This document shows, one piece after another, positions 1 through 63,770 of a DNA stretch of 63,770 nt. The DNA is from an uncultured Mycoplasmatota bacterium (GTDB lineage: Bacteria; Bacillota_I; Bacilli_A; RF39; UBA660). Numbering within the stretch: the first letter of the stretch is position 1; each line of letters starts with the position of its first letter. Both the position numbers and the translations under genes were made by a program. Location of the stretch: positions 1 to 63,770 of the forward strand of contig UQVR01000003.1 of assembly GCA_900544625.1 (NCBI GenBank), written 5' to 3'. The notes under the pieces are model-generated. The model was not told the origin of the DNA. It worked only from the letters and a program-made list of their open reading frames with translations, and made no database searches.

Positions 1-215
1 GTTAGCATTTATTACTCTCGAATCAAAGTGTTCGAGTTTCCTATCAATCTGGAGCAATTGTGTATCTCGTTTGAGAAACATTTTACTACAAATGTAATAA
101 GAGATAAATCTTAATTACATATTCATTTTAACATAAAAAAATATAAAATAAAATACATTGTGTGTTATTTAATAAAAAATATGATATAATATTATGCAAT
201 TGAGGGAGGTTTTTT

Positions 216-1247
216 ATGGTAAATTTAGAACACAGATTAACAGTAGATGATTTAATAGTTGAATATGCTATGTATAAAGTAAAAAATGGTTATGAACCAA
301 AATATTCAACTAGTGAGTTCATAGATTTTTTACATTTTTTTGAAACAAAAATGGAAGTTGATGATGTTTTATACGATGGTGAAGAATTATTTAAAAGATT
401 TTTTGAAAGAAAAATAGATGCAGATTGGTCTAGTAAAAATTATAGAACAGGTCAAATAACTGAAAAAAGACCACATATGAATATGTCATATAGTGAAGAT
501 GATAGAGATTATATTATTAGTGCTAATAATAAATTGAGTGATTATGATAAAAGTGTTATTAACACATATTTTATGGATAATGGATGCAGTAAGTATGATG
601 ATTATAAAGGTACAGCTTGGAAAATTAGAAATATTATTGGAGAATACTTAAAAGATAAACCAAAAAGAAATATTCCACAATCAGGAATAGAATTAGAAGA
701 AAAAGAAATACTAGCTGGTAAATATATTGCTGCTGAAATAATAAATCATATTTGGAGAAGTTATATAGATATTGAATCTGATTATCATAAGTATCCAAAG
801 CAATGTGATGATATTAATAAATATTTATTTGAAATGGATTTACCAAAAATCATTGGAACTGATATGGACTTTTCAAAAGGAACAGGTACAAGTTCAATAA
901 GAGAAAAATTATTAGAAGTATATAGTGTTTTTTCAAGCAGAATTGCTACACTTTATCACTTTGATAAAGAATTGAAAGTTAGTTCTTATAAAAATCCTTA
1001 TTTACCCCGTGCAAATTACGAACTTTTAATACAAGGGTATGAAACATTAATGAGTATGGTATTTGGGGAGTATAAAAAAGCATTAGAATTTGATTTATCT
1101 GAATCAACATTTAAAGAAAGTCACGAACTTGATGGAGTATATGATTGGAATGAAGATCCTGATGTTAAAACCACAACTACTTCAATTGAAAATGATAAAG
1201 TAAAAAAATTAGTTAGAACCATTGAAAACAACAATAACAATAAATAA
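216..1247 (+). CDS. hypothetical protein (343 aa, no recognisable motif)
   Basis: Long ORF; GGGAGG Shine-Dalgarno at 204-209, 6 nt before ATG; terminator follows at 1252-1284. Confidence 0.6.
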   Translation: MVNLEHRLTVDDLIVEYAMYKVKNGYEPKYSTSEFIDFLHFFETKMEVDDVLYDGEELFKRFFERKIDADWSSKNYRTGQITEKRPHMNMSYSEDDRDYIISANNKLSDYDKSVINTYFMDNGCSKYDDYKGTAWKIRNIIGEYLKDKPKRNIPQSGIELEEKEILAGKYIAAEIINHIWRSYIDIESDYHKYPKQCDDINKYLFEMDLPKIIGTDMDFSKGTGTSSIREKLLEVYSVFSSRIATLYHFDKELKVSSYKNPYLPRANYELLIQGYETLMSMVFGEYKKALEFDLSESTFKESHELDGVYDWNEDPDVKTTTTSIENDKVKKLVRTIENNNNNK

Positions 1248-1251
1248 TAAA

Positions 1252-1284
1252 GAACGACTTATAAATAATAGTCGTCCTTTTTTT
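1252..1284 (+). terminator. rho-independent terminator
   Basis: ACGACT (1254-1259) / AGTCGT (1270-1275) stem followed by T7 tract 1278-1284. Confidence 0.6.
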
Positions 1285-1705
1285 GATAAAATTGATAAAA
1301 AACCTAGTGGGCTGAACATTTTTAAACAATCTTTAGTAATGTAAATTTCGTCCCACACTTTGTCTCACAACTTTTGCTTATAAAATAAGTAAATTCAAGA
1401 AGTATTAGCCCATAATCGTGGGACAATTTTGCATGTGCAAAATAAGTTTGATATCACATAGAAGTCTTATGCAATAAGGTTTTGTTTAGTGTGTTGATAT
1501 CAATTACTTATGCTCTTGCTAAATTGTTCAAAATATTTCACAATTTATGGGCCAGTATGTTACATTTGTGGGATTTATAGTAGTCTAGATTATTGATAAA
1601 AAGTGTATAAAATGTTATAATAAATATAGATAATAATAGTATCTTTACTTTTTAAGATGGATACTGTTTTTTGTAACTTTAAAATAGTAATGAGGAGAAT
1701 AAAAA

Positions 1706-2170
1706 ATGAAAAAAATTGAATTTTTAAATAAGGAATCAAATAAAATTGTTACATTGCCTTTAGATAAAAAAATGATATTCAACCAAAAATTAAAGAACTC
1801 TATAAGTATGATAAGTATTGTAAAAGAAATAAATGAATCTGATAGTGATTATATTAATAAAATTTTAAATAATAATAAAAATGACCATACCATTGGTAAG
1901 TTTATAAGTGGTGGAATTTTATGGTGGTTATTAGGAATTATAGTTCTATTCTTTTATAATGCATTTAATAAAGAAGATAATAAAAAAGGTAAAAATTTGG
2001 GAACAAGAATTGCAGGATTTATTTTATGTGCAATTATAGGTGGACTTATAGGCCTTATTTGCTCAATTATACCAACGATATTCAATATTTGGGTTAATTA
2101 TATAATAATTCCTATTTTAGTTCTTGTACTAATAATTTTATTGCTATACAAAACTTCATCTAATAATTAG
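1706..2170 (+). CDS. small membrane protein, hypothetical
   Basis: ORF with GAGGAG RBS upstream; C-terminal half has three hydrophobic helices (GGILWWLLGIIVLFFY, IAGFILCAIIGGLIGLICSII, IIIPILVLVLIILLLY). Confidence 0.55.
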   Translation: MKKIEFLNKESNKIVTLPLDKKMIFNQKLKNSISMISIVKEINESDSDYINKILNNNKNDHTIGKFISGGILWWLLGIIVLFFYNAFNKEDNKKGKNLGTRIAGFILCAIIGGLIGLICSIIPTIFNIWVNYIIIPILVLVLIILLLYKTSSNN

Positions 2171-2181
2171 GAGGCGTTGAT

Positions 2182-3015
2182 ATGATAATAAAAGAAATTA
2201 ATGTAAATGATTATTTAACTAAATCAAATCTTCCAGCAAGTGATTATGTTATAAATCCCTATGTCGGATGTTCACATGGATGTAAGTATTGTTATGCTTC
2301 ATTCATGAAACGTTTTACAGGTCATACTGAAGATTGGGGAACATTTGTAGATGTTAAGAAATGCGATAAAAAAATCAATTTAAAAAAGATAAGTAAAAAA
2401 AATGTATTTTTATCTTCGGTCACTGATTGTTATAACCATCTTGAGGAAGAATATAAAATAACTAGGACTATTTTAGAGCAATTAGTTAATTCAGATTGTT
2501 ATTTATCCATTTCTACTAAATCAAAATTAATATTAAGAGATATAGACTTATTAAAACAAGTAAAAAATTTATCTGTTAGTATGTCAATTAATACTCTTAA
2601 TGAAGATTTTAGAAAAGATATGGATAATGCTAGTACTATAAAAGAACGATTAAATACTTTAAAAGAATTACATAATAATGGTATTCATACAGTTTTATTT
2701 ATGTCACCAATTTTTCCTTATATTACTGAATGGGAAAAAATAATAGAAGAGTCTAAAGATTATATAGATGAATATTGGTTTGAAAATCTTAATTTAAGAG
2801 GCAGTTATAAAACTTATATATTAAATTATATAAAGGGAAAATATCCTAATTATTATGACAATTATATCGATATTTATTTAAAAAACAATCAAGATTATTG
2901 GCTTAATCTAGCAAATGAAATCAATAGTTATTGTAATAAAAACTACATAAATTATATTAATTACTTTTATCATGATGAATTGGTAAAAGCTAAAAAAGAA
3001 AATCAAAATGTTTAG
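2182..3015 (+). CDS. radical SAM protein, spore-photoproduct-lyase-like (SplB/COG1533-type) family
   Basis: CxxxCxxC cluster in 'NPYVGCSHGCKYCYASF'; TAGGAGG RBS; 11 nt after previous stop. Confidence 0.7.
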   Translation: MIIKEINVNDYLTKSNLPASDYVINPYVGCSHGCKYCYASFMKRFTGHTEDWGTFVDVKKCDKKINLKKISKKNVFLSSVTDCYNHLEEEYKITRTILEQLVNSDCYLSISTKSKLILRDIDLLKQVKNLSVSMSINTLNEDFRKDMDNASTIKERLNTLKELHNNGIHTVLFMSPIFPYITEWEKIIEESKDYIDEYWFENLNLRGSYKTYILNYIKGKYPNYYDNYIDIYLKNNQDYWLNLANEINSYCNKNYINYINYFYHDELVKAKKENQNV

Positions 3016-3031
3016 GAAGGAAAGAAATAAT

Positions 3032-3496
3032 ATGGATAGTTTAAGATATTTTTTGATTGAAGCAAAAAAACAAACTTATGCAAATGAAAATGTAGAAAAA
3101 CAAGAATCATCTAGAAATGGACCACATGACTATGAGTATAGTTCTAACAATATGATTTATCATGATACTTATTTTGGTGGAACAAATTTTATGGGTGAAG
3201 AAGTAGTTTACGAAGAAAATGATACACCAATTTGGGGAATGAATTATTATGGAGTAACATTAGATCAAACTTTAAGTGAAGAGGCAGTTGATAAAGCTTT
3301 AAGGCCTGCTCTTATGCAAGTTGGAAGTGATGAAACAATTCCCGTAAGAGGTCCAAAAGAATATGTAAATGGTGAATATAAATATAGTTTTAAAGTAGTT
3401 GGAGATTTAGAATATTTTGAAGGTGAAGAAACCATTTATAAAGCTGATAAGAAAGTTTATGTTCTAAAATGTCATGGAGGGGCAATAAAACGATAA
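3032..3496 (+). CDS. DUF5680-like protein (hypothetical)
   Basis: ORF track starts at 3008, but AGGAAGGAAAG RBS sits 7 nt before the ATG at 3032 (MDSLRYFLIEAKKQTYAN...). The N-terminal pattern resembles the DUF5680 family from memory. Confidence 0.5.
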   Translation: MDSLRYFLIEAKKQTYANENVEKQESSRNGPHDYEYSSNNMIYHDTYFGGTNFMGEEVVYEENDTPIWGMNYYGVTLDQTLSEEAVDKALRPALMQVGSDETIPVRGPKEYVNGEYKYSFKVVGDLEYFEGEETIYKADKKVYVLKCHGGAIKR

Positions 3497-3514
3497 TATA
3501 AAGACAAAACTAGG

Positions 3515-3796
3515 TTATAAACTCCTAGAATTGTCTTTTTCTTTTTGGATATCCTTATCAAAATTATTAAGGTTATTTTGTATGCCTTCGGCTCTTTTAG
3601 TTATTTCTTTACAATACTTATCATACTTATAGAGTTCTTTAATTTTTGGTTGAATATCATTTATTTCAGCAAGTATTTGAGTTTGCTTGTCTTCAGTCTT
3701 TGCTCTATGGTATCGTCTCCAAAGATTTTCTCTTTTTCCTTTTAACTCGCTTAAATCATCAGAGTTATTTTTAGAATAGTTTGTAAATATCAACAT
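3515..3796 (-). CDS. hypothetical coiled-coil protein (~93 aa)
   Basis: Charged heptad-like sequence; GAAAGG RBS upstream of ATG at 3796 (track uses GTG at 3802); hairpin overlapping the stop. Confidence 0.4.
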   Translation of the reverse strand: MLIFTNYSKNNSDDLSELKGKRENLWRRYHRAKTEDKQTQILAEINDIQPKIKELYKYDKYCKEITKRAEGIQNNLNNFDKDIQKEKDNSRSL

Positions 3797-3814
3797 CAAC
3801 ACCTTTCTTAAACG

Positions 3815-3845
3815 ACAAAAAAATCAATCTCTTCAGATTGATTTA
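3815..3845 (-). terminator. rho-independent terminator downstream of tRNA-Gly
   Basis: On the minus strand AAATCAATCT-GAAG-AGATTGATTT followed by a T-run (complement of A-run 3817-3823). Confidence 0.7.
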
Positions 3846-3882
3846 ATCATCAACGTCACATTGGTGCGACGATTTTATCTTA

Positions 3883-3957
3883 TGGAGCAAGTGAGCAGAA
3901 TCGAACTGCCGTCTCAACCTTGGCAAGGTCGCATACTAACCTCTGTACTACACCTGC
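3883..3957 (-). tRNA. tRNA-Gly (anticodon GCC), CCA encoded
   Basis: Hand-folded cloverleaf of the reverse complement: acceptor GCAGGTG/CACTTGC, D-stem GTAC/GTAT, anticodon stem CGACC/GGTTG with loop TTGCCAA, T-arm GGCAG-TTCGATT-CTGCT, discriminator T, CCA; 75 nt. Confidence 0.9.
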
Positions 3958-4052
3958 GTAAATAAATTGTATCAAATATGTGAAACTTTTGCAACACTAA
4001 TTGATAAAAAAACTAATTTTTGTTATACTTATCTAAGTAAGAAGGGATAAGT

Positions 4053-6068
4053 ATGAAACTAAAAGATAATTATGGTTACAAAAAAACTGTCAAATCAATT
4101 GTTGAATATATAATTACCAATCGTTTATTCATATCATATGTAGTATTATCACTAATTGCTACAATATGTGTCCGTGCATTTACAATTGGTTCTGCTTTAA
4201 AACTTAAGCCACTACTAACAGATTTAGGATTTATCCTTGTCATCGGTGGTTTAGGTTATTTGGTAAAGCCCAAAAATCAATTCAAATATTATTTTACGTG
4301 GTTAATCATATTTAATTTAATATGCTTAATATCATCAATATATTATAGATTTTTTACATCATTTGCATCAATCGGAGAACTTGCAACAGTTAGACAAACG
4401 GAAACTGTAACAGGTTCAATTTTTGACAGACTAAGAATTGCTGATGGAATTTATATTTTAATCCCCATAATATTTTATTTAATTCATAAAAAACTATTAT
4501 CATCATCTTATTATACATTTATTGATAAAATTGAAAAAAGTAAAAAGATGGTTGTATCTACAGTTTTACTTGGCGTAATCTTTTTAGGTTACACTTTCGG
4601 TGTTGCCAAAAACTCTGATTACAGCAGACTTACAAAACAATGGAATAGAATATATATTGTTGAAAGATTTGGTATTATCATGTATCAATTTAATGACTTT
4701 GCCCAATTTTTAAGACCTCAACTAAGTAGTTTATTTGGTCAAGAAAAAGCCTTAGAGAGTTTTAATGAATACTTTGATAGCAAAAAAGCAACTGCTAAAA
4801 ATGAATATACAGGAATATTAAAAGGTAAAAACATTGTTTTTGTGCATATGGAAAGTATGCAAAGTTTCTTAATGGACCTTTCATTTAATGGTAGAGAAGT
4901 AACTCCAAACTTAAATAAGTTAGCTAAAGAAGGAATGCATTTTACAAACTTTTATCCACAGGTATCAACAGGAACAAGTAGTGATACTGAGTTTACCTTA
5001 TTAACAGGATTAATGCCTGCATCAAGTGGAACTGTATTTGTAAGTTATTATGATCGTAATTATTTTACAATTCCTAAATATTTAAAAGAAGAAAACTATT
5101 TTACCTTTAGTATGCATGGAAATCTAGCTAGTATGTGGAATCGAAATAAAGCCCATCCATCTTTAGGCTATGAAAAAATGTATTTTAGAGAATCATTTGA
5201 TTTTACTGAAGATGATATTATTAATCTAGGAATTAATGATGAACTATTCTTTAAACAAGCAATGCCAATATTAGAAAATATTGAAAAAGAAAACCAAAAC
5301 TACATGGGAACGATAATTACATTATCAAATCATTCACCATTTAAATTAGCAAGTAAACATAGTGATATAGACTTATCAAGTCATTATCAAGTAACTAATG
5401 CAACAGGAAATACTACCGAAGCAACAAGAGACTATTTATCTTCTACAGCAGTAGGTGAATACATAAAAAGTGCCAATTATGCTGATAAAGCACTCGGAGA
5501 ATTTATTAGTTACATTAAATCATCTGATTATTTTAATAATACAGTTTTTGTATTCTATGGAGACCATGAGGCCAAATTATCTCGTAGTGAAATAAATTAT
5601 TTATATAACTTAAATCCTGAAACTGGAGAAGTATATGATGATGCAAATCCCAATTATGTAGAATATGATTATTATGATCATGAATTAAATAAGAAAACAC
5701 CATTAATAATTTGGACAAAAGATCAAGACTTACAAAGTATATTTACAGGAAAAGTTACTTATACTATGGGTATGTATAATGTTGCAGCCACAATACTTAA
5801 TATGTACGGCATATACAATAAATACAACATTGGAGAAGATATATTTACAGTTAAAGATGATAATCTTGTAGTTTATCCAAATGGAAATATCCTAACAAAT
5901 AAAGTTTACTATAATAATTCAACGGGTGAATATAAAGTATTAAAAGAAGATAATTTTACTGAAGATTATATAAAAAATCTAAGTGAAATAGGTGAAAAAA
6001 GGCTTGAAATATCTAATGATATTATAGTGTATAACTTATTAAACAACAAAAAAATGAATGGAGAGTAA
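4053..6068 (+). CDS. LTA synthase family protein (polytopic N-terminus + extracellular sulfatase-fold domain)
   Basis: Five N-terminal hydrophobic helices, then 'VFVHMESMQSF', 'VSTGTSSDTEFTLLTG' (Thr nucleophile region) and 'FYGDHEA'. Confidence 0.8.
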   Translation: MKLKDNYGYKKTVKSIVEYIITNRLFISYVVLSLIATICVRAFTIGSALKLKPLLTDLGFILVIGGLGYLVKPKNQFKYYFTWLIIFNLICLISSIYYRFFTSFASIGELATVRQTETVTGSIFDRLRIADGIYILIPIIFYLIHKKLLSSSYYTFIDKIEKSKKMVVSTVLLGVIFLGYTFGVAKNSDYSRLTKQWNRIYIVERFGIIMYQFNDFAQFLRPQLSSLFGQEKALESFNEYFDSKKATAKNEYTGILKGKNIVFVHMESMQSFLMDLSFNGREVTPNLNKLAKEGMHFTNFYPQVSTGTSSDTEFTLLTGLMPASSGTVFVSYYDRNYFTIPKYLKEENYFTFSMHGNLASMWNRNKAHPSLGYEKMYFRESFDFTEDDIINLGINDELFFKQAMPILENIEKENQNYMGTIITLSNHSPFKLASKHSDIDLSSHYQVTNATGNTTEATRDYLSSTAVGEYIKSANYADKALGEFISYIKSSDYFNNTVFVFYGDHEAKLSRSEINYLYNLNPETGEVYDDANPNYVEYDYYDHELNKKTPLIIWTKDQDLQSIFTGKVTYTMGMYNVAATILNMYGIYNKYNIGEDIFTVKDDNLVVYPNGNILTNKVYYNNSTGEYKVLKEDNFTEDYIKNLSEIGEKRLEISNDIIVYNLLNNKKMNGE

Positions 6069-6069
6069 T

Positions 6070-6699
6070 ATGAAGAAGAAATATAAATATCCTTTACTAT
6101 TATTAATTTTAGTAATCATTGTAATAGTGGGATTAATATTATTTAAATTGTTTTTTGCTAAAGATGAAGTTAAAAATAATGTTAAAGTTATAGACTCAAT
6201 CGTTGATTTTTCATATACATTAGATGAAAGAGATACTAAACTTATGAAAGACAATTACCAAGAGTTAAAAAATATATTAAAAGAAAGAGAAATAGACTAT
6301 AAAGAATATGCAAAAGTATTAGCAAAACTATTTGTTATAGATTTGTTTACTATGGATAACAAAATAAATAAATATGATGTAGCGTGTTTAGAATACGTTT
6401 ATCCAGATAATTTAGAAAACTTTAAGACTAATGTCGAAGATACAATTTATAAACTTATGGAAGATAACACATATGGGAAAAGAACAGAAAAATTGTCCAT
6501 AGTAAATAATGTAGAAATTACAAATGAAGAAGAAAGTACATTTAAAATAAATGAAGAAGAAATACCAAGTTATGTAGTAACACTAAATTGGACATATGAT
6601 AAAGATCTAGGATATGACAAAAATGCCACGATAACAATGATAAAAAAAGATAAAAAATTATATGTTGTTGAGTATAAAGCAGGTGCAGTAAATGAATAA
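6070..6699 (+). CDS. membrane-anchored hypothetical protein
   Basis: GGAGAG RBS before ATG at 6070 (track start 6058 overlaps the ltaS-like stop); single N-terminal TM (PLLLLILVIIVIVGLILFKLFF); overlaps the next gene by 8 nt. Confidence 0.6.
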   Translation: MKKKYKYPLLLLILVIIVIVGLILFKLFFAKDEVKNNVKVIDSIVDFSYTLDERDTKLMKDNYQELKNILKEREIDYKEYAKVLAKLFVIDLFTMDNKINKYDVACLEYVYPDNLENFKTNVEDTIYKLMEDNTYGKRTEKLSIVNNVEITNEEESTFKINEEEIPSYVVTLNWTYDKDLGYDKNATITMIKKDKKLYVVEYKAGAVNE

Positions 6700-8635
6700 A
6701 ATGGTTAGAAAGTTAAAAAAATCAAATAAAGCATTAAGATTTTTATATTATTTAGTTATGATTTTCTATGTAGTGGGACTAGTATTATTTATTAAAAGTC
6801 TATTAAGCCTAACAGGCATAGAAACAATGATAAGAACTATAGTAATAATATTTTTTATTATATATTTTTTACTTTATTCATTTATAAATTTACTAAATTT
6901 ACTTCGTAGAAAATACAAGGGAGTAATAATAAGCACAATATTTTCTTTATTATTTATACTTATCTTTTTTGTGGGGTCATACTACATAAATTATGTTTAT
7001 AATAATTTAAATAACATGCAAGAAAGTGATAAGATAACATATAATACATATCTATTAACTTTAAAAGAAAGTGAATTTAATAATAACAGTAAAATAGGGT
7101 TAATAAGTAGTAAAAGAGATAAAGATAATAACGAATTATCAACAAAATTATATAAAAATAAGAAATTAAAAAATGAAATTGTAGAATATGAAGATTATAT
7201 TAAATTGTTATTAGATTTATATAATAAAGAGATTGATGCAGTATTTGTGCCGGGGAACTTTGAGACTTTGTTTAGAAATGAAGAAGGATTTGAAAATATT
7301 CTTAATGATACAAAAGTAGTTTACGAATACAGTGAAAAAAAGAAAAATGAGGATTTAAACTTAGTTAGTGATAAAGATTTTAATGAACCATTAACATTTT
7401 TATTTCTAGGAGTAGATTCCGAAGGCGATGGGCTTAATGCTAATGCTGCCTTTAATGGAGATACCTTAATGCTTATGTCATTTAATCCTAAAACTCTAAG
7501 TTCAGTTCTTTTATCAATTCCAAGAGACACATATGTACCAATTGCATGTAATAATAATAGATATGCTAAGATTAATTCATCTGCAGCATATGGAACTGGT
7601 TGCGTAATAAGTACTATAAATAACTTTTTAAATATAAATATTGACTATTATGTCAAAATAAATTTTAAAGGTGTTGTAGATTTAGTTGATGCTGTAGATG
7701 GAATTGAAGTTGATGTTGAAGCACCAACATATATGGCCAATAAATATAATGGTAAAGTTTGTGAACAAAACAGTGATAGAGCGTGGGGAGATAAATTAGT
7801 TTGTATGGACCCAGGACGTCAAGTATTAAATGGTGAACAAGCTTTAGCATATGCAAGATGTAGACATATGTATATTGGTAGTGATTTAGATAGAGTAAAA
7901 CATCAACAACAAGTCGTAGAAGCTCTAGCAAATAAAGTATTACATTTTAATAGTATTAAAGAATTTCAAGATATATTAAATGCCGTAAGTAAAAATATTG
8001 CCACAAATATGGAAACTGATACAATTCTTTCAGGATATAATGTTGCTAAAAATGTTTTAGGAAATAAACTATCTGGTAAAGACTCATTAAATATTCAAAA
8101 AGCAACATTAGAAACATATAGTTTAAATGTATATGTTCCATCTCAAGGAAGAAATACATCAGCTCAAGGTTATTATGAAAGTAGTCTAGAAGATATAAAG
8201 AAAGCGTTTAATATAGTATTAGGAAAAGAAAAAGAAGAACCTATAAAAACATTTAGTTTTTCAGTTAATGAAACTTACGAAATATATCGTCCAGGAAAAG
8301 GTAAAAGAAGTGGGCAATCCGGAGCTTTACTTCCAAGCTTTATAGGAAAAACAATAAGTGAAGCCCAAGAATTTTGTAAAAATAACAATATCACTTTAGA
8401 TATAAAATATGTTGATAGTGGAAATGAACATTATAATAATCAAGTATCTGTTGGACTAATCGGAGATCAAAGCGTTCATAAAGATGTATTACTATCAACA
8501 GTTTCAAATTTAACTATATACGTTGTAAATAGTAAAACAACAAATAATAATTCAAACAATAATGCATCTAAAAGTACAGAAAATAAAAATGATAATAGTA
8601 AAAGTGATGCTATAATAAAAGGATTTATTGATTAA
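6692..8635 (+). CDS. LCP (LytR-CpsA-Psr) family glycopolymer ligase with 3 N-terminal TM helices and a C-terminal PASTA-like domain
   Basis: 'TFLFLGVDSEGDG...GDTLMLMSFNPKT...LSIPRDTYVPI' and 'ALAYARCRH' LCP motifs; residues ~547-614 'LPSFIGKTISEAQEFCKNNNITLDIKYV...NLTIYV' look PASTA-like. Confidence 0.8.
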   Translation: MNKMVRKLKKSNKALRFLYYLVMIFYVVGLVLFIKSLLSLTGIETMIRTIVIIFFIIYFLLYSFINLLNLLRRKYKGVIISTIFSLLFILIFFVGSYYINYVYNNLNNMQESDKITYNTYLLTLKESEFNNNSKIGLISSKRDKDNNELSTKLYKNKKLKNEIVEYEDYIKLLLDLYNKEIDAVFVPGNFETLFRNEEGFENILNDTKVVYEYSEKKKNEDLNLVSDKDFNEPLTFLFLGVDSEGDGLNANAAFNGDTLMLMSFNPKTLSSVLLSIPRDTYVPIACNNNRYAKINSSAAYGTGCVISTINNFLNINIDYYVKINFKGVVDLVDAVDGIEVDVEAPTYMANKYNGKVCEQNSDRAWGDKLVCMDPGRQVLNGEQALAYARCRHMYIGSDLDRVKHQQQVVEALANKVLHFNSIKEFQDILNAVSKNIATNMETDTILSGYNVAKNVLGNKLSGKDSLNIQKATLETYSLNVYVPSQGRNTSAQGYYESSLEDIKKAFNIVLGKEKEEPIKTFSFSVNETYEIYRPGKGKRSGQSGALLPSFIGKTISEAQEFCKNNNITLDIKYVDSGNEHYNNQVSVGLIGDQSVHKDVLLSTVSNLTIYVVNSKTTNNNSNNNASKSTENKNDNSKSDAIIKGFID

Positions 8636-8649
8636 GTTTCAATAAATCC

Positions 8650-9027
8650 TTATTTCTTTTTAATATTCTTCTTTCTTTTATTAGGGCTAACATAGCCATT
8701 TTTTCTTTTAGTTTGATTATTTGTTTTCTTTTTTGTACTAGTATTTTTATTATTATTTTTATTTTTTGCAGTACTATTTTTATTCGTGGTTTTTTTAGCA
8801 GTATTATTTTTCTTTGAAACTTTTTTAGTTTCTTTTGGGGCTTCAATAATCTTATCAAACTTAGTATTTGAGGACAGTTTTGAAGAGCCATTTTTTTCAA
8901 TTTCAAGTTTTTCTAGTTTACTTAATATAATCCACATTACACCAACTATAATAATTAATAAACATAATGAAATTAAAACAATTAAAATTATATCAATTTT
9001 ATCAAAATTCTTTTCCAAAATAATCAC
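8650..9027 (-). CDS. small membrane protein with Lys/Asn/Thr-rich basic tail (hypothetical)
   Basis: One TM (IILIVLISLCLLIIIVGVMWIIL), then a low-complexity basic tail; start codon ambiguous (GTG at 9027 or TTG 9 nt in). Confidence 0.4.
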   Translation of the reverse strand: MIILEKNFDKIDIILIVLISLCLLIIIVGVMWIILSKLEKLEIEKNGSSKLSSNTKFDKIIEAPKETKKVSKKNNTAKKTTNKNSTAKNKNNNKNTSTKKKTNNQTKRKNGYVSPNKRKKNIKKK

Positions 9028-9112
9028 CCACTCAAATTAAATATATTATAATATAAAAAAGTAAAAAATAATAGTGATTTTACATATATTTACTTTAAAT
9101 ACTGTAAATAAT

Positions 9113-9141
9113 TTGAGTGATTTTACAAAATTTGTTATAAT
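9113..9141 (+). promoter_or_regulatory. sigma-A-type promoter of the dockerin-hydrolase gene
   Basis: TTGAGT (9113-9118) - 17 nt - TGt-TATAAT (9136-9141); GTGATTTTACA direct repeat at 9074-9084 and 9117-9127. Confidence 0.55.
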
Positions 9142-9171
9142 AAAAGTAATAGTGTAGAAGGAGGTCAAAAT

Positions 9172-10923
9172 ATGAAAAAAATAATAACATTAATTATTTT
9201 TATAGTGTCCTTTTTTTACATAAGTAATGTAAATGCAAGTTCTTATACACACAGAATAAAGATCTTAAATAATCAAACAAATCTAAGAAAAGACCCTGGA
9301 GGAACTGATGGAACAAGAATTGGTTTGCTTTACAGAAATGATTATTATGTTTTAAAAGATGATAAAATGTATGATGATATTAACAATCATAAAAGATGTA
9401 ATGGTGGTTGGTATCATATGACATATTATACTAATGTTGATGGCTATGTATGTAGTGATGATGTTGAACTTGTAATATCCTATAGTACTGATACAGAAAA
9501 ACCCACAACAGAATGTGAAAAAACTCTAAGTGAAGCTGGATTTCCTTCGAGTTACTGGGGAGGAATATGTAGTTTGAAAGAAAAAAATCCATCATGGACA
9601 TTTCAACCTGTTAAAATAGAATTAAATTGGGATAGTGTAGTAGAAAAAGAAAGTGAATGTGGAAAGAACTTTATTTCTAAAACAATATATGATGATGAAT
9701 TTTTTGATGATACATGTAACAAAACATCACCTGGAGGTTATGTAGCACCTTCCAAGATTGCTATAGCTTATTATATGGATCCAAGAAATGCATTTACTGA
9801 AAAATATGTTTTTCAATTTTTAGATCAATCATATGATGGAAATTTAAAAGATAATTACCCAAAAGCTGTTGAAACAATTCTTACCGGTACAGCATTTAAT
9901 GAATATCATACAAGTATAGGAAATAGTTTGAAAGACTTAATTATTGCAGGAAGTATTGATAAAGCAAGTCCAATATCAATAGCATCTAAAATGCGAGTTG
10001 AACTAGGTGTAGGCACAAGTCTTGAAAATTTATATAAAGGAATATACGGCGAATTAGAAAATCTTTATTATGGTTATTTTAACTTCTTTAATTTTGGTGT
10101 AACAGATGCATGTGTAGCCAAAAAAGGAACAACTTATTGTGGATTGAATTATGCTTATAAGTCTGGTTGGAAAGGTGTAGATGTTGCCATTAATGGAGGG
10201 ATAGAACAATTTTCAAAAGGTTATATTCAAAAAGGACAATACACTGGATATTTTCAAAAATTTGATGTTAATAAACTTGAAAATATTGCATCACACCAAT
10301 ATATGACAAATGTTTCTGGTGCAATGAGCGAATCAAGTACAGCATTTAGTGCCTATGAAAAAAATAATTTGTTAGACTTAAATTTAATATTTAAGGTTCC
10401 CGTATTTAATAATATGAACGCCACAATTACTAATAGTGGTAGTGGTGCAGTAGATAATCCCGAAGATAATGATTCTAAACCAAGTACAATACCAATAAGT
10501 ACGATTGTTACATCAAGTGGTTATAGATATACATCAAAATATATCTCAAATATAGCGGTTGGTACAGAAATAAAGGATGTAAAAAGTGATTTAGAATCAG
10601 TTGCAGGTAATGCTACAGTAAATATATCTGATAAAGATGGAAATTATGTAACAAGTGGAGTTATGAAAACTGGATATAAAGTATCAATAAATAATCAAAG
10701 TTCTACCGAAGTACTTGAAGTAATTATAAAAGGTGATACATCAGGTGATGGCGAAATAAATGCCCTAGATTTACTACAAGTTGTAAAATATATTTCTGGT
10801 TCATATACTTTAGAAGGAGCTTATAAAGAAGCTGCAGATACATCAGGTGATAATGAAATAAATGCCTTAGATGTTTTACAAATAGTAAAAAATATTTCTG
10901 GATCATACCAAATAATTCAATAA
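9172..10923 (+). CDS. secreted peptidoglycan hydrolase-like protein: signal peptide + SH3b-like + glucosaminidase-like region + type I dockerin
   Basis: Signal 'FFYISNVNASS'; 'GFPSSYWGGICSLKEKNPSWTFQPVKIELNWDSVV' and 'YYMDPRNAFTEKYVFQFLD' resemble the N-terminal part of GH73-type glucosaminidases; the C-terminus is a duplicated Ca-binding dockerin repeat. Confidence 0.65.
   Translation: MKKIITLIIFIVSFFYISNVNASSYTHRIKILNNQTNLRKDPGGTDGTRIGLLYRNDYYVLKDDKMYDDINNHKRCNGGWYHMTYYTNVDGYVCSDDVELVISYSTDTEKPTTECEKTLSEAGFPSSYWGGICSLKEKNPSWTFQPVKIELNWDSVVEKESECGKNFISKTIYDDEFFDDTCNKTSPGGYVAPSKIAIAYYMDPRNAFTEKYVFQFLDQSYDGNLKDNYPKAVETILTGTAFNEYHTSIGNSLKDLIIAGSIDKASPISIASKMRVELGVGTSLENLYKGIYGELENLYYGYFNFFNFGVTDACVAKKGTTYCGLNYAYKSGWKGVDVAINGGIEQFSKGYIQKGQYTGYFQKFDVNKLENIASHQYMTNVSGAMSESSTAFSAYEKNNLLDLNLIFKVPVFNNMNATITNSGSGAVDNPEDNDSKPSTIPISTIVTSSGYRYTSKYISNIAVGTEIKDVKSDLESVAGNATVNISDKDGNYVTSGVMKTGYKVSINNQSSTEVLEVIIKGDTSGDGEINALDLLQVVKYISGSYTLEGAYKEAADTSGDNEINALDVLQIVKNISGSYQIIQ
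10732..10920 (+). other. type I dockerin module (two EF-hand-like repeats) inside CDS 9172-10923
   Basis: 'GDTSGDGEINALDLLQVVKYISG' and 'ADTSGDNEINALDVLQIVKNISG'; the DNA repeat 'gatacatcaggtgat...gaaataaatgcc' occurs twice. Confidence 0.8.
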
Positions 10924-10936
10924 AGGAGAGATTTAA

Positions 10937-12298
10937 GTGAAAAGAATAAAAAAATTTTTTATGGCAATGTTAATTGGTTTATTATTTCCATGTATAGTTA
11001 ATGCTGCAAGTGGAAGTATAAATATTGCATCTTCATCAACTGTGGTCGTAGGAAATAAAGTTACAGTAACAGTTACAATTTCCAGCGGAACTAAAATGGG
11101 AAGTTGGCAAATGTCATTAAATTATGATAAAAGTTATCTACAATTAACAAATAGTACAGCTAGAGATGGTGGAACTTTTATGATTGATTATGCTGAAGAT
11201 CCTGGAGTTTTGAAAAAAACTTACACGTTTACATTTAAAACATTAAAAAGTGGAACAACAAAGTTATCTGTTGATGGATATAGAGCATATGTATCAAGTG
11301 ACTTAAGTGCTTTAAGCCTATCCGCAAATACCAAACAAATAAGAATAATAACCCAGGCTGAATTAGAAGCAAGTTATTCCAAAAATAATAATTTAAGTGC
11401 CCTAGAAGTTGAAGGATTTACTTTAACTCCAGAATTTAAAACAGATATATTAGAATATTCTGTAGTGGTACCAGAAAATACTAAAGAAGTAAATATTAAA
11501 GCAACTGTGCAAGATAAAAGAGCATCAGTAAATGGAATTGGAACACAAGCAGTTAATCCTGGTGCTAATAAATTTTCCGTTGTTGTTAGAGCTCAAAGTG
11601 GAGCAGAAAAAACATATGTAATTAATGTTGAAGTAAAAGATGAAAATCCTATAAATGTAACAGTAAATGGTAAAAATTATACTGTAGTAAAAATTAAAGA
11701 AAATCTACCAGCTGCAAGTCTTTATACAGAAACCACAATAAATATAAATGGTTTTGAAATACCTGCTTATAAAAATGATAATACTAATTTAGTATTGGTG
11801 GGATTAAAAGATGAAGAAGGAAATATTTCATTATATATATATAATAAAGATAAAAATGAATACCAAGAATATAATGAAATTGGTGTTAATAAAATAACTA
11901 TTTATCCATTAACATCAACCGAAGAAATTAAAGGTTACAAAAAAGATACAATAACAATTAATGGTGTAAAAGTAGATGGATACTATTATACTAAAGATTC
12001 TGATTATGTAATTATTTATGGCATCAATGTAGAAACTGGTGATAAAGGATTCTACATGTATGATAAAAAAATGCAATCTTTAATAAAATATAATGATGAA
12101 TATATAATAGATTTAAGTAAAAAAATAGGACTATATTCATATATAATTATTGGTTTTAGTGGAGTATTTATTCTAATGATTATTATCATGATTGCATTAG
12201 CAAAAAAGAAATCTGGAAAGAAAAAGAACCAAAAACCAATTGAAAAAGAAATAAAGAAAAATGTCGACGAAAAAAATGTAATTGAAGAAATTAACTAA
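10937..12298 (+). CDS. membrane-anchored protein with cohesin-like domain + cadherin-like beta-sandwich domain + C-terminal TM and basic tail
   Basis: GTG start with AAGGAGAG RBS; signal 'CIVNAASG'; 'INIASSSTVVVGNKVTVTVTISSGTKMGSWQMSLNYDKSYLQL' is cohesin-like; 'LSALEVEGFTLTPEFKTDILEYSVVVPENTKEVNIKA...KTYVINVEV' is cadherin-like; TM 'LYSYIIIGFSGVFILMIIIMIAL'. Confidence 0.6.
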   Translation: MKRIKKFFMAMLIGLLFPCIVNAASGSINIASSSTVVVGNKVTVTVTISSGTKMGSWQMSLNYDKSYLQLTNSTARDGGTFMIDYAEDPGVLKKTYTFTFKTLKSGTTKLSVDGYRAYVSSDLSALSLSANTKQIRIITQAELEASYSKNNNLSALEVEGFTLTPEFKTDILEYSVVVPENTKEVNIKATVQDKRASVNGIGTQAVNPGANKFSVVVRAQSGAEKTYVINVEVKDENPINVTVNGKNYTVVKIKENLPAASLYTETTININGFEIPAYKNDNTNLVLVGLKDEEGNISLYIYNKDKNEYQEYNEIGVNKITIYPLTSTEEIKGYKKDTITINGVKVDGYYYTKDSDYVIIYGINVETGDKGFYMYDKKMQSLIKYNDEYIIDLSKKIGLYSYIIIGFSGVFILMIIIMIALAKKKSGKKKNQKPIEKEIKKNVDEKNVIEEIN

Positions 12299-12422
12299 AA
12301 ATACTTTGAACAAGTTGAAAAATATGGTATGCTAAAAATGGATAAAACAATGAAAGAAAAATTAGATTTGATAGTCAAAATCCAGATGAAAACATTACTG
12401 CTTCAGTTAAATTGTTATTTGA

Positions 12423-12453
12423 TTAACACTTGTTATAAGTGTTAATTTTTTTT
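12423..12453 (+). terminator. rho-independent terminator
   Basis: TTAACACTT (12423-12431) / AAGTGTTAA (12437-12445) + T8 (12446-12453). Confidence 0.75.
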
Positions 12454-12528
12454 GTACAATAAGTGTAAACAATATATATATTTTAAGAATGCCGTGTTAT
12501 AATAGATTTTAGAATTAGCGGAGGTACT

Positions 12529-13257
12529 ATGCAAGAAATATATATAAATTTAGATGATTCAGGAAAATTAACTAAAAAAGAGCTAATAAGTGTTTACGGA
12601 GGTATTGTATTTTTGTCTAAGAAAGAAAAAGATAAATTTATAACAAAATACCGAAGCATTATAAATGATATAAAATGTAAATATTGTAAAAATAAAAGTA
12701 CTTGTAATAAAAAATGTCCGGAAATAAAAAACACTAATATAAAAAATAGTGATAAAAGAAGAATTATGAACTACATAAAAAAATATTTTGTTGTGGGACT
12801 AATTATAAACAATCAAAATGTTTATGATCATATTATTGAAAATAAAGCCGCTAAAGGAAGATTTATAGATTACTCATTAAGAAGAATGATAAAAGAAATA
12901 ATAAACAATCAAATAAGTAATCATAATATTTCTGAAAATAAACCCTTAAAAGTAGTGGTAAATATTGATGAACAAACTACAAAAAGTAATGGTTATTATA
13001 ATTTACATGACGGATTAGTTGAAGAACTAAAATATGGTATAAGTAATTTTAATTATGCATGTATATATAATCCGATAGTATTTAATGATTTAGATATTAA
13101 AATTTCTTATCAAGATTCTGGTAAAAGTTATTTAGTTCAAGCAGCAGACCTAATATCAGGAACTATTCGAAGAGGTGCATTAAATGCCCTAACTAATAAT
13201 GAAAATATTAACTATGCTTTAGATAATTTTATCAATTATAAAATTATTCTTCCATGA
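12529..13257 (+). CDS. DUF3800-like protein with Cys-rich insertion
   Basis: 'IYINLDDSGKL' N-terminus and 'LVQAADLISGTIRR' C-terminal motif resemble DUF3800; 'CKYCKNKSTCNKKCPE' insertion; GGAGG RBS. Confidence 0.5.
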   Translation: MQEIYINLDDSGKLTKKELISVYGGIVFLSKKEKDKFITKYRSIINDIKCKYCKNKSTCNKKCPEIKNTNIKNSDKRRIMNYIKKYFVVGLIINNQNVYDHIIENKAAKGRFIDYSLRRMIKEIINNQISNHNISENKPLKVVVNIDEQTTKSNGYYNLHDGLVEELKYGISNFNYACIYNPIVFNDLDIKISYQDSGKSYLVQAADLISGTIRRGALNALTNNENINYALDNFINYKIILP

Positions 13258-13368
13258 AAAAAAGCTACTTAAAGTAGCTTAATCCCAGTTAGCATGGCGT
13301 ACATAAAAGCACGCTTAATTATAAATAATCAAAATCTAACTATCGACCTGACAAGATTTCTCTCCGGT
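13256..13368 (-). ncRNA. candidate small RNA (~110 nt), unclassified
   Basis: Bounded by a minus-strand promoter (13375-13403) and a strong minus-strand terminator: AAGCTACTT/AAGTAGCTT hairpin at 13262-13280 followed by T7 (complement of A-run 13257-13263). No ORF longer than 18 codons; internal hairpins AAATCT/AGATTT and GCGT/ACGC. Confidence 0.35.
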
Positions 13369-13374
13369 AATTTA

Positions 13375-13403
13375 ATACTACACTAAATGAAAACATTTGT
13401 CAA
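13375..13403 (-). promoter_or_regulatory. sigma-A-type promoter (minus strand) of the candidate sRNA
   Basis: Minus strand reads TTGACA (13403-13398) - 17 nt - TAGTAT (13380-13375). Confidence 0.4.
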
Positions 13404-13536
13404 TAATTATGGCTAATATTATTAAATGAACTTTATGGATTTACAATAATTATTTATCTTTTGCTATTATCACACATATATTTCTTTTATTTTTATCAAA
13501 ATTAGGTTATAATAATTGTACGAGGAGTAAAGTTAT

Positions 13537-14583
13537 ATGAATTTAGTAGTAAATAATCATAATGTTTTTTTAATAGTTTTTGTAACTTTTTTAGTTAGTG
13601 TATTATTAGTTCCTATAGTAAAAAAAGTTGCTAAACACATTGGAGCAATGGATGTTCCAAATGCCAGAAAAGTTCATAAGGTTCCAATGCCAAGACTTGG
13701 GGGATTAGCAATCTATATTGCCTTTTTATTCGGTTATATTTTATATGGTCAAATAAGCACGCAAATGATATCAATTTTAATAGGAAGCTTCCTTCTTATA
13801 ATCGTCGGAATTTTTGATGATATTAATTCAGTTCCAGCTAAATATAAATTTTTAGTTCAAATTGTTGCAGCAGCAATTGTTGTAATATATGGCAAATTAG
13901 GATTCTCTGAATTAACAGTATTTGGATTATCATTTCATTTTCCAATGATTATAAATGATATTTTAGCGATATTTTTTATAGTGGCAATTACAAATGCAAT
14001 AAACTTAATTGATGGTTTAGATGGTTTATCAAGTGGAATAAGTGCTATTTATTTTTTAACGATAGCCATAATAGCATTAATAACTAATAAAATAGGTGGA
14101 ATAGATATTATATTATCATTAATCATGCTTGGTGCAACATTAGGATTTTTATTTCATAATTTTCCACCAGCAAAAATATTTATGGGAGATACAGGTAGTT
14201 TATTTCTAGGTTTTATGATTTCTGTTATAGCCCTATTAGGTTATAAAGTTACAACATTTACATCATTAGTAGTTCCAATAGTAGTACTCGCTATACCGAT
14301 ATTTGATACGTTATTTGCTATTTTAAGAAGATTATTAAAAGGACAAAGTATTGCTGAAGCTGACAAAGAACATTTTCATCACCAATTATTAAAAATGAAA
14401 TATAGTACAGTGGCCAGTATATTAATTATTTATGCGATTGATATTACATTTGCAGCCGTATCAATACTTTATGTACTCGGAGATAATCAATTAGCAATAG
14501 CGATATATGTAGTACTAATGATTCTATTATTATTTGTAATACTTAGAACAGATATATTATTTGAGCACAAAAAGAAAAAATGA
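13537..14583 (+). CDS. tagO: UDP-GlcNAc:undecaprenyl-phosphate GlcNAc-1-phosphate transferase (TagO/WecA, MraY family)
   Basis: Polytopic membrane protein; 'PNARKVHKVPMPRLGG', 'NAINLIDGLDGL', 'FHNFPPAKIFMGDTGS'. Confidence 0.85.
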   Translation: MNLVVNNHNVFLIVFVTFLVSVLLVPIVKKVAKHIGAMDVPNARKVHKVPMPRLGGLAIYIAFLFGYILYGQISTQMISILIGSFLLIIVGIFDDINSVPAKYKFLVQIVAAAIVVIYGKLGFSELTVFGLSFHFPMIINDILAIFFIVAITNAINLIDGLDGLSSGISAIYFLTIAIIALITNKIGGIDIILSLIMLGATLGFLFHNFPPAKIFMGDTGSLFLGFMISVIALLGYKVTTFTSLVVPIVVLAIPIFDTLFAILRRLLKGQSIAEADKEHFHHQLLKMKYSTVASILIIYAIDITFAAVSILYVLGDNQLAIAIYVVLMILLLFVILRTDILFEHKKKK

Positions 14584-14600
14584 ATTTGTTCATTTTTTTT
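14575..14600 (+). terminator. rho-independent terminator overlapping the tagO stop
   Basis: AAATGAA (14578-14584) / TTCATTT (14589-14595) followed by a T-run. Confidence 0.55.
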
Positions 14601-14643
14601 CTTTTTTTATAACAATAATTCATTCTTTTAAAAATAAAATATG

Positions 14644-14672
14644 TTGACGTGTTCAAAAAAAAATGATAAAAT
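14644..14672 (+). promoter_or_regulatory. sigma-A-type promoter of the ABC/glycopolymer operon
   Basis: TTGACG (14644-14649) - 17 nt - TGa-TAAAAT (14667-14672); inverted repeat GTGTTCA (14649-14655) / TGAACAC (14680-14686) brackets the -10 and the start region. Confidence 0.6.
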
Positions 14673-14700
14673 CAAAATATGAACACTAAAGGAGGAAAAT

Positions 14701-15672
14701 ATGAAAAAAATTATTGTTCTAATTATGGGGTTATTTCTTTTAACAGGATGTGGTAGTAAAAAAGATAAGGTTATTATTTATAGTTGTACAGAGGAAAATG
14801 TAACACAAGCGTTAAATCAAAAATTTAAAGAAGATTTAAAAGATGTAGATGTTGTGATTCAAAATATTTCAACTGGTAATTTGGCAGCTAAAATTAAAAC
14901 GGAAGGCTCAAAAATTGAAGCTGATATTGTTCTAGATTTAGAAACATCACATGCAGAAAATTTAAAGGATAATTTTGCAGATATATCATCATATGATACA
15001 AGTGTGTATACAGATGGAACTAATAACTCTGATAAATATTTACTATGGACTAAATATAGTATTGGATTGATAGTCGACAATAAATATTTAAAAGAACATA
15101 AATTAGATGTTCCGAAGACATATGAAGATTTATTAGATAAAAAATATAAAGGTTTAATTGCTATGCCAGATCCAAAAACTTCTGGTACTGGTTATGCATT
15201 TTTCTTAAATGCTGTAAATGAAATGGGAGAAGACAAAGCTGTTGAATATTTCACAAAATTGAAAAAGAATATTAGGGAATTTACAGCATCAGGTTCTGGA
15301 CCCTCAAATTTACTTAAACAAGGTGAAATTGCTATTGCAATGGGAATGGTAAGTCAAGGTGTAACTGCAATAAATGATGGTTATGATTTTTCAATTGTTG
15401 AATTAAAAACTGGTATGCCTTATAATACTACATCATTTGCAATTATAAAGGGTAAAGAACAAAATGAAAGTGTAAAAAAAGTATATAAATACTTAATAGA
15501 AAAAGGCATTAAATTTAATTCTGAAAACTTTTTTCCAGAAGGCATAATAAAAGATGAAATTTCAAACTTTAAAAATTATCCAACTATTAAAAAAGTCGCT
15601 AATATGAAAAATTATGATAATATTAAAGTTAAAGAAGAATTAACAAAATTGTGGGGAAAAGTTAATGGATAA
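14701..15672 (+). CDS. ABC transporter substrate-binding lipoprotein (Fe3+/2-aminoethylphosphonate/thiamine-type class)
   Basis: Lipobox 'LLTGCGS'; 'MPDPKTSGTGYAFFL' typical of this SBP class; GGAGG RBS. Confidence 0.75.
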   Translation: MKKIIVLIMGLFLLTGCGSKKDKVIIYSCTEENVTQALNQKFKEDLKDVDVVIQNISTGNLAAKIKTEGSKIEADIVLDLETSHAENLKDNFADISSYDTSVYTDGTNNSDKYLLWTKYSIGLIVDNKYLKEHKLDVPKTYEDLLDKKYKGLIAMPDPKTSGTGYAFFLNAVNEMGEDKAVEYFTKLKKNIREFTASGSGPSNLLKQGEIAIAMGMVSQGVTAINDGYDFSIVELKTGMPYNTTSFAIIKGKEQNESVKKVYKYLIEKGIKFNSENFFPEGIIKDEISNFKNYPTIKKVANMKNYDNIKVKEELTKLWGKVNG

Positions 15673-16426
15673 TTTAAAAATTGAAAATTTAACAAAAATA
15701 TATGATGGGAAAACTGTTTTAAATAAAATTAGTTTTGAAGTAAAATCTGGAGAATTTTTATCAATACTTGGTCCGTCTGGATGCGGGAAAACTACTCTTT
15801 TAAAAATACTTATTGGAATTGAAAAAACAAACAGCGGAAGTATTTTTAAAGGTAAAGAAGACATAACAAAGGCTGATCCATCAAAAAGAGGAATGGGAAT
15901 AGTTTTTCAAAACTATTGCCTTTTTCCAAATATGACGGTTTTGCAAAATGTTATGTATGCTTTAAATATTAAAATAAAAAATAAAGATGAAGCAAGAAAA
16001 TTAAGCTTAGAAATGTTAGAATTAGTAAAAATGGAGGAACATAAAAATAAGTATCCGCATGAGTTATCTGGTGGGCAACAACAAAGAGTGGCAATTGCAA
16101 GAACACTTGTGTTAAAACCTGATATAATTTTATTTGATGAACCTATGTCTGCTTTAGATGCTGATAATAGATTAACATTAAGAAAAGAACTTAAAAATAT
16201 ACAGAGTAAATTTAAAACAACTATGATTTATATAACACACGATCAAGAAGAAGCTTTTTCTTTGTCTGATAGAGTTATGGTAATGAAAGATGGAAATATA
16301 GAACAAATTGATACACCAAATACAATATTTAATAAACCAGCCAATGAATATGTAAAAAAATTTGTTACCAATCATTTAATTGAAAAAGTAAGTTCAATTG
16401 AAAAATGTACAGGAATTGATTTATAA
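15665..16426 (+). CDS. ABC transporter ATP-binding protein (short, no C-terminal regulatory domain)
   Basis: Walker A 'GPSGCGKTT', signature 'LSGGQQQRV', Walker B 'IILFDEP'; 8-nt overlap with the SBP gene. Confidence 0.9.
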   Translation: MDNLKIENLTKIYDGKTVLNKISFEVKSGEFLSILGPSGCGKTTLLKILIGIEKTNSGSIFKGKEDITKADPSKRGMGIVFQNYCLFPNMTVLQNVMYALNIKIKNKDEARKLSLEMLELVKMEEHKNKYPHELSGGQQQRVAIARTLVLKPDIILFDEPMSALDADNRLTLRKELKNIQSKFKTTMIYITHDQEEAFSLSDRVMVMKDGNIEQIDTPNTIFNKPANEYVKKFVTNHLIEKVSSIEKCTGIDL

Positions 16427-18006
16427 TGAAAAAGATTAGTAAAGTTAATGTATTTGTGTTTATTTTTCTATTATTTTTTGTTTTTTATCCATTGGTTCAA
16501 ATGTTAGTGCAAGTTGATTGGGCTGATTTCAATGAAATAACTAATTCTTTGGCTTTTAAAGAAGCTTTAAATAATTCATTAATTGTTACAAGTATATCAA
16601 CGCTTATATCAATAATACTTGCATATATTTTAGCGTTTACAATTAATAGAACTCCGATTAAACATAGAGCTGTTCTTCAAATGTTAATTACTGTACCAAT
16701 GTTAATTCCATCGATTTCACATGGTCTTGGTTTGATTAATTTATTTGGAAATAATGGTATAATTTCTAAAATGTTTGATTTTAATATTATAGGTCCAACA
16801 GGAATAATAATTGGTTCTGTCCTTTATTCTTTTCCAGTAGCATTTTTAATGTTTTGTGATGGTTTTAATTATGTTGATAATAATCTTTATAATACAGCAA
16901 AAGTGCTAGGTTTAAATAAATGGCAAACATTTAAAAAAGTTACTTTGTGTTATATGAAAAAACCTTTAATATCTGCAGTATTTGCAGTTTTCACGATGAT
17001 TTTTACAGATTATGGTGTACCTTTAGCAGTAGGTGGCAAATTTTTAACTTTGCCTGTTTATCTTTATAAAGAAGTAATAGGACTTTTGAATTTTTCAAGT
17101 GGAACTATAATTGGTTTATTTTTACTTATACCTGCTTTTATATCTTTTATGTTTGATTATCTTTCTAAAGATTTTTCTAATGGAAATTATAATAAAGAAT
17201 TTAATTTTGAGAATAATAAAAAAAGAGATATTATTTTAACAATTTTTGTTTATTTGATTATTGGAATAATATTTTTAATAATAGGTTCATTTATTTATTT
17301 TGCCTTTATTGACAATCCTAGACTTAATCCAGTTTTTTCTTTAAAACATTTTGAATATGTACTTAATAATAATATATTAAAATTTATAATAAATTCATTA
17401 TTAATATCAATATTTACAGCTATAATTGGTACAATAATAACTTATTTTACAGCTTATTCCACTGCAAGAATTAATAATAAAATATCTAAAATTATTCATC
17501 TATTAGCTATTTCATCTTTGGCTATTCCTGGCATTGTCTTAGGTTTATCATATACCATAAGTTTTAGTGGAACATTCATTTATAATACATTTATTATTTT
17601 AATAATTGTTAATATTATCCATTTTATGGCAAGCCCATATTTAATGGCTTATAATGCATTAAAAAAAGTAGATTCAAATTATGAAGTTGTAGCAAAAACA
17701 TATAATATTAGTTCTTTTAAAATAATTAAAGATGTAATAATACCTTGTACAAAGAAAACTATTCGTGAAATGATTTGTTATTTCTTTGTTAACTCAATGA
17801 TAACAATATCTGCTGTAGCATTTTTATTTAATACGAGAACTATGCCGCTTTCCCTTTTAATTAATACATATGAAGGTAATATGTTATTAGGAGAAGCTGC
17901 AATTATATCAATAATTATACTTTTCTTTAACATAATTGCTAAAAGTGTGGTATACTTAATAAATAGAAAAGAGAATAGGAGTAGTAAAAATGCAATTAAC
18001 AATTAA
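16426..18006 (+). CDS. ABC transporter permease, fused two-domain type (526 aa)
   Basis: About 12 hydrophobic helices in two halves; start overlaps the ATPase stop by 1 nt. Confidence 0.8.
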   Translation: MKKISKVNVFVFIFLLFFVFYPLVQMLVQVDWADFNEITNSLAFKEALNNSLIVTSISTLISIILAYILAFTINRTPIKHRAVLQMLITVPMLIPSISHGLGLINLFGNNGIISKMFDFNIIGPTGIIIGSVLYSFPVAFLMFCDGFNYVDNNLYNTAKVLGLNKWQTFKKVTLCYMKKPLISAVFAVFTMIFTDYGVPLAVGGKFLTLPVYLYKEVIGLLNFSSGTIIGLFLLIPAFISFMFDYLSKDFSNGNYNKEFNFENNKKRDIILTIFVYLIIGIIFLIIGSFIYFAFIDNPRLNPVFSLKHFEYVLNNNILKFIINSLLISIFTAIIGTIITYFTAYSTARINNKISKIIHLLAISSLAIPGIVLGLSYTISFSGTFIYNTFIILIIVNIIHFMASPYLMAYNALKKVDSNYEVVAKTYNISSFKIIKDVIIPCTKKTIREMICYFFVNSMITISAVAFLFNTRTMPLSLLINTYEGNMLLGEAAIISIIILFFNIIAKSVVYLINRKENRSSKNAINN

Positions 18007-18883
18007 TCAATTTGAAGTATTAACAACAATTGAAGAAAATGAAAAAAAATTATCTCAGAGGGATATAGCTAAAGAAACTAAGTTGTCACTTGGTACAATT
18101 AATAAAGTTATTTCAGAACTATTAGAAAATAAATTAATTGATAAAGAGAATGCTATTACTCAGAATGGTTTAAAAGTTTTAGAACCATATAGAGTTAAAA
18201 GAGCTATCTTTTTGGCTGCTGGATTTGGTTCTAGACTTGTTCCAATTACATTAAATACCCCTAAACCATTGGTTTTAGTTAATGGAAAAAGAATAATTGA
18301 AACTTTATTAGATGCTGTAGTTAAAGCGGAAATAGAGGAAATTTATATTGTTACAGGATACTTATCAGAACAATTTGAAATTTTAAAGAAAAAATATCCT
18401 CAAATAAAATTTGTTGAAAATAATATGTATAATGAAGCAAATAACATTTCATCTGCGTATTTAGTTAGAAATTTAATAAAAAATGCATATGTTTTAGAAT
18501 CTGACTTATATCTTTATAATCCAAAATTAATAAGAAAATATGAATATCACAGTAATTTTTTAGGATATTATGTTGATAGAAGTGATGATTGGTGTATTGA
18601 AGTTAAAAATGGAATAATAACAAAAGAGAAAGTTGGGGGAATAAATTGCTATCAAATGGTTGGTATTTCTTATTATGATGAAAATGACGGTGTAAATATA
18701 AAAAAGGATATGGAAGAAGTTTTCAAGTCTCCAGGAGGAAAAGAAAAATACTGGGAACAAGTTATTCTTGATATTTGTAAGAAAAATTACAATATATACT
18801 TAAGAGAATGCCAAAAAGAAGACATAATAGAAATTGATACATTTAATGAATTAAAAGCTATTGATAAAACTTATGATGTTTAA
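17990..18883 (+). CDS. winged-helix HTH domain fused to a LicC-like (phosphocholine/phosphonate) cytidylyltransferase-family nucleotidyltransferase
   Basis: N-terminus 'LSQRDIAKETKLSLGTINKVISELLENKLI', then 'AIFLAAGFGSRLVPITLNTPKPLVLVNGKRIIE' (the GxGxR nucleotidyltransferase loop); 17-nt overlap with the permease gene. Confidence 0.7.
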   Translation: MQLTINQFEVLTTIEENEKKLSQRDIAKETKLSLGTINKVISELLENKLIDKENAITQNGLKVLEPYRVKRAIFLAAGFGSRLVPITLNTPKPLVLVNGKRIIETLLDAVVKAEIEEIYIVTGYLSEQFEILKKKYPQIKFVENNMYNEANNISSAYLVRNLIKNAYVLESDLYLYNPKLIRKYEYHSNFLGYYVDRSDDWCIEVKNGIITKEKVGGINCYQMVGISYYDENDGVNIKKDMEEVFKSPGGKEKYWEQVILDICKKNYNIYLRECQKEDIIEIDTFNELKAIDKTYDV

Positions 18884-18894
18884 GGGAGTATTAT

Positions 18895-20352
18895 ATGAAA
18901 AATTCATTATTTAAAAATTCAATGTTTAAAGCTTTATTATCAATTTGTAATATAATTATTCCACTAATTATTGGACCATATGTTACACATTTGCTAAATG
19001 TTGATTTATATGGTTCTTTCAATAGGGTAATATCAGAACTAAATGTTTTTATTGTTATTGGCAGTTTTGGAGTTTATAATTATGGAATTAAAGAGATAAG
19101 TAAAATAAGAAATGATAAAGCAAAAGTAAATGATATGTTTACAAATTTATTTGTAATTTCTTTGATTACTAATTTAATTGTTTGCATAATATATTTATTT
19201 TATGCTTTTTTTACTTCTAGTGGAATTGTTTTGATAATTTATTTAACTTCTTCAGTTCAATTTTTAGCTAATATTTTTTACATGGAATTTGTTAATGAAG
19301 CTTTAGAAAATTACAAATTTATTACAGAAAAAACCTTAATAGTTAGAATTATATATTTATTATGCATTTTTCTTTTTGTAAAAAATGAAAATGATATAAT
19401 ACTGTATTCAATTATATATTCTGGTGTAGTTTTTGTTAACAACATAATTAGTTATTTATATATTAAAAAACATATAAAATTTAATTTTAAAAATTTAAAT
19501 TTGAAGAGATATTTGAAACCATTGTTAATGATTTTTCTTATCGGATCGGTTGAGATTTTATATTTCCAATTAGATAAGGTAATGTTAGGAAAATTAGTTA
19601 GTGATGTATCTGTGTCTATTTATCAAATTCCTTACATGATTATGTCAATGATAATAACTATACCAACGGCTGTAGTGTCAGTGTCGATTCCAAGATTATC
19701 AAATATACTGGCTGAAAAAGGAAAAAAAGAATATGAAGATAAACTTAGTTCTGTTTTTTCTTATTTTATGATTTTAATATTACCTGTATGTTTTGGCGTT
19801 TTTGCTCTTTCTGACGAAATAATTTATTTATATGCTGGTCAAAAATATTTAGAATCAGCTGCTTTGTTAAAAGTGTTTTCTATTACTAGAATATTTATTG
19901 GTTTTGAAGCTTTTATGACGTTGCTAATAATATATATTAATAATAAAGAAAAAAATCTTCTTCAAATATTCTCTTTAGTTGGTTTTTTAAATCTTATTGT
20001 TAATATAGTTCTTTTTAAAATAAATTTATTTAATCCATTAAATGCAGCTCTAAGTACCGGAATATTATATGTTCTTTTAGTTTGTTTAGAGTTTTGGTAC
20101 ATAAGAAAGAAAGTAAATGTAGATGTAAAAATATTTAAGAAAAACAATTTTTTATACCTTTTACTTTCGTTAAGTTTTGTATTAGTTAGTTATTTTACTC
20201 ATTACATATTTGATAACATGTATATTGTTATTTTATCAACTATGTGTTTATGCATTTTAATTTATGTATTTGGACTTTTAATAAGCAAAGATCAAATAAC
20301 TTTAAATACAATAAACAATTTTTTATTAAAGTTTAAAAGGAGAAAATTATGA
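18895..20352 (+). CDS. MOP/Wzx-type oligosaccharide flippase (polysaccharide biosynthesis protein)
   Basis: 485 aa with ~12-14 TM helices and typical Wzx length and topology; GGGAG RBS. Confidence 0.65.
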   Translation: MKNSLFKNSMFKALLSICNIIIPLIIGPYVTHLLNVDLYGSFNRVISELNVFIVIGSFGVYNYGIKEISKIRNDKAKVNDMFTNLFVISLITNLIVCIIYLFYAFFTSSGIVLIIYLTSSVQFLANIFYMEFVNEALENYKFITEKTLIVRIIYLLCIFLFVKNENDIILYSIIYSGVVFVNNIISYLYIKKHIKFNFKNLNLKRYLKPLLMIFLIGSVEILYFQLDKVMLGKLVSDVSVSIYQIPYMIMSMIITIPTAVVSVSIPRLSNILAEKGKKEYEDKLSSVFSYFMILILPVCFGVFALSDEIIYLYAGQKYLESAALLKVFSITRIFIGFEAFMTLLIIYINNKEKNLLQIFSLVGFLNLIVNIVLFKINLFNPLNAALSTGILYVLLVCLEFWYIRKKVNVDVKIFKKNNFLYLLLSLSFVLVSYFTHYIFDNMYIVILSTMCLCILIYVFGLLISKDQITLNTINNFLLKFKRRKL

Positions 20353-22112
20353 AAAAAAACGTTATAATGATTGTTTTGGATTCTGTAACATATGAAAATA
20401 CTTTATCGAATGTTGGAAAGGCTTGTCCAATGCCATTTTTACATTCATTAATGAAAAAAGGAATTAATGCTACAAAAGTGTATTCTGAAGCCCCTTATAC
20501 TGAAGCTGCTTTAGTTTCACTTTTATGTGGTGATAATACATTAGATAAAACAGGACATATGAAAAGAAATTTAAATCATAAGACTCTTTTAGAAACTTTT
20601 GAAGATAATGGTTATGAAATATTCTCTAATGCTTATCAGCCAGCAATTTATCCTAGTGGACAAATGCATGAATTCAAAAATAGATTTTATAATTTTCCTT
20701 TTTTATTTTCTCAAGAGTGGGATTATAGGCTTAAATATTTTAGTGAAATAAAAGATTTAAGTAATGATGAATTAAATTTAGTAGTGGATATTTTAAATGA
20801 TAATTTTAAAGCGTGGCTTAAATATTTTAAAGATATTCAAATTAAATCAAAATCATTAGATTTAATATATGATACATTAGATTTGACTGATTTTGATAAT
20901 AGTTATAATATTTTGAAAAATGAATATAATAATTTTAAAAAAAATAAAAGTTCTTACGCAAAAAAAGTATTAGAATTAAAAAATGAACATATTTTAGCTA
21001 AAATTAAAAATTATGAAGAAATGAATAGAGTAAATAAAAGTTTTAAGAAAAATATGCAAAAAAAGTATATGAGGTTTTTAAAAAAAGTTTTATATAAAAA
21101 TTTTTGGCTAAATTTAAAAAACAATCGACTTTCATTTATAACAATAAAGAATTTTCTTAAAGCTAAGGAATATAAAAAAGTTATTAGATATTTTATAAAT
21201 TATTTAAATGCTTTGATAGATAAAGACCTTTTAGGAAGATTAAAACTTTATGATAGAGTTAAAATGGTTCCTAGTTTATATAAAATGCTTAATCACTTTT
21301 TAGATTGGCATGAAAATCGAAGTAATAATAAGCCATATTTTGCATACATCCATGCTGAAGATAATCATTTCCCTGAAACTTTTTTTACATATGATGAGGA
21401 AAATGAAAATCTGTTAAATCAAGAATTTGATGAAGCTAAAAAATATTTAGCAAGTATTAATGGAAAATATAAAGGTTCAATAGCTTATGATTTATCATTA
21501 AATTATGCTGATAATACATTGAAAAGATTTTTTGAAAAACTTGATAATAAAAAAATGTTAGATGATACAATTATTTTAATAACAGCTGATCATGGATTTT
21601 CGTATTATTATAACCCTATAAGGGAACAGTTTGTGACAAATTTTTATAATGAAACATATCATATTCCTTTGGCTATATATGATAAAGATTTAAAACATAA
21701 GTGTTTAGACAACTTTTTTATGTCAAAGGATATTTTTCCAACTCTTTTGGATTTAGTTGGTCTTAAAGTATCTAGTGATATAGATTCTAAATCATTGTTA
21801 AAATTTGATGGAAGAGATTATGCTTTGATTGAATATATGGGCGGAGGATGTCCAGATTATTATCGAAGAAATTTGCTTATAGGTTTGAGAAATAAAAAAG
21901 TAAGTTTTGTTCTTTCAATTCCATTAGATAATTTTTCAAAATACAAATTTATGACTTTCTTTGATTTAGAAAAAGATCCTATGGAAAAAAATAATTTAAT
22001 CTATTCAAAAATTGATATAAATTCGATACAAAATGAATTAAAAATAATAGAAAAAAGATTTGAAAATATAAAAAAAGAAATAGAAATTAAATATTCTGGT
22101 AGTTTTTATTAA
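20349..22112 (+). CDS. sulfatase/alkaline-phosphatase-superfamily transferase-like protein without TM segments
   Basis: 'VIMIVLDSVTYEN', 'SEAPYTEAALVSLLCG' (Thr in the nucleophile position, as in LtaS/EptA-type enzymes rather than Cys/Ser-xPxR sulfatases), 'ILITADHGFS'; ATGA overlap with the flippase gene. Confidence 0.65.
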   Translation: MKKNVIMIVLDSVTYENTLSNVGKACPMPFLHSLMKKGINATKVYSEAPYTEAALVSLLCGDNTLDKTGHMKRNLNHKTLLETFEDNGYEIFSNAYQPAIYPSGQMHEFKNRFYNFPFLFSQEWDYRLKYFSEIKDLSNDELNLVVDILNDNFKAWLKYFKDIQIKSKSLDLIYDTLDLTDFDNSYNILKNEYNNFKKNKSSYAKKVLELKNEHILAKIKNYEEMNRVNKSFKKNMQKKYMRFLKKVLYKNFWLNLKNNRLSFITIKNFLKAKEYKKVIRYFINYLNALIDKDLLGRLKLYDRVKMVPSLYKMLNHFLDWHENRSNNKPYFAYIHAEDNHFPETFFTYDEENENLLNQEFDEAKKYLASINGKYKGSIAYDLSLNYADNTLKRFFEKLDNKKMLDDTIILITADHGFSYYYNPIREQFVTNFYNETYHIPLAIYDKDLKHKCLDNFFMSKDIFPTLLDLVGLKVSSDIDSKSLLKFDGRDYALIEYMGGGCPDYYRRNLLIGLRNKKVSFVLSIPLDNFSKYKFMTFFDLEKDPMEKNNLIYSKIDINSIQNELKIIEKRFENIKKEIEIKYSGSFY

Positions 22113-22164
22113 AATTATATGATAAAATGAATTAGTGGGGAAAATTTGATGTGAGGTATGTACA

Positions 22165-23568
22165 ATGAAAATTAGTAAATATTTAAATGAAAAAAATGTA
22201 AATAATCTTATAAATATAGTGATTATTTTTTTGGTATGCTTTATTCCATTTAGGGAATATATATCATATTATACAATATCTTATATCAAATTTCTTCCTG
22301 ATATAATTATATTTGTTACTTTTGTTTTTTTATTATTATTTAAAAAAATCAAAATTAGATTTTCAGCATCTGATATTATCATTTTATTGTTTGCTTTAGT
22401 GACTTTTATTACTAATATATGTCTCAATCAAAGAGGAATTTTACCATTCTTGTTAGAATTAAGAAGTCTGTTTTTATATTATGTGCTTTATTACATTTTA
22501 AGAAATACAAAGATTGAAATTAATTGGAATTTATTTTCCAAAGTATTAAGTTTGGTTATTTTTATTGTTTCTATATTTTCTATAGTGGAAAAAATTTTTA
22601 ATAAAGATTTTTTGTTTCCTAATGCATGGGCAAGTTCTATTGTATATAAAGATAATTTTGCTAGAGTTTATTCTGTATTTAATAATCCAAATACTTATGC
22701 AACATTCATTGTTTTATCGTTTTTTTTACTAAATTATTTAGAATATTATAAAGATGTAAAATGTTATAAATTCATTTATGTTTTGTTGTTAATTAATTTA
22801 TGGCTAAGTGCATCACGTAGTTCTATGATTATTTTGGCTATGTACATTTTAGTATATTTGATTTTGCTTATAAAAAATAGAAATAAAAGTAAGCTGTTAG
22901 GTTTGCTAATAATTGTACTTATATCTTCAATTTGTATTTTTGGAATTAGTAAAATGTCAAATAATTATTATTTTGCAACTGTTGTTGATAAAAAACCTGC
23001 TGGAGTTATTGATGTAATTATCAATGCAAATGGACACAGACATAATAATCCATTAAATCCTAATTCAAACAAATATAATTCAGATATCATTGATGATATT
23101 GCTAAAAGAGAAAGTGGCGGGTTAATAAATAGAATTCTTAGTTTATTTAAAGGAAACATATATGATTTGAGTACTAAAGACGGAAGAATATATAAAATAA
23201 TGGTTGGTATAAAAGTGTTTAAAGATTACCCTGTAATTGGAAGTGGTTTTGGTACTTTTGGTGATAGTGCCAGCCTAATAATAAATCCTATTGATTTTTA
23301 TGAAAAGTATGATTTAGAAGATAATTTTTATTCTGATAATCAATATTTAACAATAATTGTTGAATGTGGAATTTTAGGTACAGTTTTAATGGCAGCATTT
23401 GTTATTTCTTTAATTATAAAATATAGAAAGAATATTTTGAAGTTAACAGTAGTTTTTTGTATTATGATTTTATGTTTATTTTATAATACTCTCGAAGTAC
23501 AAATAGCTATGTTTATGTTTTACTTATTTTTGTGTTTACCCGAAAAGGAGAATGTCAATGAAAAGTAA
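22165..23568 (+). CDS. O-antigen ligase/polymerase-like (Wzy_C-type) membrane protein
   Basis: Polytopic; 'LWLSASRSSMIIL' followed by a large extracytoplasmic loop and more TM helices. Confidence 0.6.
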   Translation: MKISKYLNEKNVNNLINIVIIFLVCFIPFREYISYYTISYIKFLPDIIIFVTFVFLLLFKKIKIRFSASDIIILLFALVTFITNICLNQRGILPFLLELRSLFLYYVLYYILRNTKIEINWNLFSKVLSLVIFIVSIFSIVEKIFNKDFLFPNAWASSIVYKDNFARVYSVFNNPNTYATFIVLSFFLLNYLEYYKDVKCYKFIYVLLLINLWLSASRSSMIILAMYILVYLILLIKNRNKSKLLGLLIIVLISSICIFGISKMSNNYYFATVVDKKPAGVIDVIINANGHRHNNPLNPNSNKYNSDIIDDIAKRESGGLINRILSLFKGNIYDLSTKDGRIYKIMVGIKVFKDYPVIGSGFGTFGDSASLIINPIDFYEKYDLEDNFYSDNQYLTIIVECGILGTVLMAAFVISLIIKYRKNILKLTVVFCIMILCLFYNTLEVQIAMFMFYLFLCLPEKENVNEK

Positions 23569-24631
23569 AGCAAGAATATTAAATTATGATTTGTTAAGAA
23601 TTGTAGCAATGATAGGCGTTGTACTTATTCATGTTAATGGTTTTTACCTCTATTCAGTTGATGTAAATAGTAAAAGATTTATCATTCTTAATGCTTTCAC
23701 GAGTTTAGTTAGATTTTCTGCTCCTGCTTTTATTATGATATCTGGTGCTTTTTTTCTAAACCCTAAGAAGGAATTAACAACTAAGAGAATATATCATAAA
23801 TACATATCTAGAGTTTTGATAGCTTTATTGGCAACCAATTTGATTTATATTTTATACTTTTATTTTATTGTGAATGGCTATAGAGGTTTTGAGTGGATAA
23901 AATTATTTTTAGTTAGAACCATTAATGGGGATCCTTCTGCTGAGCAATTATGGTATTTGTATGCTGCAATATGGCTATATATGTTAACTCCAATTTTGAG
24001 AAAAATAACTGCTAACTCATCAAAAAAAGAAATTGAATATTTTTTACTTATAGGATTTATTTTTACTGTTTTCTTTCCAACTTTAACAACGTTTTCATCT
24101 TTTCAAAATCTAAAATTTGTAAACTTTGTTCATAGTATGGGAGTAGATTTAAAAATTAATTATATATTGTATTTTTTTGCAGGATATTATATTGATACTT
24201 ATTGGAATGAAAAAATGAAAAAGTATAATAAATATGCTTATGTTTTATATGTTTTATCTATTTTGTATACTATTGTTGGTGGGACATACATATCGATAAA
24301 TAATAGAACTGCCACATTATCAAATGTTTATTATTATTTTTCTGTTAATGTTTTTATGTCAACTATTGCTATATTTATTATATTTAAGAGCTTAAAAATT
24401 AACGAAGATAACCATAAATTGGTTAGTGTAATAAATTATTTGTCGTCTCGTTCTTTTGGGGTTTATTTGATACACGTTTTGTTAATATCAATATTTTATA
24501 AATATGTTCCAAATATAAATGAGGTAGTATTAGTTCCACTTTTTACGCTGTTTGTGGTGTTTTTGAGTTTGATTTTAACTGAAATATTAGGGCTTATACC
24601 TTTTATTAGAAAAAAAATATTTATGTATTAA
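23558..24631 (+). CDS. acyltransferase family 3 (membrane O-acyltransferase)
   Basis: 'NYDLLRIVAMIGVVLIHV', ~10 TM helices; AAGGAG RBS favours the ATG at 23558 over the track start 23552. Confidence 0.7.
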   Translation: MKSKARILNYDLLRIVAMIGVVLIHVNGFYLYSVDVNSKRFIILNAFTSLVRFSAPAFIMISGAFFLNPKKELTTKRIYHKYISRVLIALLATNLIYILYFYFIVNGYRGFEWIKLFLVRTINGDPSAEQLWYLYAAIWLYMLTPILRKITANSSKKEIEYFLLIGFIFTVFFPTLTTFSSFQNLKFVNFVHSMGVDLKINYILYFFAGYYIDTYWNEKMKKYNKYAYVLYVLSILYTIVGGTYISINNRTATLSNVYYYFSVNVFMSTIAIFIIFKSLKINEDNHKLVSVINYLSSRSFGVYLIHVLLISIFYKYVPNINEVVLVPLFTLFVVFLSLILTEILGLIPFIRKKIFMY

Positions 24632-24641
24632 AGGAGTAGAT

Positions 24642-25760
24642 ATGAAAAAAATAACCATCTTAGCTTTACATTTAAATTTTGGAGGAGTAGAAAAGTATAT
24701 ATCTTCATTATGTAAAATGCTTGAAGACGACTATGATATTGAGTTAATAGTTACATATAGAAGTAAACCAGCCTTTGATTTTAGTAGAAAAATTAAGATT
24801 AGGTATTTAATAGATGGCATGCCAAATAAGGACGAATTTAAAAAAAGTTTAAAGAATAAACAAATTTTTAAAACTTTTAAAGAAGGAATTATAGCTGCTA
24901 AAATGCTATTATTAAAGAGAATATTAAATATAAAGGCCATAAAAAACATAGAAAGCGATTATATTATTACAACTAGAGAATTTCATAGTAAGTTAGTTGG
25001 AAAATACGCAAAAAAGAATATAGTAAAAATAGCTACTGAACATAATTATCATAATAATGACGTTAAGTATGTGAATAAACTTTTAAAGTCCGTAGCCAAT
25101 TTCAACTTTTTAGTAGTGGTTTCCAATGAATTAAAAGAATATTACAATAAATTGTCAAAGACAAAAGTTGTATATATACCAAATACTATTGATTTTATTC
25201 CTAAAGAAAAAAGTAAATTAAATAAAAATAACATTGTTGCAGTTGGAAGGTTTTCAAAAGAAAAAGGGTTTGTAGATTTGATTGATGTTTTTAAATTAGT
25301 GAATAATGAAATTGATGATTCAAAATTGTATTTAATAGGTGATGGAAATCAAATGCCATTGATAAAAGAAAAAATTGATAATTATGGATTAAATGGTAAA
25401 GTGATATTAACAGGATTTTTATCTCAATCAGAAATAAAAAATTTTTATTTAGAATCGAAATTATATGTTATGACTTCTTATACCGAAAGTTTTGGGCTTG
25501 TCTTAATTGAAGCAATGAGTTACGGACTTCCTTGTGTCGCATTTGATTGTGCTTCTGGTGCTCGTGAAATAATTAATGAAAATAATGGTGTTTTAATAAG
25601 TGATCGAAACAGCCAAGATATGGCAAAAGAAATTATTAAATTATTTAAAGATTCTGAAAGATTAAAAAAACTTGCTGCACAGACTTTAAATACTTGCAAA
25701 AAGTATTCAATGGATGAAGTAAAACAAAAATGGATGAACTTGTTGGAGGATAAAAAATGA
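24642..25760 (+). CDS. glycosyltransferase family 4
   Basis: 'VGRFSKEKGF' and 'ESFGLVLIEAMSYGLPCVAFDC' (E-x7-E region). Confidence 0.8.
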   Translation: MKKITILALHLNFGGVEKYISSLCKMLEDDYDIELIVTYRSKPAFDFSRKIKIRYLIDGMPNKDEFKKSLKNKQIFKTFKEGIIAAKMLLLKRILNIKAIKNIESDYIITTREFHSKLVGKYAKKNIVKIATEHNYHNNDVKYVNKLLKSVANFNFLVVVSNELKEYYNKLSKTKVVYIPNTIDFIPKEKSKLNKNNIVAVGRFSKEKGFVDLIDVFKLVNNEIDDSKLYLIGDGNQMPLIKEKIDNYGLNGKVILTGFLSQSEIKNFYLESKLYVMTSYTESFGLVLIEAMSYGLPCVAFDCASGAREIINENNGVLISDRNSQDMAKEIIKLFKDSERLKKLAAQTLNTCKKYSMDEVKQKWMNLLEDKK

Positions 25761-26467
25761 AAAAATATTTAAAAATAATATATGAAAAAAGTGAGAAAGA
25801 ATATTTTAATTTGTTAAAAGAGTATTTAGAAAATAATGAAAAGAAGTTTATCATAACTGCTAATCCAGAAACGCTAACGATGGCTGAAACTGATGAAGAA
25901 GTAAGTAAGATGTTACTAGATAAAAATAACAGTGTAGTTCCTGATGGAATCGCTATTGTTAAGGCTTGTAAAACGCTTGATATTCCTGTGACAGAAAGAA
26001 TTGCGGGGGTAGACATTGCAGAATATTTGTTACATGAAGCATCACAATTAAAGAAAAAAGTTTATTTGTTTGGTAGTAAACAAGAAGTTATAGATGGAAT
26101 GAAAAATGTAATTAAAAAGAAATATTCTGGAATAAAACTAGTAGGTGCTACAAATGGATACATTGAAGATAAAGATAAAGAATTTGAAAATATAAAAAAA
26201 GCTAAACCTGATGTAATCATGGTTGCTTTGGGAATTCCTTATCAAGAAAAATTAATTTATAAGCATTTAAAAGATTTTGAGAAAGGAATATTCATTGGTG
26301 TTGGTGGTTCATTTGATGTTTTAAGTGGTACTAAAAAAAGAGCCCCTAAAATATTTATAAAATTAAATTTAGAATGGCTGTATAGAATTATGTGTGAACC
26401 TAAAAGATTAAAAAGATTTTGGAATAATAATGTTAAATTTATATTAAAAATAAAAAAAGAAAAATAG
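25757..26467 (+). CDS. tagA: WecB/TagA/CpsF-family N-acetylmannosaminyltransferase
   Basis: 'ANPETLTMA...VVPDGIAIV', 'GIPYQEKLI', 'GVGGSFDVLSG', 'EWLYRIMCEPKRLKRF'; ATGA overlap with the GT4 gene. Confidence 0.8.
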   Translation: MKKYLKIIYEKSEKEYFNLLKEYLENNEKKFIITANPETLTMAETDEEVSKMLLDKNNSVVPDGIAIVKACKTLDIPVTERIAGVDIAEYLLHEASQLKKKVYLFGSKQEVIDGMKNVIKKKYSGIKLVGATNGYIEDKDKEFENIKKAKPDVIMVALGIPYQEKLIYKHLKDFEKGIFIGVGGSFDVLSGTKKRAPKIFIKLNLEWLYRIMCEPKRLKRFWNNNVKFILKIKKEK

Positions 26468-26510
26468 ATTATAATTTATAAAGTTATTAAAGAAAATAGA
26501 GGAAAATGAA

Positions 26511-27686
26511 ATGAATAAAGTAAAGATCAAACAATTAATTAACATAATGTTCTTGATATGTATTTTTATATATATTTTATTTAGTTTAATAAGGTCTTTT
26601 GTTAGACCAGATGAAATTATTGAAATGGAAAATCGGTATGCAAATAAATATGATTCAATTTCTTTAAAAAAGTATGTTGATGGGAGTATACAAAAAAATA
26701 TAGAAAACACGTTATCAGATCAAGTTATATTGTCTTCAAGATTAAAAAAAGGTAACAATTATATAAAAGGTTTAACATTAAAAGCGTATGTTGATTTATA
26801 TTATAAAAAACATGATTTAGATTACCTAAATGCAGGCGATGTTAATTTTTATGGTCCAGAAAATTTGGTTTATTATTATAGAGATTTAAATAATATATCT
26901 CAATATTTAGATAAAAAAATTGAAAACTATAATTCTTTTGCAAATAAGAATAAAGATGTTGATGTATATTTATATTATATAGAAAAAGATACAGATATAA
27001 ACTTTAAAACTGATAAAAAAATTGATATTTTTGAATATCTTCAAAAAAGATTAAATAATATTAAAGATTCTAAGTTTGAAATTGATAACTTTGAAGATTT
27101 TAAAGAATATTTTTATAAAACTGATCATCATTGGAACTATAAGGGTTCATATAAAGCCTATACTGAAGTTTTGGATTTAATGAATATAAGTAATCCAGTT
27201 AAGTATGCTGATGAGATTTGTTTAAGTAAAAGTTTTAGTGGGTCAAAAGCAAGTGCATCTGTTTTTAATAGAATTATGAAAGATGATTTTTGTGCTTATA
27301 ACTTTAATTTTAGTAATTTAGATATTACTGTTAATGGTGAGAAAAAAGACTATGGTGCTCAAGCTGAATTTTTTAATAATACTACTGACCTAAATATTAC
27401 TTATGGTAATTTTTATGGTTGGGATGATGGAGAAGTAATATTTAAAAATAATAATAGTGATTCTAAAGATAATTTACTTGTAATTGGTGAATCTTATGAT
27501 AATGCAATATTAAAATTGTTGGCTGAAAAATATAATACAACAATATCCATTGATTTGAGAAATTATAAGTATTATATGCAAAAGGATTTTGATTTTCAAT
27601 ATTATAAAGAAAAGTATAATATTAATAAAGTTTTATTTATAGGAAATGTAGACTTTTATGTAATGGATGAGTTTATGGTTAATTAG
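26511..27686 (+). CDS. DHHW-motif (AlgJ/AlgX-like) protein, N-terminally anchored
   Basis: N-terminal TM; 'KTDHHWNYKGSYKAY' motif; located directly upstream of the MBOAT gene. Confidence 0.65.
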   Translation: MNKVKIKQLINIMFLICIFIYILFSLIRSFVRPDEIIEMENRYANKYDSISLKKYVDGSIQKNIENTLSDQVILSSRLKKGNNYIKGLTLKAYVDLYYKKHDLDYLNAGDVNFYGPENLVYYYRDLNNISQYLDKKIENYNSFANKNKDVDVYLYYIEKDTDINFKTDKKIDIFEYLQKRLNNIKDSKFEIDNFEDFKEYFYKTDHHWNYKGSYKAYTEVLDLMNISNPVKYADEICLSKSFSGSKASASVFNRIMKDDFCAYNFNFSNLDITVNGEKKDYGAQAEFFNNTTDLNITYGNFYGWDDGEVIFKNNNSDSKDNLLVIGESYDNAILKLLAEKYNTTISIDLRNYKYYMQKDFDFQYYKEKYNINKVLFIGNVDFYVMDEFMVN

Positions 27687-27695
27687 GAGGCAATT

Positions 27696-29105
27696 ATGTT
27701 ATTTAGTAGTACAACATTTATATTTATGTTTTTAACACTTTTATTAATTTTATATTTTCCAATTAAGAATATTAAGTATAGAAATATAATTTTGTTAATT
27801 TTTTCATTAATCTTTTATTCATGGGGAGAACCTAAATATATATTTTTAATGCTTTTAACAGTATTAATTGCTTATATTTTCGGATTATTAATCGATAAAT
27901 ATAGAAAAGATAAAAAGAAAAGTAAATTATTTTTAGTAATTAGTATAATACTTATTTTGTTAAATTTATTTATATTTAAATATTTAGATTTTAGTATTGG
28001 AATTATTAATAGTATATTTAAAACAAATATTGGTTTAACAAAACTAGTTTTACCAATAGGTATTAGTTTTTATACATTTCAAATATTATCGTATGTTATA
28101 GATTTGTATTGGGGTAAAGTTGGAGTTCAAAAAAACTATTTTAGATTACTTTTATATGTTTCATTTTTTCCTCAATTAATTGCTGGCCCGATTGTTAGAT
28201 ATGAGACAGTAGAAAAAGAAATTAGTGATAGAAAAACCACCTTAGATGGCTTTATATCTGGCTTCAAGAGATTTATTTGGGGGCTTGCAAAAAAAGTCAT
28301 TGTAGCAAATAATGTAGCAATTTTTTGCGATTATGTTTATAATAATTATTCTTCTTATGGAAGCAATATTTTGTGGGTTGCAGCTGTTTGTTATACGCTT
28401 CAAATATATTTTGATTTTTCAGGATATAGTGATATGGCTATTGGCTTAGGAAAAATGTTTGGCTTTAATTTTTTAGAAAACTTTAATTATCCATATATAG
28501 CAACTAGTATTAATGATTTTTGGAGAAGATGGCATATTTCTTTATCAACTTTCTTTAGAGATTATGTTTATATTCCTCTTGGAGGAAATCGTGTTAGCAA
28601 AATAAAATTCATTAGAAACATTTTTATTGTATGGCTATTAACTGGTATATGGCATGGAGCAAGCTATAATTTTATTTTATGGGGATTATATTATGCTATT
28701 TTACTACTAATTGAAAAAATGGTTACTGGCAAGTATATTGAAAAATTACCAAAAGTTTTAAAAATACTTTATTCTTTATTTTTTATAACGTTAGGTTGGG
28801 TAATATTTAGAGTTGAAAATATAAATGATTTAATATTAGTAATTAAGAAAATGTTTAGTTTTAATAATACAAGTTTTGTAACTTTGTTTAATAATAATGC
28901 TATGCTTATTTCCACTGCACCTTATATTATATTAGGAATATTTTTATCATTGCCAATTGATAAATGGTTTAAGGAAAAAGTTGATAAATCCAATAGCGTA
29001 ATACTTACTTTAATTGAAGATTTAATTCTTGGTGTATTGTTTGGAATTTCAATTATGTTTTTGGTAAGTAATTCATATAATCCATTTATATATTTTAGAT
29101 TTTAA
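27696..29105 (+). CDS. MBOAT family O-acyltransferase (AlgI/DltB-like)
   Basis: 'FWRRWHISLSTFFRDYVYIPLGGNR', 'LTGIWHGASYNF'; polytopic. Confidence 0.85.
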   Translation: MLFSSTTFIFMFLTLLLILYFPIKNIKYRNIILLIFSLIFYSWGEPKYIFLMLLTVLIAYIFGLLIDKYRKDKKKSKLFLVISIILILLNLFIFKYLDFSIGIINSIFKTNIGLTKLVLPIGISFYTFQILSYVIDLYWGKVGVQKNYFRLLLYVSFFPQLIAGPIVRYETVEKEISDRKTTLDGFISGFKRFIWGLAKKVIVANNVAIFCDYVYNNYSSYGSNILWVAAVCYTLQIYFDFSGYSDMAIGLGKMFGFNFLENFNYPYIATSINDFWRRWHISLSTFFRDYVYIPLGGNRVSKIKFIRNIFIVWLLTGIWHGASYNFILWGLYYAILLLIEKMVTGKYIEKLPKVLKILYSLFFITLGWVIFRVENINDLILVIKKMFSFNNTSFVTLFNNNAMLISTAPYIILGIFLSLPIDKWFKEKVDKSNSVILTLIEDLILGVLFGISIMFLVSNSYNPFIYFRF

Positions 29106-29185
29106 TAAAATCGAGATCAAATTGTATAATTTTAAAATTAGCAAAAGTTGTAAAAAATGAAAGTTTAATCAGAAGGAGGATAAAA

Positions 29186-30292
29186 ATGATTAAAGTAATG
29201 AGTATATTTGGAACTAGACCAGAAGCTATAAAAATGGCACCTCTAGTAAAAGAATTAGAAAGAAGAAAAGAAATAGAAAGTATTGTTTGTGTAACTGCTC
29301 AACATAGAGAAATGCTTGATCAAGTGCTTAATACTTTTGATATTAAGCCAGATTATGATTTAAATATTATGAAGCAAGGTCAAAGTCTTGCAGATGTAAC
29401 AACTAGAGCATTAGTTGGACTTGAAGAGGTAATAAAAGAAGTTAAACCTGATATAGTTTTAGTTCATGGTGATACTACCACAACATTTGCAGGTGCACTA
29501 GCTGCTTTTTATAACCAAGTTGCTATTGGACATGTTGAAGCTGGACTTAGAACTTATGATAAATATTCACCATTTCCAGAAGAGATGAATCGTCAGTGTG
29601 TTGATAGAATGACAGATATGTATTTTGCACCAACGGAAATTAGTAAGAATAATTTACTTAAAGAAAATATTGATGAAAGTAAAATATATGTAACTGGAAA
29701 TACTGCAATTGATGCTATGTCTACGACCGTGGATGAAAATTATACACACCCAGAACTTGAATGGATTAAACCAGGAGAAAGAATGATTTTATTAACTGCT
29801 CATCGTAGAGAAAATCTTGGGGAACCAATGCGTCATATTTTCAGAGGTATTAAAAGAATAGTTGATGAATTTGATGATGTAAAGGTAATATATCCAATTC
29901 ATATGAATCCACGCGTAAGAGAAGTTGCAAATGAAGTATTTGGTGATGCTGATAGAGTTAAATTAATTGAACCGCTTGAAGTATTTGATTTTCATAATTT
30001 TCAAAACAAGTCATATATCATTTTAACTGATAGTGGAGGAATACAAGAAGAAGCACCAAGTTTAGGTAAACCAGTACTTGTTTTAAGAGATACAACAGAA
30101 AGACCAGAAGGAATAGCAGCAGGAACTCTAAAACTTGTGGGAACAGATGAAAAAGTAATATATGAAGAAACAAAAAAATTACTTACAAATAAAGAAGCTT
30201 ATGAAAAAATGAGTAAAGCATCCAATCCATATGGAGATGGACATGCAAGTGAAAGAATTGTAGATGCAATAGAAAAATATTTTAATAAATAA
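29186..30292 (+). CDS. mnaA: UDP-N-acetylglucosamine 2-epimerase (non-hydrolysing)
   Basis: 'IFGTRPEAIKMAPL', 'HVEAGLRT', 'TDSGGIQEEAPSLGKPVLVLRDTTERPEG'. Confidence 0.9.
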   Translation: MIKVMSIFGTRPEAIKMAPLVKELERRKEIESIVCVTAQHREMLDQVLNTFDIKPDYDLNIMKQGQSLADVTTRALVGLEEVIKEVKPDIVLVHGDTTTTFAGALAAFYNQVAIGHVEAGLRTYDKYSPFPEEMNRQCVDRMTDMYFAPTEISKNNLLKENIDESKIYVTGNTAIDAMSTTVDENYTHPELEWIKPGERMILLTAHRRENLGEPMRHIFRGIKRIVDEFDDVKVIYPIHMNPRVREVANEVFGDADRVKLIEPLEVFDFHNFQNKSYIILTDSGGIQEEAPSLGKPVLVLRDTTERPEGIAAGTLKLVGTDEKVIYEETKKLLTNKEAYEKMSKASNPYGDGHASERIVDAIEKYFNK

Positions 30293-30296
30293 TTTT

Positions 30297-30330
30297 AAAA
30301 ACGATACACAATTAAAAAGTATCGTTTTAA
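30297..30330 (+). terminator. rho-independent terminator (weak T-tract)
   Basis: ACGATAC (30301-30307) / GTATCGT (30319-30325) then TTT. Confidence 0.5.
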
Positions 30331-30461
30331 TATGTACTACAAAAATATAATTTTCTCAAATAAATATTTCCTCTTGATTATTTATCCATTTACCTTTATA
30401 ATAAAATTGTAGAGATATAAATGTATTAAAATATATTCTATAGAAAAATTGGAGGATTTAA

Positions 30462-32015
30462 ATGGAAAACATTCTTTTTGCCATTTTATCCCTTATTGTT
30501 GGAATTGTTATTGGATGTGGATTATTTTATGCAGTACTTGTCAATAAAACATCTAAATCCATGAAAAATGCTAATAAACTAATTGAAGATGCAAAGAAAG
30601 AAGCAGAAAAAAACAAAAGAGATGCATTACTTGAACTAAAACAAGAATCTTATAGATTGCGTCAAGAAACTGATGCAGAAATAAAATCAAGAAAAGCAGA
30701 AATATTACAATCTGAAGATAGATTATTAACTAGAGAAAATAATCTTGATAAAAGAGAAGAAATGTTACAAACTCGTGATAATGCATTACAAGAAAAAGAA
30801 AATGATTTATTAGCAAAACAAAAGAATTTACAAGAAAAAGAGGACAAAATGGATGCGCTATTAAAAGATGAACTTGCGCAACTTGAAAAAATTGCTGGAT
30901 ATAGCAAAGAAAAAGCACGAAAATTAATAATGGAACGTGTTGAAAGTGATATGGAATTAGAAATAACTAACTATATCAAAGAAGAAGAAGCAAAAGCTAG
31001 ACTTGAAGCTCATGAAGTGGCTAAACAACTAATTGTAAGCAGTATGGAAAGATATGCTGATGATGTTGTTGGAAATCAAACAGTAAGTACAATTGATTTA
31101 CCAAACGATGATATGAAAGGTAGATTAATCGGTCGTGAAGGAAGAAATATTAGAACTATTGAATCAGTAACGGGAGTTGATTTAATAATTGATGATACAC
31201 CTGAAGCAATTAGTTTATCATCATTTGATCCATTACGAAGAGAAATTGCTAAAATTACAATTGAAACATTAATTAAAGATGGAAGAATACATCCAGGTAG
31301 AATTGAAGAAGTTTATGATAAGACATTAAAAGATGTTAATGCTAGAATTATTCAAATTGGAAATCAAACAATTAATGATTTAGGAATAACTAAAATGGAT
31401 CCTGAATTAGTAACATTAATTGGTAAGTTAAATTTCCGTACAAGCTATGGTCAAAATGCTTTGAAACATTCCATTGAAGTTGCAAATCTTTGTGGATTGA
31501 TGGCTGCAGAGCTTGGTGAAAATGTAACACTTGCTAAAAGAGCTGGTCTATTACATGACATTGGAAAATCTATTGACTTTGAAGTTGAAGGAAGCCATGT
31601 TGAAATAGGGTTAGAGTTCGCTAAAAGACATCATGAACCAGATGTAGTACTAGATGCTATTGCATCACATCATGGGGATATTGAAGCAAAATCAACAATT
31701 GCCGTTTTAGTTGCTATTGCCGATACTTTATCAGCAGCAAGACCTGGAGCAAGAAATGATTCCCTAGAAAATTACATCAAGAGACTTGAACAACTTGAGG
31801 AAATTGGAAACTCATATGAAGGAGTTGAAAAGACATTCGCAATGCAAGCTGGTCGTGAACTTCGAGTAATTGTTAAACCTCAAGAAGTTGATGATGCTAA
31901 AAGTTACAAAATTGCTAGAGATATTAAAGAACAAATTGAAAATGAAATGCAATATCCTGGTACAATAAAAGTAACCGTAATAAGAGAAACAAGAGTACAA
32001 GAAGAAGCTAAATAA
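30462..32015 (+). CDS. rny: ribonuclease Y
   Basis: N-terminal TM, long coiled coil, KH 'IGREGRNIRTIE', HD 'LLHDIGK'; 517 aa. Confidence 0.95.
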   Translation: MENILFAILSLIVGIVIGCGLFYAVLVNKTSKSMKNANKLIEDAKKEAEKNKRDALLELKQESYRLRQETDAEIKSRKAEILQSEDRLLTRENNLDKREEMLQTRDNALQEKENDLLAKQKNLQEKEDKMDALLKDELAQLEKIAGYSKEKARKLIMERVESDMELEITNYIKEEEAKARLEAHEVAKQLIVSSMERYADDVVGNQTVSTIDLPNDDMKGRLIGREGRNIRTIESVTGVDLIIDDTPEAISLSSFDPLRREIAKITIETLIKDGRIHPGRIEEVYDKTLKDVNARIIQIGNQTINDLGITKMDPELVTLIGKLNFRTSYGQNALKHSIEVANLCGLMAAELGENVTLAKRAGLLHDIGKSIDFEVEGSHVEIGLEFAKRHHEPDVVLDAIASHHGDIEAKSTIAVLVAIADTLSAARPGARNDSLENYIKRLEQLEEIGNSYEGVEKTFAMQAGRELRVIVKPQEVDDAKSYKIARDIKEQIENEMQYPGTIKVTVIRETRVQEEAK

Positions 32016-32029
32016 GTTTCTTCTTTTTT
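31999..32029 (+). terminator. possible terminator overlapping the rny stop
   Basis: AAGAAG (32002-32007) / CTTCTT (32020-32025), 12-nt loop, T-run to 32029. Confidence 0.35.
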
Positions 32030-32110
32030 GGTTAAAAATTACTTTATTATATTGTCGAATTATGATATTATAAATACATAAGAAAAAAAATATAAAGGAG
32101 TAAAAAATAA

Positions 32111-33145
32111 ATGAAAAAAGCATTAAGTATAATAGGAAAAGTATTTTCGTTTTTAGGTGTTACTTTAGGAATGATTTTCATTGCCTTAGTTTTAACAATC
32201 ACATTAATTTGTCATGGACCAAGTGAAAGTGCCAAAGAATTGTTTGCAACCACAATATTAGAAACTGGCCAATTAAAGTTTTTAGCAAATGTATTCTTAA
32301 GTAAAGATGAATTACAAAAAATAGTGGATAAAAATTCTTTACAAGAGATGGATGATGAAGTGGATAAAAATTTAATTAATACTGAAGGAAACAAAGAAAA
32401 AGAATTAATTGAAATTCACAATGTTAGTGGAGATGGTTTTGAAGGAACAATGATGGTTGTAAATGATCCATCAAAGATTAGTTTAGCAACAACATATCCG
32501 TGGGGAGAATACGGAAAAGAACTTGGTGTAATCGTAGATGAAGCCGGAGCAATCGCTGGGGTTAATGGAGGAATTTACTATTCAAGTGGTAATAAAGGTG
32601 GAAGACCATATGGAGTTACTGTAAGTAATGGTGAAATTCAAGATATAACACTAGGTTGGTCTGGACTATATTTAATTGGTTTTGATGAAAATAATCTACT
32701 TCGAATCATAAGTCTAGAAGGAATGAATAAAAGTGCTGTTGAAAAAATGGTAAAAGAAGAAAAGATTAGGGATGCAATATCATTTCAAGAAGAATCATCT
32801 GATGCTAATAACCATTTTGTTAAATTAATCATAAATGGTGAAAAAAGAGAACTTAGTGGTAAAGGTAGTGGACAAAACCCAAGAACAGCAATTGGACAAA
32901 GAAAAGACGGAAGTGTACTTATTCTTGTAACAGATGGTCGAGGAAAAAATGGTCATCTTGGTGCAACCGCATCTGATTTAATTGAAATTATGGCAGAATA
33001 TGGTGCAGTAAACGCAGCCAATGTAGATGGAGGAAGTTCATCTTCATTATATTATAATAAAAAATATTTAAGAACTAGTGTAACATTTTATTACACCAAC
33101 TCATCATGGAGATTACCAACAGCATTTGTAGTAAAGGATAATTAA
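32111..33145 (+). CDS. phosphodiester glycosidase family protein (NAGPA/DUF2233-like), membrane-anchored
   Basis: N-terminal TM; 'AGVNGGIYY', 'PRTAIGQRKDGSVLILVTDGRG', 'AANVDGGSSSSLYY'. Confidence 0.7.
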   Translation: MKKALSIIGKVFSFLGVTLGMIFIALVLTITLICHGPSESAKELFATTILETGQLKFLANVFLSKDELQKIVDKNSLQEMDDEVDKNLINTEGNKEKELIEIHNVSGDGFEGTMMVVNDPSKISLATTYPWGEYGKELGVIVDEAGAIAGVNGGIYYSSGNKGGRPYGVTVSNGEIQDITLGWSGLYLIGFDENNLLRIISLEGMNKSAVEKMVKEEKIRDAISFQEESSDANNHFVKLIINGEKRELSGKGSGQNPRTAIGQRKDGSVLILVTDGRGKNGHLGATASDLIEIMAEYGAVNAANVDGGSSSSLYYNKKYLRTSVTFYYTNSSWRLPTAFVVKDN

Positions 33146-33146
33146 T

Positions 33147-34238
33147 ATGACAAAATCTAGAAGAAACAATTCATTATTTAAAAAAAGTTTAATAATATAC
33201 ACTCTAATCGCAGCAGTATTAGTTGTAGTTTTCTTAATTTATATATTTTTAACATTAAAGTCTTACGAAAAAGGTCAAACAACTAATGTTATAAAAGATA
33301 CAATTTTATCTTTAGATGATAGCACTCTAAAAGAATATTTGAAAGATAATAAACAAAGTGAAGACTTATTAAATGAATATAAAAAACAAATAAATGATAA
33401 AAATGTAAAAATAGTAAAAAAAGATAAGGATAATTATGAAGTAATATTAAATAATAGAGTATTATTTGAAATTACTACCAAATTTATTAGTACTGAAACT
33501 AAATTAGGAATATTTAGTTATGAAAAAAGAGAAATTACAAGCATTAAACCAAATTTGGAAAGAGGACTAATATTTTATGATGTTACAATACCAAGCACAT
33601 ATAAATTATATGTTAATAATAAGTTAGTGGAAGAACCAACAACAAAAGAAAAATATAAAAATTTAGATAATATGTATCAAAATGATTCGATGCCATACAT
33701 GGCAACATATGAAATAAATGGATTAACAAAAGAAGAAAGTATTAAAGTTGTAAATGAATATGACGAAGAAGTAAAATTAAAACAAAATAAATATTCTTAT
33801 ACTTTAGAAAAGAATTATATAAATGTTGATTCTTATGATGAAGCTAAAAAATATTTAAGTAGTGAAGTAGATATTTGGGATTTTGCTCACAAATGGAGTT
33901 TATTCTTAACAAATGATTTAAGCGGGTTAGCTCATGGATATAATACCATAAAAACATACTTTATTGAAGGAACATCAATGAGTAAGCAAGCATATAACTG
34001 GGCACATGGAATTGATATTAACTTTACAAGTAGACATAAACTAAAAGATCCTACTTTTACAAATGAAAAGTTAAATAATTTCACTATTTATAGTAAAGAT
34101 GCCTTTTCTTGTGAAATATATTTAGAAAAAAATATGATAGTAAATGGAAAAGATCAATTAGATGTAATGCATGACTATATATACTTTATAAAAGATAATG
34201 GAGTATGGAAAGTTGTAAATATTAAAGCGGGGGAATAA
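33147..34238 (+). CDS. membrane-anchored hypothetical protein
   Basis: Starts 1 nt after the previous stop; single N-terminal TM (IIYTLIAAVLVVVFLIYIFL); no motif recognised. Confidence 0.55.
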   Translation: MTKSRRNNSLFKKSLIIYTLIAAVLVVVFLIYIFLTLKSYEKGQTTNVIKDTILSLDDSTLKEYLKDNKQSEDLLNEYKKQINDKNVKIVKKDKDNYEVILNNRVLFEITTKFISTETKLGIFSYEKREITSIKPNLERGLIFYDVTIPSTYKLYVNNKLVEEPTTKEKYKNLDNMYQNDSMPYMATYEINGLTKEESIKVVNEYDEEVKLKQNKYSYTLEKNYINVDSYDEAKKYLSSEVDIWDFAHKWSLFLTNDLSGLAHGYNTIKTYFIEGTSMSKQAYNWAHGIDINFTSRHKLKDPTFTNEKLNNFTIYSKDAFSCEIYLEKNMIVNGKDQLDVMHDYIYFIKDNGVWKVVNIKAGE

Positions 34239-34239
34239 G

Positions 34240-35223
34240 ATGAATAAAGATGTTGTAGTATTAATACCGGTATACGATCCAAATGAAAAAATAATGCAAG
34301 AATTTTTAGATAAATTAGCAAAGAGTTTTGCAAATATAGTTTTTATAAATGATGGATGTAATAAAAAACATGACAAATACATGAATAATTTAGCTAAGAA
34401 ATATGAAGTAATAAAACATAATGTTAACTTAGGTAAAGGCCGAGGATTAAAAAATGGAATTAATTATATTCTAAATAATTATCCCAAAGCAAAAGTTATT
34501 GTAACTGCAGATTGTGATGGCCAACATAGTGTGGAAGACATAAAAAAATGTGCAGATGTTGCCAAGAAAAAATTAGATTCTTTAATTCTAGGTGTTAGAG
34601 ATTTCTCAAACGATTTAGTACCTACAAGATCTAAATTTGGCAATGTAATTACGAGAAATGTTTTATATTCTTTCGTCGGAGCAAAAGTAAGTGACACCCA
34701 AACTGGCTTAAGAGCAATGAGTTTTGATATCGCAAAAAAATTAATTGCGGTTGCTGGTGAAAGGTATGAATACGAAACAAATTGTTTAATAGAAACAAAA
34801 ATAAAAAATATACCAATTAAAGAAGTAATTATAGAAACAATATACATAAATGATAATGAAACAAGTCATTTCAATCCAGTTAAAGATTCAATCAGAGTTT
34901 ATAAGCTTTTTGCACCATACTTATTATTTGCATTATTTTCTTATATAATAGAAACGATAATATTTGCCAAAACTTATAATATATGTAAAGGCATATATGT
35001 TATACCATTATTTTTACTTTTAAGTAAAATAGTATCCAGTATAATAAAAATAATATTTAATAATCATATAAATATAAAATATATAATAATAAATTATTTA
35101 GTTACTTCAATAATATTAATTCTTATACCTAGTAATCAAGTATTAATAAAAGTAATCTTAGATATTATAATGTTTTTATTAAACATTTTCTTAATAAAAT
35201 TTAAAACTATAAAAGAAGCATAA
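34240..35223 (+). CDS. glycosyltransferase family 2 with C-terminal membrane helices
   Basis: 'VVLIPVYDPNE', 'FINDGC', 'VTADCDGQH', then ~3 C-terminal TM helices; starts 1 nt after the previous stop. Confidence 0.7.
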   Translation: MNKDVVVLIPVYDPNEKIMQEFLDKLAKSFANIVFINDGCNKKHDKYMNNLAKKYEVIKHNVNLGKGRGLKNGINYILNNYPKAKVIVTADCDGQHSVEDIKKCADVAKKKLDSLILGVRDFSNDLVPTRSKFGNVITRNVLYSFVGAKVSDTQTGLRAMSFDIAKKLIAVAGERYEYETNCLIETKIKNIPIKEVIIETIYINDNETSHFNPVKDSIRVYKLFAPYLLFALFSYIIETIIFAKTYNICKGIYVIPLFLLLSKIVSSIIKIIFNNHINIKYIIINYLVTSIILILIPSNQVLIKVILDIIMFLLNIFLIKFKTIKEA

Positions 35224-35227
35224 AAAG

Positions 35228-35249
35228 AACCACACAGTTGTGTGGTTTT
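35228..35249. terminator. bidirectional terminator between the GT2 gene and rnj
   Basis: AACCACACA (35228-35236) / TGTGTGGTT (35239-35247), flanked by A-run and T-run. Confidence 0.7.
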
Positions 35250-35250
35250 A

Positions 35251-36927
35251 CTATGCTTGATTTACTTCCATTATTACAGGCAATATAATTGGTTTTCTAC
35301 CTGTTAAATTATTTATAAAAGGTAGTAATTCTAAAATAATTTGATTTTTTAAATCAGTATAGCTATATGGAGCTTTTGCTAACGAAGCATTAACAACTTC
35401 ACTAATCTTTCTTTCTATTTTTTGCATTAGTTCTTGATTTTCATTTACTAAAACAAATCCTCTGGCAGTTACATTTGGTTTTAATAATAGTTTTCTTGTT
35501 AGAGTATTAATATTTAAAATAGTAATTAAAATACCATCTTGACTCATTAATTTACGATCTTTAATAACTACTGAACCAATATCACCGACACGAGAACCAT
35601 CAACATAAACATCTCCGGCTTGAACAGTGCCACCGCGTCTTACTTCGCCATTTAATAGTTCTATAACATCACCATTTGTACAAATAAATGTATTTTCTGG
35701 AGCAACTCCACATAATACACCAATTTCCGTATGTTTTTTTAGCATTCTATATTCACCATGCATTGGCATAAAGTATTTTGGTTTAATAATTCTAAGCATC
35801 CATTTTAATTCTTCTTCTTTAGCATGTCCAGAAGTATGAACATCACTAAATTCTGAATTGGTAAATACACGAACGCCTTTTAAATATAGTTTATTAATAA
35901 TTTTATTAATACTTTCGGCATTACCAGGAATAGGACTTGATGAGAAAATTACTAAGTCATCACCAAGCAGTGATATTTGTTTATGTTGTCCATTAGCAAT
36001 ACGAGATAATGCTGCAAGAGGTTCACCTTGAGAACCAGTACATAAAATACAAATTTCATTTCTCTTCAAACTTTTAGCATCGTTTGCATCAATAAACATT
36101 GATCTATCATTAATAAGTCCGTTATTTAAGGCAAGTTCAATACTGTTATCCATGCTTCTACCAAAAACAATTATTTTTCTTCCGTATTTTTTGCAGCTCT
36201 CAACAATATGTTTAATACGATAGATATTTGATGCAAATGTTGCAATAATAACTCTACCGTGATGTTTGCTAATCATATCATTTAAAGTTCCATCAACAGC
36301 GCTTTCACTTTTAGAGTATCCACTAGTTAGGGCATTTGTTGAGTCACTAAGAAGTAGGGTAACACCTTCAGCACCAAACCTTGCCATTTTGTGAATATCA
36401 GCCATTGGCCCAACTGGAGTTAAGTCAAATTTAAAGTCCCCGGTTTCAAATATAGTACCATTTGGTGTTTTAATAACTATCGCAAAACTATCAGGAATAG
36501 AGTGTGTAGTATTAATAAATGAAATATCAAAGTATTTAGTTTTAACATTAAAATCAGGTGTAATAATTTGATAATTATCATATTTTATATTTCTTTCAAC
36601 AAGTTTCTTTTCAATTAAATCTTTAGCAATTTTTGGTGTATAAATAACGGGTATATTAATAGCTTGAAGTAAAAATGGTATGCCACCAATATGATCTTCA
36701 TGCCCATGTGTTATAAATAAACCTTTAATTTTATCAACATTTTTCTTTAAATATGTAATATCTTGAATAACATAGTCAACACCAAGTAAATTATCTTCTG
36801 GAAACATTACTCCAGCATCTATAATTAATATTTCGTCATTATGTTCAACAACATACATATTTTTTCCAACTTCACCTAAGCCACCTAAAGCAATAACTTT
36901 TGTGGCAATATTATTTTTATTTTCCAC
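35251..36927 (-). CDS. rnj: ribonuclease J
   Basis: 'ALGGLGEVGKNMY', 'THGHEDHIGG' metallo-beta-lactamase motif, beta-CASP region; 558 aa. Confidence 0.95.
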   Translation of the reverse strand: MENKNNIATKVIALGGLGEVGKNMYVVEHNDEILIIDAGVMFPEDNLLGVDYVIQDITYLKKNVDKIKGLFITHGHEDHIGGIPFLLQAINIPVIYTPKIAKDLIEKKLVERNIKYDNYQIITPDFNVKTKYFDISFINTTHSIPDSFAIVIKTPNGTIFETGDFKFDLTPVGPMADIHKMARFGAEGVTLLLSDSTNALTSGYSKSESAVDGTLNDMISKHHGRVIIATFASNIYRIKHIVESCKKYGRKIIVFGRSMDNSIELALNNGLINDRSMFIDANDAKSLKRNEICILCTGSQGEPLAALSRIANGQHKQISLLGDDLVIFSSSPIPGNAESINKIINKLYLKGVRVFTNSEFSDVHTSGHAKEEELKWMLRIIKPKYFMPMHGEYRMLKKHTEIGVLCGVAPENTFICTNGDVIELLNGEVRRGGTVQAGDVYVDGSRVGDIGSVVIKDRKLMSQDGILITILNINTLTRKLLLKPNVTARGFVLVNENQELMQKIERKISEVVNASLAKAPYSYTDLKNQIILELLPFINNLTGRKPIILPVIMEVNQA

Positions 36928-37083
36928 TTAAAAATTCCTTCTTTCTTTAAAATAAAATTAATTCATAAAGTTACTGAACTAAAGATATTATAGCAAATAT
37001 TTAATATTTTGTCCATTATTTTTGAAATATTTATGTTTTTGAAAAAGATTACCATTACAAGTAATATCTTATTTATGAACAAA

Positions 37084-37112
37084 TTGCAATACAAAGTTAT
37101 TTTTGATATAAT
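37084..37112 (+). promoter_or_regulatory. sigma-A-type promoter of ftsY
   Basis: TTGCAA (37084-37089) - 17 nt - TGa-TATAAT (37107-37112); lies inside the ORF-track N-terminal extension. Confidence 0.55.
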
Positions 37113-37131
37113 GTTTTTACGGAGGTTAATC

Positions 37132-38118
37132 ATGGGATTATTTAATAAATTAAAAAACATAATAACAAAAAAAGAAGTTGAAGAAAAAAAAGATGATACT
37201 ATAAAAAAATATGATGAGGGATTAGAAAAATCACGAAATGAGTTTGTATCAAAATTAAGTATGTTGGGTATAAAATATACTAAAATAGATGATGAATATT
37301 TTGATGAATTAGAAAATATTTTAATAATGGCAGACATCGGTGTAAATACCGTAATGGATTTTATGGATAGATTAAGAAAAAGAGTAAAGTCAGAAAATAT
37401 TACCGATACAAAATATTTAAATGAAGTTATCGTAGATGAATTATTTATAATATATGTTAATAATGAATCAATTACTGATAAAATTAATATGGCAAGCGAT
37501 GGACCAACAGTAATATTAATGGTTGGTGTTAATGGGGTAGGTAAAACAACTACAATTGCTAAACTAGCTTATAAATATAAAAATGAAGGAAAAAAAGTCA
37601 TGTTAATCGCGGGGGACACTTTTAGAGCTGGAGCCGTAGAACAATTAAAAATTTGGGCTGATAGAACAGATTCTATCTTTTATGGTAAAGAAAATATTGA
37701 TCCAGCCGGAGTAATTTATGATGGCCTTGTAAAAGCTAAGGAAGAAAACGCTGATATAGTTTTAATTGATACTGCAGGAAGGCTACATAACAAAGTAAAT
37801 TTGATGAAAGAACTCGAAAAGATAAACAAAGTGATTGGCAAGATAATTCTAGATGCACCGCACGAAACTTTATTAGTGATTGATGCGACAACTGGTCAAA
37901 ATGGTATTATGCAAGCAAGTGCATTTAAAGAAATAACCAATATTACAGGTATTGTACTTACAAAATTAGATGGAACAGCTAAAGGAGGAATAGTCCTAGC
38001 AATAAAAGAAGAAGTAAATATTCCTGTAAAGTTCGTAGGGCTTGGGGAAAAAATGACGGATTTAATACCATTTGATATAGAAAACTATATTTATGGTTTA
38101 TTTAAGGATTTGATGTAA
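37132..38118 (+). CDS. ftsY: signal recognition particle receptor FtsY
   Basis: GGAGG at 37121-37125, then the ATG at 37132 (MGLFNKLKN...); 'GVNGVGKTTT', 'DTAGR', 'TKLDGTAKGG'. The track start 37009 is rejected. Confidence 0.92.
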   Translation: MGLFNKLKNIITKKEVEEKKDDTIKKYDEGLEKSRNEFVSKLSMLGIKYTKIDDEYFDELENILIMADIGVNTVMDFMDRLRKRVKSENITDTKYLNEVIVDELFIIYVNNESITDKINMASDGPTVILMVGVNGVGKTTTIAKLAYKYKNEGKKVMLIAGDTFRAGAVEQLKIWADRTDSIFYGKENIDPAGVIYDGLVKAKEENADIVLIDTAGRLHNKVNLMKELEKINKVIGKIILDAPHETLLVIDATTGQNGIMQASAFKEITNITGIVLTKLDGTAKGGIVLAIKEEVNIPVKFVGLGEKMTDLIPFDIENYIYGLFKDLM

Positions 38119-38415
38119 ATGAAAGAATTTTTATATTATGGAGAGCTATTTGATATATATGGTAATCTTTTAAATGAATCAAACAAAAAGTATTATCAAC
38201 TATATTATGAAGAAAATTTAACGCTTCAAGAAATAGCAGATTTAGAACAAGTATCTAAAAGTTATATAGGAAATATTATAAAAAAGACGAGTGAAAAGTT
38301 AAAAGAATATGAAGAATTGTTACATATTTATAAGGATAAAAAGTTATTATCTGAAGCACTTTTAACAGATGATATTAACAAGATAAAGGAAACAATCAAA
38401 AAAGTATTGGCATGA
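38119..38415 (+). CDS. ylxM: YlxM/p13-like putative DNA-binding protein (UPF0122)
   Basis: Starts immediately after the ftsY stop; 'YYEENLTLQEIADLEQVSKSYIGNIIKK' HTH; ~100 aa, as in B. subtilis ylxM. Confidence 0.8.
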   Translation: MKEFLYYGELFDIYGNLLNESNKKYYQLYYEENLTLQEIADLEQVSKSYIGNIIKKTSEKLKEYEELLHIYKDKKLLSEALLTDDINKIKETIKKVLA

Positions 38416-38484
38416 AATAGAAGAAAAAAAGTTAGAAAAGTTCTAATAAAATATAAATATCATAATAATTAATAAGGTGTATAT

Positions 38485-39645
38485 ATGAAAAAGATATTAT
38501 TAATTATTATGAGTTTTTTTGTTCTAAACTTAAATGTTTTAGCAGAAGAAGATTTTGCTCCGAATGGCAAAAGTGCAATTTTAGTAGATAATTTATCTGG
38601 TAAAGTGTTATATGAAAAAAACGCTGATGAAAAACTTGCTCCAGCATCGATGACAAAACTAGCTAGCATGCTAATGGTAATGGAAGCAATTGATAATGGA
38701 AATTTAAAATTTGAAGACAAAGTTACAATTAGTGAAGAAGCTGCCAACATGGGAGGAAGCCAAGTATTTTTACAAGCAGGAGAAGTTTATACAGTATATG
38801 ATTTATTAAAAAGTGTAGCGATAGCAAGTGGTAATGATGCTGTAGTAGCTCTAGCAGAAAAAATCGGGGGCTCACAAAGTGGATTTATTGATATGTTAAA
38901 TAAAAGACTTAAAGAAATTGGAGCCACAAATACAAATTTTGTAAATGCTCATGGACTTGATGCTGAAGGACATTATTCAACTGCCAGAGATATGTCGATC
39001 ATTGCCCGTGAACTTCTTAAGCATCCAAAAATACTAGAATTTACAAGTATATATGAAGAATACTTAGAAAAAAATGATGGCTCAAGGATATGGTTAGTAA
39101 ATACAAATAAATTAGTTAGATTTTATGATGGCGTGGATGGATTAAAAACAGGTTTTACAAAAACAGCAGGATATTGTTTAACTGCAACAGCTAGCAAAAA
39201 TAACTTCAGGCTAATATCAGTAGTAATGGGGGAAGATACCTCTGAAAATAGAAGTAGTGATACAGTAAAAATGTTAAATTATGGGTTTAACACATTTAAA
39301 ATAAATATAATAAAAACAAAAGGAGAATCATTAGGAAAAGTTAGGGTAGAAAGAGGAAAACAAGATAAAGCCAATATAGTTTTATTAAATGATGCCACAG
39401 AAATATTAAAAAATACTGATCCAGTTACAGAATATAGTTTTAATTTAAAAGTAAACAAAATAAAAGCTCCAGTAAAAGTAGGCGATATCGTTGGAACAGC
39501 AGAGATTATTGATTCAGAAGGAAATATCGTAGATGAGGTAGATGTAACTGTTGAAAAAGACATTAAAAAAGCTAATATATTAGATTATATGTTAAGAAAT
39601 TTAAAAACAATTGGTTTTGGAAAAAGTATTCTTAAACAAAATTAA
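38485..39645 (+). CDS. D-alanyl-D-alanine carboxypeptidase (PBP5/DacF-like serine peptidase S11)
   Basis: Signal peptide; 'PASMTKL' (SxxK), 'ASGND' (SxN), 'LKTGFT' (KTG). Confidence 0.9.
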   Translation: MKKILLIIMSFFVLNLNVLAEEDFAPNGKSAILVDNLSGKVLYEKNADEKLAPASMTKLASMLMVMEAIDNGNLKFEDKVTISEEAANMGGSQVFLQAGEVYTVYDLLKSVAIASGNDAVVALAEKIGGSQSGFIDMLNKRLKEIGATNTNFVNAHGLDAEGHYSTARDMSIIARELLKHPKILEFTSIYEEYLEKNDGSRIWLVNTNKLVRFYDGVDGLKTGFTKTAGYCLTATASKNNFRLISVVMGEDTSENRSSDTVKMLNYGFNTFKINIIKTKGESLGKVRVERGKQDKANIVLLNDATEILKNTDPVTEYSFNLKVNKIKAPVKVGDIVGTAEIIDSEGNIVDEVDVTVEKDIKKANILDYMLRNLKTIGFGKSILKQN

Positions 39646-39667
39646 AAGCACTAGTCAAGTGCTTTTT
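39645..39667. terminator. bidirectional terminator between the dac gene and trmL
   Basis: AAAGCACT (39645-39652) / AGTGCTTT (39658-39665) + T-run. Confidence 0.7.
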
Positions 39668-40184
39668 AAGTGGGATAATCTTCGATTTCAGTTTTTGATT
39701 TATGAGGCTCATCAAATAATAAATCATCATAGTTTCTTTGTCTTAAAGCCTCATATAACATAATGGCAACAGTATTAGATAAATTTAAAGATCTAACATT
39801 CGCAGTCATAGGTATTCGCATACAATTATCAATGTGAGGTTTTAATATTTTTTTTGGAATACCTGTAGATTCTTTTCCAAAAACAAAATAAATATTTTCA
39901 TTTCTATTAGAATAATCAAAACTTGAATGAGGCTTATGACCATATCTAGTTAGAAAATAAAATGTTCCATCTTGATTTTTCTTAAAAAAATCATCCCAAT
40001 TTTCATAGACAGTCCAATTTAATTTGTCTATATAATTAACACCACATCTTTTTAAAGTAGCATCATCTACTTTAAACCCTAAAGGTTTAATCAAATGTAA
40101 AACTGCTCCGACTGCCACACAAGTCCTCATTATATTTCCAGTATTCTGAGGGATTTCTGGTTCAAATAAAACTACATTTAACAT
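39666..40184 (-). CDS. trmL: tRNA (cytidine/uridine-2'-O-)-methyltransferase TrmL (SpoU family)
   Basis: 'LFEPEIPQNTGNIMRTC', 'FVFGKESTGIP', 'RSLNLSNTVAI'. Confidence 0.85.
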   Translation of the reverse strand: MLNVVLFEPEIPQNTGNIMRTCVAVGAVLHLIKPLGFKVDDATLKRCGVNYIDKLNWTVYENWDDFFKKNQDGTFYFLTRYGHKPHSSFDYSNRNENIYFVFGKESTGIPKKILKPHIDNCMRIPMTANVRSLNLSNTVAIMLYEALRQRNYDDLLFDEPHKSKTEIEDYPT

Positions 40185-40209
40185 AATATCACTCCTTTAA
40201 AAAAAGGTC

Positions 40210-40833
40210 TTATTGACCTTCATAACCATATATATCTAGTAACTTTTGAAAATCGCCAGCATTAATTATATTATTATCATTTCTTGTAACAACATCTACA
40301 ATTTTACCATTTCTATAATACAATATAGTTGGAACTTTTTTAATTTTATCGGTATTAAATGCATTATTTAGTCTGTTTAAATAATTATCTTCATCCATTA
40401 TACTTTTAACATTTAAATAATAGAATGAATCATTTAATTTATATTTATCTAGAATTCTTTTTAATCCATTTTCTAGTTTATAAGTATCTTTATTTCCAGT
40501 ATAACTTATTAAGACAAAGTATTCAGTCGGAGATTCTGTCAATATTTGATTTACTTCGTCTAAATTCTTAATTTCTAAACTAACAGTACCAGAATCTAAT
40601 AAATAACTTTTACTTAAAGTATCGGTTTCTTTTAATTTATTAACTCTATAACCATAAAATATTACTAATATTAAAGCTAAAACGATACATACAATTATTA
40701 AAATGTTTTTTTGAGAAAATATATGTTTTGCTCCTTCAACTTCTTTTAATTCTACCTTGTTAACATTTAAATTAGTATTTTTACTTTTAGTACTTTTAAT
40801 ACTATTTGAATTTGTTTTTTTTGTATTTGCCAT
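40210..40833 (-). CDS. membrane-anchored thioredoxin-fold-like protein without CxxC (hypothetical)
   Basis: Basic N-terminus, one TM (ILIIVCIVLALILVIFYGY), C-terminal 'VPTILYYRNGKIVDV' Trx-like strand; no Cys pair; the start at MANTKK is preferred on RBS spacing. Confidence 0.5.
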   Translation of the reverse strand: MANTKKTNSNSIKSTKSKNTNLNVNKVELKEVEGAKHIFSQKNILIIVCIVLALILVIFYGYRVNKLKETDTLSKSYLLDSGTVSLEIKNLDEVNQILTESPTEYFVLISYTGNKDTYKLENGLKRILDKYKLNDSFYYLNVKSIMDEDNYLNRLNNAFNTDKIKKVPTILYYRNGKIVDVVTRNDNNIINAGDFQKLLDIYGYEGQ

Positions 40834-40892
40834 ACACACCATACCTTTCATATTTATATTAACATAAAATTAATTTTTTTTAAATATATTTC

Positions 40893-43124
40893 TTATTCTT
40901 CGACATTATTTTTCTCTAACTTTACTAAAACTTCACGAGGCTTGGACCCATTTTGAGGACCAACGATACCACGAGATTCCAGTAAGTCCATCATTCTAGC
41001 AGCTCTATTATAACCAAATCTAAATCTTCTTTGAATTAAAGAAGCACTTATTTTACCGGTTTGAATAGCAAATTCAACGACATCATTATAAGCATCGTCA
41101 TCTTCCCCTCCGATAGCAGAGTTACCAACACCACTTGAAGTATTTTGACTTACATTTTCAAAAGCAGAGTCATATTTTGCCGTAGCTTGATTTTTACAAT
41201 AATCTATTAATCTTTTTATTTCATCATCGTTTATAAAGCAACCTTGAACTCTGATTGGAACACTTTCACCCATAGGAAAGTACAACATATCTCCTTTACC
41301 AAGTAATCTTTCGGCACCACGTTGATCAAGAATAGTTCTTGAATCGATTTGACTAGCAACCGCAAATGCAATACGAGATGGAATATTATTTTTAATTAAA
41401 CCTGTAATAACATCAGTAGATGGTCTTTGTGTTGCAACAATTAAGTGAATACCAGCAGCACGAGCAAGTTGTGTAATACGAGTAATAGAATCTTCAACTT
41501 CTTTTGAAGCAACAAGCATTAAATCTGCAAGTTCATCAATTATAACAACAATATAAGGCATTTTATTTTGTGGGCTTTCTGGATGTTTTTTATTATATTT
41601 TTCTATCATATCATTATATCCAGTAATATTTTTTACTTCTTTATCACTAAATGTTTGAAATCTATTATCCATTTCTGTAACAACTTTTTGTAATGTTAAA
41701 CTAGCTTTCTTAGGATCACTAACAACGGGACAAAGTAGGTGAGGTATACCATTATAATTTGTAAGTTCAACCTTTTTAGGGTCAACTAATACAAGTTTAA
41801 CTTCATTAGGTTTATAACGCATTAGAATAGATGCAATAATACCATTAATACATACAGATTTCCCAGAACCAGTAGAACCAGCTACTAAAAGGTGAGGCAT
41901 TTTTGTTAAGTCAAATACTTTTGGTGTTCCCATGATATCTTTACCTAATGCTGAACAAATTTTAGCATCACTCTTTAGGTTTTGAGGACTTTCAAGAACT
42001 TCCCTTAAAGTTACACTTGAAATGGTTGGATTAGGTATTTCAATACCAATAGTACTTTTTCCTGGAATGGGAGCTTGAATTATAACATCTTTTGCCGCTA
42101 AAGCCAAAGCAATTTCTTTATCGATATTTAAAATTCTACTTACCTTTGTGGCAGGTGGAACTGTAAGTTCATATTCAGTAACCGCGGGTCCAATATGTAT
42201 TTCCACAACTTTTGCAGCAATACCAAAATCTTTTAAAACTCTTTCAAGTATTTCTTTATTGCTTTGTGTAAATGAAGTATTGTTATTTTTCTTAGGCTTC
42301 AAAGGATCAAATATTTCACTAAATCTTGGAAGTCTATAATAATCTTCATTATCAACTATATCTGTTTTAGTTTCTTTTTCTAAAGATTCTTCTACAATAG
42401 GTTTAGTTTTTAATTCTTCCATTGATGTAATAATTATTTTTTCTTTTTCCACAGGTTTGACTTCAATATTTTCTTTTACCTCATCACTATTACTAATAGG
42501 AATAATTTCTTCTGTTTCATTTTTTTCTTTCTTCTTAAATTTTACTAATCTAAATAACTTTTTAAATATATTAGATAAATTGACATTAAATGTTAAGACT
42601 GATGCAAATATTCCAAGTAATACTAAAATTACAATTGTACCAGTTTTACCAAAAAGGCCATATAGTGCAGCAGTAAATAAAGCACCGATAAATCCACCAC
42701 CAATAACAATTGTAGTAACACCAGAAGTGTTTAAAGCATTACTAGCAGTAATCGTAGAAATTCGTTCCATATAATTATTATAAGTTTCCATAAGAATTTC
42801 TTTTGGATTACCAGTTATTTTTAAAAATTCAAAATGACTTGCAACAAGAATAATTATAAAAAAGATATATAGACCAATTAATTTTTGATCACTAAACTTA
42901 GGCATTTTTCTTTTATATAACATGTAAACACCCAATATTATTAAAGCAATTAGAATAACTATCCACCAAGTCCCTGCTAAAAACATGGCAAATTTTTTTA
43001 ATATTGACCCAATAAAACCAAATCCAAATCCAATAACTCCAATTAAAATAAGGATAAGCCCAGTAAGTTCAACACTATATGAACTATTATTACTGCTATC
43101 TTTAGTTTTTTTCTTCTTTGCCAT
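40893..43124 (-). CDS. ftsK: DNA translocase FtsK/SpoIIIE
   Basis: N-terminal TM helices, 'VAGSTGSGKS' Walker A, 'VVIIDELADL' Walker B, gamma domain 'SASLIQRRFRFGYNRAARMMDLLE'. Confidence 0.95.
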   Translation of the reverse strand: MAKKKKTKDSSNNSSYSVELTGLILILIGVIGFGFGFIGSILKKFAMFLAGTWWIVILIALIILGVYMLYKRKMPKFSDQKLIGLYIFFIIILVASHFEFLKITGNPKEILMETYNNYMERISTITASNALNTSGVTTIVIGGGFIGALFTAALYGLFGKTGTIVILVLLGIFASVLTFNVNLSNIFKKLFRLVKFKKKEKNETEEIIPISNSDEVKENIEVKPVEKEKIIITSMEELKTKPIVEESLEKETKTDIVDNEDYYRLPRFSEIFDPLKPKKNNNTSFTQSNKEILERVLKDFGIAAKVVEIHIGPAVTEYELTVPPATKVSRILNIDKEIALALAAKDVIIQAPIPGKSTIGIEIPNPTISSVTLREVLESPQNLKSDAKICSALGKDIMGTPKVFDLTKMPHLLVAGSTGSGKSVCINGIIASILMRYKPNEVKLVLVDPKKVELTNYNGIPHLLCPVVSDPKKASLTLQKVVTEMDNRFQTFSDKEVKNITGYNDMIEKYNKKHPESPQNKMPYIVVIIDELADLMLVASKEVEDSITRITQLARAAGIHLIVATQRPSTDVITGLIKNNIPSRIAFAVASQIDSRTILDQRGAERLLGKGDMLYFPMGESVPIRVQGCFINDDEIKRLIDYCKNQATAKYDSAFENVSQNTSSGVGNSAIGGEDDDAYNDVVEFAIQTGKISASLIQRRFRFGYNRAARMMDLLESRGIVGPQNGSKPREVLVKLEKNNVEE

Positions 43125-43211
43125 ATTCATCACCTTAATTAATTATACATTATAATGAAAAATTATTCAACTTTATCGAAATAAATTTTAAATATATAAG
43201 CAATTTACCCA

Positions 43212-43238
43212 ATACAATTTTTAGGCGAAACATACTAT
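43212..43238 (+). promoter_or_regulatory. possible sigma-E-like sporulation promoter of cotJ
   Basis: ATA (43212-43214) - 16 nt - CATACTAT (43231-43238), close to the B. subtilis sigma-E -10 element CATACA-T as I recall it. Confidence 0.3.
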
Positions 43239-43256
43239 AAGATAGGGAGGAAAAAA

Positions 43257-43691
43257 ATGTTATTTGATGATAATTTAGGATTTTTTGGCTTTGCTGTACC
43301 AAAGAATATGAAAATAAGTAGTGATTCAGATTTGACAAGTATTGCTGATGGTTTTTCTAAGGGAAATATGTTTAATAATTTATATGATCCATATAAAAAT
43401 TATAAATACGAAAGAGTTGTTGCTAATAATAAACAAGAAGAATTATTATTAGAAATAATGGCACTATCTTTTGCAATCAATGACTTAAATCTTTATTTAG
43501 ATTTACATCCAACTGATGAAGAAATGTTAAAAAAATTTAGAGAATTAGCTGAAAAATCATGTACAAAAGAAATGGAATATGTTAAAGCTTATGGACCACT
43601 TGAAGTAATTGATAATAACTCATTATCAAAATTTAATTGGATAAATAATCCATGGCCTTGGGAAAATACTGGAGGTACAAAATATGTTTAA
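43257..43691 (+). CDS. cotJB: spore coat protein CotJB with an N-terminal CotJA-like extension (apparent CotJA-CotJB fusion)
   Basis: GGGAGG RBS; C-terminal part 'LNLYLDLHPTDEE...YGPL...NNPWPWE' = CotJB; N-terminal 'FAVP...GFSKGNMFNNLYDPYKNY' resembles the CotJA core. Confidence 0.75.
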   Translation: MLFDDNLGFFGFAVPKNMKISSDSDLTSIADGFSKGNMFNNLYDPYKNYKYERVVANNKQEELLLEIMALSFAINDLNLYLDLHPTDEEMLKKFRELAEKSCTKEMEYVKAYGPLEVIDNNSLSKFNWINNPWPWENTGGTKYV

Positions 43692-44244
43692 ATATGTAAA
43701 ACATTTATCTTATCCAGTCAGTGTTACAAAAAAAGATTTAAAAATGGCAAAACTTATTATTACTCAGGTCGGGGGTTATGCTGGAGAACTTGGAGCATCG
43801 TTGCGATATTTTCATCAAAAGTTTACAATGCCAGATGAATTAGGAAGAGCATTACTTAATGACATTGCAACTGAAGAAATAGGTCATTTAGAAATGGTTG
43901 CCACTATAGTTTCACAATTAATATCTAATGCTACAATTGATGAGATTAAAGAAGCAGGACTAGAAAGTTTTTATACAGAACACGGAAAAGGAGTTTTCCC
44001 TATGAACGCAGATGGTGTAGCATTTGATGCTTCAACATTTGCTGTAACTGGTAATCCTTTAGCAGATTTAGTAGAAGATATGGCGGCAGAACAAAAAGCT
44101 AGAGTTGCATATGAACATTTAATTGATTTAGCAACAGATCCAAAAGTAATAGAGCCACTTTTATTCTTGCGCCAAAGAGAAATTGTGCACTTTAATCGTT
44201 TTCAAGAACTTTACAATTATTATAAGGATAAAGGATATAAATAA
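43684..44244 (+). CDS. cotJC: spore coat protein CotJC (manganese-catalase family)
   Basis: 'GELGASLRYFHQ', 'ATEEIGHLEMV', 'AEQKARVAYEHL'; 8-nt overlap with cotJB. Confidence 0.9.
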   Translation: MFKYVKHLSYPVSVTKKDLKMAKLIITQVGGYAGELGASLRYFHQKFTMPDELGRALLNDIATEEIGHLEMVATIVSQLISNATIDEIKEAGLESFYTEHGKGVFPMNADGVAFDASTFAVTGNPLADLVEDMAAEQKARVAYEHLIDLATDPKVIEPLLFLRQREIVHFNRFQELYNYYKDKGYK

Positions 44245-44247
44245 TTT

Positions 44248-44269
44248 AAAAGCCACATCGGCTTTTTTT
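44248..44269 (+). terminator. rho-independent terminator after cotJC
   Basis: AAAAGCC (44248-44254) / GGCTTTT (44260-44266) + T-run. Confidence 0.65.
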
Positions 44270-44323
44270 GATGTAAAATTTTTTAAAAAAATCAATCATA
44301 CTAAAATTTTAATTAATTAATAA

Positions 44324-44352
44324 TTGACTTTATATTTATTTTATCTTAAAAT
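44324..44352 (+). promoter_or_regulatory. sigma-A-type promoter of the glycine-rich protein gene
   Basis: TTGACT (44324-44329) - 17 nt - TAAAAT (44347-44352). Confidence 0.55.
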
Positions 44353-44377
44353 TAATTATAGGATAGGTTAGAAGCAT

Positions 44378-46324
44378 ATGAATAAATTGTTGAATAGAAT
44401 AAAAAAAATCCTCAATAAAGATGTAACTGCTTTCTTAAACAAAAATAAAATTCCACTAATAAGTATAGCAATAGTGGTCCTTTTATCATGTGTTGGTCTA
44501 ATCGTTACATATGCATTCTATCAAGTAGTTGATGTAAAACCAATCATTGGGGGAGCAACATCAGAAATTTCCGATTTAGATATAAGAATAATGGCTGAAG
44601 AAAGAGATGCAAATGGAAATGGCTTAAATACATATGGATTATATCCTTATATACCAAAAGCAGGTTATGTTTATAATGAAACAAAAAGTAAATGTACAAA
44701 TGGTTCAACAATAAAATATGATTCAAAAAATTACAGTGCTGATATAACAGCTTTAGGACACGATGTATGTTATTTATATTTTGATTCTACAGCTCAACTA
44801 GATATTACACTAAATGTTTATGCTGAAAATGTCGATTCAGATGGTAATGGTAATGGAGAATATACAAAGTTAGAAACAACTGCATTACCAACAATTGGAT
44901 ATGAAATAAATGCTTCAAAAAGCAAATGTCAAAATGGTTCAACAGTAACTTATAGTGCTGCAGACAATTTGTTTTCAGTAGAATCCAATCAAAAAGATGT
45001 GTGTGATGTATATATGGATGCCATGGATGTAGACATTGCTCTAAAAATATATGTTCAAGCTAAAAAGAACTCGGCAACATACTATGAAGCAAAAACGATT
45101 CCGTCAAATTTATTTTATGCATTATCTACAAAATCTGCATGTACAGGTACTTCAACAATGTCAATAAAAAATCAAAAAATAGTTATTGCAGCAACAGGAA
45201 GAACTAGTTGTGTTGCATATTTAGATGTAAGTAGTGGACCAATACTTGAAAGTATGAAAGTTACAAATGGAACAACAGGCACAACAATAACACTTGGAAA
45301 TAGTCCTTTAGGACTTACACCTAACACATATTATTATTCAAGTGATGGTGGAAAAACATATGTATCAAGTACAAATAATAGTTACACATTTGCGGGTTTA
45401 ACTAATCCAAGTTATGCTTTTAGAGCTTATAGTGCAGATGCATCAGGAAACACGTCCAGAACTTTTGAAACATCAACATATGGATATTATGGGTTAGTAG
45501 ATTATTCAAATCAAATCCAAACTAAAACTATTATGGAGCCAGGATACTATAAATTAGAGGTATGGGGAGCGCAAGGTGGTAGCTATGGCTCTTATACAGG
45601 TGGTTACGGCGGATATTCTACGGGAATTGTTTATTTAGATGCAAATCAACAATTATATATAGCATCAGGAGGAGCAGGAGCTGCAGGATGTAATACACAA
45701 TATTGTAGTGGTGGTTATAATGGTGGCGGCCGCGGTGCTGGAAGTTCAAACCCAGTTTATTCTGGTGGTGGTGGAGGAGCTACTCATATTGCAACCAAAA
45801 CCGGAATTTTATCATCCTTATATGATAGTATAGATAATATATTAATCGTTGCCGGTGGAGGTGGAGGCGTATCTTTCCAAGCACCATCTTATACAGGTAA
45901 TGGTGGAGCAGGTGGCGGAGCTTCTGGTGTTAATGGAACTAATTTGTCAAGTGGATTTTTATATGGTGCTGGCGGCAGTCAAAATTCAGGTGGTGCATCC
46001 GGTGGAGGCACAGAAAATTCAGTTGCCCGAGGTGAAAGTGGTTCGTTTGGACAAGGCGGAGATGGTAATTACTATTCTGCCGGTGGAGGCGGAGGCCTTT
46101 ACGGTGGAGGAGCAAGTAATCAAGCTGGAGCCGGTGGAGGTTCAGGATATATTGGAAACTCATTACTAATTAATAAATCAATGTATTGCTATAATTGTAC
46201 TGCAAATAGTGCGGAAAATACTAGAACATACCCCACAACATGTCATAATGCTAATGCTACAGAAAATTGTTCTAAAGAAGGAAATGGTTATGCAATCATT
46301 ACTTATATAGGTTCAACAATATAA
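44378..46324 (+). CDS. N-terminally anchored/secreted multidomain protein: 3 Cys-pair repeats + FN3-like domain + C-terminal glycine-rich (Gly_rich, PF12810-like) domain
   Basis: TM 'IPLISIAIVVLLSCVGLIVTYAFY'; repeats at aa 66-283; 'YYYSSDGGKTY...YTFAGLT...AFRAYSADASGN' is FN3-like; 'YYKLEVWGAQGG...GGYNGGGRG...SGGGGGATHI...LIVAGGGGG...AGGGGGLYGGG...GGGSGYIG' matches the glycine-rich-protein family pattern. Confidence 0.7.
   Translation: MNKLLNRIKKILNKDVTAFLNKNKIPLISIAIVVLLSCVGLIVTYAFYQVVDVKPIIGGATSEISDLDIRIMAEERDANGNGLNTYGLYPYIPKAGYVYNETKSKCTNGSTIKYDSKNYSADITALGHDVCYLYFDSTAQLDITLNVYAENVDSDGNGNGEYTKLETTALPTIGYEINASKSKCQNGSTVTYSAADNLFSVESNQKDVCDVYMDAMDVDIALKIYVQAKKNSATYYEAKTIPSNLFYALSTKSACTGTSTMSIKNQKIVIAATGRTSCVAYLDVSSGPILESMKVTNGTTGTTITLGNSPLGLTPNTYYYSSDGGKTYVSSTNNSYTFAGLTNPSYAFRAYSADASGNTSRTFETSTYGYYGLVDYSNQIQTKTIMEPGYYKLEVWGAQGGSYGSYTGGYGGYSTGIVYLDANQQLYIASGGAGAAGCNTQYCSGGYNGGGRGAGSSNPVYSGGGGGATHIATKTGILSSLYDSIDNILIVAGGGGGVSFQAPSYTGNGGAGGGASGVNGTNLSSGFLYGAGGSQNSGGASGGGTENSVARGESGSFGQGGDGNYYSAGGGGGLYGGGASNQAGAGGGSGYIGNSLLINKSMYCYNCTANSAENTRTYPTTCHNANATENCSKEGNGYAIITYIGSTI
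44573..45226 (+). repeat. three tandem ~70-aa protein-level repeats, each with a conserved Cys pair
   Basis: DLDIRI...GYVYNETKSKCTNGSTIKYD...DVCYLYFD / QLDITL...GYEINASKSKCQNGSTVTYS...DVCDVYMD / DVDIAL...ALSTKSACTGTSTMSIKN...TSCVAYLD. Confidence 0.7.
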
Positions 46325-46345
46325 GTTTGTTGAACCTTTTATTTT
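46310..46345 (+). terminator. rho-independent terminator (stop codon in the loop)
   Basis: GGTTCAACAA (46310-46319) / TTGTTGAACC (46327-46336) + TTTTATTTT. Confidence 0.85.
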
Positions 46346-46357
46346 AAAAAGAATTAA

Positions 46358-46386
46358 TTGACTTTGCATAATATTTATCATAAAAT
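46358..46386 (+). promoter_or_regulatory. sigma-A-type promoter
   Basis: TTGACT (46358-46363) - 17 nt - TAAAAT (46381-46386); same AATTGACTTT...TAAAATTAA architecture as at 44324. Confidence 0.55.
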
Positions 46387-46423
46387 TAACATAATAAAAC
46401 ATTTAAAAAGATTGGAGTAAAAA

Positions 46424-46690
46424 ATGAAGTGTAAAAATTGTGGAAATCCTTTACCAAACGAAGGTATAACTTGTAAGTTTTGTGGAGCATTAATGGATCA
46501 AAGCCAAATAAATTATCAAAATAAAATGAACGATAAAAATAATAAAAAGATTACACTATTAAGTGAAAAATATGGACATGAAAATAAAATAGAATATCGT
46601 GAAATAAAAGAAAATAAGGTATTAGGTTTAATAGTAATATCAATAGTACTTTTATTTTTAATAGTTTTAGCCATACTAATAAATATATAA
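46424..46690 (+). CDS. zinc-ribbon protein with C-terminal TM helix (hypothetical)
   Basis: 'CKNCGNPLPNEGITCKFCG' (CxxC-x11-CxxC) and C-terminal 'LGLIVISIVLLFLIVLAILI'. Confidence 0.6.
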   Translation: MKCKNCGNPLPNEGITCKFCGALMDQSQINYQNKMNDKNNKKITLLSEKYGHENKIEYREIKENKVLGLIVISIVLLFLIVLAILINI

Positions 46691-46700
46691 AGGTGATATT

Positions 46701-47213
46701 ATGTTATTATTATGTATAAAAATATTTTTTGCAAGAATAGTTGATGTTACATTTGGAACAATTAGAACTGTTTTAGTAGTAAGAGGCCGTAGGTTTACTC
46801 CAGCAATAATTGCATTTTTTGAAGTTCTTATTTGGTTTTTGGTAGCTCGTGAAGCTTTAACTACCGATATTAAGTCAATTATTATCCCAATATGTTATGC
46901 CGGAGGTTACGCAACAGGAACATTTATTGGCGGATATATATCGAATAATTTAGTAGAAGGATTAATTGGTGTACAGGTTACAACTAAAACTAGTGATGTA
47001 AAAAAGATGATTAAAGAAATAAGAGATGCCGGTTTTGGTGTATCAGTAGTAGATTTAAAAAATCCTCAAGATAATGAAAAGAAAACAATGTTGATGATTC
47101 AATTAAATAAATCAAAATTAAAAAAATTAACTCATATAATAAGAACAAATGATAAAGATGCATTTGTAGTAATAAATGATACAAAATATGTTCAAAATGG
47201 AGTTATAAAGTAA
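46701..47213 (+). CDS. UPF0316/DUF2179-family membrane protein
   Basis: 'FFARIVDVTFGTIRTVLVVRGRR', three TM helices, then a C-terminal soluble domain; typical ~170-aa family member. Confidence 0.65.
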   Translation: MLLLCIKIFFARIVDVTFGTIRTVLVVRGRRFTPAIIAFFEVLIWFLVAREALTTDIKSIIIPICYAGGYATGTFIGGYISNNLVEGLIGVQVTTKTSDVKKMIKEIRDAGFGVSVVDLKNPQDNEKKTMLMIQLNKSKLKKLTHIIRTNDKDAFVVINDTKYVQNGVIK

Positions 47214-47238
47214 GTGTGGATTAGCCATACTTTTTTTG
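47213..47238 (+). terminator. rho-independent terminator
   Basis: AGTGTGG (47213-47219) / CCATACT (47225-47231) with one G-T pair, then T7. Confidence 0.5.
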
Positions 47239-47294
47239 TAAAATATAATTTTTTTGCTTTTAATTAATATAATAATATGCTAAAATGAAGTTAG

Positions 47295-48410
47295 GTGATA
47301 AAATTGAAAAAGATAAATTGGGAAAAAGTAAACAAATTTATAAGAAATAAAAATTTTATAATTGCAGTATGCGTTTTTGGTTTAACAATGGCATCAGTTG
47401 GATTTAGTTATGCATCATTTTTCTCTGTTAAAACAAACACAACAAATCAAAGTATTACAACAGGAACTTTGAATGTTTCATATGGAAGTAATTCATCATC
47501 AATTCAAAAAACGAATATGACATCTATGTCAGATGAAATGGGATTAGCTCAAACAGAAGCAAGTGTAATATATATTCAAAATACTGGTTCATTAGATTCT
47601 ACATATGTCATGAATATTGGCTATGATATGACAAATTTTAAAGCAAGAACTGGATATAAGGATACAGATGTATTAACTCCGATAGATTATATAATGGTAG
47701 CGGTTTATGAATATAATGGTGCTGGAAAAGAAGATACTTTAATTGTAGAACCAATAAGTATTGCAGAACTTCCAATAGTAAAATATGATGAATCTGACCC
47801 AAGAAATAATAGATATTCAATTTTATTTAATACTTTAGGGGGAACCTCAAGTAGCAATTCAACTAAAACATATAAAATAAAAACATGGTTAAGTGATAAG
47901 GCAATACCTGCTGCAAGTTATACATATTTTTATGTAAATACAGAAATAGTAGCTGAAGTGCAAAATGCCAAAATGGCATATACTTTGAGAATTCTTTCAT
48001 CTAGTCCACTAGCGGGAATAACTTTGCAAAATGGATCAAAAAAGGCTACAATGGTAAATAATTCTTTTATCCTAGATAATATTTATCCTGGTACATATAA
48101 TATTGAAATAGTATTTAATAAAAATAAATACAAAGGAAATATAACTATAGAAGAGGGAACTGGTAATAGTCTTACTAGTTATGGTACATCTTTTACAGGT
48201 AGTAACATATATTCTATAGCTAATACTTATAAGACAACAGTAGCAAAAATAATAGAATATAACAATTTAGATACCTATAGTAGTGCTGCAACAATATCGA
48301 GTGGAAAGTTAATGGCAACATATAAAATAACTGGTGGATTAGAAAAGATAATAAGTTTAAAATTAACCAACATAGATGTAGATAAAAAAACATTTACATT
48401 AAGTATGTAA
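47295..48410 (+). CDS. TasA/camelysin-like secreted protein with SipW-type signal and an extra C-terminal beta-sandwich-like region
   Basis: 'FIIAVCVFGLTMASVGFSYASFFSVKTNTTNQSITTGTLNVS...IYIQNTGSLDSTY' parallels TasA '...AAFND...ASGTLDLS...FENNGSL'; C-terminal 'LDNIYPGTYNIEIVF'. Start uncertain (GTG 47295 or TTG 47304). Confidence 0.5.
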   Translation: MIKLKKINWEKVNKFIRNKNFIIAVCVFGLTMASVGFSYASFFSVKTNTTNQSITTGTLNVSYGSNSSSIQKTNMTSMSDEMGLAQTEASVIYIQNTGSLDSTYVMNIGYDMTNFKARTGYKDTDVLTPIDYIMVAVYEYNGAGKEDTLIVEPISIAELPIVKYDESDPRNNRYSILFNTLGGTSSSNSTKTYKIKTWLSDKAIPAASYTYFYVNTEIVAEVQNAKMAYTLRILSSSPLAGITLQNGSKKATMVNNSFILDNIYPGTYNIEIVFNKNKYKGNITIEEGTGNSLTSYGTSFTGSNIYSIANTYKTTVAKIIEYNNLDTYSSAATISSGKLMATYKITGGLEKIISLKLTNIDVDKKTFTLSM

Positions 48411-48458
48411 TACATAAAATTTTTAAAAAATAAAATACAAAAAATTGTCAGTTTAGGG

Positions 48459-48487
48459 TTGATTTTTATAAGCTAAAATGATAATAT
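48459..48487 (+). promoter_or_regulatory. sigma-A-type promoter with extended -10 (paralog 1)
   Basis: TTGATT (48459-48464) - 17 nt - TGa-TAATAT (48482-48487); strong AGGAGAGGAG RBS follows. Confidence 0.6.
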
Positions 48488-48514
48488 TAAAATAGGAGAG
48501 GAGAAAGAAGAATT

Positions 48515-49180
48515 ATGGATAACAAAAAAAATACTATCCTATTAACAGTTATTGCAGTTGCTACATTATTAGTTGCTGTAGTAGGTGCAACATTCGCTTA
48601 CTTCACAGCTCAAGGAGCACAAGGAACAACAGCAACTGTTACAGTTAGTACAGGTACAGCAGCTAGTTCAGAATTTGGTACAATTGATCCACTTAACATT
48701 TATGCTGATGCAACAACATTTGCAGAAGGTGCTGGAGATGTTACTGATGATACTACAGGTACAGTAAAATGGACAGCTCCAGGAGCAGTTACAGGACAAG
48801 AAGCTCCAAGTGAAGCAGATAGAAGTTTCTGTTATACAGCATCACTAAATATTACTGCTAATACATTTACAGTTTCTGCTGCTAATACAGAAAATTTAAA
48901 TGAATTAGAATTTACTGCTAAAAAAGGAGAAACAGTTTTACTTGATAAAATATCTCTAGTTGATTTTGATACTAAAGTTGGAAAAACTGGAACAATTCAA
49001 ATTCCAACAACTGCTAATGGTAGTGAATATACTCACAAATTAGTTGCTGATGCTGGTGCTAGTGTTACTGATAATTGGACAATTACAGTTACATTAAAGA
49101 ACTTAGCAATGAATCAAAATGAAAATACTGGTAAACAACTAACTGGACAAATAGCCTTTACAAAGACTGATTGCGCATAA
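48515..49180 (+). CDS. Thr/Ala-rich secreted protein with SipW/CalY-type signal peptide (paralog 1), putative fibre subunit
   Basis: 'LLTVIAVATLLVAVVGATFAYFTAQ' (cf. CalY GGGTFAYFSD); C-terminus 'TVTLKNLAMNQNENTGKQLTGQIAFTKTDCA'; two Cys. Confidence 0.6.
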   Translation: MDNKKNTILLTVIAVATLLVAVVGATFAYFTAQGAQGTTATVTVSTGTAASSEFGTIDPLNIYADATTFAEGAGDVTDDTTGTVKWTAPGAVTGQEAPSEADRSFCYTASLNITANTFTVSAANTENLNELEFTAKKGETVLLDKISLVDFDTKVGKTGTIQIPTTANGSEYTHKLVADAGASVTDNWTITVTLKNLAMNQNENTGKQLTGQIAFTKTDCA

Positions 49181-49199
49181 TTTTTACTAAAATAAAATT

Positions 49200-49218
49200 G
49201 GACTCTGGTCCTTTTTTT
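49200..49218 (+). terminator. weak terminator between the paralogs
   Basis: GGAC/GTCC 4-bp stem (49200-49211) + T7 (49212-49218). Confidence 0.3.
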
Positions 49219-49257
49219 GTTTCTAAAAAAAAGTTTATAAAAAAAGACATAATGGGG

Positions 49258-49286
49258 TTGATTTTTAATTTATAAAATGTTAATAT
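49258..49286 (+). promoter_or_regulatory. sigma-A-type promoter with extended -10 (paralog 2)
   Basis: TTGATT (49258-49263) - 17 nt - TGt-TAATAT (49281-49286). Confidence 0.6.
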
Positions 49287-49312
49287 TAAAATAGGAGAGG
49301 AGAAAAGTAGAT

Positions 49313-49972
49313 ATGGAAAATAAAAAGAATACTATTCTTTTAACAGTTATCGCAGTTGCTACATTATTAGTTGCTGTTGTAGGTGCAACATTTGCTTACT
49401 TCACTGCTCAAGGTGGTACAGGGACTTCAGCTAATGTTACTGTTACAACAGGTACAGCAGCTAGTTCAGAATTTGGTACTTTTGGAGCTATCAACATTTA
49501 TGCTGATGCTACAACTTTTGCTAAAGGTAAACCTGATGCTACTGGAACAACAACAGGAACAGTAAGTTGGACAGCACCAGGTGCAACAACAACTACAACA
49601 CCTAGTGAAGCAGATAGAAGTTTCTGTTATACAGCTGATTTAATTATTACTGCTAATACATTTACTAAATCTGCTGCAAACACTGCAAATGCAAAAGAAC
49701 TATACTTTACTGCTGTTAAAGGTTCAACTACTTTAGTTGACGAACAAAGTTTAGTTACATTGCCTGCTGGAACTGCTGTTACTGGAACAATTAATATTCC
49801 AACAACTAAAGGTGGAGAAATATTAAAACACAAATTAATTGCAGAAGCTGGTAAAACTGTATCTGATTCATGGACTATTACAGTTACATTAAAGAACTTA
49901 GACATAGACCAAAATGAAAATACAGGAAAACAACTAACTGGTTCAATTAAATTCACTAAAGTTGCTTGTTAG
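49313..49972 (+). CDS. Thr/Ala-rich secreted protein with SipW/CalY-type signal peptide (paralog 2), putative fibre subunit
   Basis: Residues 1-34 identical to paralog 1 except D2E; C-terminus 'TVTLKNLDIDQNENTGKQLTGSIKFTKVAC'; two Cys at the same positions. Confidence 0.6.
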   Translation: MENKKNTILLTVIAVATLLVAVVGATFAYFTAQGGTGTSANVTVTTGTAASSEFGTFGAINIYADATTFAKGKPDATGTTTGTVSWTAPGATTTTTPSEADRSFCYTADLIITANTFTKSAANTANAKELYFTAVKGSTTLVDEQSLVTLPAGTAVTGTINIPTTKGGEILKHKLIAEAGKTVSDSWTITVTLKNLDIDQNENTGKQLTGSIKFTKVAC

Positions 49973-49980
49973 TTAAAAAG

Positions 49981-50004
49981 GAATGAACTTCGGTTCATTT
50001 TTTT
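49981..50004 (+). terminator. rho-independent terminator
   Basis: GAATGAAC-TTCG-GTTCATT followed by a T-run. Confidence 0.8.
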
Positions 50005-50005
50005 A

Positions 50006-50034
50006 TTGCTATAATATTTTTTTTTTGATAAAAT
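50006..50034 (+). promoter_or_regulatory. sigma-A-type promoter of the ZIP transporter gene, with T10 in the spacer
   Basis: TTGCTA (50006-50011) - 17 nt (contains T10 at 50017-50026) - TGa-TAAAAT (50029-50034). Confidence 0.45.
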
Positions 50035-50057
50035 ACTTATGAAGCGAGGTAACAATT

Positions 50058-50771
50058 ATGGCATTACTTTTAACATTAATAAGTGGATTATTTTTTTTGA
50101 TTGGCATTATTATTTATAATTTCACTTCTAATAAAACATCATTTACAAGAATGTCAATATCATGCGCTAGCATAGTTATAATAGGGCTTATATTATTTGA
50201 TTTATTGCCAGAACTTATAAATCTAAAAAAATGGTGGATATTTTTATTTGTTATTGTAGGATTATTACTTTTAGTAATGATTGATAAATTAGTACCTCAT
50301 CATGAACATGAGCATCATGAAAACGACGAAGAAAAAATAGATCATATTAATCATATTGAGCATATTGGTACAATTACAATAATCGCCTTACTATTACATA
50401 ATACAATTGAAGGAATGGCATTATATGGTGTTGCAAGCAATGATTTAAAAAGTGGAATATTAATGCTTTTAGGAATAGGGCTACATAATTTGCCATTTGG
50501 TTTTCAAATAGCATCTTCACAAAATAAGAAAAATATTCTTTTATTAGTATTATTAATATTATCAGGATTTATCGGCGGAATAACATTCTTAGCTTTCGGA
50601 GAATTAAATGAAACATTCGAAGGCATTATTATTGCGTTAACACTTGGAATGTTACTTCATATTTTATTTTTTGAACTTTTAAAAGAAGTTTTAGAAGAAA
50701 TAGATAAAAAAGACACTATTTATGGTATAATAATTGGTATAATATTATTGTTTTTAATAAATGTTTTATAA
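50058..50771 (+). CDS. ZIP family metal (zinc) transporter
   Basis: 'HHEHEHHENDEE' His-rich loop, 'LLHNTIEGMA', 'GLHNLPFG'; ~8 TM helices. Confidence 0.8.
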   Translation: MALLLTLISGLFFLIGIIIYNFTSNKTSFTRMSISCASIVIIGLILFDLLPELINLKKWWIFLFVIVGLLLLVMIDKLVPHHEHEHHENDEEKIDHINHIEHIGTITIIALLLHNTIEGMALYGVASNDLKSGILMLLGIGLHNLPFGFQIASSQNKKNILLLVLLILSGFIGGITFLAFGELNETFEGIIIALTLGMLLHILFFELLKEVLEEIDKKDTIYGIIIGIILLFLINVL

Positions 50772-50785
50772 GAAGGGAAGATTCT

Positions 50786-51703
50786 ATGAAAAAGGTATTA
50801 GTGGTTGGTGCTGCAGGTGCTGTTGGAATTCACACAGTTAAATACTTATTAAGTGAAGGAAAATATGAAATAACAATATTAGACTTAAAAAACAAAAAAT
50901 CATTTAATAGATTAAAAAGATTTAGAAAAAGAGTAAATATTTTATATGGTGATGTAACAGATAGAATACTTATTGAAGCATTAGTTAAAGATCATGATTA
51001 TATTATAGATTTAGCAAGTGCAATGCCGCCACTCGGAGATATGAAAGATGGTCTTTCAATGGCCATTGATTATGGAGGGTGTGAAAACATTGTTCGAGCA
51101 ATTAACTACTATAATCCAAAGTGTCATTTGTTTTTTGCATCAACGACAAGTATGTACAAAAACATGAAAAATCCAAATGTAAAAAGTAGAATTGTATTAG
51201 ATGAATTTGATTATTTTTCAAAAGCAAAATTAGAAAGTGAAAAATTAATTAAAAGTAAATTAAAAAATTATACAATATATAGAGTACCACTTGTATTAAG
51301 TAATCCGCTTTGTGAAACATTTATGTATCATGGTAATAAGGAAGATGAAGTTGATGTTATAACAAAAGAGGATTGTGCATATGCATTTGTTAAAGGAATA
51401 AAATATGCTGAGAAATTAAACAAAAAAACATTCAACCTAGCGGGTAATGAAACAATAAACTATGGAAAACTATTAGAAAAGCTAGTAAATATAAATGGCT
51501 TAAGTTGGAAATACATATTAGCAAGAATATTCTTAGAGAAAAATTATTATAGTCCGGTATGTAGTGATAAAGACGAATTAGAAAATTTAATCCATTATAG
51601 AAATGATTCTATAAATGAATATTATGCTAGATTAAGATCAGTTAATAAAGATAGAAAATTTGCCAAATTTTTAGCTAAATTATTGGTAGGTAAAAGCAAA
51701 TGA
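50786..51703 (+). CDS. NAD-dependent epimerase/dehydratase family protein
   Basis: 'VLVVGAAGAVGIH' Rossmann GxxGxxG; SDR-extended length. Confidence 0.7.
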   Translation: MKKVLVVGAAGAVGIHTVKYLLSEGKYEITILDLKNKKSFNRLKRFRKRVNILYGDVTDRILIEALVKDHDYIIDLASAMPPLGDMKDGLSMAIDYGGCENIVRAINYYNPKCHLFFASTTSMYKNMKNPNVKSRIVLDEFDYFSKAKLESEKLIKSKLKNYTIYRVPLVLSNPLCETFMYHGNKEDEVDVITKEDCAYAFVKGIKYAEKLNKKTFNLAGNETINYGKLLEKLVNINGLSWKYILARIFLEKNYYSPVCSDKDELENLIHYRNDSINEYYARLRSVNKDRKFAKFLAKLLVGKSK

Positions 51704-52746
51704 AGATAGGAATTGCATTTTCAGGCGGAGGACTTCGCGGAGCATATCAAGTTGGATGTTACAAAGCCTTTTTAGATTGTCATATAAAAATAGATGGTTT
51801 TGTAGGAACATCCATTGGATCATTTAATGCAGCAATGTGTGCCAGTAATAGATTTGAGGAATTATTTGCCTTTTGGTATAATGACGATACCGGTTCAATT
51901 CTTGGATTTAGTAAAGATTTTATTACTAAAACAAATAATAATGAATATGATTTAAAATATTTAACAGAGTTACTTGATAATATTAAAGATATAGTCCAAA
52001 ATAAAGGAATAAGTACCAAAAACATAAGAAAAAAACTAGAAGAATTTGAAATTGACAAATATCTTTATAAGAGTAAAAAAGATTTTGGTTTAGTAACAGT
52101 TAGATTTAATGATTTTAAACCAAGATATATGTTTAAAAATGATATTCCAAAAGATAAATTAAATGATTATATTATAGCATCATGCTTTTTGCCAATATTT
52201 AAATTTGAAAAGTTAATTGATAATAACTACTATTTAGATGGTGGATTTCATGATTATATACCAGCGAATGCTTTATTAGAAAAAGGTTATGACAAAGTAT
52301 ATGTAATAGATCTTGAAGCAATTGGAATAAGAAGGCCATATATTGACAAAAGAAAAATACAAGTAATAAGACCATCGAGAAAATTAGGAAGTATTTTGGA
52401 TTTTAAAAAAGAAGATATCAGAAACAATATGAAATTAGGTTATTTTGATACAATGCGTATTTTAAAAGATTTTGATGGTAAAAAATATTTGTTTAAAAAA
52501 AGAGGACTTTGGTACTATGAGTTAATGTTAAAACATGTGAGTAAAAAAGATCGTGAACTTATGGAAAAATTTTTTGCAACTAAAAATGCCAAAAGATTAA
52601 TAATAAAATCTATAGAGTTCATAATGAAAAAAGAAAAATTTGAATATTATCATGTATATAAAGTAACTGAAGTAATAAAAAGAATAAAATATATAGATAA
52701 AAATTATGGGGTTTACAAGTTCGTGAAACAATTAAAGTTTATTTAA
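51700..52746 (+). CDS. patatin-like phospholipase family protein
   Basis: 'AFSGGGLRGAYQVG' oxyanion loop, 'GTSIGS' (GxSxG), 'YLDGGFHD' (catalytic Asp); ATGA overlap with the previous gene. Confidence 0.85.
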   Translation: MKIGIAFSGGGLRGAYQVGCYKAFLDCHIKIDGFVGTSIGSFNAAMCASNRFEELFAFWYNDDTGSILGFSKDFITKTNNNEYDLKYLTELLDNIKDIVQNKGISTKNIRKKLEEFEIDKYLYKSKKDFGLVTVRFNDFKPRYMFKNDIPKDKLNDYIIASCFLPIFKFEKLIDNNYYLDGGFHDYIPANALLEKGYDKVYVIDLEAIGIRRPYIDKRKIQVIRPSRKLGSILDFKKEDIRNNMKLGYFDTMRILKDFDGKKYLFKKRGLWYYELMLKHVSKKDRELMEKFFATKNAKRLIIKSIEFIMKKEKFEYYHVYKVTEVIKRIKYIDKNYGVYKFVKQLKFI

Positions 52747-52760
52747 GGAGGAAAATTAAT

Positions 52761-53483
52761 ATGGGAAGAGCTTATGAAGTAAGAAAAGCAAGTATACAAA
52801 AAACAGGAGCTGCGAAAGGAAAAATTTATACAACATTTGCTAAAGAAATTTATCTAGCAGCTAAGAAAGGAAGCCCAAATCCAGAAGCCAATATAACATT
52901 AAAAAGACTAATAGATAAAGCAAAGAAGAATCAAGTTCCAAGTGATATAATAACTAGAGCCCTAGATAAAGCAAAAGGGGTAGGACAAGACGAATATCAT
53001 GAAGTTGTGTATGAAGGATTTGGTCCTGGAGCATCAACTTTAATTATTAAATGTTTAACAGATAATGTAAATAGAACGGTTGGAATGGTTCGAGCAGCAT
53101 TTAATAAAGTAAATAAGTCACTCGGAGTTACGAATTCCGTATCATATAACTATGAGCACCTTGGAGTAATATCATTTAAATATGATGATGAAGAAAAAGT
53201 ATTGGATTTATTATTAAATGCAAGAATTGAAGTAATAGATATTGAATCAGAAGATGGATATATTACAATTAGTTTAAATCCAAGTGATATGAATACTGCT
53301 AAAGATGAATTAGAACGTGATATAGCAAATATCGATTATGAAATAGATGAAGTAGGAATGTATGCTAAAGATAAAATTACCCTTGAAGGAGAAGAAAAAG
53401 AAATCTTTGATAGATTATATAATATGCTTGAAGATATTGAAGACGTATCACAAATATATACAAATGTATCAAATATAGGTTAA
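52761..53483 (+). CDS. YebC/PmpR-family (YeeN-type) transcriptional regulator
   Basis: 'MGRAYEVRKASIQKTGAAKGKIY...AAKKGSPNPEAN...KAKKNQVPSDII'; AAGGAGG RBS. Confidence 0.85.
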   Translation: MGRAYEVRKASIQKTGAAKGKIYTTFAKEIYLAAKKGSPNPEANITLKRLIDKAKKNQVPSDIITRALDKAKGVGQDEYHEVVYEGFGPGASTLIIKCLTDNVNRTVGMVRAAFNKVNKSLGVTNSVSYNYEHLGVISFKYDDEEKVLDLLLNARIEVIDIESEDGYITISLNPSDMNTAKDELERDIANIDYEIDEVGMYAKDKITLEGEEKEIFDRLYNMLEDIEDVSQIYTNVSNIG

Positions 53484-53484
53484 T

Positions 53485-54819
53485 ATGGAAAACAAAAAAA
53501 GTATATTTAAATTAATAATAACAGTTGTATTAATATTTATAGGATTTGAAATATTTATAAATACATTTGGTAGCCTAGTTGCAACTACAACTTGGGATAC
53601 TATAAAACATGGAAAATACACTACATATTTTCTAAGTGAGTTTATAGTATTATTATGTGGATTACTTTTACTAGCTCTAAGAAAGAAATGGTATATATTT
53701 AAAAATCAAAAGAAATCATTTAAAGATACAATTATGTTATGTTTACCAATCGTAATACTTTCTTGTTTAGTATTTGTAGCAAATGTAATAGAATTAAATA
53801 TATCTAAACTAAATATAGCAAATTTAATAAGTTTAGTATTTTATTGCATAAGTATTGGATTATTTGAAGAAATATTTTTTAGAGGAATAATTGAAGAAGA
53901 GTTATTAAGTAAGTTAAGCAGCAATAAAAAAGAAGTAATAATATCAATCATATTAAGTGGAGTAATATTTGGAGCTATCCATTTTACTAATCTTCTAATG
54001 GGACAAGATTTATTAACTACTTTAATGCAATTCATCCAAACTATGTCAATTGGAATACTTTTTGGAACAGTTTATTATTTTACTAAAAACATCTGGGCTT
54101 TAGCATTCTTACATGGTTTTTATGATTTTTCAGTATTACTAAGTGAAGTAAACATTGTAACTGGTTGTGGTTATGTAGAAAATGTTCCCTTAATTATAAC
54201 TATATCTTCACTTGTAGCATCAATTATACTTAGTGGAATATATTTAATATATAGTTTAATTATATTTAAAAAAGAAAATAATGAAGATAGTAAGAAATAT
54301 CATAAATTTATCTATGTATTAATAATAATATATTTTATATCTAATGCATTATTTGGTGTTTTAGGAAATGTTGATATAAATAAATATTATGTGTGTCCAG
54401 AATATAAAGAAAAAGAAATAAAATTAATTGAAACTCATTATTATGGTTATGATAAATACTATTATAATTATGATAATAATGTTATACACATATATAAAGA
54501 TAATGATAAAGTTATAATGAAAAATGAAAATGGCATTAAAATAAATGTTAATATAGATAATGTTGAAAGAATTGCTATCGTAGATGATGCAATATTAATA
54601 ATTGCCACCGATAACACAAATTATAAATTATATTATAATAAATTAACAGATTTAAAGAATATAAATAATTTTAAAGAATATGATATACCATCATCAAAAT
54701 CACTTGGATATTTAATAGATGCCAGTACAGGGTATAAATATCCATGCATAAAAAGCATAACAGAAGATTTATTTATTATAGATAACGAAGAATTATTTAT
54801 TGTCAAGCAAGCTAGCTAA
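53485..54819 (+). CDS. CPBP family intramembrane glutamic endopeptidase with C-terminal soluble extension
   Basis: 'LFEEIFFRG', 'FGAIHF', 'AFLHGFYD' motifs; extra ~150-aa C-terminal domain. Confidence 0.75.
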   Translation: MENKKSIFKLIITVVLIFIGFEIFINTFGSLVATTTWDTIKHGKYTTYFLSEFIVLLCGLLLLALRKKWYIFKNQKKSFKDTIMLCLPIVILSCLVFVANVIELNISKLNIANLISLVFYCISIGLFEEIFFRGIIEEELLSKLSSNKKEVIISIILSGVIFGAIHFTNLLMGQDLLTTLMQFIQTMSIGILFGTVYYFTKNIWALAFLHGFYDFSVLLSEVNIVTGCGYVENVPLIITISSLVASIILSGIYLIYSLIIFKKENNEDSKKYHKFIYVLIIIYFISNALFGVLGNVDINKYYVCPEYKEKEIKLIETHYYGYDKYYYNYDNNVIHIYKDNDKVIMKNENGIKINVNIDNVERIAIVDDAILIIATDNTNYKLYYNKLTDLKNINNFKEYDIPSSKSLGYLIDASTGYKYPCIKSITEDLFIIDNEELFIVKQAS

Positions 54820-54832
54820 TGCTAGTTTTTTT
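54809..54832 (+). terminator. rho-independent terminator (stop codon in the loop)
   Basis: CTAGC-TAAT-GCTAG (54812-54825), extendable by A-T pairs, + T7. Confidence 0.6.
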
Positions 54833-54942
54833 GTATTTTTTTAAATAAAAAAATGCAAACTAATAAATAAAAGAAAAAACAATGAGCAAACAATTGTTAA
54901 ATAAAAAAATATGTGATATGATTTATAAATGGAGGTAAACTC

Positions 54943-57900
54943 ATGCAAATAGAAAACTTAACAGATTTAATAAATAAAACAAATATAAGGGCATTTGTAA
55001 CGACAAATGATTTTATAAAAGGAAAACAATATGATAAAAATAAGATAACTTTAAAAAGTGAAAAAGAAAAAGAAAGCCTTTATAGTAGTTTAAAAGTATT
55101 TAGTTTTGAAGTGGATTCAGAAACTAAACCAACATACTATGATGTAACAATCATTTTAGAAAATAATAAAGAAATTGTAAGAACGACATGTGATTGTAAA
55201 GCATTTAGAAACTTTCAAAGTTGTAAACATATCGGAGCTGTTTTTGTTAATTATTATGAACAAATATTTAAAGGAAATATCATAAACGTTAATAAAATAA
55301 CAAATGAAATATTAAATAAGTTTATACCAAAAGAAGAATCATTAATAAAAAAAGAACTGCAAGTACAATTATATATTAACATAACAGAAAGAGAAAGTTA
55401 TTATTACTATGCTAGAAGTTTTATGGAATATAATGTAAAAATACTAATCGGAGAAGATAAATTATATACTCTAGGAAATCATGCTAATGCCTTTAAATCA
55501 GCATATGAAACAGGGTGTGGAGAAGTTTATTTTGGCAAAAATTTTACCTTTATACCCGAAAAATATTACTTATCAAATGAATCTAAAACGATAATTGAAT
55601 CATACTTAGATATATGTGAAGGTTATTTTAATAAAAGTATTTCATCAAATATGCTAAAAAAGTTTCTAGATAAAATAAAAAATACAAAATTTGTTGTTAA
55701 TAATTATCAAATCGAGGGAATAAAAGATGGATTCCCAATTGATACAAATCTGGTGAAAAGAAATAATTCATATGAATTGAATTTTGATTTAGAAAATGTT
55801 GAATGCTTAATAGAAAATGATTATGAATACATCCTTTATAAAGGAAAGTTATATCACTTAAATAATAAAGAACAAAGTTTAATTGAAGATTTAATAGAAA
55901 ATAATTTAGATAAATTGTTAATTACTAAAGATAAAGTAGATACATTTACTAAAGGTTTACTAGGTATAGTAAGAAAAAAATTAAAAATAGATTCATCTGT
56001 AAATGATATTGTTCTACCTAATGAAATAAATACGAAATTATATTTTGATTTAAGAAGTTCATATATATTATTAGATATCATATTTAAATATGATGATAAA
56101 GAAATAAATTATTTAGATAAATCAAATGAAGTTTTAAGAGATATATCATACGAAACAAAAGTAATAAATGATTTATTAAAATATGGATTTATACTAGAGA
56201 AAGATAAAATAATTTTAAAAGACTTAGAAGCAGAAGTAAAATTTCTTGAGGAAGGTTTAGAAGAATTAGCCACAAGATATGAGATATTTACAACAGAAAA
56301 GTTTAAAAATATAAATATTAAAAAGAAAACATCAATATCATCAATGTTTAGAATTGGACAAGATAATATCTTAAGTTATAACTTTAATATTGGAGATATA
56401 AATAGTGATGAACTAGTAAATATTTTTGCTAATATGAAAGATAGAAAAAAATACTATAGGTTAAAAAATGGCAATATATTAAATCTTGAAGATGAATCAT
56501 TAAAAGAATTAAGTGAGCTAAAGGATGATTTGGAATTAAGTGATGCTGATATAATCGCAGGTCATGGAACAATTTTAAAATATCGAGCAATATATTTAGA
56601 TAGTTTAAAAAACACTAAATATAACATTATAAATACTGATAATTTATTTAATAATTTCATAAATAAATTTAATAAATATAAAGATGTTGAGTTAACATTA
56701 TCAGAAGATGAATTAAAAATTCTTCGTGATTATCAAATAACGGGAGTAAAATGGCTTTATACTTTAGCTAAGACAGGATTCGGAGGAATACTTGCAGATG
56801 AAATGGGCTTAGGAAAAACAATACAAGTCATTTATTATATCAAAGAGATGTTAAAAGATAATGAAAACAGTAAATTTTTAATCGTGGTGCCAACATCTTT
56901 AGCATATAATTGGGATCATGAATTTGCGATGTTTGGAAGTAATATAAAAAGAAAAATATGTCTTGGCTCGAAAGAAAAAAGAATAAATATTTTGAAAAAT
57001 TTAACGGATACGAATGTACTAATTACAACATATGGACTACTCAGAGAAGATGAAGATTTATATCAAAATTTATCATTTAATACAATGATTATTGATGAAG
57101 CCCAAAATATAAAAAATAATATGGCGGGTATTACAAAAGTAGTAAAAAAAATCCAGGCTGAAACTAAATTTGCTTTAACAGGAACCCCTCTTGAAAATTC
57201 AATTTTAGAATTATGGAGCATATTTGATTTTATAATGCCAGGTTACTTAGCCAGTCTAACAAAATTTCAAAGTAAATATAAAATAAAAGATTTTGATGAA
57301 GAAAGTGAAATATTAATAAAAAGTTTAAGCAAGCAAATTAATCCATTTATATTAAGAAGAAAAAAACAAGATGTTATAAAAGAACTACCAGAAAAATTAG
57401 TAAATGATATTTATATTGAATTAAAAGAAGACCAAAAAAAACTATATATTGCAGAATTAAATAGAGTTAAAGAAGAAATGAAACAAATTATTGAAAACGA
57501 TGGTATGAATAAAGCCAGATTTTTAATTCTTCAACTACTTACTAAGTTAAGGCAAATATGTATAGATCCTAAAATTATTTATGAAAATTATACTGATGGC
57601 TCAAATAAACTAGATCAATTAGAAATGCTAGTAAATGAATATACTAAAAATAATCATAAAATATTAATTTTTTCATCATTTAAAACTGCTTTAAATATTG
57701 TAAAAGAAAAGTTAAATAACAATAAAATAAAAACTTATATGATAGATGGAAGTGTACCTGCGAAAGATAGAATGGAAATGGTTGATAATTTTAATAATAA
57801 TGATGATGTAAAAGTATTCTTAATAATGTTAAAATCTGGTGGAACTGGTTTAAATTTAGCAACTGCAGATGTTGTAATTCATTTGGATTTATGGTGGAAT

Positions 57901-58137
57901 CCACAAGCTGAAAACCAAGCAACTGATAGAGCTCACAGAATAGGACAAAAAAATACGGTTGAAGTAGTACACTTAATAACTAAAGGAACAATTGAAGAAA
58001 AAATATTGGAACTTCAAAATAAAAAAAGAATATTAAGTGATAAATTAATAGATGGGGATATCAGAGATAAAAATATTATATCTGAATTAACAGAAGATGA
58101 TATTAAAACCCTATTATCATATGAAAATAGGGATTAA
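54943..58137 (+). CDS. SWIM zinc finger + SNF2-family helicase/ATPase
   Basis: 'CDCKAFRNFQSCKHIGAV' SWIM; 'LADEMGLGKT', 'IIDEAQNIKN', 'QATDRAHRIGQ'. Confidence 0.9.
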   Translation: MQIENLTDLINKTNIRAFVTTNDFIKGKQYDKNKITLKSEKEKESLYSSLKVFSFEVDSETKPTYYDVTIILENNKEIVRTTCDCKAFRNFQSCKHIGAVFVNYYEQIFKGNIINVNKITNEILNKFIPKEESLIKKELQVQLYINITERESYYYYARSFMEYNVKILIGEDKLYTLGNHANAFKSAYETGCGEVYFGKNFTFIPEKYYLSNESKTIIESYLDICEGYFNKSISSNMLKKFLDKIKNTKFVVNNYQIEGIKDGFPIDTNLVKRNNSYELNFDLENVECLIENDYEYILYKGKLYHLNNKEQSLIEDLIENNLDKLLITKDKVDTFTKGLLGIVRKKLKIDSSVNDIVLPNEINTKLYFDLRSSYILLDIIFKYDDKEINYLDKSNEVLRDISYETKVINDLLKYGFILEKDKIILKDLEAEVKFLEEGLEELATRYEIFTTEKFKNINIKKKTSISSMFRIGQDNILSYNFNIGDINSDELVNIFANMKDRKKYYRLKNGNILNLEDESLKELSELKDDLELSDADIIAGHGTILKYRAIYLDSLKNTKYNIINTDNLFNNFINKFNKYKDVELTLSEDELKILRDYQITGVKWLYTLAKTGFGGILADEMGLGKTIQVIYYIKEMLKDNENSKFLIVVPTSLAYNWDHEFAMFGSNIKRKICLGSKEKRINILKNLTDTNVLITTYGLLREDEDLYQNLSFNTMIIDEAQNIKNNMAGITKVVKKIQAETKFALTGTPLENSILELWSIFDFIMPGYLASLTKFQSKYKIKDFDEESEILIKSLSKQINPFILRRKKQDVIKELPEKLVNDIYIELKEDQKKLYIAELNRVKEEMKQIIENDGMNKARFLILQLLTKLRQICIDPKIIYENYTDGSNKLDQLEMLVNEYTKNNHKILIFSSFKTALNIVKEKLNNNKIKTYMIDGSVPAKDRMEMVDNFNNNDDVKVFLIMLKSGGTGLNLATADVVIHLDLWWNPQAENQATDRAHRIGQKNTVEVVHLITKGTIEEKILELQNKKRILSDKLIDGDIRDKNIISELTEDDIKTLLSYENRD

Positions 58138-58138
58138 A

Positions 58139-58182
58139 AAAGAAATGCTAGTTAAGTTCACGAACTAAATGCATTTCTTTTT
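58139..58182. terminator. bidirectional terminator between convergent genes
   Basis: AAAGAAATGC (58139-58148) / GCATTTCTTT (58171-58180), inner AGTTC/GAACT; overlaps the last codons of the minus-strand gene. Confidence 0.6.
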
Positions 58183-59605
58183 CATTATTAAATATTTTTT
58201 CTAGTAATTGGTATTGAATAGATAAATCTAAAGCAAGTGTTACTAAAACTTCTTTAGCTTTGGTATAATCACTACATACAATTTTTTTTGTGCCATCAGG
58301 CATTGTAAAAGTTTTAACATTATGTTCATCTATTTTTATATTAGAGATTTGGTCAGGATGAACTTGATAAATTCTATTATGAAGTCTCGGAGAACCCACG
58401 AATAAAGTGATTTTATTAATTGGATCAACTACTAATTGAGTACCTGCAAAACCTGGAGACATAAATGATCTTCCAGACAATGGGGGATAAACAGATAAAA
58501 ATTCTGGATCGGGTTGTTTTAGATAAACTAAAGACCCATAAAATCTTGTATATTTATCTTGATCTTTAAAACCAGTTTCTGTATCACTCATAGAAAATAA
58601 ACTTTCTTTTGATAAAATACCTCCATTTATTAAAGCATTAGCAAATTTTATCATATCATTTTTAGTAGAAAAATATCCAGCATGTCCTGGTGCAATACCA
58701 TCTAATTCACCAATAGCAATAGCTTTTGAATCATGGGGCGTACCTTTTATATTATTAAAATTTGTTTTAATACTTCCGTCTTTAAGAACAACAGAAGAAA
58801 AATTCTCATTAGCAACACGATATAGTTTTTCTTCAGGCACTCTTAAGTGAGTGTCATCCATCTGAGCCTTTTTAAAAATCATTAGATTAACAAATTGGTC
58901 AAAGGTCATATCAGTAACTTTTTCAATCACGCATCTTAAAATCATAGCACCCATATCAGTATAAGCATTACTTACTTGCTGATTCTTATCTGGATGAGCG
59001 GTATAAAGAATTTGGAGGGCTTCCTGCTTATTCTTTGCACTATCAACCCTATTATCAGTTACAATTTTAACTCTAAACTTTAATAAATCATAAATTGTAA
59101 TATTTTCTAAATTTTTAAATTCCGGCACATATTTGTTAACAGGCTCAAAAACATCTATTAAATTGTTTTCTTCAAGAATTAAAATAGCAACTGCAGTAAA
59201 AGTTTTTGAAGTTGAAGCTAAATCAAATATCGTATCTTGTTCAATTGGAAGTTTATGTGAAACTAAACGACCATCTATTAAATCAACTTCTTGTCTTAAA
59301 CCACATAAAACAGTATCTCTAGTATTAAATGTTCCAAAATCAAGTAAAACGCCCGGAGTTATTTTGGTAGTATTAACAAAAATATTCATAATTTCCTTTA
59401 ATCCACTTTGTAAAAATAATTTAAGTCTTAAATTAGTTAAATTAGCATGAGGGTTTTCATATATTGTATCTAAGACTGGTTTTAATATTCTCTCATAATC
59501 TTTATATTTATATATGTCTTGAAGGTAAGTAATGCTTGTATTATTTTGATTTTTTAATAGTTCTGAAATAAACTTTTTATAAACAAAATACTCTTTCATA
59601 GACAA
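58148..59605 (-). CDS. serine hydrolase (beta-lactamase/PBP4*-like family)
   Basis: 'LASTSKTFTA' SxxK; 'NAYTDMG' (YxN-like); 485 aa, no signal peptide seen. Confidence 0.75.
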   Translation of the reverse strand: MSMKEYFVYKKFISELLKNQNNTSITYLQDIYKYKDYERILKPVLDTIYENPHANLTNLRLKLFLQSGLKEIMNIFVNTTKITPGVLLDFGTFNTRDTVLCGLRQEVDLIDGRLVSHKLPIEQDTIFDLASTSKTFTAVAILILEENNLIDVFEPVNKYVPEFKNLENITIYDLLKFRVKIVTDNRVDSAKNKQEALQILYTAHPDKNQQVSNAYTDMGAMILRCVIEKVTDMTFDQFVNLMIFKKAQMDDTHLRVPEEKLYRVANENFSSVVLKDGSIKTNFNNIKGTPHDSKAIAIGELDGIAPGHAGYFSTKNDMIKFANALINGGILSKESLFSMSDTETGFKDQDKYTRFYGSLVYLKQPDPEFLSVYPPLSGRSFMSPGFAGTQLVVDPINKITLFVGSPRLHNRIYQVHPDQISNIKIDEHNVKTFTMPDGTKKIVCSDYTKAKEVLVTLALDLSIQYQLLEKIFNNEKEMHLVRELN

Positions 59606-59708
59606 TTCCTCCTAAATTAGGCTTATTATATTAAATTTTATGATATTTTGTCAAATTATATAATGCATTATTTGGTAATATGTGGTAAAATTAAAAAGGT
59701 GGAAAGAT

Positions 59709-60920
59709 ATGAAAAAGATTGAAGAGACGAAGGAAACTGTAAAAAGTACAGAATTTGCTACTACGATTTATCGTATTAGACAAGAAAGGAAATTAACTCA
59801 AAAGGAAATTGGTGACATTATCGGTGTATCTGATAGAACAATTTCAAAATGGGAGAATGGTACAACAGTACCAGACTTATGTCAGATTAGGAATATTTGC
59901 AAAAAATTAGAAATATCTCCGAGTTTATTAATTAAATCTGAAAAGAAGCTCAGTGATAATATAACAAATTTAAGAAGAGGAATTGGTAAGATTTTAAATT
60001 ATATCCTACATAACATATTTTTAATAACTTTTATATTAGTATTTATATTGTTATTATTGTATTTTATAAATAATTATAATTCGATAAAGATTTATGATTT
60101 AAAATATAATAGCGAAAACATTTCATTTGAAAATGGCTATCTTTTTAAAACTAAAGTCACAAATATTTTGATAATCAATGATATAAAAATTAATAAAATT
60201 AAATATAATCCAATTGATACAAAGGTTAAACTTTATACACTTGTAAATGGTGATAAGAAAATAATTTATACTTCAGAAAATCTTAATAATATTTATATTG
60301 AAGAAAATAAATCAGGTGCAGATTTATTAAGTAAAGATGTAATTGAAAGTATAAAACAAAATTTATATTTATTAATTGAAACAAAAGATGAAAATAATAA
60401 TGATTATAACTATGAATGTCAAATCACTTTTAAAGAAAAATATAATAACAATAAATTATTATACAAATCATATATTAAAAATAACTCTGTTGATACATTA
60501 GATTTTCCATTTGATAACCTAACTGATTCCCCAAAAATTAATAATAAGTCCACAAAAGTAATGAGTAAAAACAATAATAACGCAAACAAGTTAGCATCTT
60601 TAGGTTACGAATATGATAAAGAAAATGATATTTATAAAAAATATTTAGATAATTCAAGTAAAATTGAATATCAACACGATACAGGAAATTTGATAATAAA
60701 AATAAAAGAAAACAACAATTTAAAAAGTATTAAATATTTTTCAAACTTACAAAGAGTAATAGTAACTATTTTAAATACAAAAAGTGAAACGATAGTAAAT
60801 TTAAAATATAATGTTCCATTAAATAAAATGGAATGTTATAAAGGTAATTGTGAAAATTATCGTAGTGATATTAATTATATTCTTAAGGTTTATCGTGAGA
60901 TAAGTACAACTCTCCAATAA
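59709..60920 (+). CDS. XRE-family HTH protein with a central TM helix and a large Asn/Lys-rich extracytoplasmic domain
   Basis: 'IRQERKLTQKEIGDIIGVSDRTISKWENG'; TM 'IFLITFILVFILLLLYFI'; the ATG at 59709 is preferred (GGTGGAAAG RBS) over the GTG at 59682. Confidence 0.7.
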   Translation: MKKIEETKETVKSTEFATTIYRIRQERKLTQKEIGDIIGVSDRTISKWENGTTVPDLCQIRNICKKLEISPSLLIKSEKKLSDNITNLRRGIGKILNYILHNIFLITFILVFILLLLYFINNYNSIKIYDLKYNSENISFENGYLFKTKVTNILIINDIKINKIKYNPIDTKVKLYTLVNGDKKIIYTSENLNNIYIEENKSGADLLSKDVIESIKQNLYLLIETKDENNNDYNYECQITFKEKYNNNKLLYKSYIKNNSVDTLDFPFDNLTDSPKINNKSTKVMSKNNNNANKLASLGYEYDKENDIYKKYLDNSSKIEYQHDTGNLIIKIKENNNLKSIKYFSNLQRVIVTILNTKSETIVNLKYNVPLNKMECYKGNCENYRSDINYILKVYREISTTLQ

Positions 60921-61013
60921 AGAGAATTGCAACTCTCACGATTTTCTATTTCTTTTTTCGACATTTTCTGTTACGATGAATTTGGAACAGAAAGGAGGTG
61001 CATTTGAACGGCT

Positions 61014-61829
61014 TTGAAAAAAAGTATTATAGCACTAACTATAATGCTAGGCTTATTAATAACAACCAATGTTAAAGGTGCAACTTTAACAGATGCAGAA
61101 TATGCCAGATTAAAATTAGTCTTCTCAGATTTAAGAATCGCAACAATGAGTGATGAAAAAGCTCAAGAGTATTTATCTTATGATTTAGAACATAATAAAA
61201 AGGTAAGTAAATATTTTAAAGTAACTCAAACAACAAATGGAACAACATCAACAGAAGTTACAAAAGAAGAAGCAACAAACGCAGCTAAGAATAATACAAC
61301 AACAAGAGCAACATATCATCAAACAACTTATAAGAATATTAGAATTACATCAATTGAGGGAGGCACAAATGCCTACATAATAGATGTAACCACTTTATGG
61401 TTGGTATCACCAGCCATTAAATCATATGATGTTACAGCGATGAGAACGGATGACGCAACAATTATTGAAGGAACACAAGAAGGAACTCAGGGTTATATTT
61501 ATAAAAATGGTGATATTGGATATGTAGATTATTCTTATAACGGTACAAATATGAAAAAGGCATCCAATGGATTTGGTATATCTATGAATTTAGTTGATGC
61601 AGCTCACACATATGAATGCTATATAACAGCAAGAGTAAGAGCAACAACAGAATGGGCAGAAGTATATGGAAGCTATCAACATGCTGCAACTAACGTAACC
61701 TTAGCACAATCACAAGCTTACACCATTAGTCATAACGGTTACGGAAAAGTTATTAATTTTGCTACAGCCGTTCAAAACCACTATGATGGAATGCAAGGAG
61801 TATCTATCAAACTTGATTATACACCATAG
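61014..61829 (+). CDS. secreted hypothetical protein
   Basis: TTG start; signal peptide 'ALTIMLGLLITTNVKGA'; RBS AAAGGAGG is 15 nt upstream (long spacing). Confidence 0.5.
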   Translation: MKKSIIALTIMLGLLITTNVKGATLTDAEYARLKLVFSDLRIATMSDEKAQEYLSYDLEHNKKVSKYFKVTQTTNGTTSTEVTKEEATNAAKNNTTTRATYHQTTYKNIRITSIEGGTNAYIIDVTTLWLVSPAIKSYDVTAMRTDDATIIEGTQEGTQGYIYKNGDIGYVDYSYNGTNMKKASNGFGISMNLVDAAHTYECYITARVRATTEWAEVYGSYQHAATNVTLAQSQAYTISHNGYGKVINFATAVQNHYDGMQGVSIKLDYTP

Positions 61830-62016
61830 AAAAATATGGTACTCACCATCAGAAAAGTTTTTGTTAAGAGCAATCTATGTTAAGAAAAGTACTCAACAAA
61901 CTTAATATAGTAGGAACTATAAGAGTAATAAACAAAATGTCTATTAATATAGGTAGCTCAAAATTTACATCTTTGAAAAAAGCAACGCTGTAATCATTAT
62001 CTTTAAAATAATTGTA

Positions 62017-62043
62017 ATAATTAAATACTACCTTTCATACGAT
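62017..62043 (+). promoter_or_regulatory. possible sigma-E-like sporulation promoter of spoIVA
   Basis: ATA (62017-62019) - 16 nt - CATACGAT (62036-62043), 30 nt upstream of the ATG; spoIVA is sigma-E dependent in B. subtilis. Confidence 0.35.
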
Positions 62044-62072
62044 TACAATAGAAAAACGAAAGATGGTGGATT

Positions 62073-63551
62073 ATGGAAAAAGAAAAAATTATATCATCAA
62101 TAGCCAAGCGAGGGAATGGTGAAATCTATTTAGGGGTAGTTGGAGCTGTTCGTACAGGTAAATCAACATTCATTAAAAGGTTCATAGAAAATCTTGTTGT
62201 ACCAAATATAACAGATGAATATGAAAAGAAAAGATGTTTAGACGAAATACCTCAAAGCGCACAAGGGAAAACCATTATGACTACAGAACCTAAATTTGTA
62301 CCAAGTAATGGTGCCACAATAACTGTCAACGAATTCGAAACAAGCATCAAGTTAGTTGATTGTGTAGGTTATGTCATTCCGGAAGCTAATGGTTTTGTTG
62401 ATGAGGAAGGAAATCCTAGGATGGTGAAAAGTCCTTGGTTCGAGGATGCGATTCCATTCGTAGAAGCGGCCGAAATAGGAACAGAGAAGGTCATCAAAGA
62501 TCACGCAACAATAGGTATTGTTGTCACAACAGATGGTTCGTTCGGCGAGATCAAGAGGGAATCCTATCTTGAAGCAGAAGAAAAAGTAGTTAGTGAATTA
62601 AAAAACATTGGAAAACCATTTATAGTTATATTGAACAGTATTCACCCTACAAATACTGAAACTCAAGAACTAGCTAGAAGTTTAATGGATACTTATGATG
62701 TTCCAGTTATGCCTATAAGTGCTGAATTAATGAATGAAAAAGAAATAATGGAAATTCTTAGAACAGCCTTATATGAGTTTCCGGTATTAGACATCAAAGT
62801 TTCCATACCTGAGTGGGTTCATGTTTTACCTAACAACAATGAGATTAAACAACATTATATGGAAAAAATTAGAGAAAGTGTCGTAAGTGTAGAAAAAGTC
62901 AAAGATGTGGATTACATCTTGGAACACTTCAAAAACTCAGAATATATTAATAACTCCTTTATATCTGAACTTGATGCATCCACAGGAACTGTAACTATAA
63001 CACTCAACAGTTCAAATGAATTATATACAGAAACACTTAAAAATCTAATGGGAGATATGGTAACCACTAAAGCAGGACTTCTTAAAATATTTGCTAATTA
63101 TGCCGAAGATAAAGAAGAAATGGATTCTCTAAAGGGAGCTATTAAAATGGCTAAAAACACTGGCTATGGTATAGTTTACCCAAGTATTAGAGAATTAAAA
63201 CTCCAAACACCTGAACTAGTAAAACAGGGTAGTAGGTATGGCGTTAAACTTAAAGCTGTTGCTTCAAGTATACATATGTTAAAAGTAGATGTAGAATCAA
63301 CTTTTGAACCCATCATAGGTAGCGAAATTCAATCTAAAGAATTAATCGATAGATTAATGAAAGATTATGAGAGTGACGCTTCAAGTATTTGGAAAAGTGA
63401 AATATTTGGTCGTAGTTTAGAAGCTATTGTTCAAGAAGGAATACAAGCAAAACTAAGTATGATGCCAGATAATACGAGATATAAACTTAAAGAAACAGTT
63501 TCAAAAATCGTTAATAAAGGATCCAATACTTTAATTGCAATAGTTATTTAA
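62073..63551 (+). CDS. spoIVA: stage IV sporulation protein A (spore coat morphogenetic ATPase)
   Basis: 'IYLGVVGAVRTGKSTFIKRF' Walker A and overall 492-aa SpoIVA-like sequence, including the C-terminal 'TLIAIVI'. Confidence 0.95.
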   Translation: MEKEKIISSIAKRGNGEIYLGVVGAVRTGKSTFIKRFIENLVVPNITDEYEKKRCLDEIPQSAQGKTIMTTEPKFVPSNGATITVNEFETSIKLVDCVGYVIPEANGFVDEEGNPRMVKSPWFEDAIPFVEAAEIGTEKVIKDHATIGIVVTTDGSFGEIKRESYLEAEEKVVSELKNIGKPFIVILNSIHPTNTETQELARSLMDTYDVPVMPISAELMNEKEIMEILRTALYEFPVLDIKVSIPEWVHVLPNNNEIKQHYMEKIRESVVSVEKVKDVDYILEHFKNSEYINNSFISELDASTGTVTITLNSSNELYTETLKNLMGDMVTTKAGLLKIFANYAEDKEEMDSLKGAIKMAKNTGYGIVYPSIRELKLQTPELVKQGSRYGVKLKAVASSIHMLKVDVESTFEPIIGSEIQSKELIDRLMKDYESDASSIWKSEIFGRSLEAIVQEGIQAKLSMMPDNTRYKLKETVSKIVNKGSNTLIAIVI

Positions 63552-63664
63552 AACTATTGCTTTTTGATTGTAAAAAATGTGTATATAGTGATATGTTTTT
63601 ATGTTAAAAAATGTAAAAAGTGGGGTTTGAGTGTGTAAGTTGATGTCGTACGGTGTCGAAACTA

Positions 63665-63692
63665 TTGCAATAGAAATAAATGCCTGTATAAT
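63665..63692 (+). promoter_or_regulatory. sigma-A-type promoter of the gene starting at the window edge
   Basis: TTGCAA (63665-63670) - 16 nt - TG-TATAAT (63687-63692). Confidence 0.45.
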
Positions 63693-63718
63693 AGGCCTTT
63701 AAGAAAGGAGAAATGATT

Positions 63719-63770
63719 ATGACTAAGGTTAAAATAAAAGAAACAACATCTAGAGATTCCATTATTAAAA
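63719..63770 (+). CDS. 5' end of an unidentified gene (partial, runs off the window)
   Basis: AAAGGAG RBS 8 nt before the ATG at 63719 (MTKVKIKETTSRDSIIK...); only 17 codons are visible. Confidence 0.35.
   Translation, partial: MTKVKIKETTSRDSIIK

Follow-up and report, generated by a model that had tools for sequence, protein, structure and literature searches.

Among described systems, those closest to the locus considered here are the TapA-SipW-TasA operon of B. subtilis, the SipW-TasA-CalY operon of B. cereus and the single C. perfringens operon sipW-bsaA-bsaB-bsaC, in which BsaA is remotely TasA-like and carries isopeptide bonds (PMC11580942). BsaA/B/C also provide a precedent for the combination, within a SipW operon, of TasA-like subunits and a protein of another domain type (PMC11580942). 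The present locus resembles these systems in several respects. Its signals end, in the TasA register, in the G-x-T-aromatic-A|aromatic-F pattern of the two Bacillus systems; as in those two systems, the gene of a larger accessory protein, itself with a long N-region, stands just ahead of one or more genes for putative major subunits of about 20 kDa, the putative major subunits are tandem paralogues, and the monomer is a beta-sandwich following an N-terminal extended segment. Similarly, the C. perfringens Bsa system has SipW-dependent signals common to small matrix subunits and to a larger protein of unrelated domain.

A signal common to four neighbouring genes

The window (the whole 63.8-kb stretch of DNA analysed) contains four neighbouring genes with a shared N-terminal signal, the ORFs beginning at 44378, 47295, 48515 and 49313; all four were confirmed and, like every feature given below, lie on the + strand. 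The pattern that an earlier note had described in them is present: a basic N-region is followed by a hydrophobic stretch of 17-22 residues, a single helix closed by [ST][FY]A-x-[FY], and these stretches end in ...VTYA/FYQ, ...FSYA/SFF and, twice, ...ATFA/YFT. Among other proteins of the window, secreted ones have short ...VNA|, ...VKG| or lipobox signals, and anchored ones likewise show Tyr or Phe beyond the helix.

The further claim, that this is a SipW-type signal, was supported by motif enrichment and by profile alignment. Counted as [ST][YF][AS]x[FYW] closing an N-terminal hydrophobic stretch, the motif occurs in 5/271 N-terminally hydrophobic proteins from loci not chosen for SipW (three of the five being orthologues of ORF 44378), as against 87/257 beside SipW genes in related genomes (Fisher p=4e-25) and 11/56 beside SipW in another set (p=3e-6). 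It is found in 114 of 120 members of the small-protein family and in 26 of 33 members of the 371-aa family; for ORF 44378 it counts for less, since its conservation there extends no further than three close orthologues. The N-terminal regions of the small-protein (S) family (hhalign E=2.5e-5, prob 75%) and of the 371-aa (P371) family (E=1.9e-4, prob 48%) both align with a family of about 180 aa from SipW cassettes, whose own best PDB match is TasA, a weak one (E=0.24). By hhalign, GATFA|YF falls in register with TasA GGTWA|AF, and mature TasA in 8AUR begins at A28, the cleavage position in that register. The evidence supports assigning the common signal of the four proteins to the class that accompanies SipW-type (S26B, TIGR02228) peptidases.

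Readable promoters had also been claimed. A common block does precede both small genes, S1 (TTGATT-17 nt-(TGa)TAATAT, 48459-48487) and S2 (TTGATT-17 nt-(TGt)TAATAT, 49258-49286), each a consensus match only, and is conserved together with the RBS AGGAGAGGAG (48494-48503 for S1, 49293-49302 for S2); promoter-like matches overall, however, are no commoner than in shuffles (40 vs 38.4). A promoter-like site, though a weak one (47222-47249, TAGCCA-16-TATAAT), does lie before ORF 47295, said to have no clear promoter. Terminator-like hairpins with T-runs lie 3' of the first gene (46309-46337, 11-bp stem) and of S2 (49982-50004, AATGAAC-TTCG-GTTCATT), and a weak 4-bp hairpin with a T-run lies 3' of S1 (49200-49218).

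P371 and the small subunits as a conserved pair

Co-conservation of all four genes, expected of the heteromeric fibre that the earlier note had proposed, did not hold. The P371 gene (47295-48410, 371 aa) lies directly before one to five S genes at 36 loci, the two always together and usually in the order BipA - P371 - S - ZIP - epimerase - patatin - YebC, whereas the glycine-rich gene is missing from the locus in 33 of these 36 relatives, its orthologues being confined to the closest relatives, L005, L007 and L008; the four-gene fibre fails on this point. Neighbour clustering found no gene other than P371 recurring beside 131 family members in 81 loci. The functional unit is best read as P371 + S1 + S2, a core gene pair in a clade of uncultured gut Bacilli, small-genome and spore-forming, that are related to 'Firmicutes bacterium CAG:460'.

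The glycine-rich protein, Gly648 (44378-46324, 648 aa), is a separate surface protein of the same signal class, juxtaposed only recently and outside the conserved unit. Its signal-like residues 1-46 (...GLIVTYA|FYQ) are accompanied by three Cys-pair repeats of about 75 aa, an FN3-like domain (~286-380) and an ALK/LTK-type glycine-rich domain (residues 384-644), the PF12810 match that had been anticipated (114.8 bits, E=8e-33); segment 286-412 is shared with large paralogues of the S family. The interposed two-gene unit (46424-47213) was likewise identified as claimed by Pfam and NCBIfam, encoding a zinc-ribbon/TM protein of 88 aa (46424-46690) and a DUF5698+DUF2179 (UPF0316) membrane protein of 170 aa (46701-47213). 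It too stands beside P371-S only in L005, L007 and L008, and is judged unrelated to the surface proteins.

S1 (48515-49180, 221 aa) and S2 (49313-49972, 219 aa), both of 22 kDa, are 72% identical, with identical N-terminal 33 residues, and both contain the predicted 'QNENTGKQLTGxIxFT'. In S1, characterised by AF2 (pLDDT 93.9) and the conservation profile, signal-like residues 1-28 (...VVGATFA|YFTAQ) are followed by a gap-free linker with a conserved xVxVxT (residues 35-50) and a 10-strand beta-sandwich (residues 51-218). The family is unannotated and comprises 1352 clusters at 50% identity. Its most conserved part is the N-terminal helix, with a majority-residue fraction of 0.78-0.85 at residues 7-33 vs 0.41-0.47 in the domain, and across 39 diverse members no gap interrupts the N-terminus through xVxVxT. 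The profile also shows Cys106 and Cys220 to be conserved, which fits an extracytoplasmic protein. Further, the S module heads large FN3/DUF6273 surface proteins, paralogues of up to 1243 aa in which it is always N-terminal to the ectodomain.

P371, the accessory member of the pair, defined by its LysM match, invariant columns and AF2 model (pLDDT 80, residues 1-55 below 50), begins with a long basic N-region and hydrophobic helix to GFSYA|SFF (residues 1-40). Residues 41-59, SFFSVKTNTTNQSITTGTL, are invariant and unplaced by AF2 (pLDDT 26-54). A beta-sandwich domain (residues 53-221), which contains the 'IQNTGSLDS' noted earlier (residues 94-102), is followed by a CarboxypepD_reg-like sandwich (~229-295; homologues carry PF13620/PF13715), a LysM-like alpha-alpha unit (299-338) and a C-terminal beta domain. 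The LysM assignment draws on a Pfam match of 22.1 bits vs a cut-off of 20.9, profile matches to the LysM structures 4uz2/4xcm and a cross-match to a LysM amidase.

A possible wall-attached surface structure and its rivals

The reading favoured here, with a probability of about 0.45, is a SipW-type-exported, wall-attached surface structure built from P371, S1 and S2. Sec would insert the three proteins through their conserved hydrophobic helix, and a SipW-type (archaeal/ER-type, S26B) peptidase encoded elsewhere in the genome would cleave [ST][FY]A|x[FY] on the C-terminal side of its Ala, as in TasA (TWA|AF). The S proteins, whose genes are each preceded by a promoter-like block and a strong RBS, would be the abundant, major component of this cell-surface structure and may polymerise, while P371 would tie it to peptidoglycan via its LysM-like and CarboxypepD_reg-like domains; the invariant unstructured N-terminal segment of P371 may dock onto S, as TapA does onto TasA. 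Through paralogues encoded elsewhere in the genome, in which the S module precedes FN3 repeats and a DUF6273-like domain, the same structure would present binding domains.

As had been claimed, neither SipW nor sortase was found in the window: an HMM of 120 SipW homologues gave no match on stop-to-stop translations, and motif scans yielded no SPase box, sortase TLxTC or C-terminal LPXTG. The HMM found no SipW in 77 of 78 family loci from representative genomes, and no true S or P371 neighbour was seen among 80 metagenomic SipW loci. In one relative, L031, two SipW genes (TIGR02228, 82.6 and 80.7 bits vs a cut-off of 51.85) stand directly upstream of P371-S, with synteny downstream, an adjacency that could be due to chance (p about 0.06 over 36 loci, a rough estimate).

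Doubtful, though the strongest of the rivals, is an uncleaved signal-anchor, whereby the helix stays in the membrane and the S module forms a stalk close to it. S1 and S2 would then tether nothing while their paralogues carry long FN3/DUF6273 ectodomains, and P371, likewise anchored, would bind the wall, making a membrane-anchored coat or adhesin family in a lineage that lacks sortase anchoring. A helix of 22-24 residues with F/Y at its outer end is what ordinary anchors of the window such as RNase Y have, AF2 models S1 residues 3-34 as one continuous helix (pLDDT about 90), and cleaved signals usually show much less sequence conservation than this helix; the constant N-terminal placement of the S module and the window without SipW, sortase motif or LPXTG point the same way. 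However, the exact [ST][FY]A-x-[FY] shows a strong association with SipW loci, the profiles of the N-termini align with SipW-cassette proteins, and -3/-1 are T/A or S/A, a proper cleavage site in the TasA register. Strict pairing with P371 is also left unexplained.

That four TasA/camelysin subunits form one heteromeric donor-strand fibre, the glycine-rich protein being its tip or anchor, is improbable. The common signal class is in its favour, as are an alignment of P371 with TasA (hhalign E=0.045, 127 columns in register, including the cleavage site, TGTLxxS and NxGSL) and weak Foldseek matches of TasA-superfamily and donor-strand subunits. Yet the Peptidase_M73/TasA HMM (PF12389) matched none of the four proteins or 39 diverse family members, TIGR04088 reached 9.8 bits with a small protein, below its cut-off of 19, and nothing with the others of the locus, and PDB profile searches with S or P371 did not find TasA. 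Family membership was not upheld, nor was a TasA-like fold: Foldseek gave the S model no PDB match at E<=1e-3, and TasA (5of1) scored E=0.04 with TM 0.32/0.34, below fold-level similarity. No relation is detectable between the mature domains of S and P371, or between either of them and TasA. The glycine-rich gene is seldom at the locus.

Very improbable is a reading in which housekeeping SPase I cleaves conventional Sec signal peptides from secreted proteins that have no relation to one another and are neighbours by chance. Small -3/-1 residues would suit SPase I too, a SipS-type peptidase is present in a CAG:460 relative (L065), and the window has no SipW; but the window's other secreted proteins use signals of different form, the motif is near-invariant in two families and rare otherwise, the helix is better conserved than the mature domain, and the P371-S pairing persists across 36 loci. 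Type IV pilin-like subunits, with a basic leader MDNKKN removed and the conserved helix as filament core, are scarcely credible: the conserved helix, the lollipop architecture of the AF2 model and weak matches to Pilin_N (E=0.014-0.043) and to archaeal pilins 6nav and 8tib (E about 2) recall pilins, but the matches are all sub-threshold (15.1 bits vs 25.2), a G|F...E5 or [KR][GA]| cleavage motif is lacking, the P371 and Gly648 N-regions of 20-24 residues are unfit for a prepilin leader, and in the neighbour clustering P371 alone recurs beside the family.

Comparison with known systems

Likeness to type IV and archaeal pilins extends to a conserved hydrophobic N-terminal helix followed by a beta domain; unlike them, the locus has no prepilin motif or above-threshold HMM match, and no adjacent assembly machinery was seen by neighbour clustering. 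The weak best fold matches of S are donor-strand subunits, namely TasA and, at the top, FimF/FimG (9fy9_F, E=7.7e-3, prob 0.97, TMt 0.41; not significant), likewise a small beta-sandwich subunit. Usher systems are Gram-negative and work with C-terminal grooves and chaperones; unlike chaperone-usher pili, the locus has no such genes. For P371, a multidomain query, the better single-domain Foldseek matches include two donor-strand subunits of unrelated sequence, AbpA of archaeal bundling pili (7UEG) and CanA of cannulae (9H8B/9HDI), at prob 0.54-0.80, TMt 0.31-0.40 and E 0.012-0.02.

Unlike TasA operons, the locus has no Peptidase_M73 or TIGR04088 member, its mature domains lack detectable homology to TasA (TM about 0.33), and sipW is absent from the operon, one relative excepted; sipW is operonic in C. 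perfringens Bsa as well. P371 also differs from TapA in carrying LysM-like and CarboxypepD_reg-like domains, and the S module differs from TasA-type subunits in that it also heads much larger proteins. Finally, where the larger protein of C. perfringens Bsa has a vWA domain, the proteins described here have LysM, FN3 or glycine-rich domains.

The N-terminal signal and its association with SipW

The N-terminus common to the glycine-rich protein Gly648 (44378-46324, 648 aa), P371 (47295-48410, 371 aa) and the two small S-family proteins S1 (48515-49180, 221 aa) and S2 (49313-49972, 219 aa) exceeds chance for P371 and S, and moderately so for Gly648. Defined as [ST][YF][AS]x[FYW] closing an N-terminal hydrophobic run, the motif is present in 114/120 S-family and 26/33 P371-family proteins, against 5 of 271 other N-terminally hydrophobic proteins (drawn from the window plus 77 loci picked without regard to SipW, the S26B/TIGR02228-type signal peptidase); three of these five are Gly648 and its orthologues. 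The basic head, hydrophobic helix and aromatic motif that the earlier note had read in the four ORFs are borne out, each of its motifs being found in them. Among 39 diverse S-family members, no other part of the protein is as well conserved as the helix and GATFAYF (majority-residue fraction 0.78-0.85 vs 0.41-0.47 in the S domain), and the N-terminal region runs without gaps as far as a conserved xVxVxT. Similarly, G36, Y39, F42, F43, K46, T47, N48, Q52, T56, G57 and L59 of P371 are invariant across 33 homologues. The remaining exported proteins of the window bear ordinary ...VNA|, ...VKG| (the bar marking cleavage) or lipobox signals.

Beside SipW genes the motif is strongly enriched: 11/56 proteins have it in an initial six loci (p=3e-6), as do 87/257 in 80 further SipW loci drawn independently from metagenomes (p=4e-25 vs the 5/271 background). 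A6, a ~180-aa SipW-cassette family whose best PDB sequence match is, weakly, TasA (E=0.24), aligns in hhalign with the N-terminal region of S (E=2.5e-5, probability 75%, 65 columns) and with P371 (E=1.9e-4, probability 48%, 39 columns). The hhalign register sets S GATFA|YF opposite TasA GGTWA|AF, and the TasA fibre structure 8AUR begins at A28, the aligned cleavage position, a start that also validates the TasA query sequence. The curated SipW-cognate signal model TIGR04088, which the earlier note had proposed as a check, gives 9.8 bits (E=0.92) for the S N-terminus, below its cut-off of 19 bits, and no match for P371, Gly648 or a 'LAWFAYS' protein of the related locus L031. Consequently, it is by the operational test made here, and not by the curated model, that the four proteins bear a signal of the SipW-associated class.

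A SipW gene adjoins the P371-S pair in 1 of 36 P371 loci, namely L031, where the downstream genes are ZIP - epimerase - patatin - YebC as at the P371-S locus. The stretch directly upstream of the pair encodes a 675-aa protein that has a SipW domain at its N-terminus (TIGR02228, 80.7 bits vs 51.85), a Walker-A membrane protein of 506 aa, a DUF2357 protein, a second SipW of 186 aa (82.6 bits) and a 406-aa protein with the N-terminus ...ITLAWFAYSG. True cases number 0 in the 80 metagenomic SipW loci; the lone 'S' match there (L167, a TasA-like protein of 181 aa carrying IIGATYSYF) covers the signal only, and the lone 'P371' match (L110) is a LysM amidase. As the earlier note had reported for SipW and sortase, HMM search and motif scans find no SipW, other SPase box, sortase motif or LPXTG in the window. 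An HMM run on the window and every locus, the list of the top 120 SipW homologues with their contigs, cluster look-up, a metagenome scan and DNA overlap tests tie no SipW to the window's species, for which the DNA covered is 63.8 kb plus four 20-kb loci of MAG CAKOKX01. The main rival to SipW processing is an uncleaved helix that keeps the family anchored in the membrane, a reading that appears somewhat unlikely.

Many lineages have the L031-type cassette in different genomic surroundings, often lengthened by ~180-aa, ~300-aa and ~210-aa proteins with the same kind of signal. This super-cassette of related Bacilli, which lies outside the window (L031:1261-7742; L083:3186-11782; L086:5231-11813; L088:3051-12581; L089:5291-13991; L110:1841-11288; L167:1463-12460), starts with a TasA-like protein of ~180 aa and a protein of ~300 aa, followed by a short SipW-like protein, the third of its kind, and a 663-695-aa SipW fusion with a long C-terminal region, and continues with a 506-515-aa Walker-A membrane protein, a DUF2357 protein, a 182-225-aa SipW and a ~405-aa 'LAWFAYSG' protein, after which a ~210-aa 'TYSRY' protein is encoded on the opposite strand. 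Across 5.6 kb the lineages are 66-74% identical in DNA sequence. The ATPase and DUF2357 genes are flanked on both sides by signal peptidase genes.

The P371-S pair and its surroundings

The six genes at 44.3-50.0 kb all lie on the + strand, with an 88-aa zinc-ribbon/TM protein and a 170-aa DUF5698+DUF2179 (UPF0316) protein encoded between Gly648 and P371, and with S1 and S2 as paralogues of 72% identity. T-run hairpins follow Gly648, the UPF0316 gene and S2, as the earlier note had proposed for its terminators. Its sigma-A-like promoters fared less evenly: S1 and S2 do share an upstream block of identical type (TTGATT, 17 nt, TGnTAATAT, then AGGAGAGGAG), but promoter-like matches across the window do not rise above shuffled expectation (40 vs 38.4), the scan being uninformative in such AT-rich DNA (window G+C 25%).

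Conservation singles out two of the gene families. P371 stands directly upstream of 1-5 S genes in 36/36 loci that contain it, usually in the order BipA - P371 - S(n) - ZIP - epimerase - patatin - YebC, and it is the sole recurrent partner near 131 S-family members. The Gly648, zinc-ribbon and UPF0316 genes adjoin the pair only in the closest relatives (L005, L007 and L008), and for that reason the four-gene fibre locus of the earlier note is no conserved unit, nor is there support for its system combining TasA-like subunits with a glycine-rich domain.

Several variations on the pair are seen. The number of S genes behind P371 ranges from 1 to 5 among lineages (L009, L024, L045 and others), a 541-697-aa long form follows directly in L041 and L045, and in one lineage, at L001:8992-10822 (also L002-L003), a Phage_lysozyme2 gene and three ORFs of ~100 aa take the place of the ZIP transporter behind the S genes. 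The population alleles P0069 and P0045 are mosaics of S1 and S2 (window 48515-49972; alignment A1), the former joining the S2 N-half, S1 middle and S2 C-terminus, the latter being S1 with an S2-like C-terminus, which suggests gene conversion between the copies.

The S gene is 98% identical in L005 (uncultured Bacilli MAG CAKOKX01), and a small protein of 'Firmicutes bacterium CAG:460' is 84% identical to the window's, the lineages being related; two MAG contigs of the window's lineage sum to about 1.1 Mb. Given that CotJB, CotJC (Mn-catalase family) and SpoIVA are encoded in the window (43257-44244 and 62073-63551), the lineage probably sporulates. Elsewhere in the window, a 444-aa Rce1-like (CPBP) intramembrane protease (53485-54819) belongs to the conserved downstream synteny of 17 loci. 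A 583-aa secreted protein (9172-10923) with a type I dockerin at its C-terminal end (52.1 bits) is followed by a 453-aa protein (10937-12298) with a cadherin-like domain, a C-terminal TM anchor and an N-terminal region that looks cohesin-like by eye, and the two may be a candidate cohesin-dockerin pair in a small-genome gut Bacillus. A long + strand run at ~13500-30300, its translations likewise read by eye, resembles a cell-envelope glycopolymer synthesis cluster, with MraY/WecA-like transferase, flippase, sulfatase-like, O-antigen-ligase-like, acyltransferase, glycosyltransferase, MBOAT and UDP-GlcNAc 2-epimerase genes.

Domains, folds and the relation to TasA

The S family comprises 1820 clusters at 90% identity and 1352 at 50%, carries no annotation in any library searched and has no relative in Pfam, NCBIfam or the PDB; its hosts among the genomes scanned are uncultured gut Bacilli MAGs. 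Many members consist of a ~205-aa S module with a long extension, up to 1243 aa, and the window's MAG encodes at least four further proteins with an N-terminal S module (L052:10001-12514; L054:9989-12658; L046; L057). In the 837- and 889-aa proteins the module is followed by fn3 repeats and a C-terminal stretch similar to DUF6273, which the literature mentions in connection with phage receptor-binding proteins and DGR targets. P371 contains a marginal, partial LysM domain (PF01476, 22.1 bits vs 20.9, positions 6-31 of 43), for which its profile matches the LysM structures 4uz2/4xcm and the AlphaFold2 model has two helices at 305-322, together with a CarboxypepD_reg-like sandwich, identified via homologues, and a terminal beta domain. 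Gly648 is a modular surface protein, with three Cys-pair repeats, an FN3-like domain common to large S-family paralogues, and a glycine-rich domain at residues 384-644 that is indeed PF12810, as the earlier note had it (114.8 bits vs 24.5, E=8.2e-33). The repeats (residues ~95-290, three of ~75 aa with two conserved Cys each, e.g. KCTNGSTIKYDS...HDVCYLYFD) match no Pfam family; a related one is found in L022:50-952.

P371, S and Gly648 are not demonstrably TasA-like. Peptidase_M73 (PF12389), the camelysin family proposed earlier, matches none of the four proteins or 39 diverse S members at E<=1 (E<=10 for isolated domains), and Pfam, NCBIfam and PDB sequence and profile searches retrieve no TasA or camelysin for the locus proteins. 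In hhalign, P371 lines up with TasA across 127 columns, with the cleavage site, TGTLxxS and NxGSL in their expected places, but only at E=0.045. The AlphaFold2 model of S (pLDDT 93.9) has a helix at 3-34, a non-strand linker at 35-50 and a ten-strand sandwich; Foldseek returns nothing for it at E<=1e-3, whether in the main search, led by FimF and FimG, or against viral structures (BFVD), and TasA (5of1_A) ranks 36th (E=0.04, probability 0.82, TM 0.32/0.34). The full-length P371 model (pLDDT 80, residues 1-55 unmodelled) yields mostly multidomain noise, with CanA and AbpA as weak matches among the better single-domain ones and TasA outside the top 50. Profile-profile comparison detects no relationship between the mature domains of S and P371. 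Alignments of S with P371, of S with TasA, and of either S or P371 with the 405-aa 'LAWFAYS' family are confined to the signal region or to a brief internal motif, and neither protein matches the ~210-aa 'TYSRY' family. Both the xVxVxT segment (S 35-50) and the invariant P371 41-59 fall outside the modelled sandwiches.

The earlier note's full reading, a TasA fibre built of all four proteins, has the common signal and the P371-TasA register in its favor. With a Foldseek TM of about 0.33 for S, no HMM or profile match to the family, and Gly648 confined to the pair's closest relatives, it is very improbable.

A predicted surface structure and its place among known systems

The preferred reading of P371 and S, a surface structure processed by SipW, is held at a probability of about 0.45. 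Following Sec export, a SipW-type peptidase whose gene lies elsewhere would cut the proteins behind the Ala of the motif, with predicted mature starts at Y29 of S (YFTAQGAQGTTATVTVSTGTAASSEFGTIDPLNIYADATTFAEGAGDVTDDTTGTVK) and S41 of P371 (SFFSVK). S would be the abundant building block of the structure and P371 would hold it to peptidoglycan, while the large S-module paralogues would be built on the same base. The invariant, unmodelled segment 41-59 of P371 may dock on S, by analogy with TapA-TasA strand complementation (PMC10151520). Strand-exchange polymerisation is suggested by the conserved extended N-terminal segments, the tandem major subunits and the weak likeness to donor-strand subunits. 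A bolder version, rather doubtful, would make S the subunit of a new surface fibre of uncultured small-genome gut Bacilli, analogous but not homologous to TasA, with P371 nucleating it and tying it to the wall via LysM, and S-module/FN3/DUF6273-like paralogues co-polymerising to display adhesive heads. Its maturation would require the SipW super-cassette of the relatives (2-3 SipW paralogues, membrane Walker-A protein, DUF2357), which would then be a specialised assembly machinery and not just a peptidase.

Other appendages were considered and rejected. Type IV pilins are discounted by a leader, MDNKKN-T, without G|F..E5 or [KR][GA]|, a Pilin_N score of 15.1 bits vs 25.2, and P371 as sole recurrent neighbour; sortase-assembled pilins by the lack of LPXTG near the C-termini and of a TLxTC protein in the window, and by a Foldseek TM of 0.13 between P371 and sortase pilin. 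A spore appendage, raised by CotJ next door, is set aside as well: the neighbour conserved upstream is BipA, whereas CotJ adjoins the pair in some lineages only.

The implications extend to a group of organisms, the CAG:460, CAG:609 and 'Onthocola' relatives, that are prevalent in the guts of humans and animals, have not been cultured, and possess genomes of roughly 1.2 Mb. These Bacilli keep P371-S at a fixed chromosomal site, duplicate S up to 5x and reuse the S module as the N-terminal part of many large surface proteins; given such retention and reuse in small genomes, P371-S is probably a main determinant of the cell surface, a role that bears on contact with the host, on phage receptors and on antigenic variation. 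Should both processing by SipW and polymerisation prove true, SipW-dependent matrix fibres would reach beyond the TasA fold, and the envelope biology of an uncultured clade would gain a testable handle. More broadly, the association of the motif with SipW cassettes offers a simple predictor of SipW substrates in such genomes.

Among known systems, tapA-sipW-tasA and sipW-bsaABC resemble P371-S in combining an accessory protein with small major subunits that share a special signal. The likeness stops short of the TasA/camelysin family itself, to which the searches do not assign P371-S, and the locus fits best among surface or matrix proteins of the SipW export type, its fold family being one without annotation.
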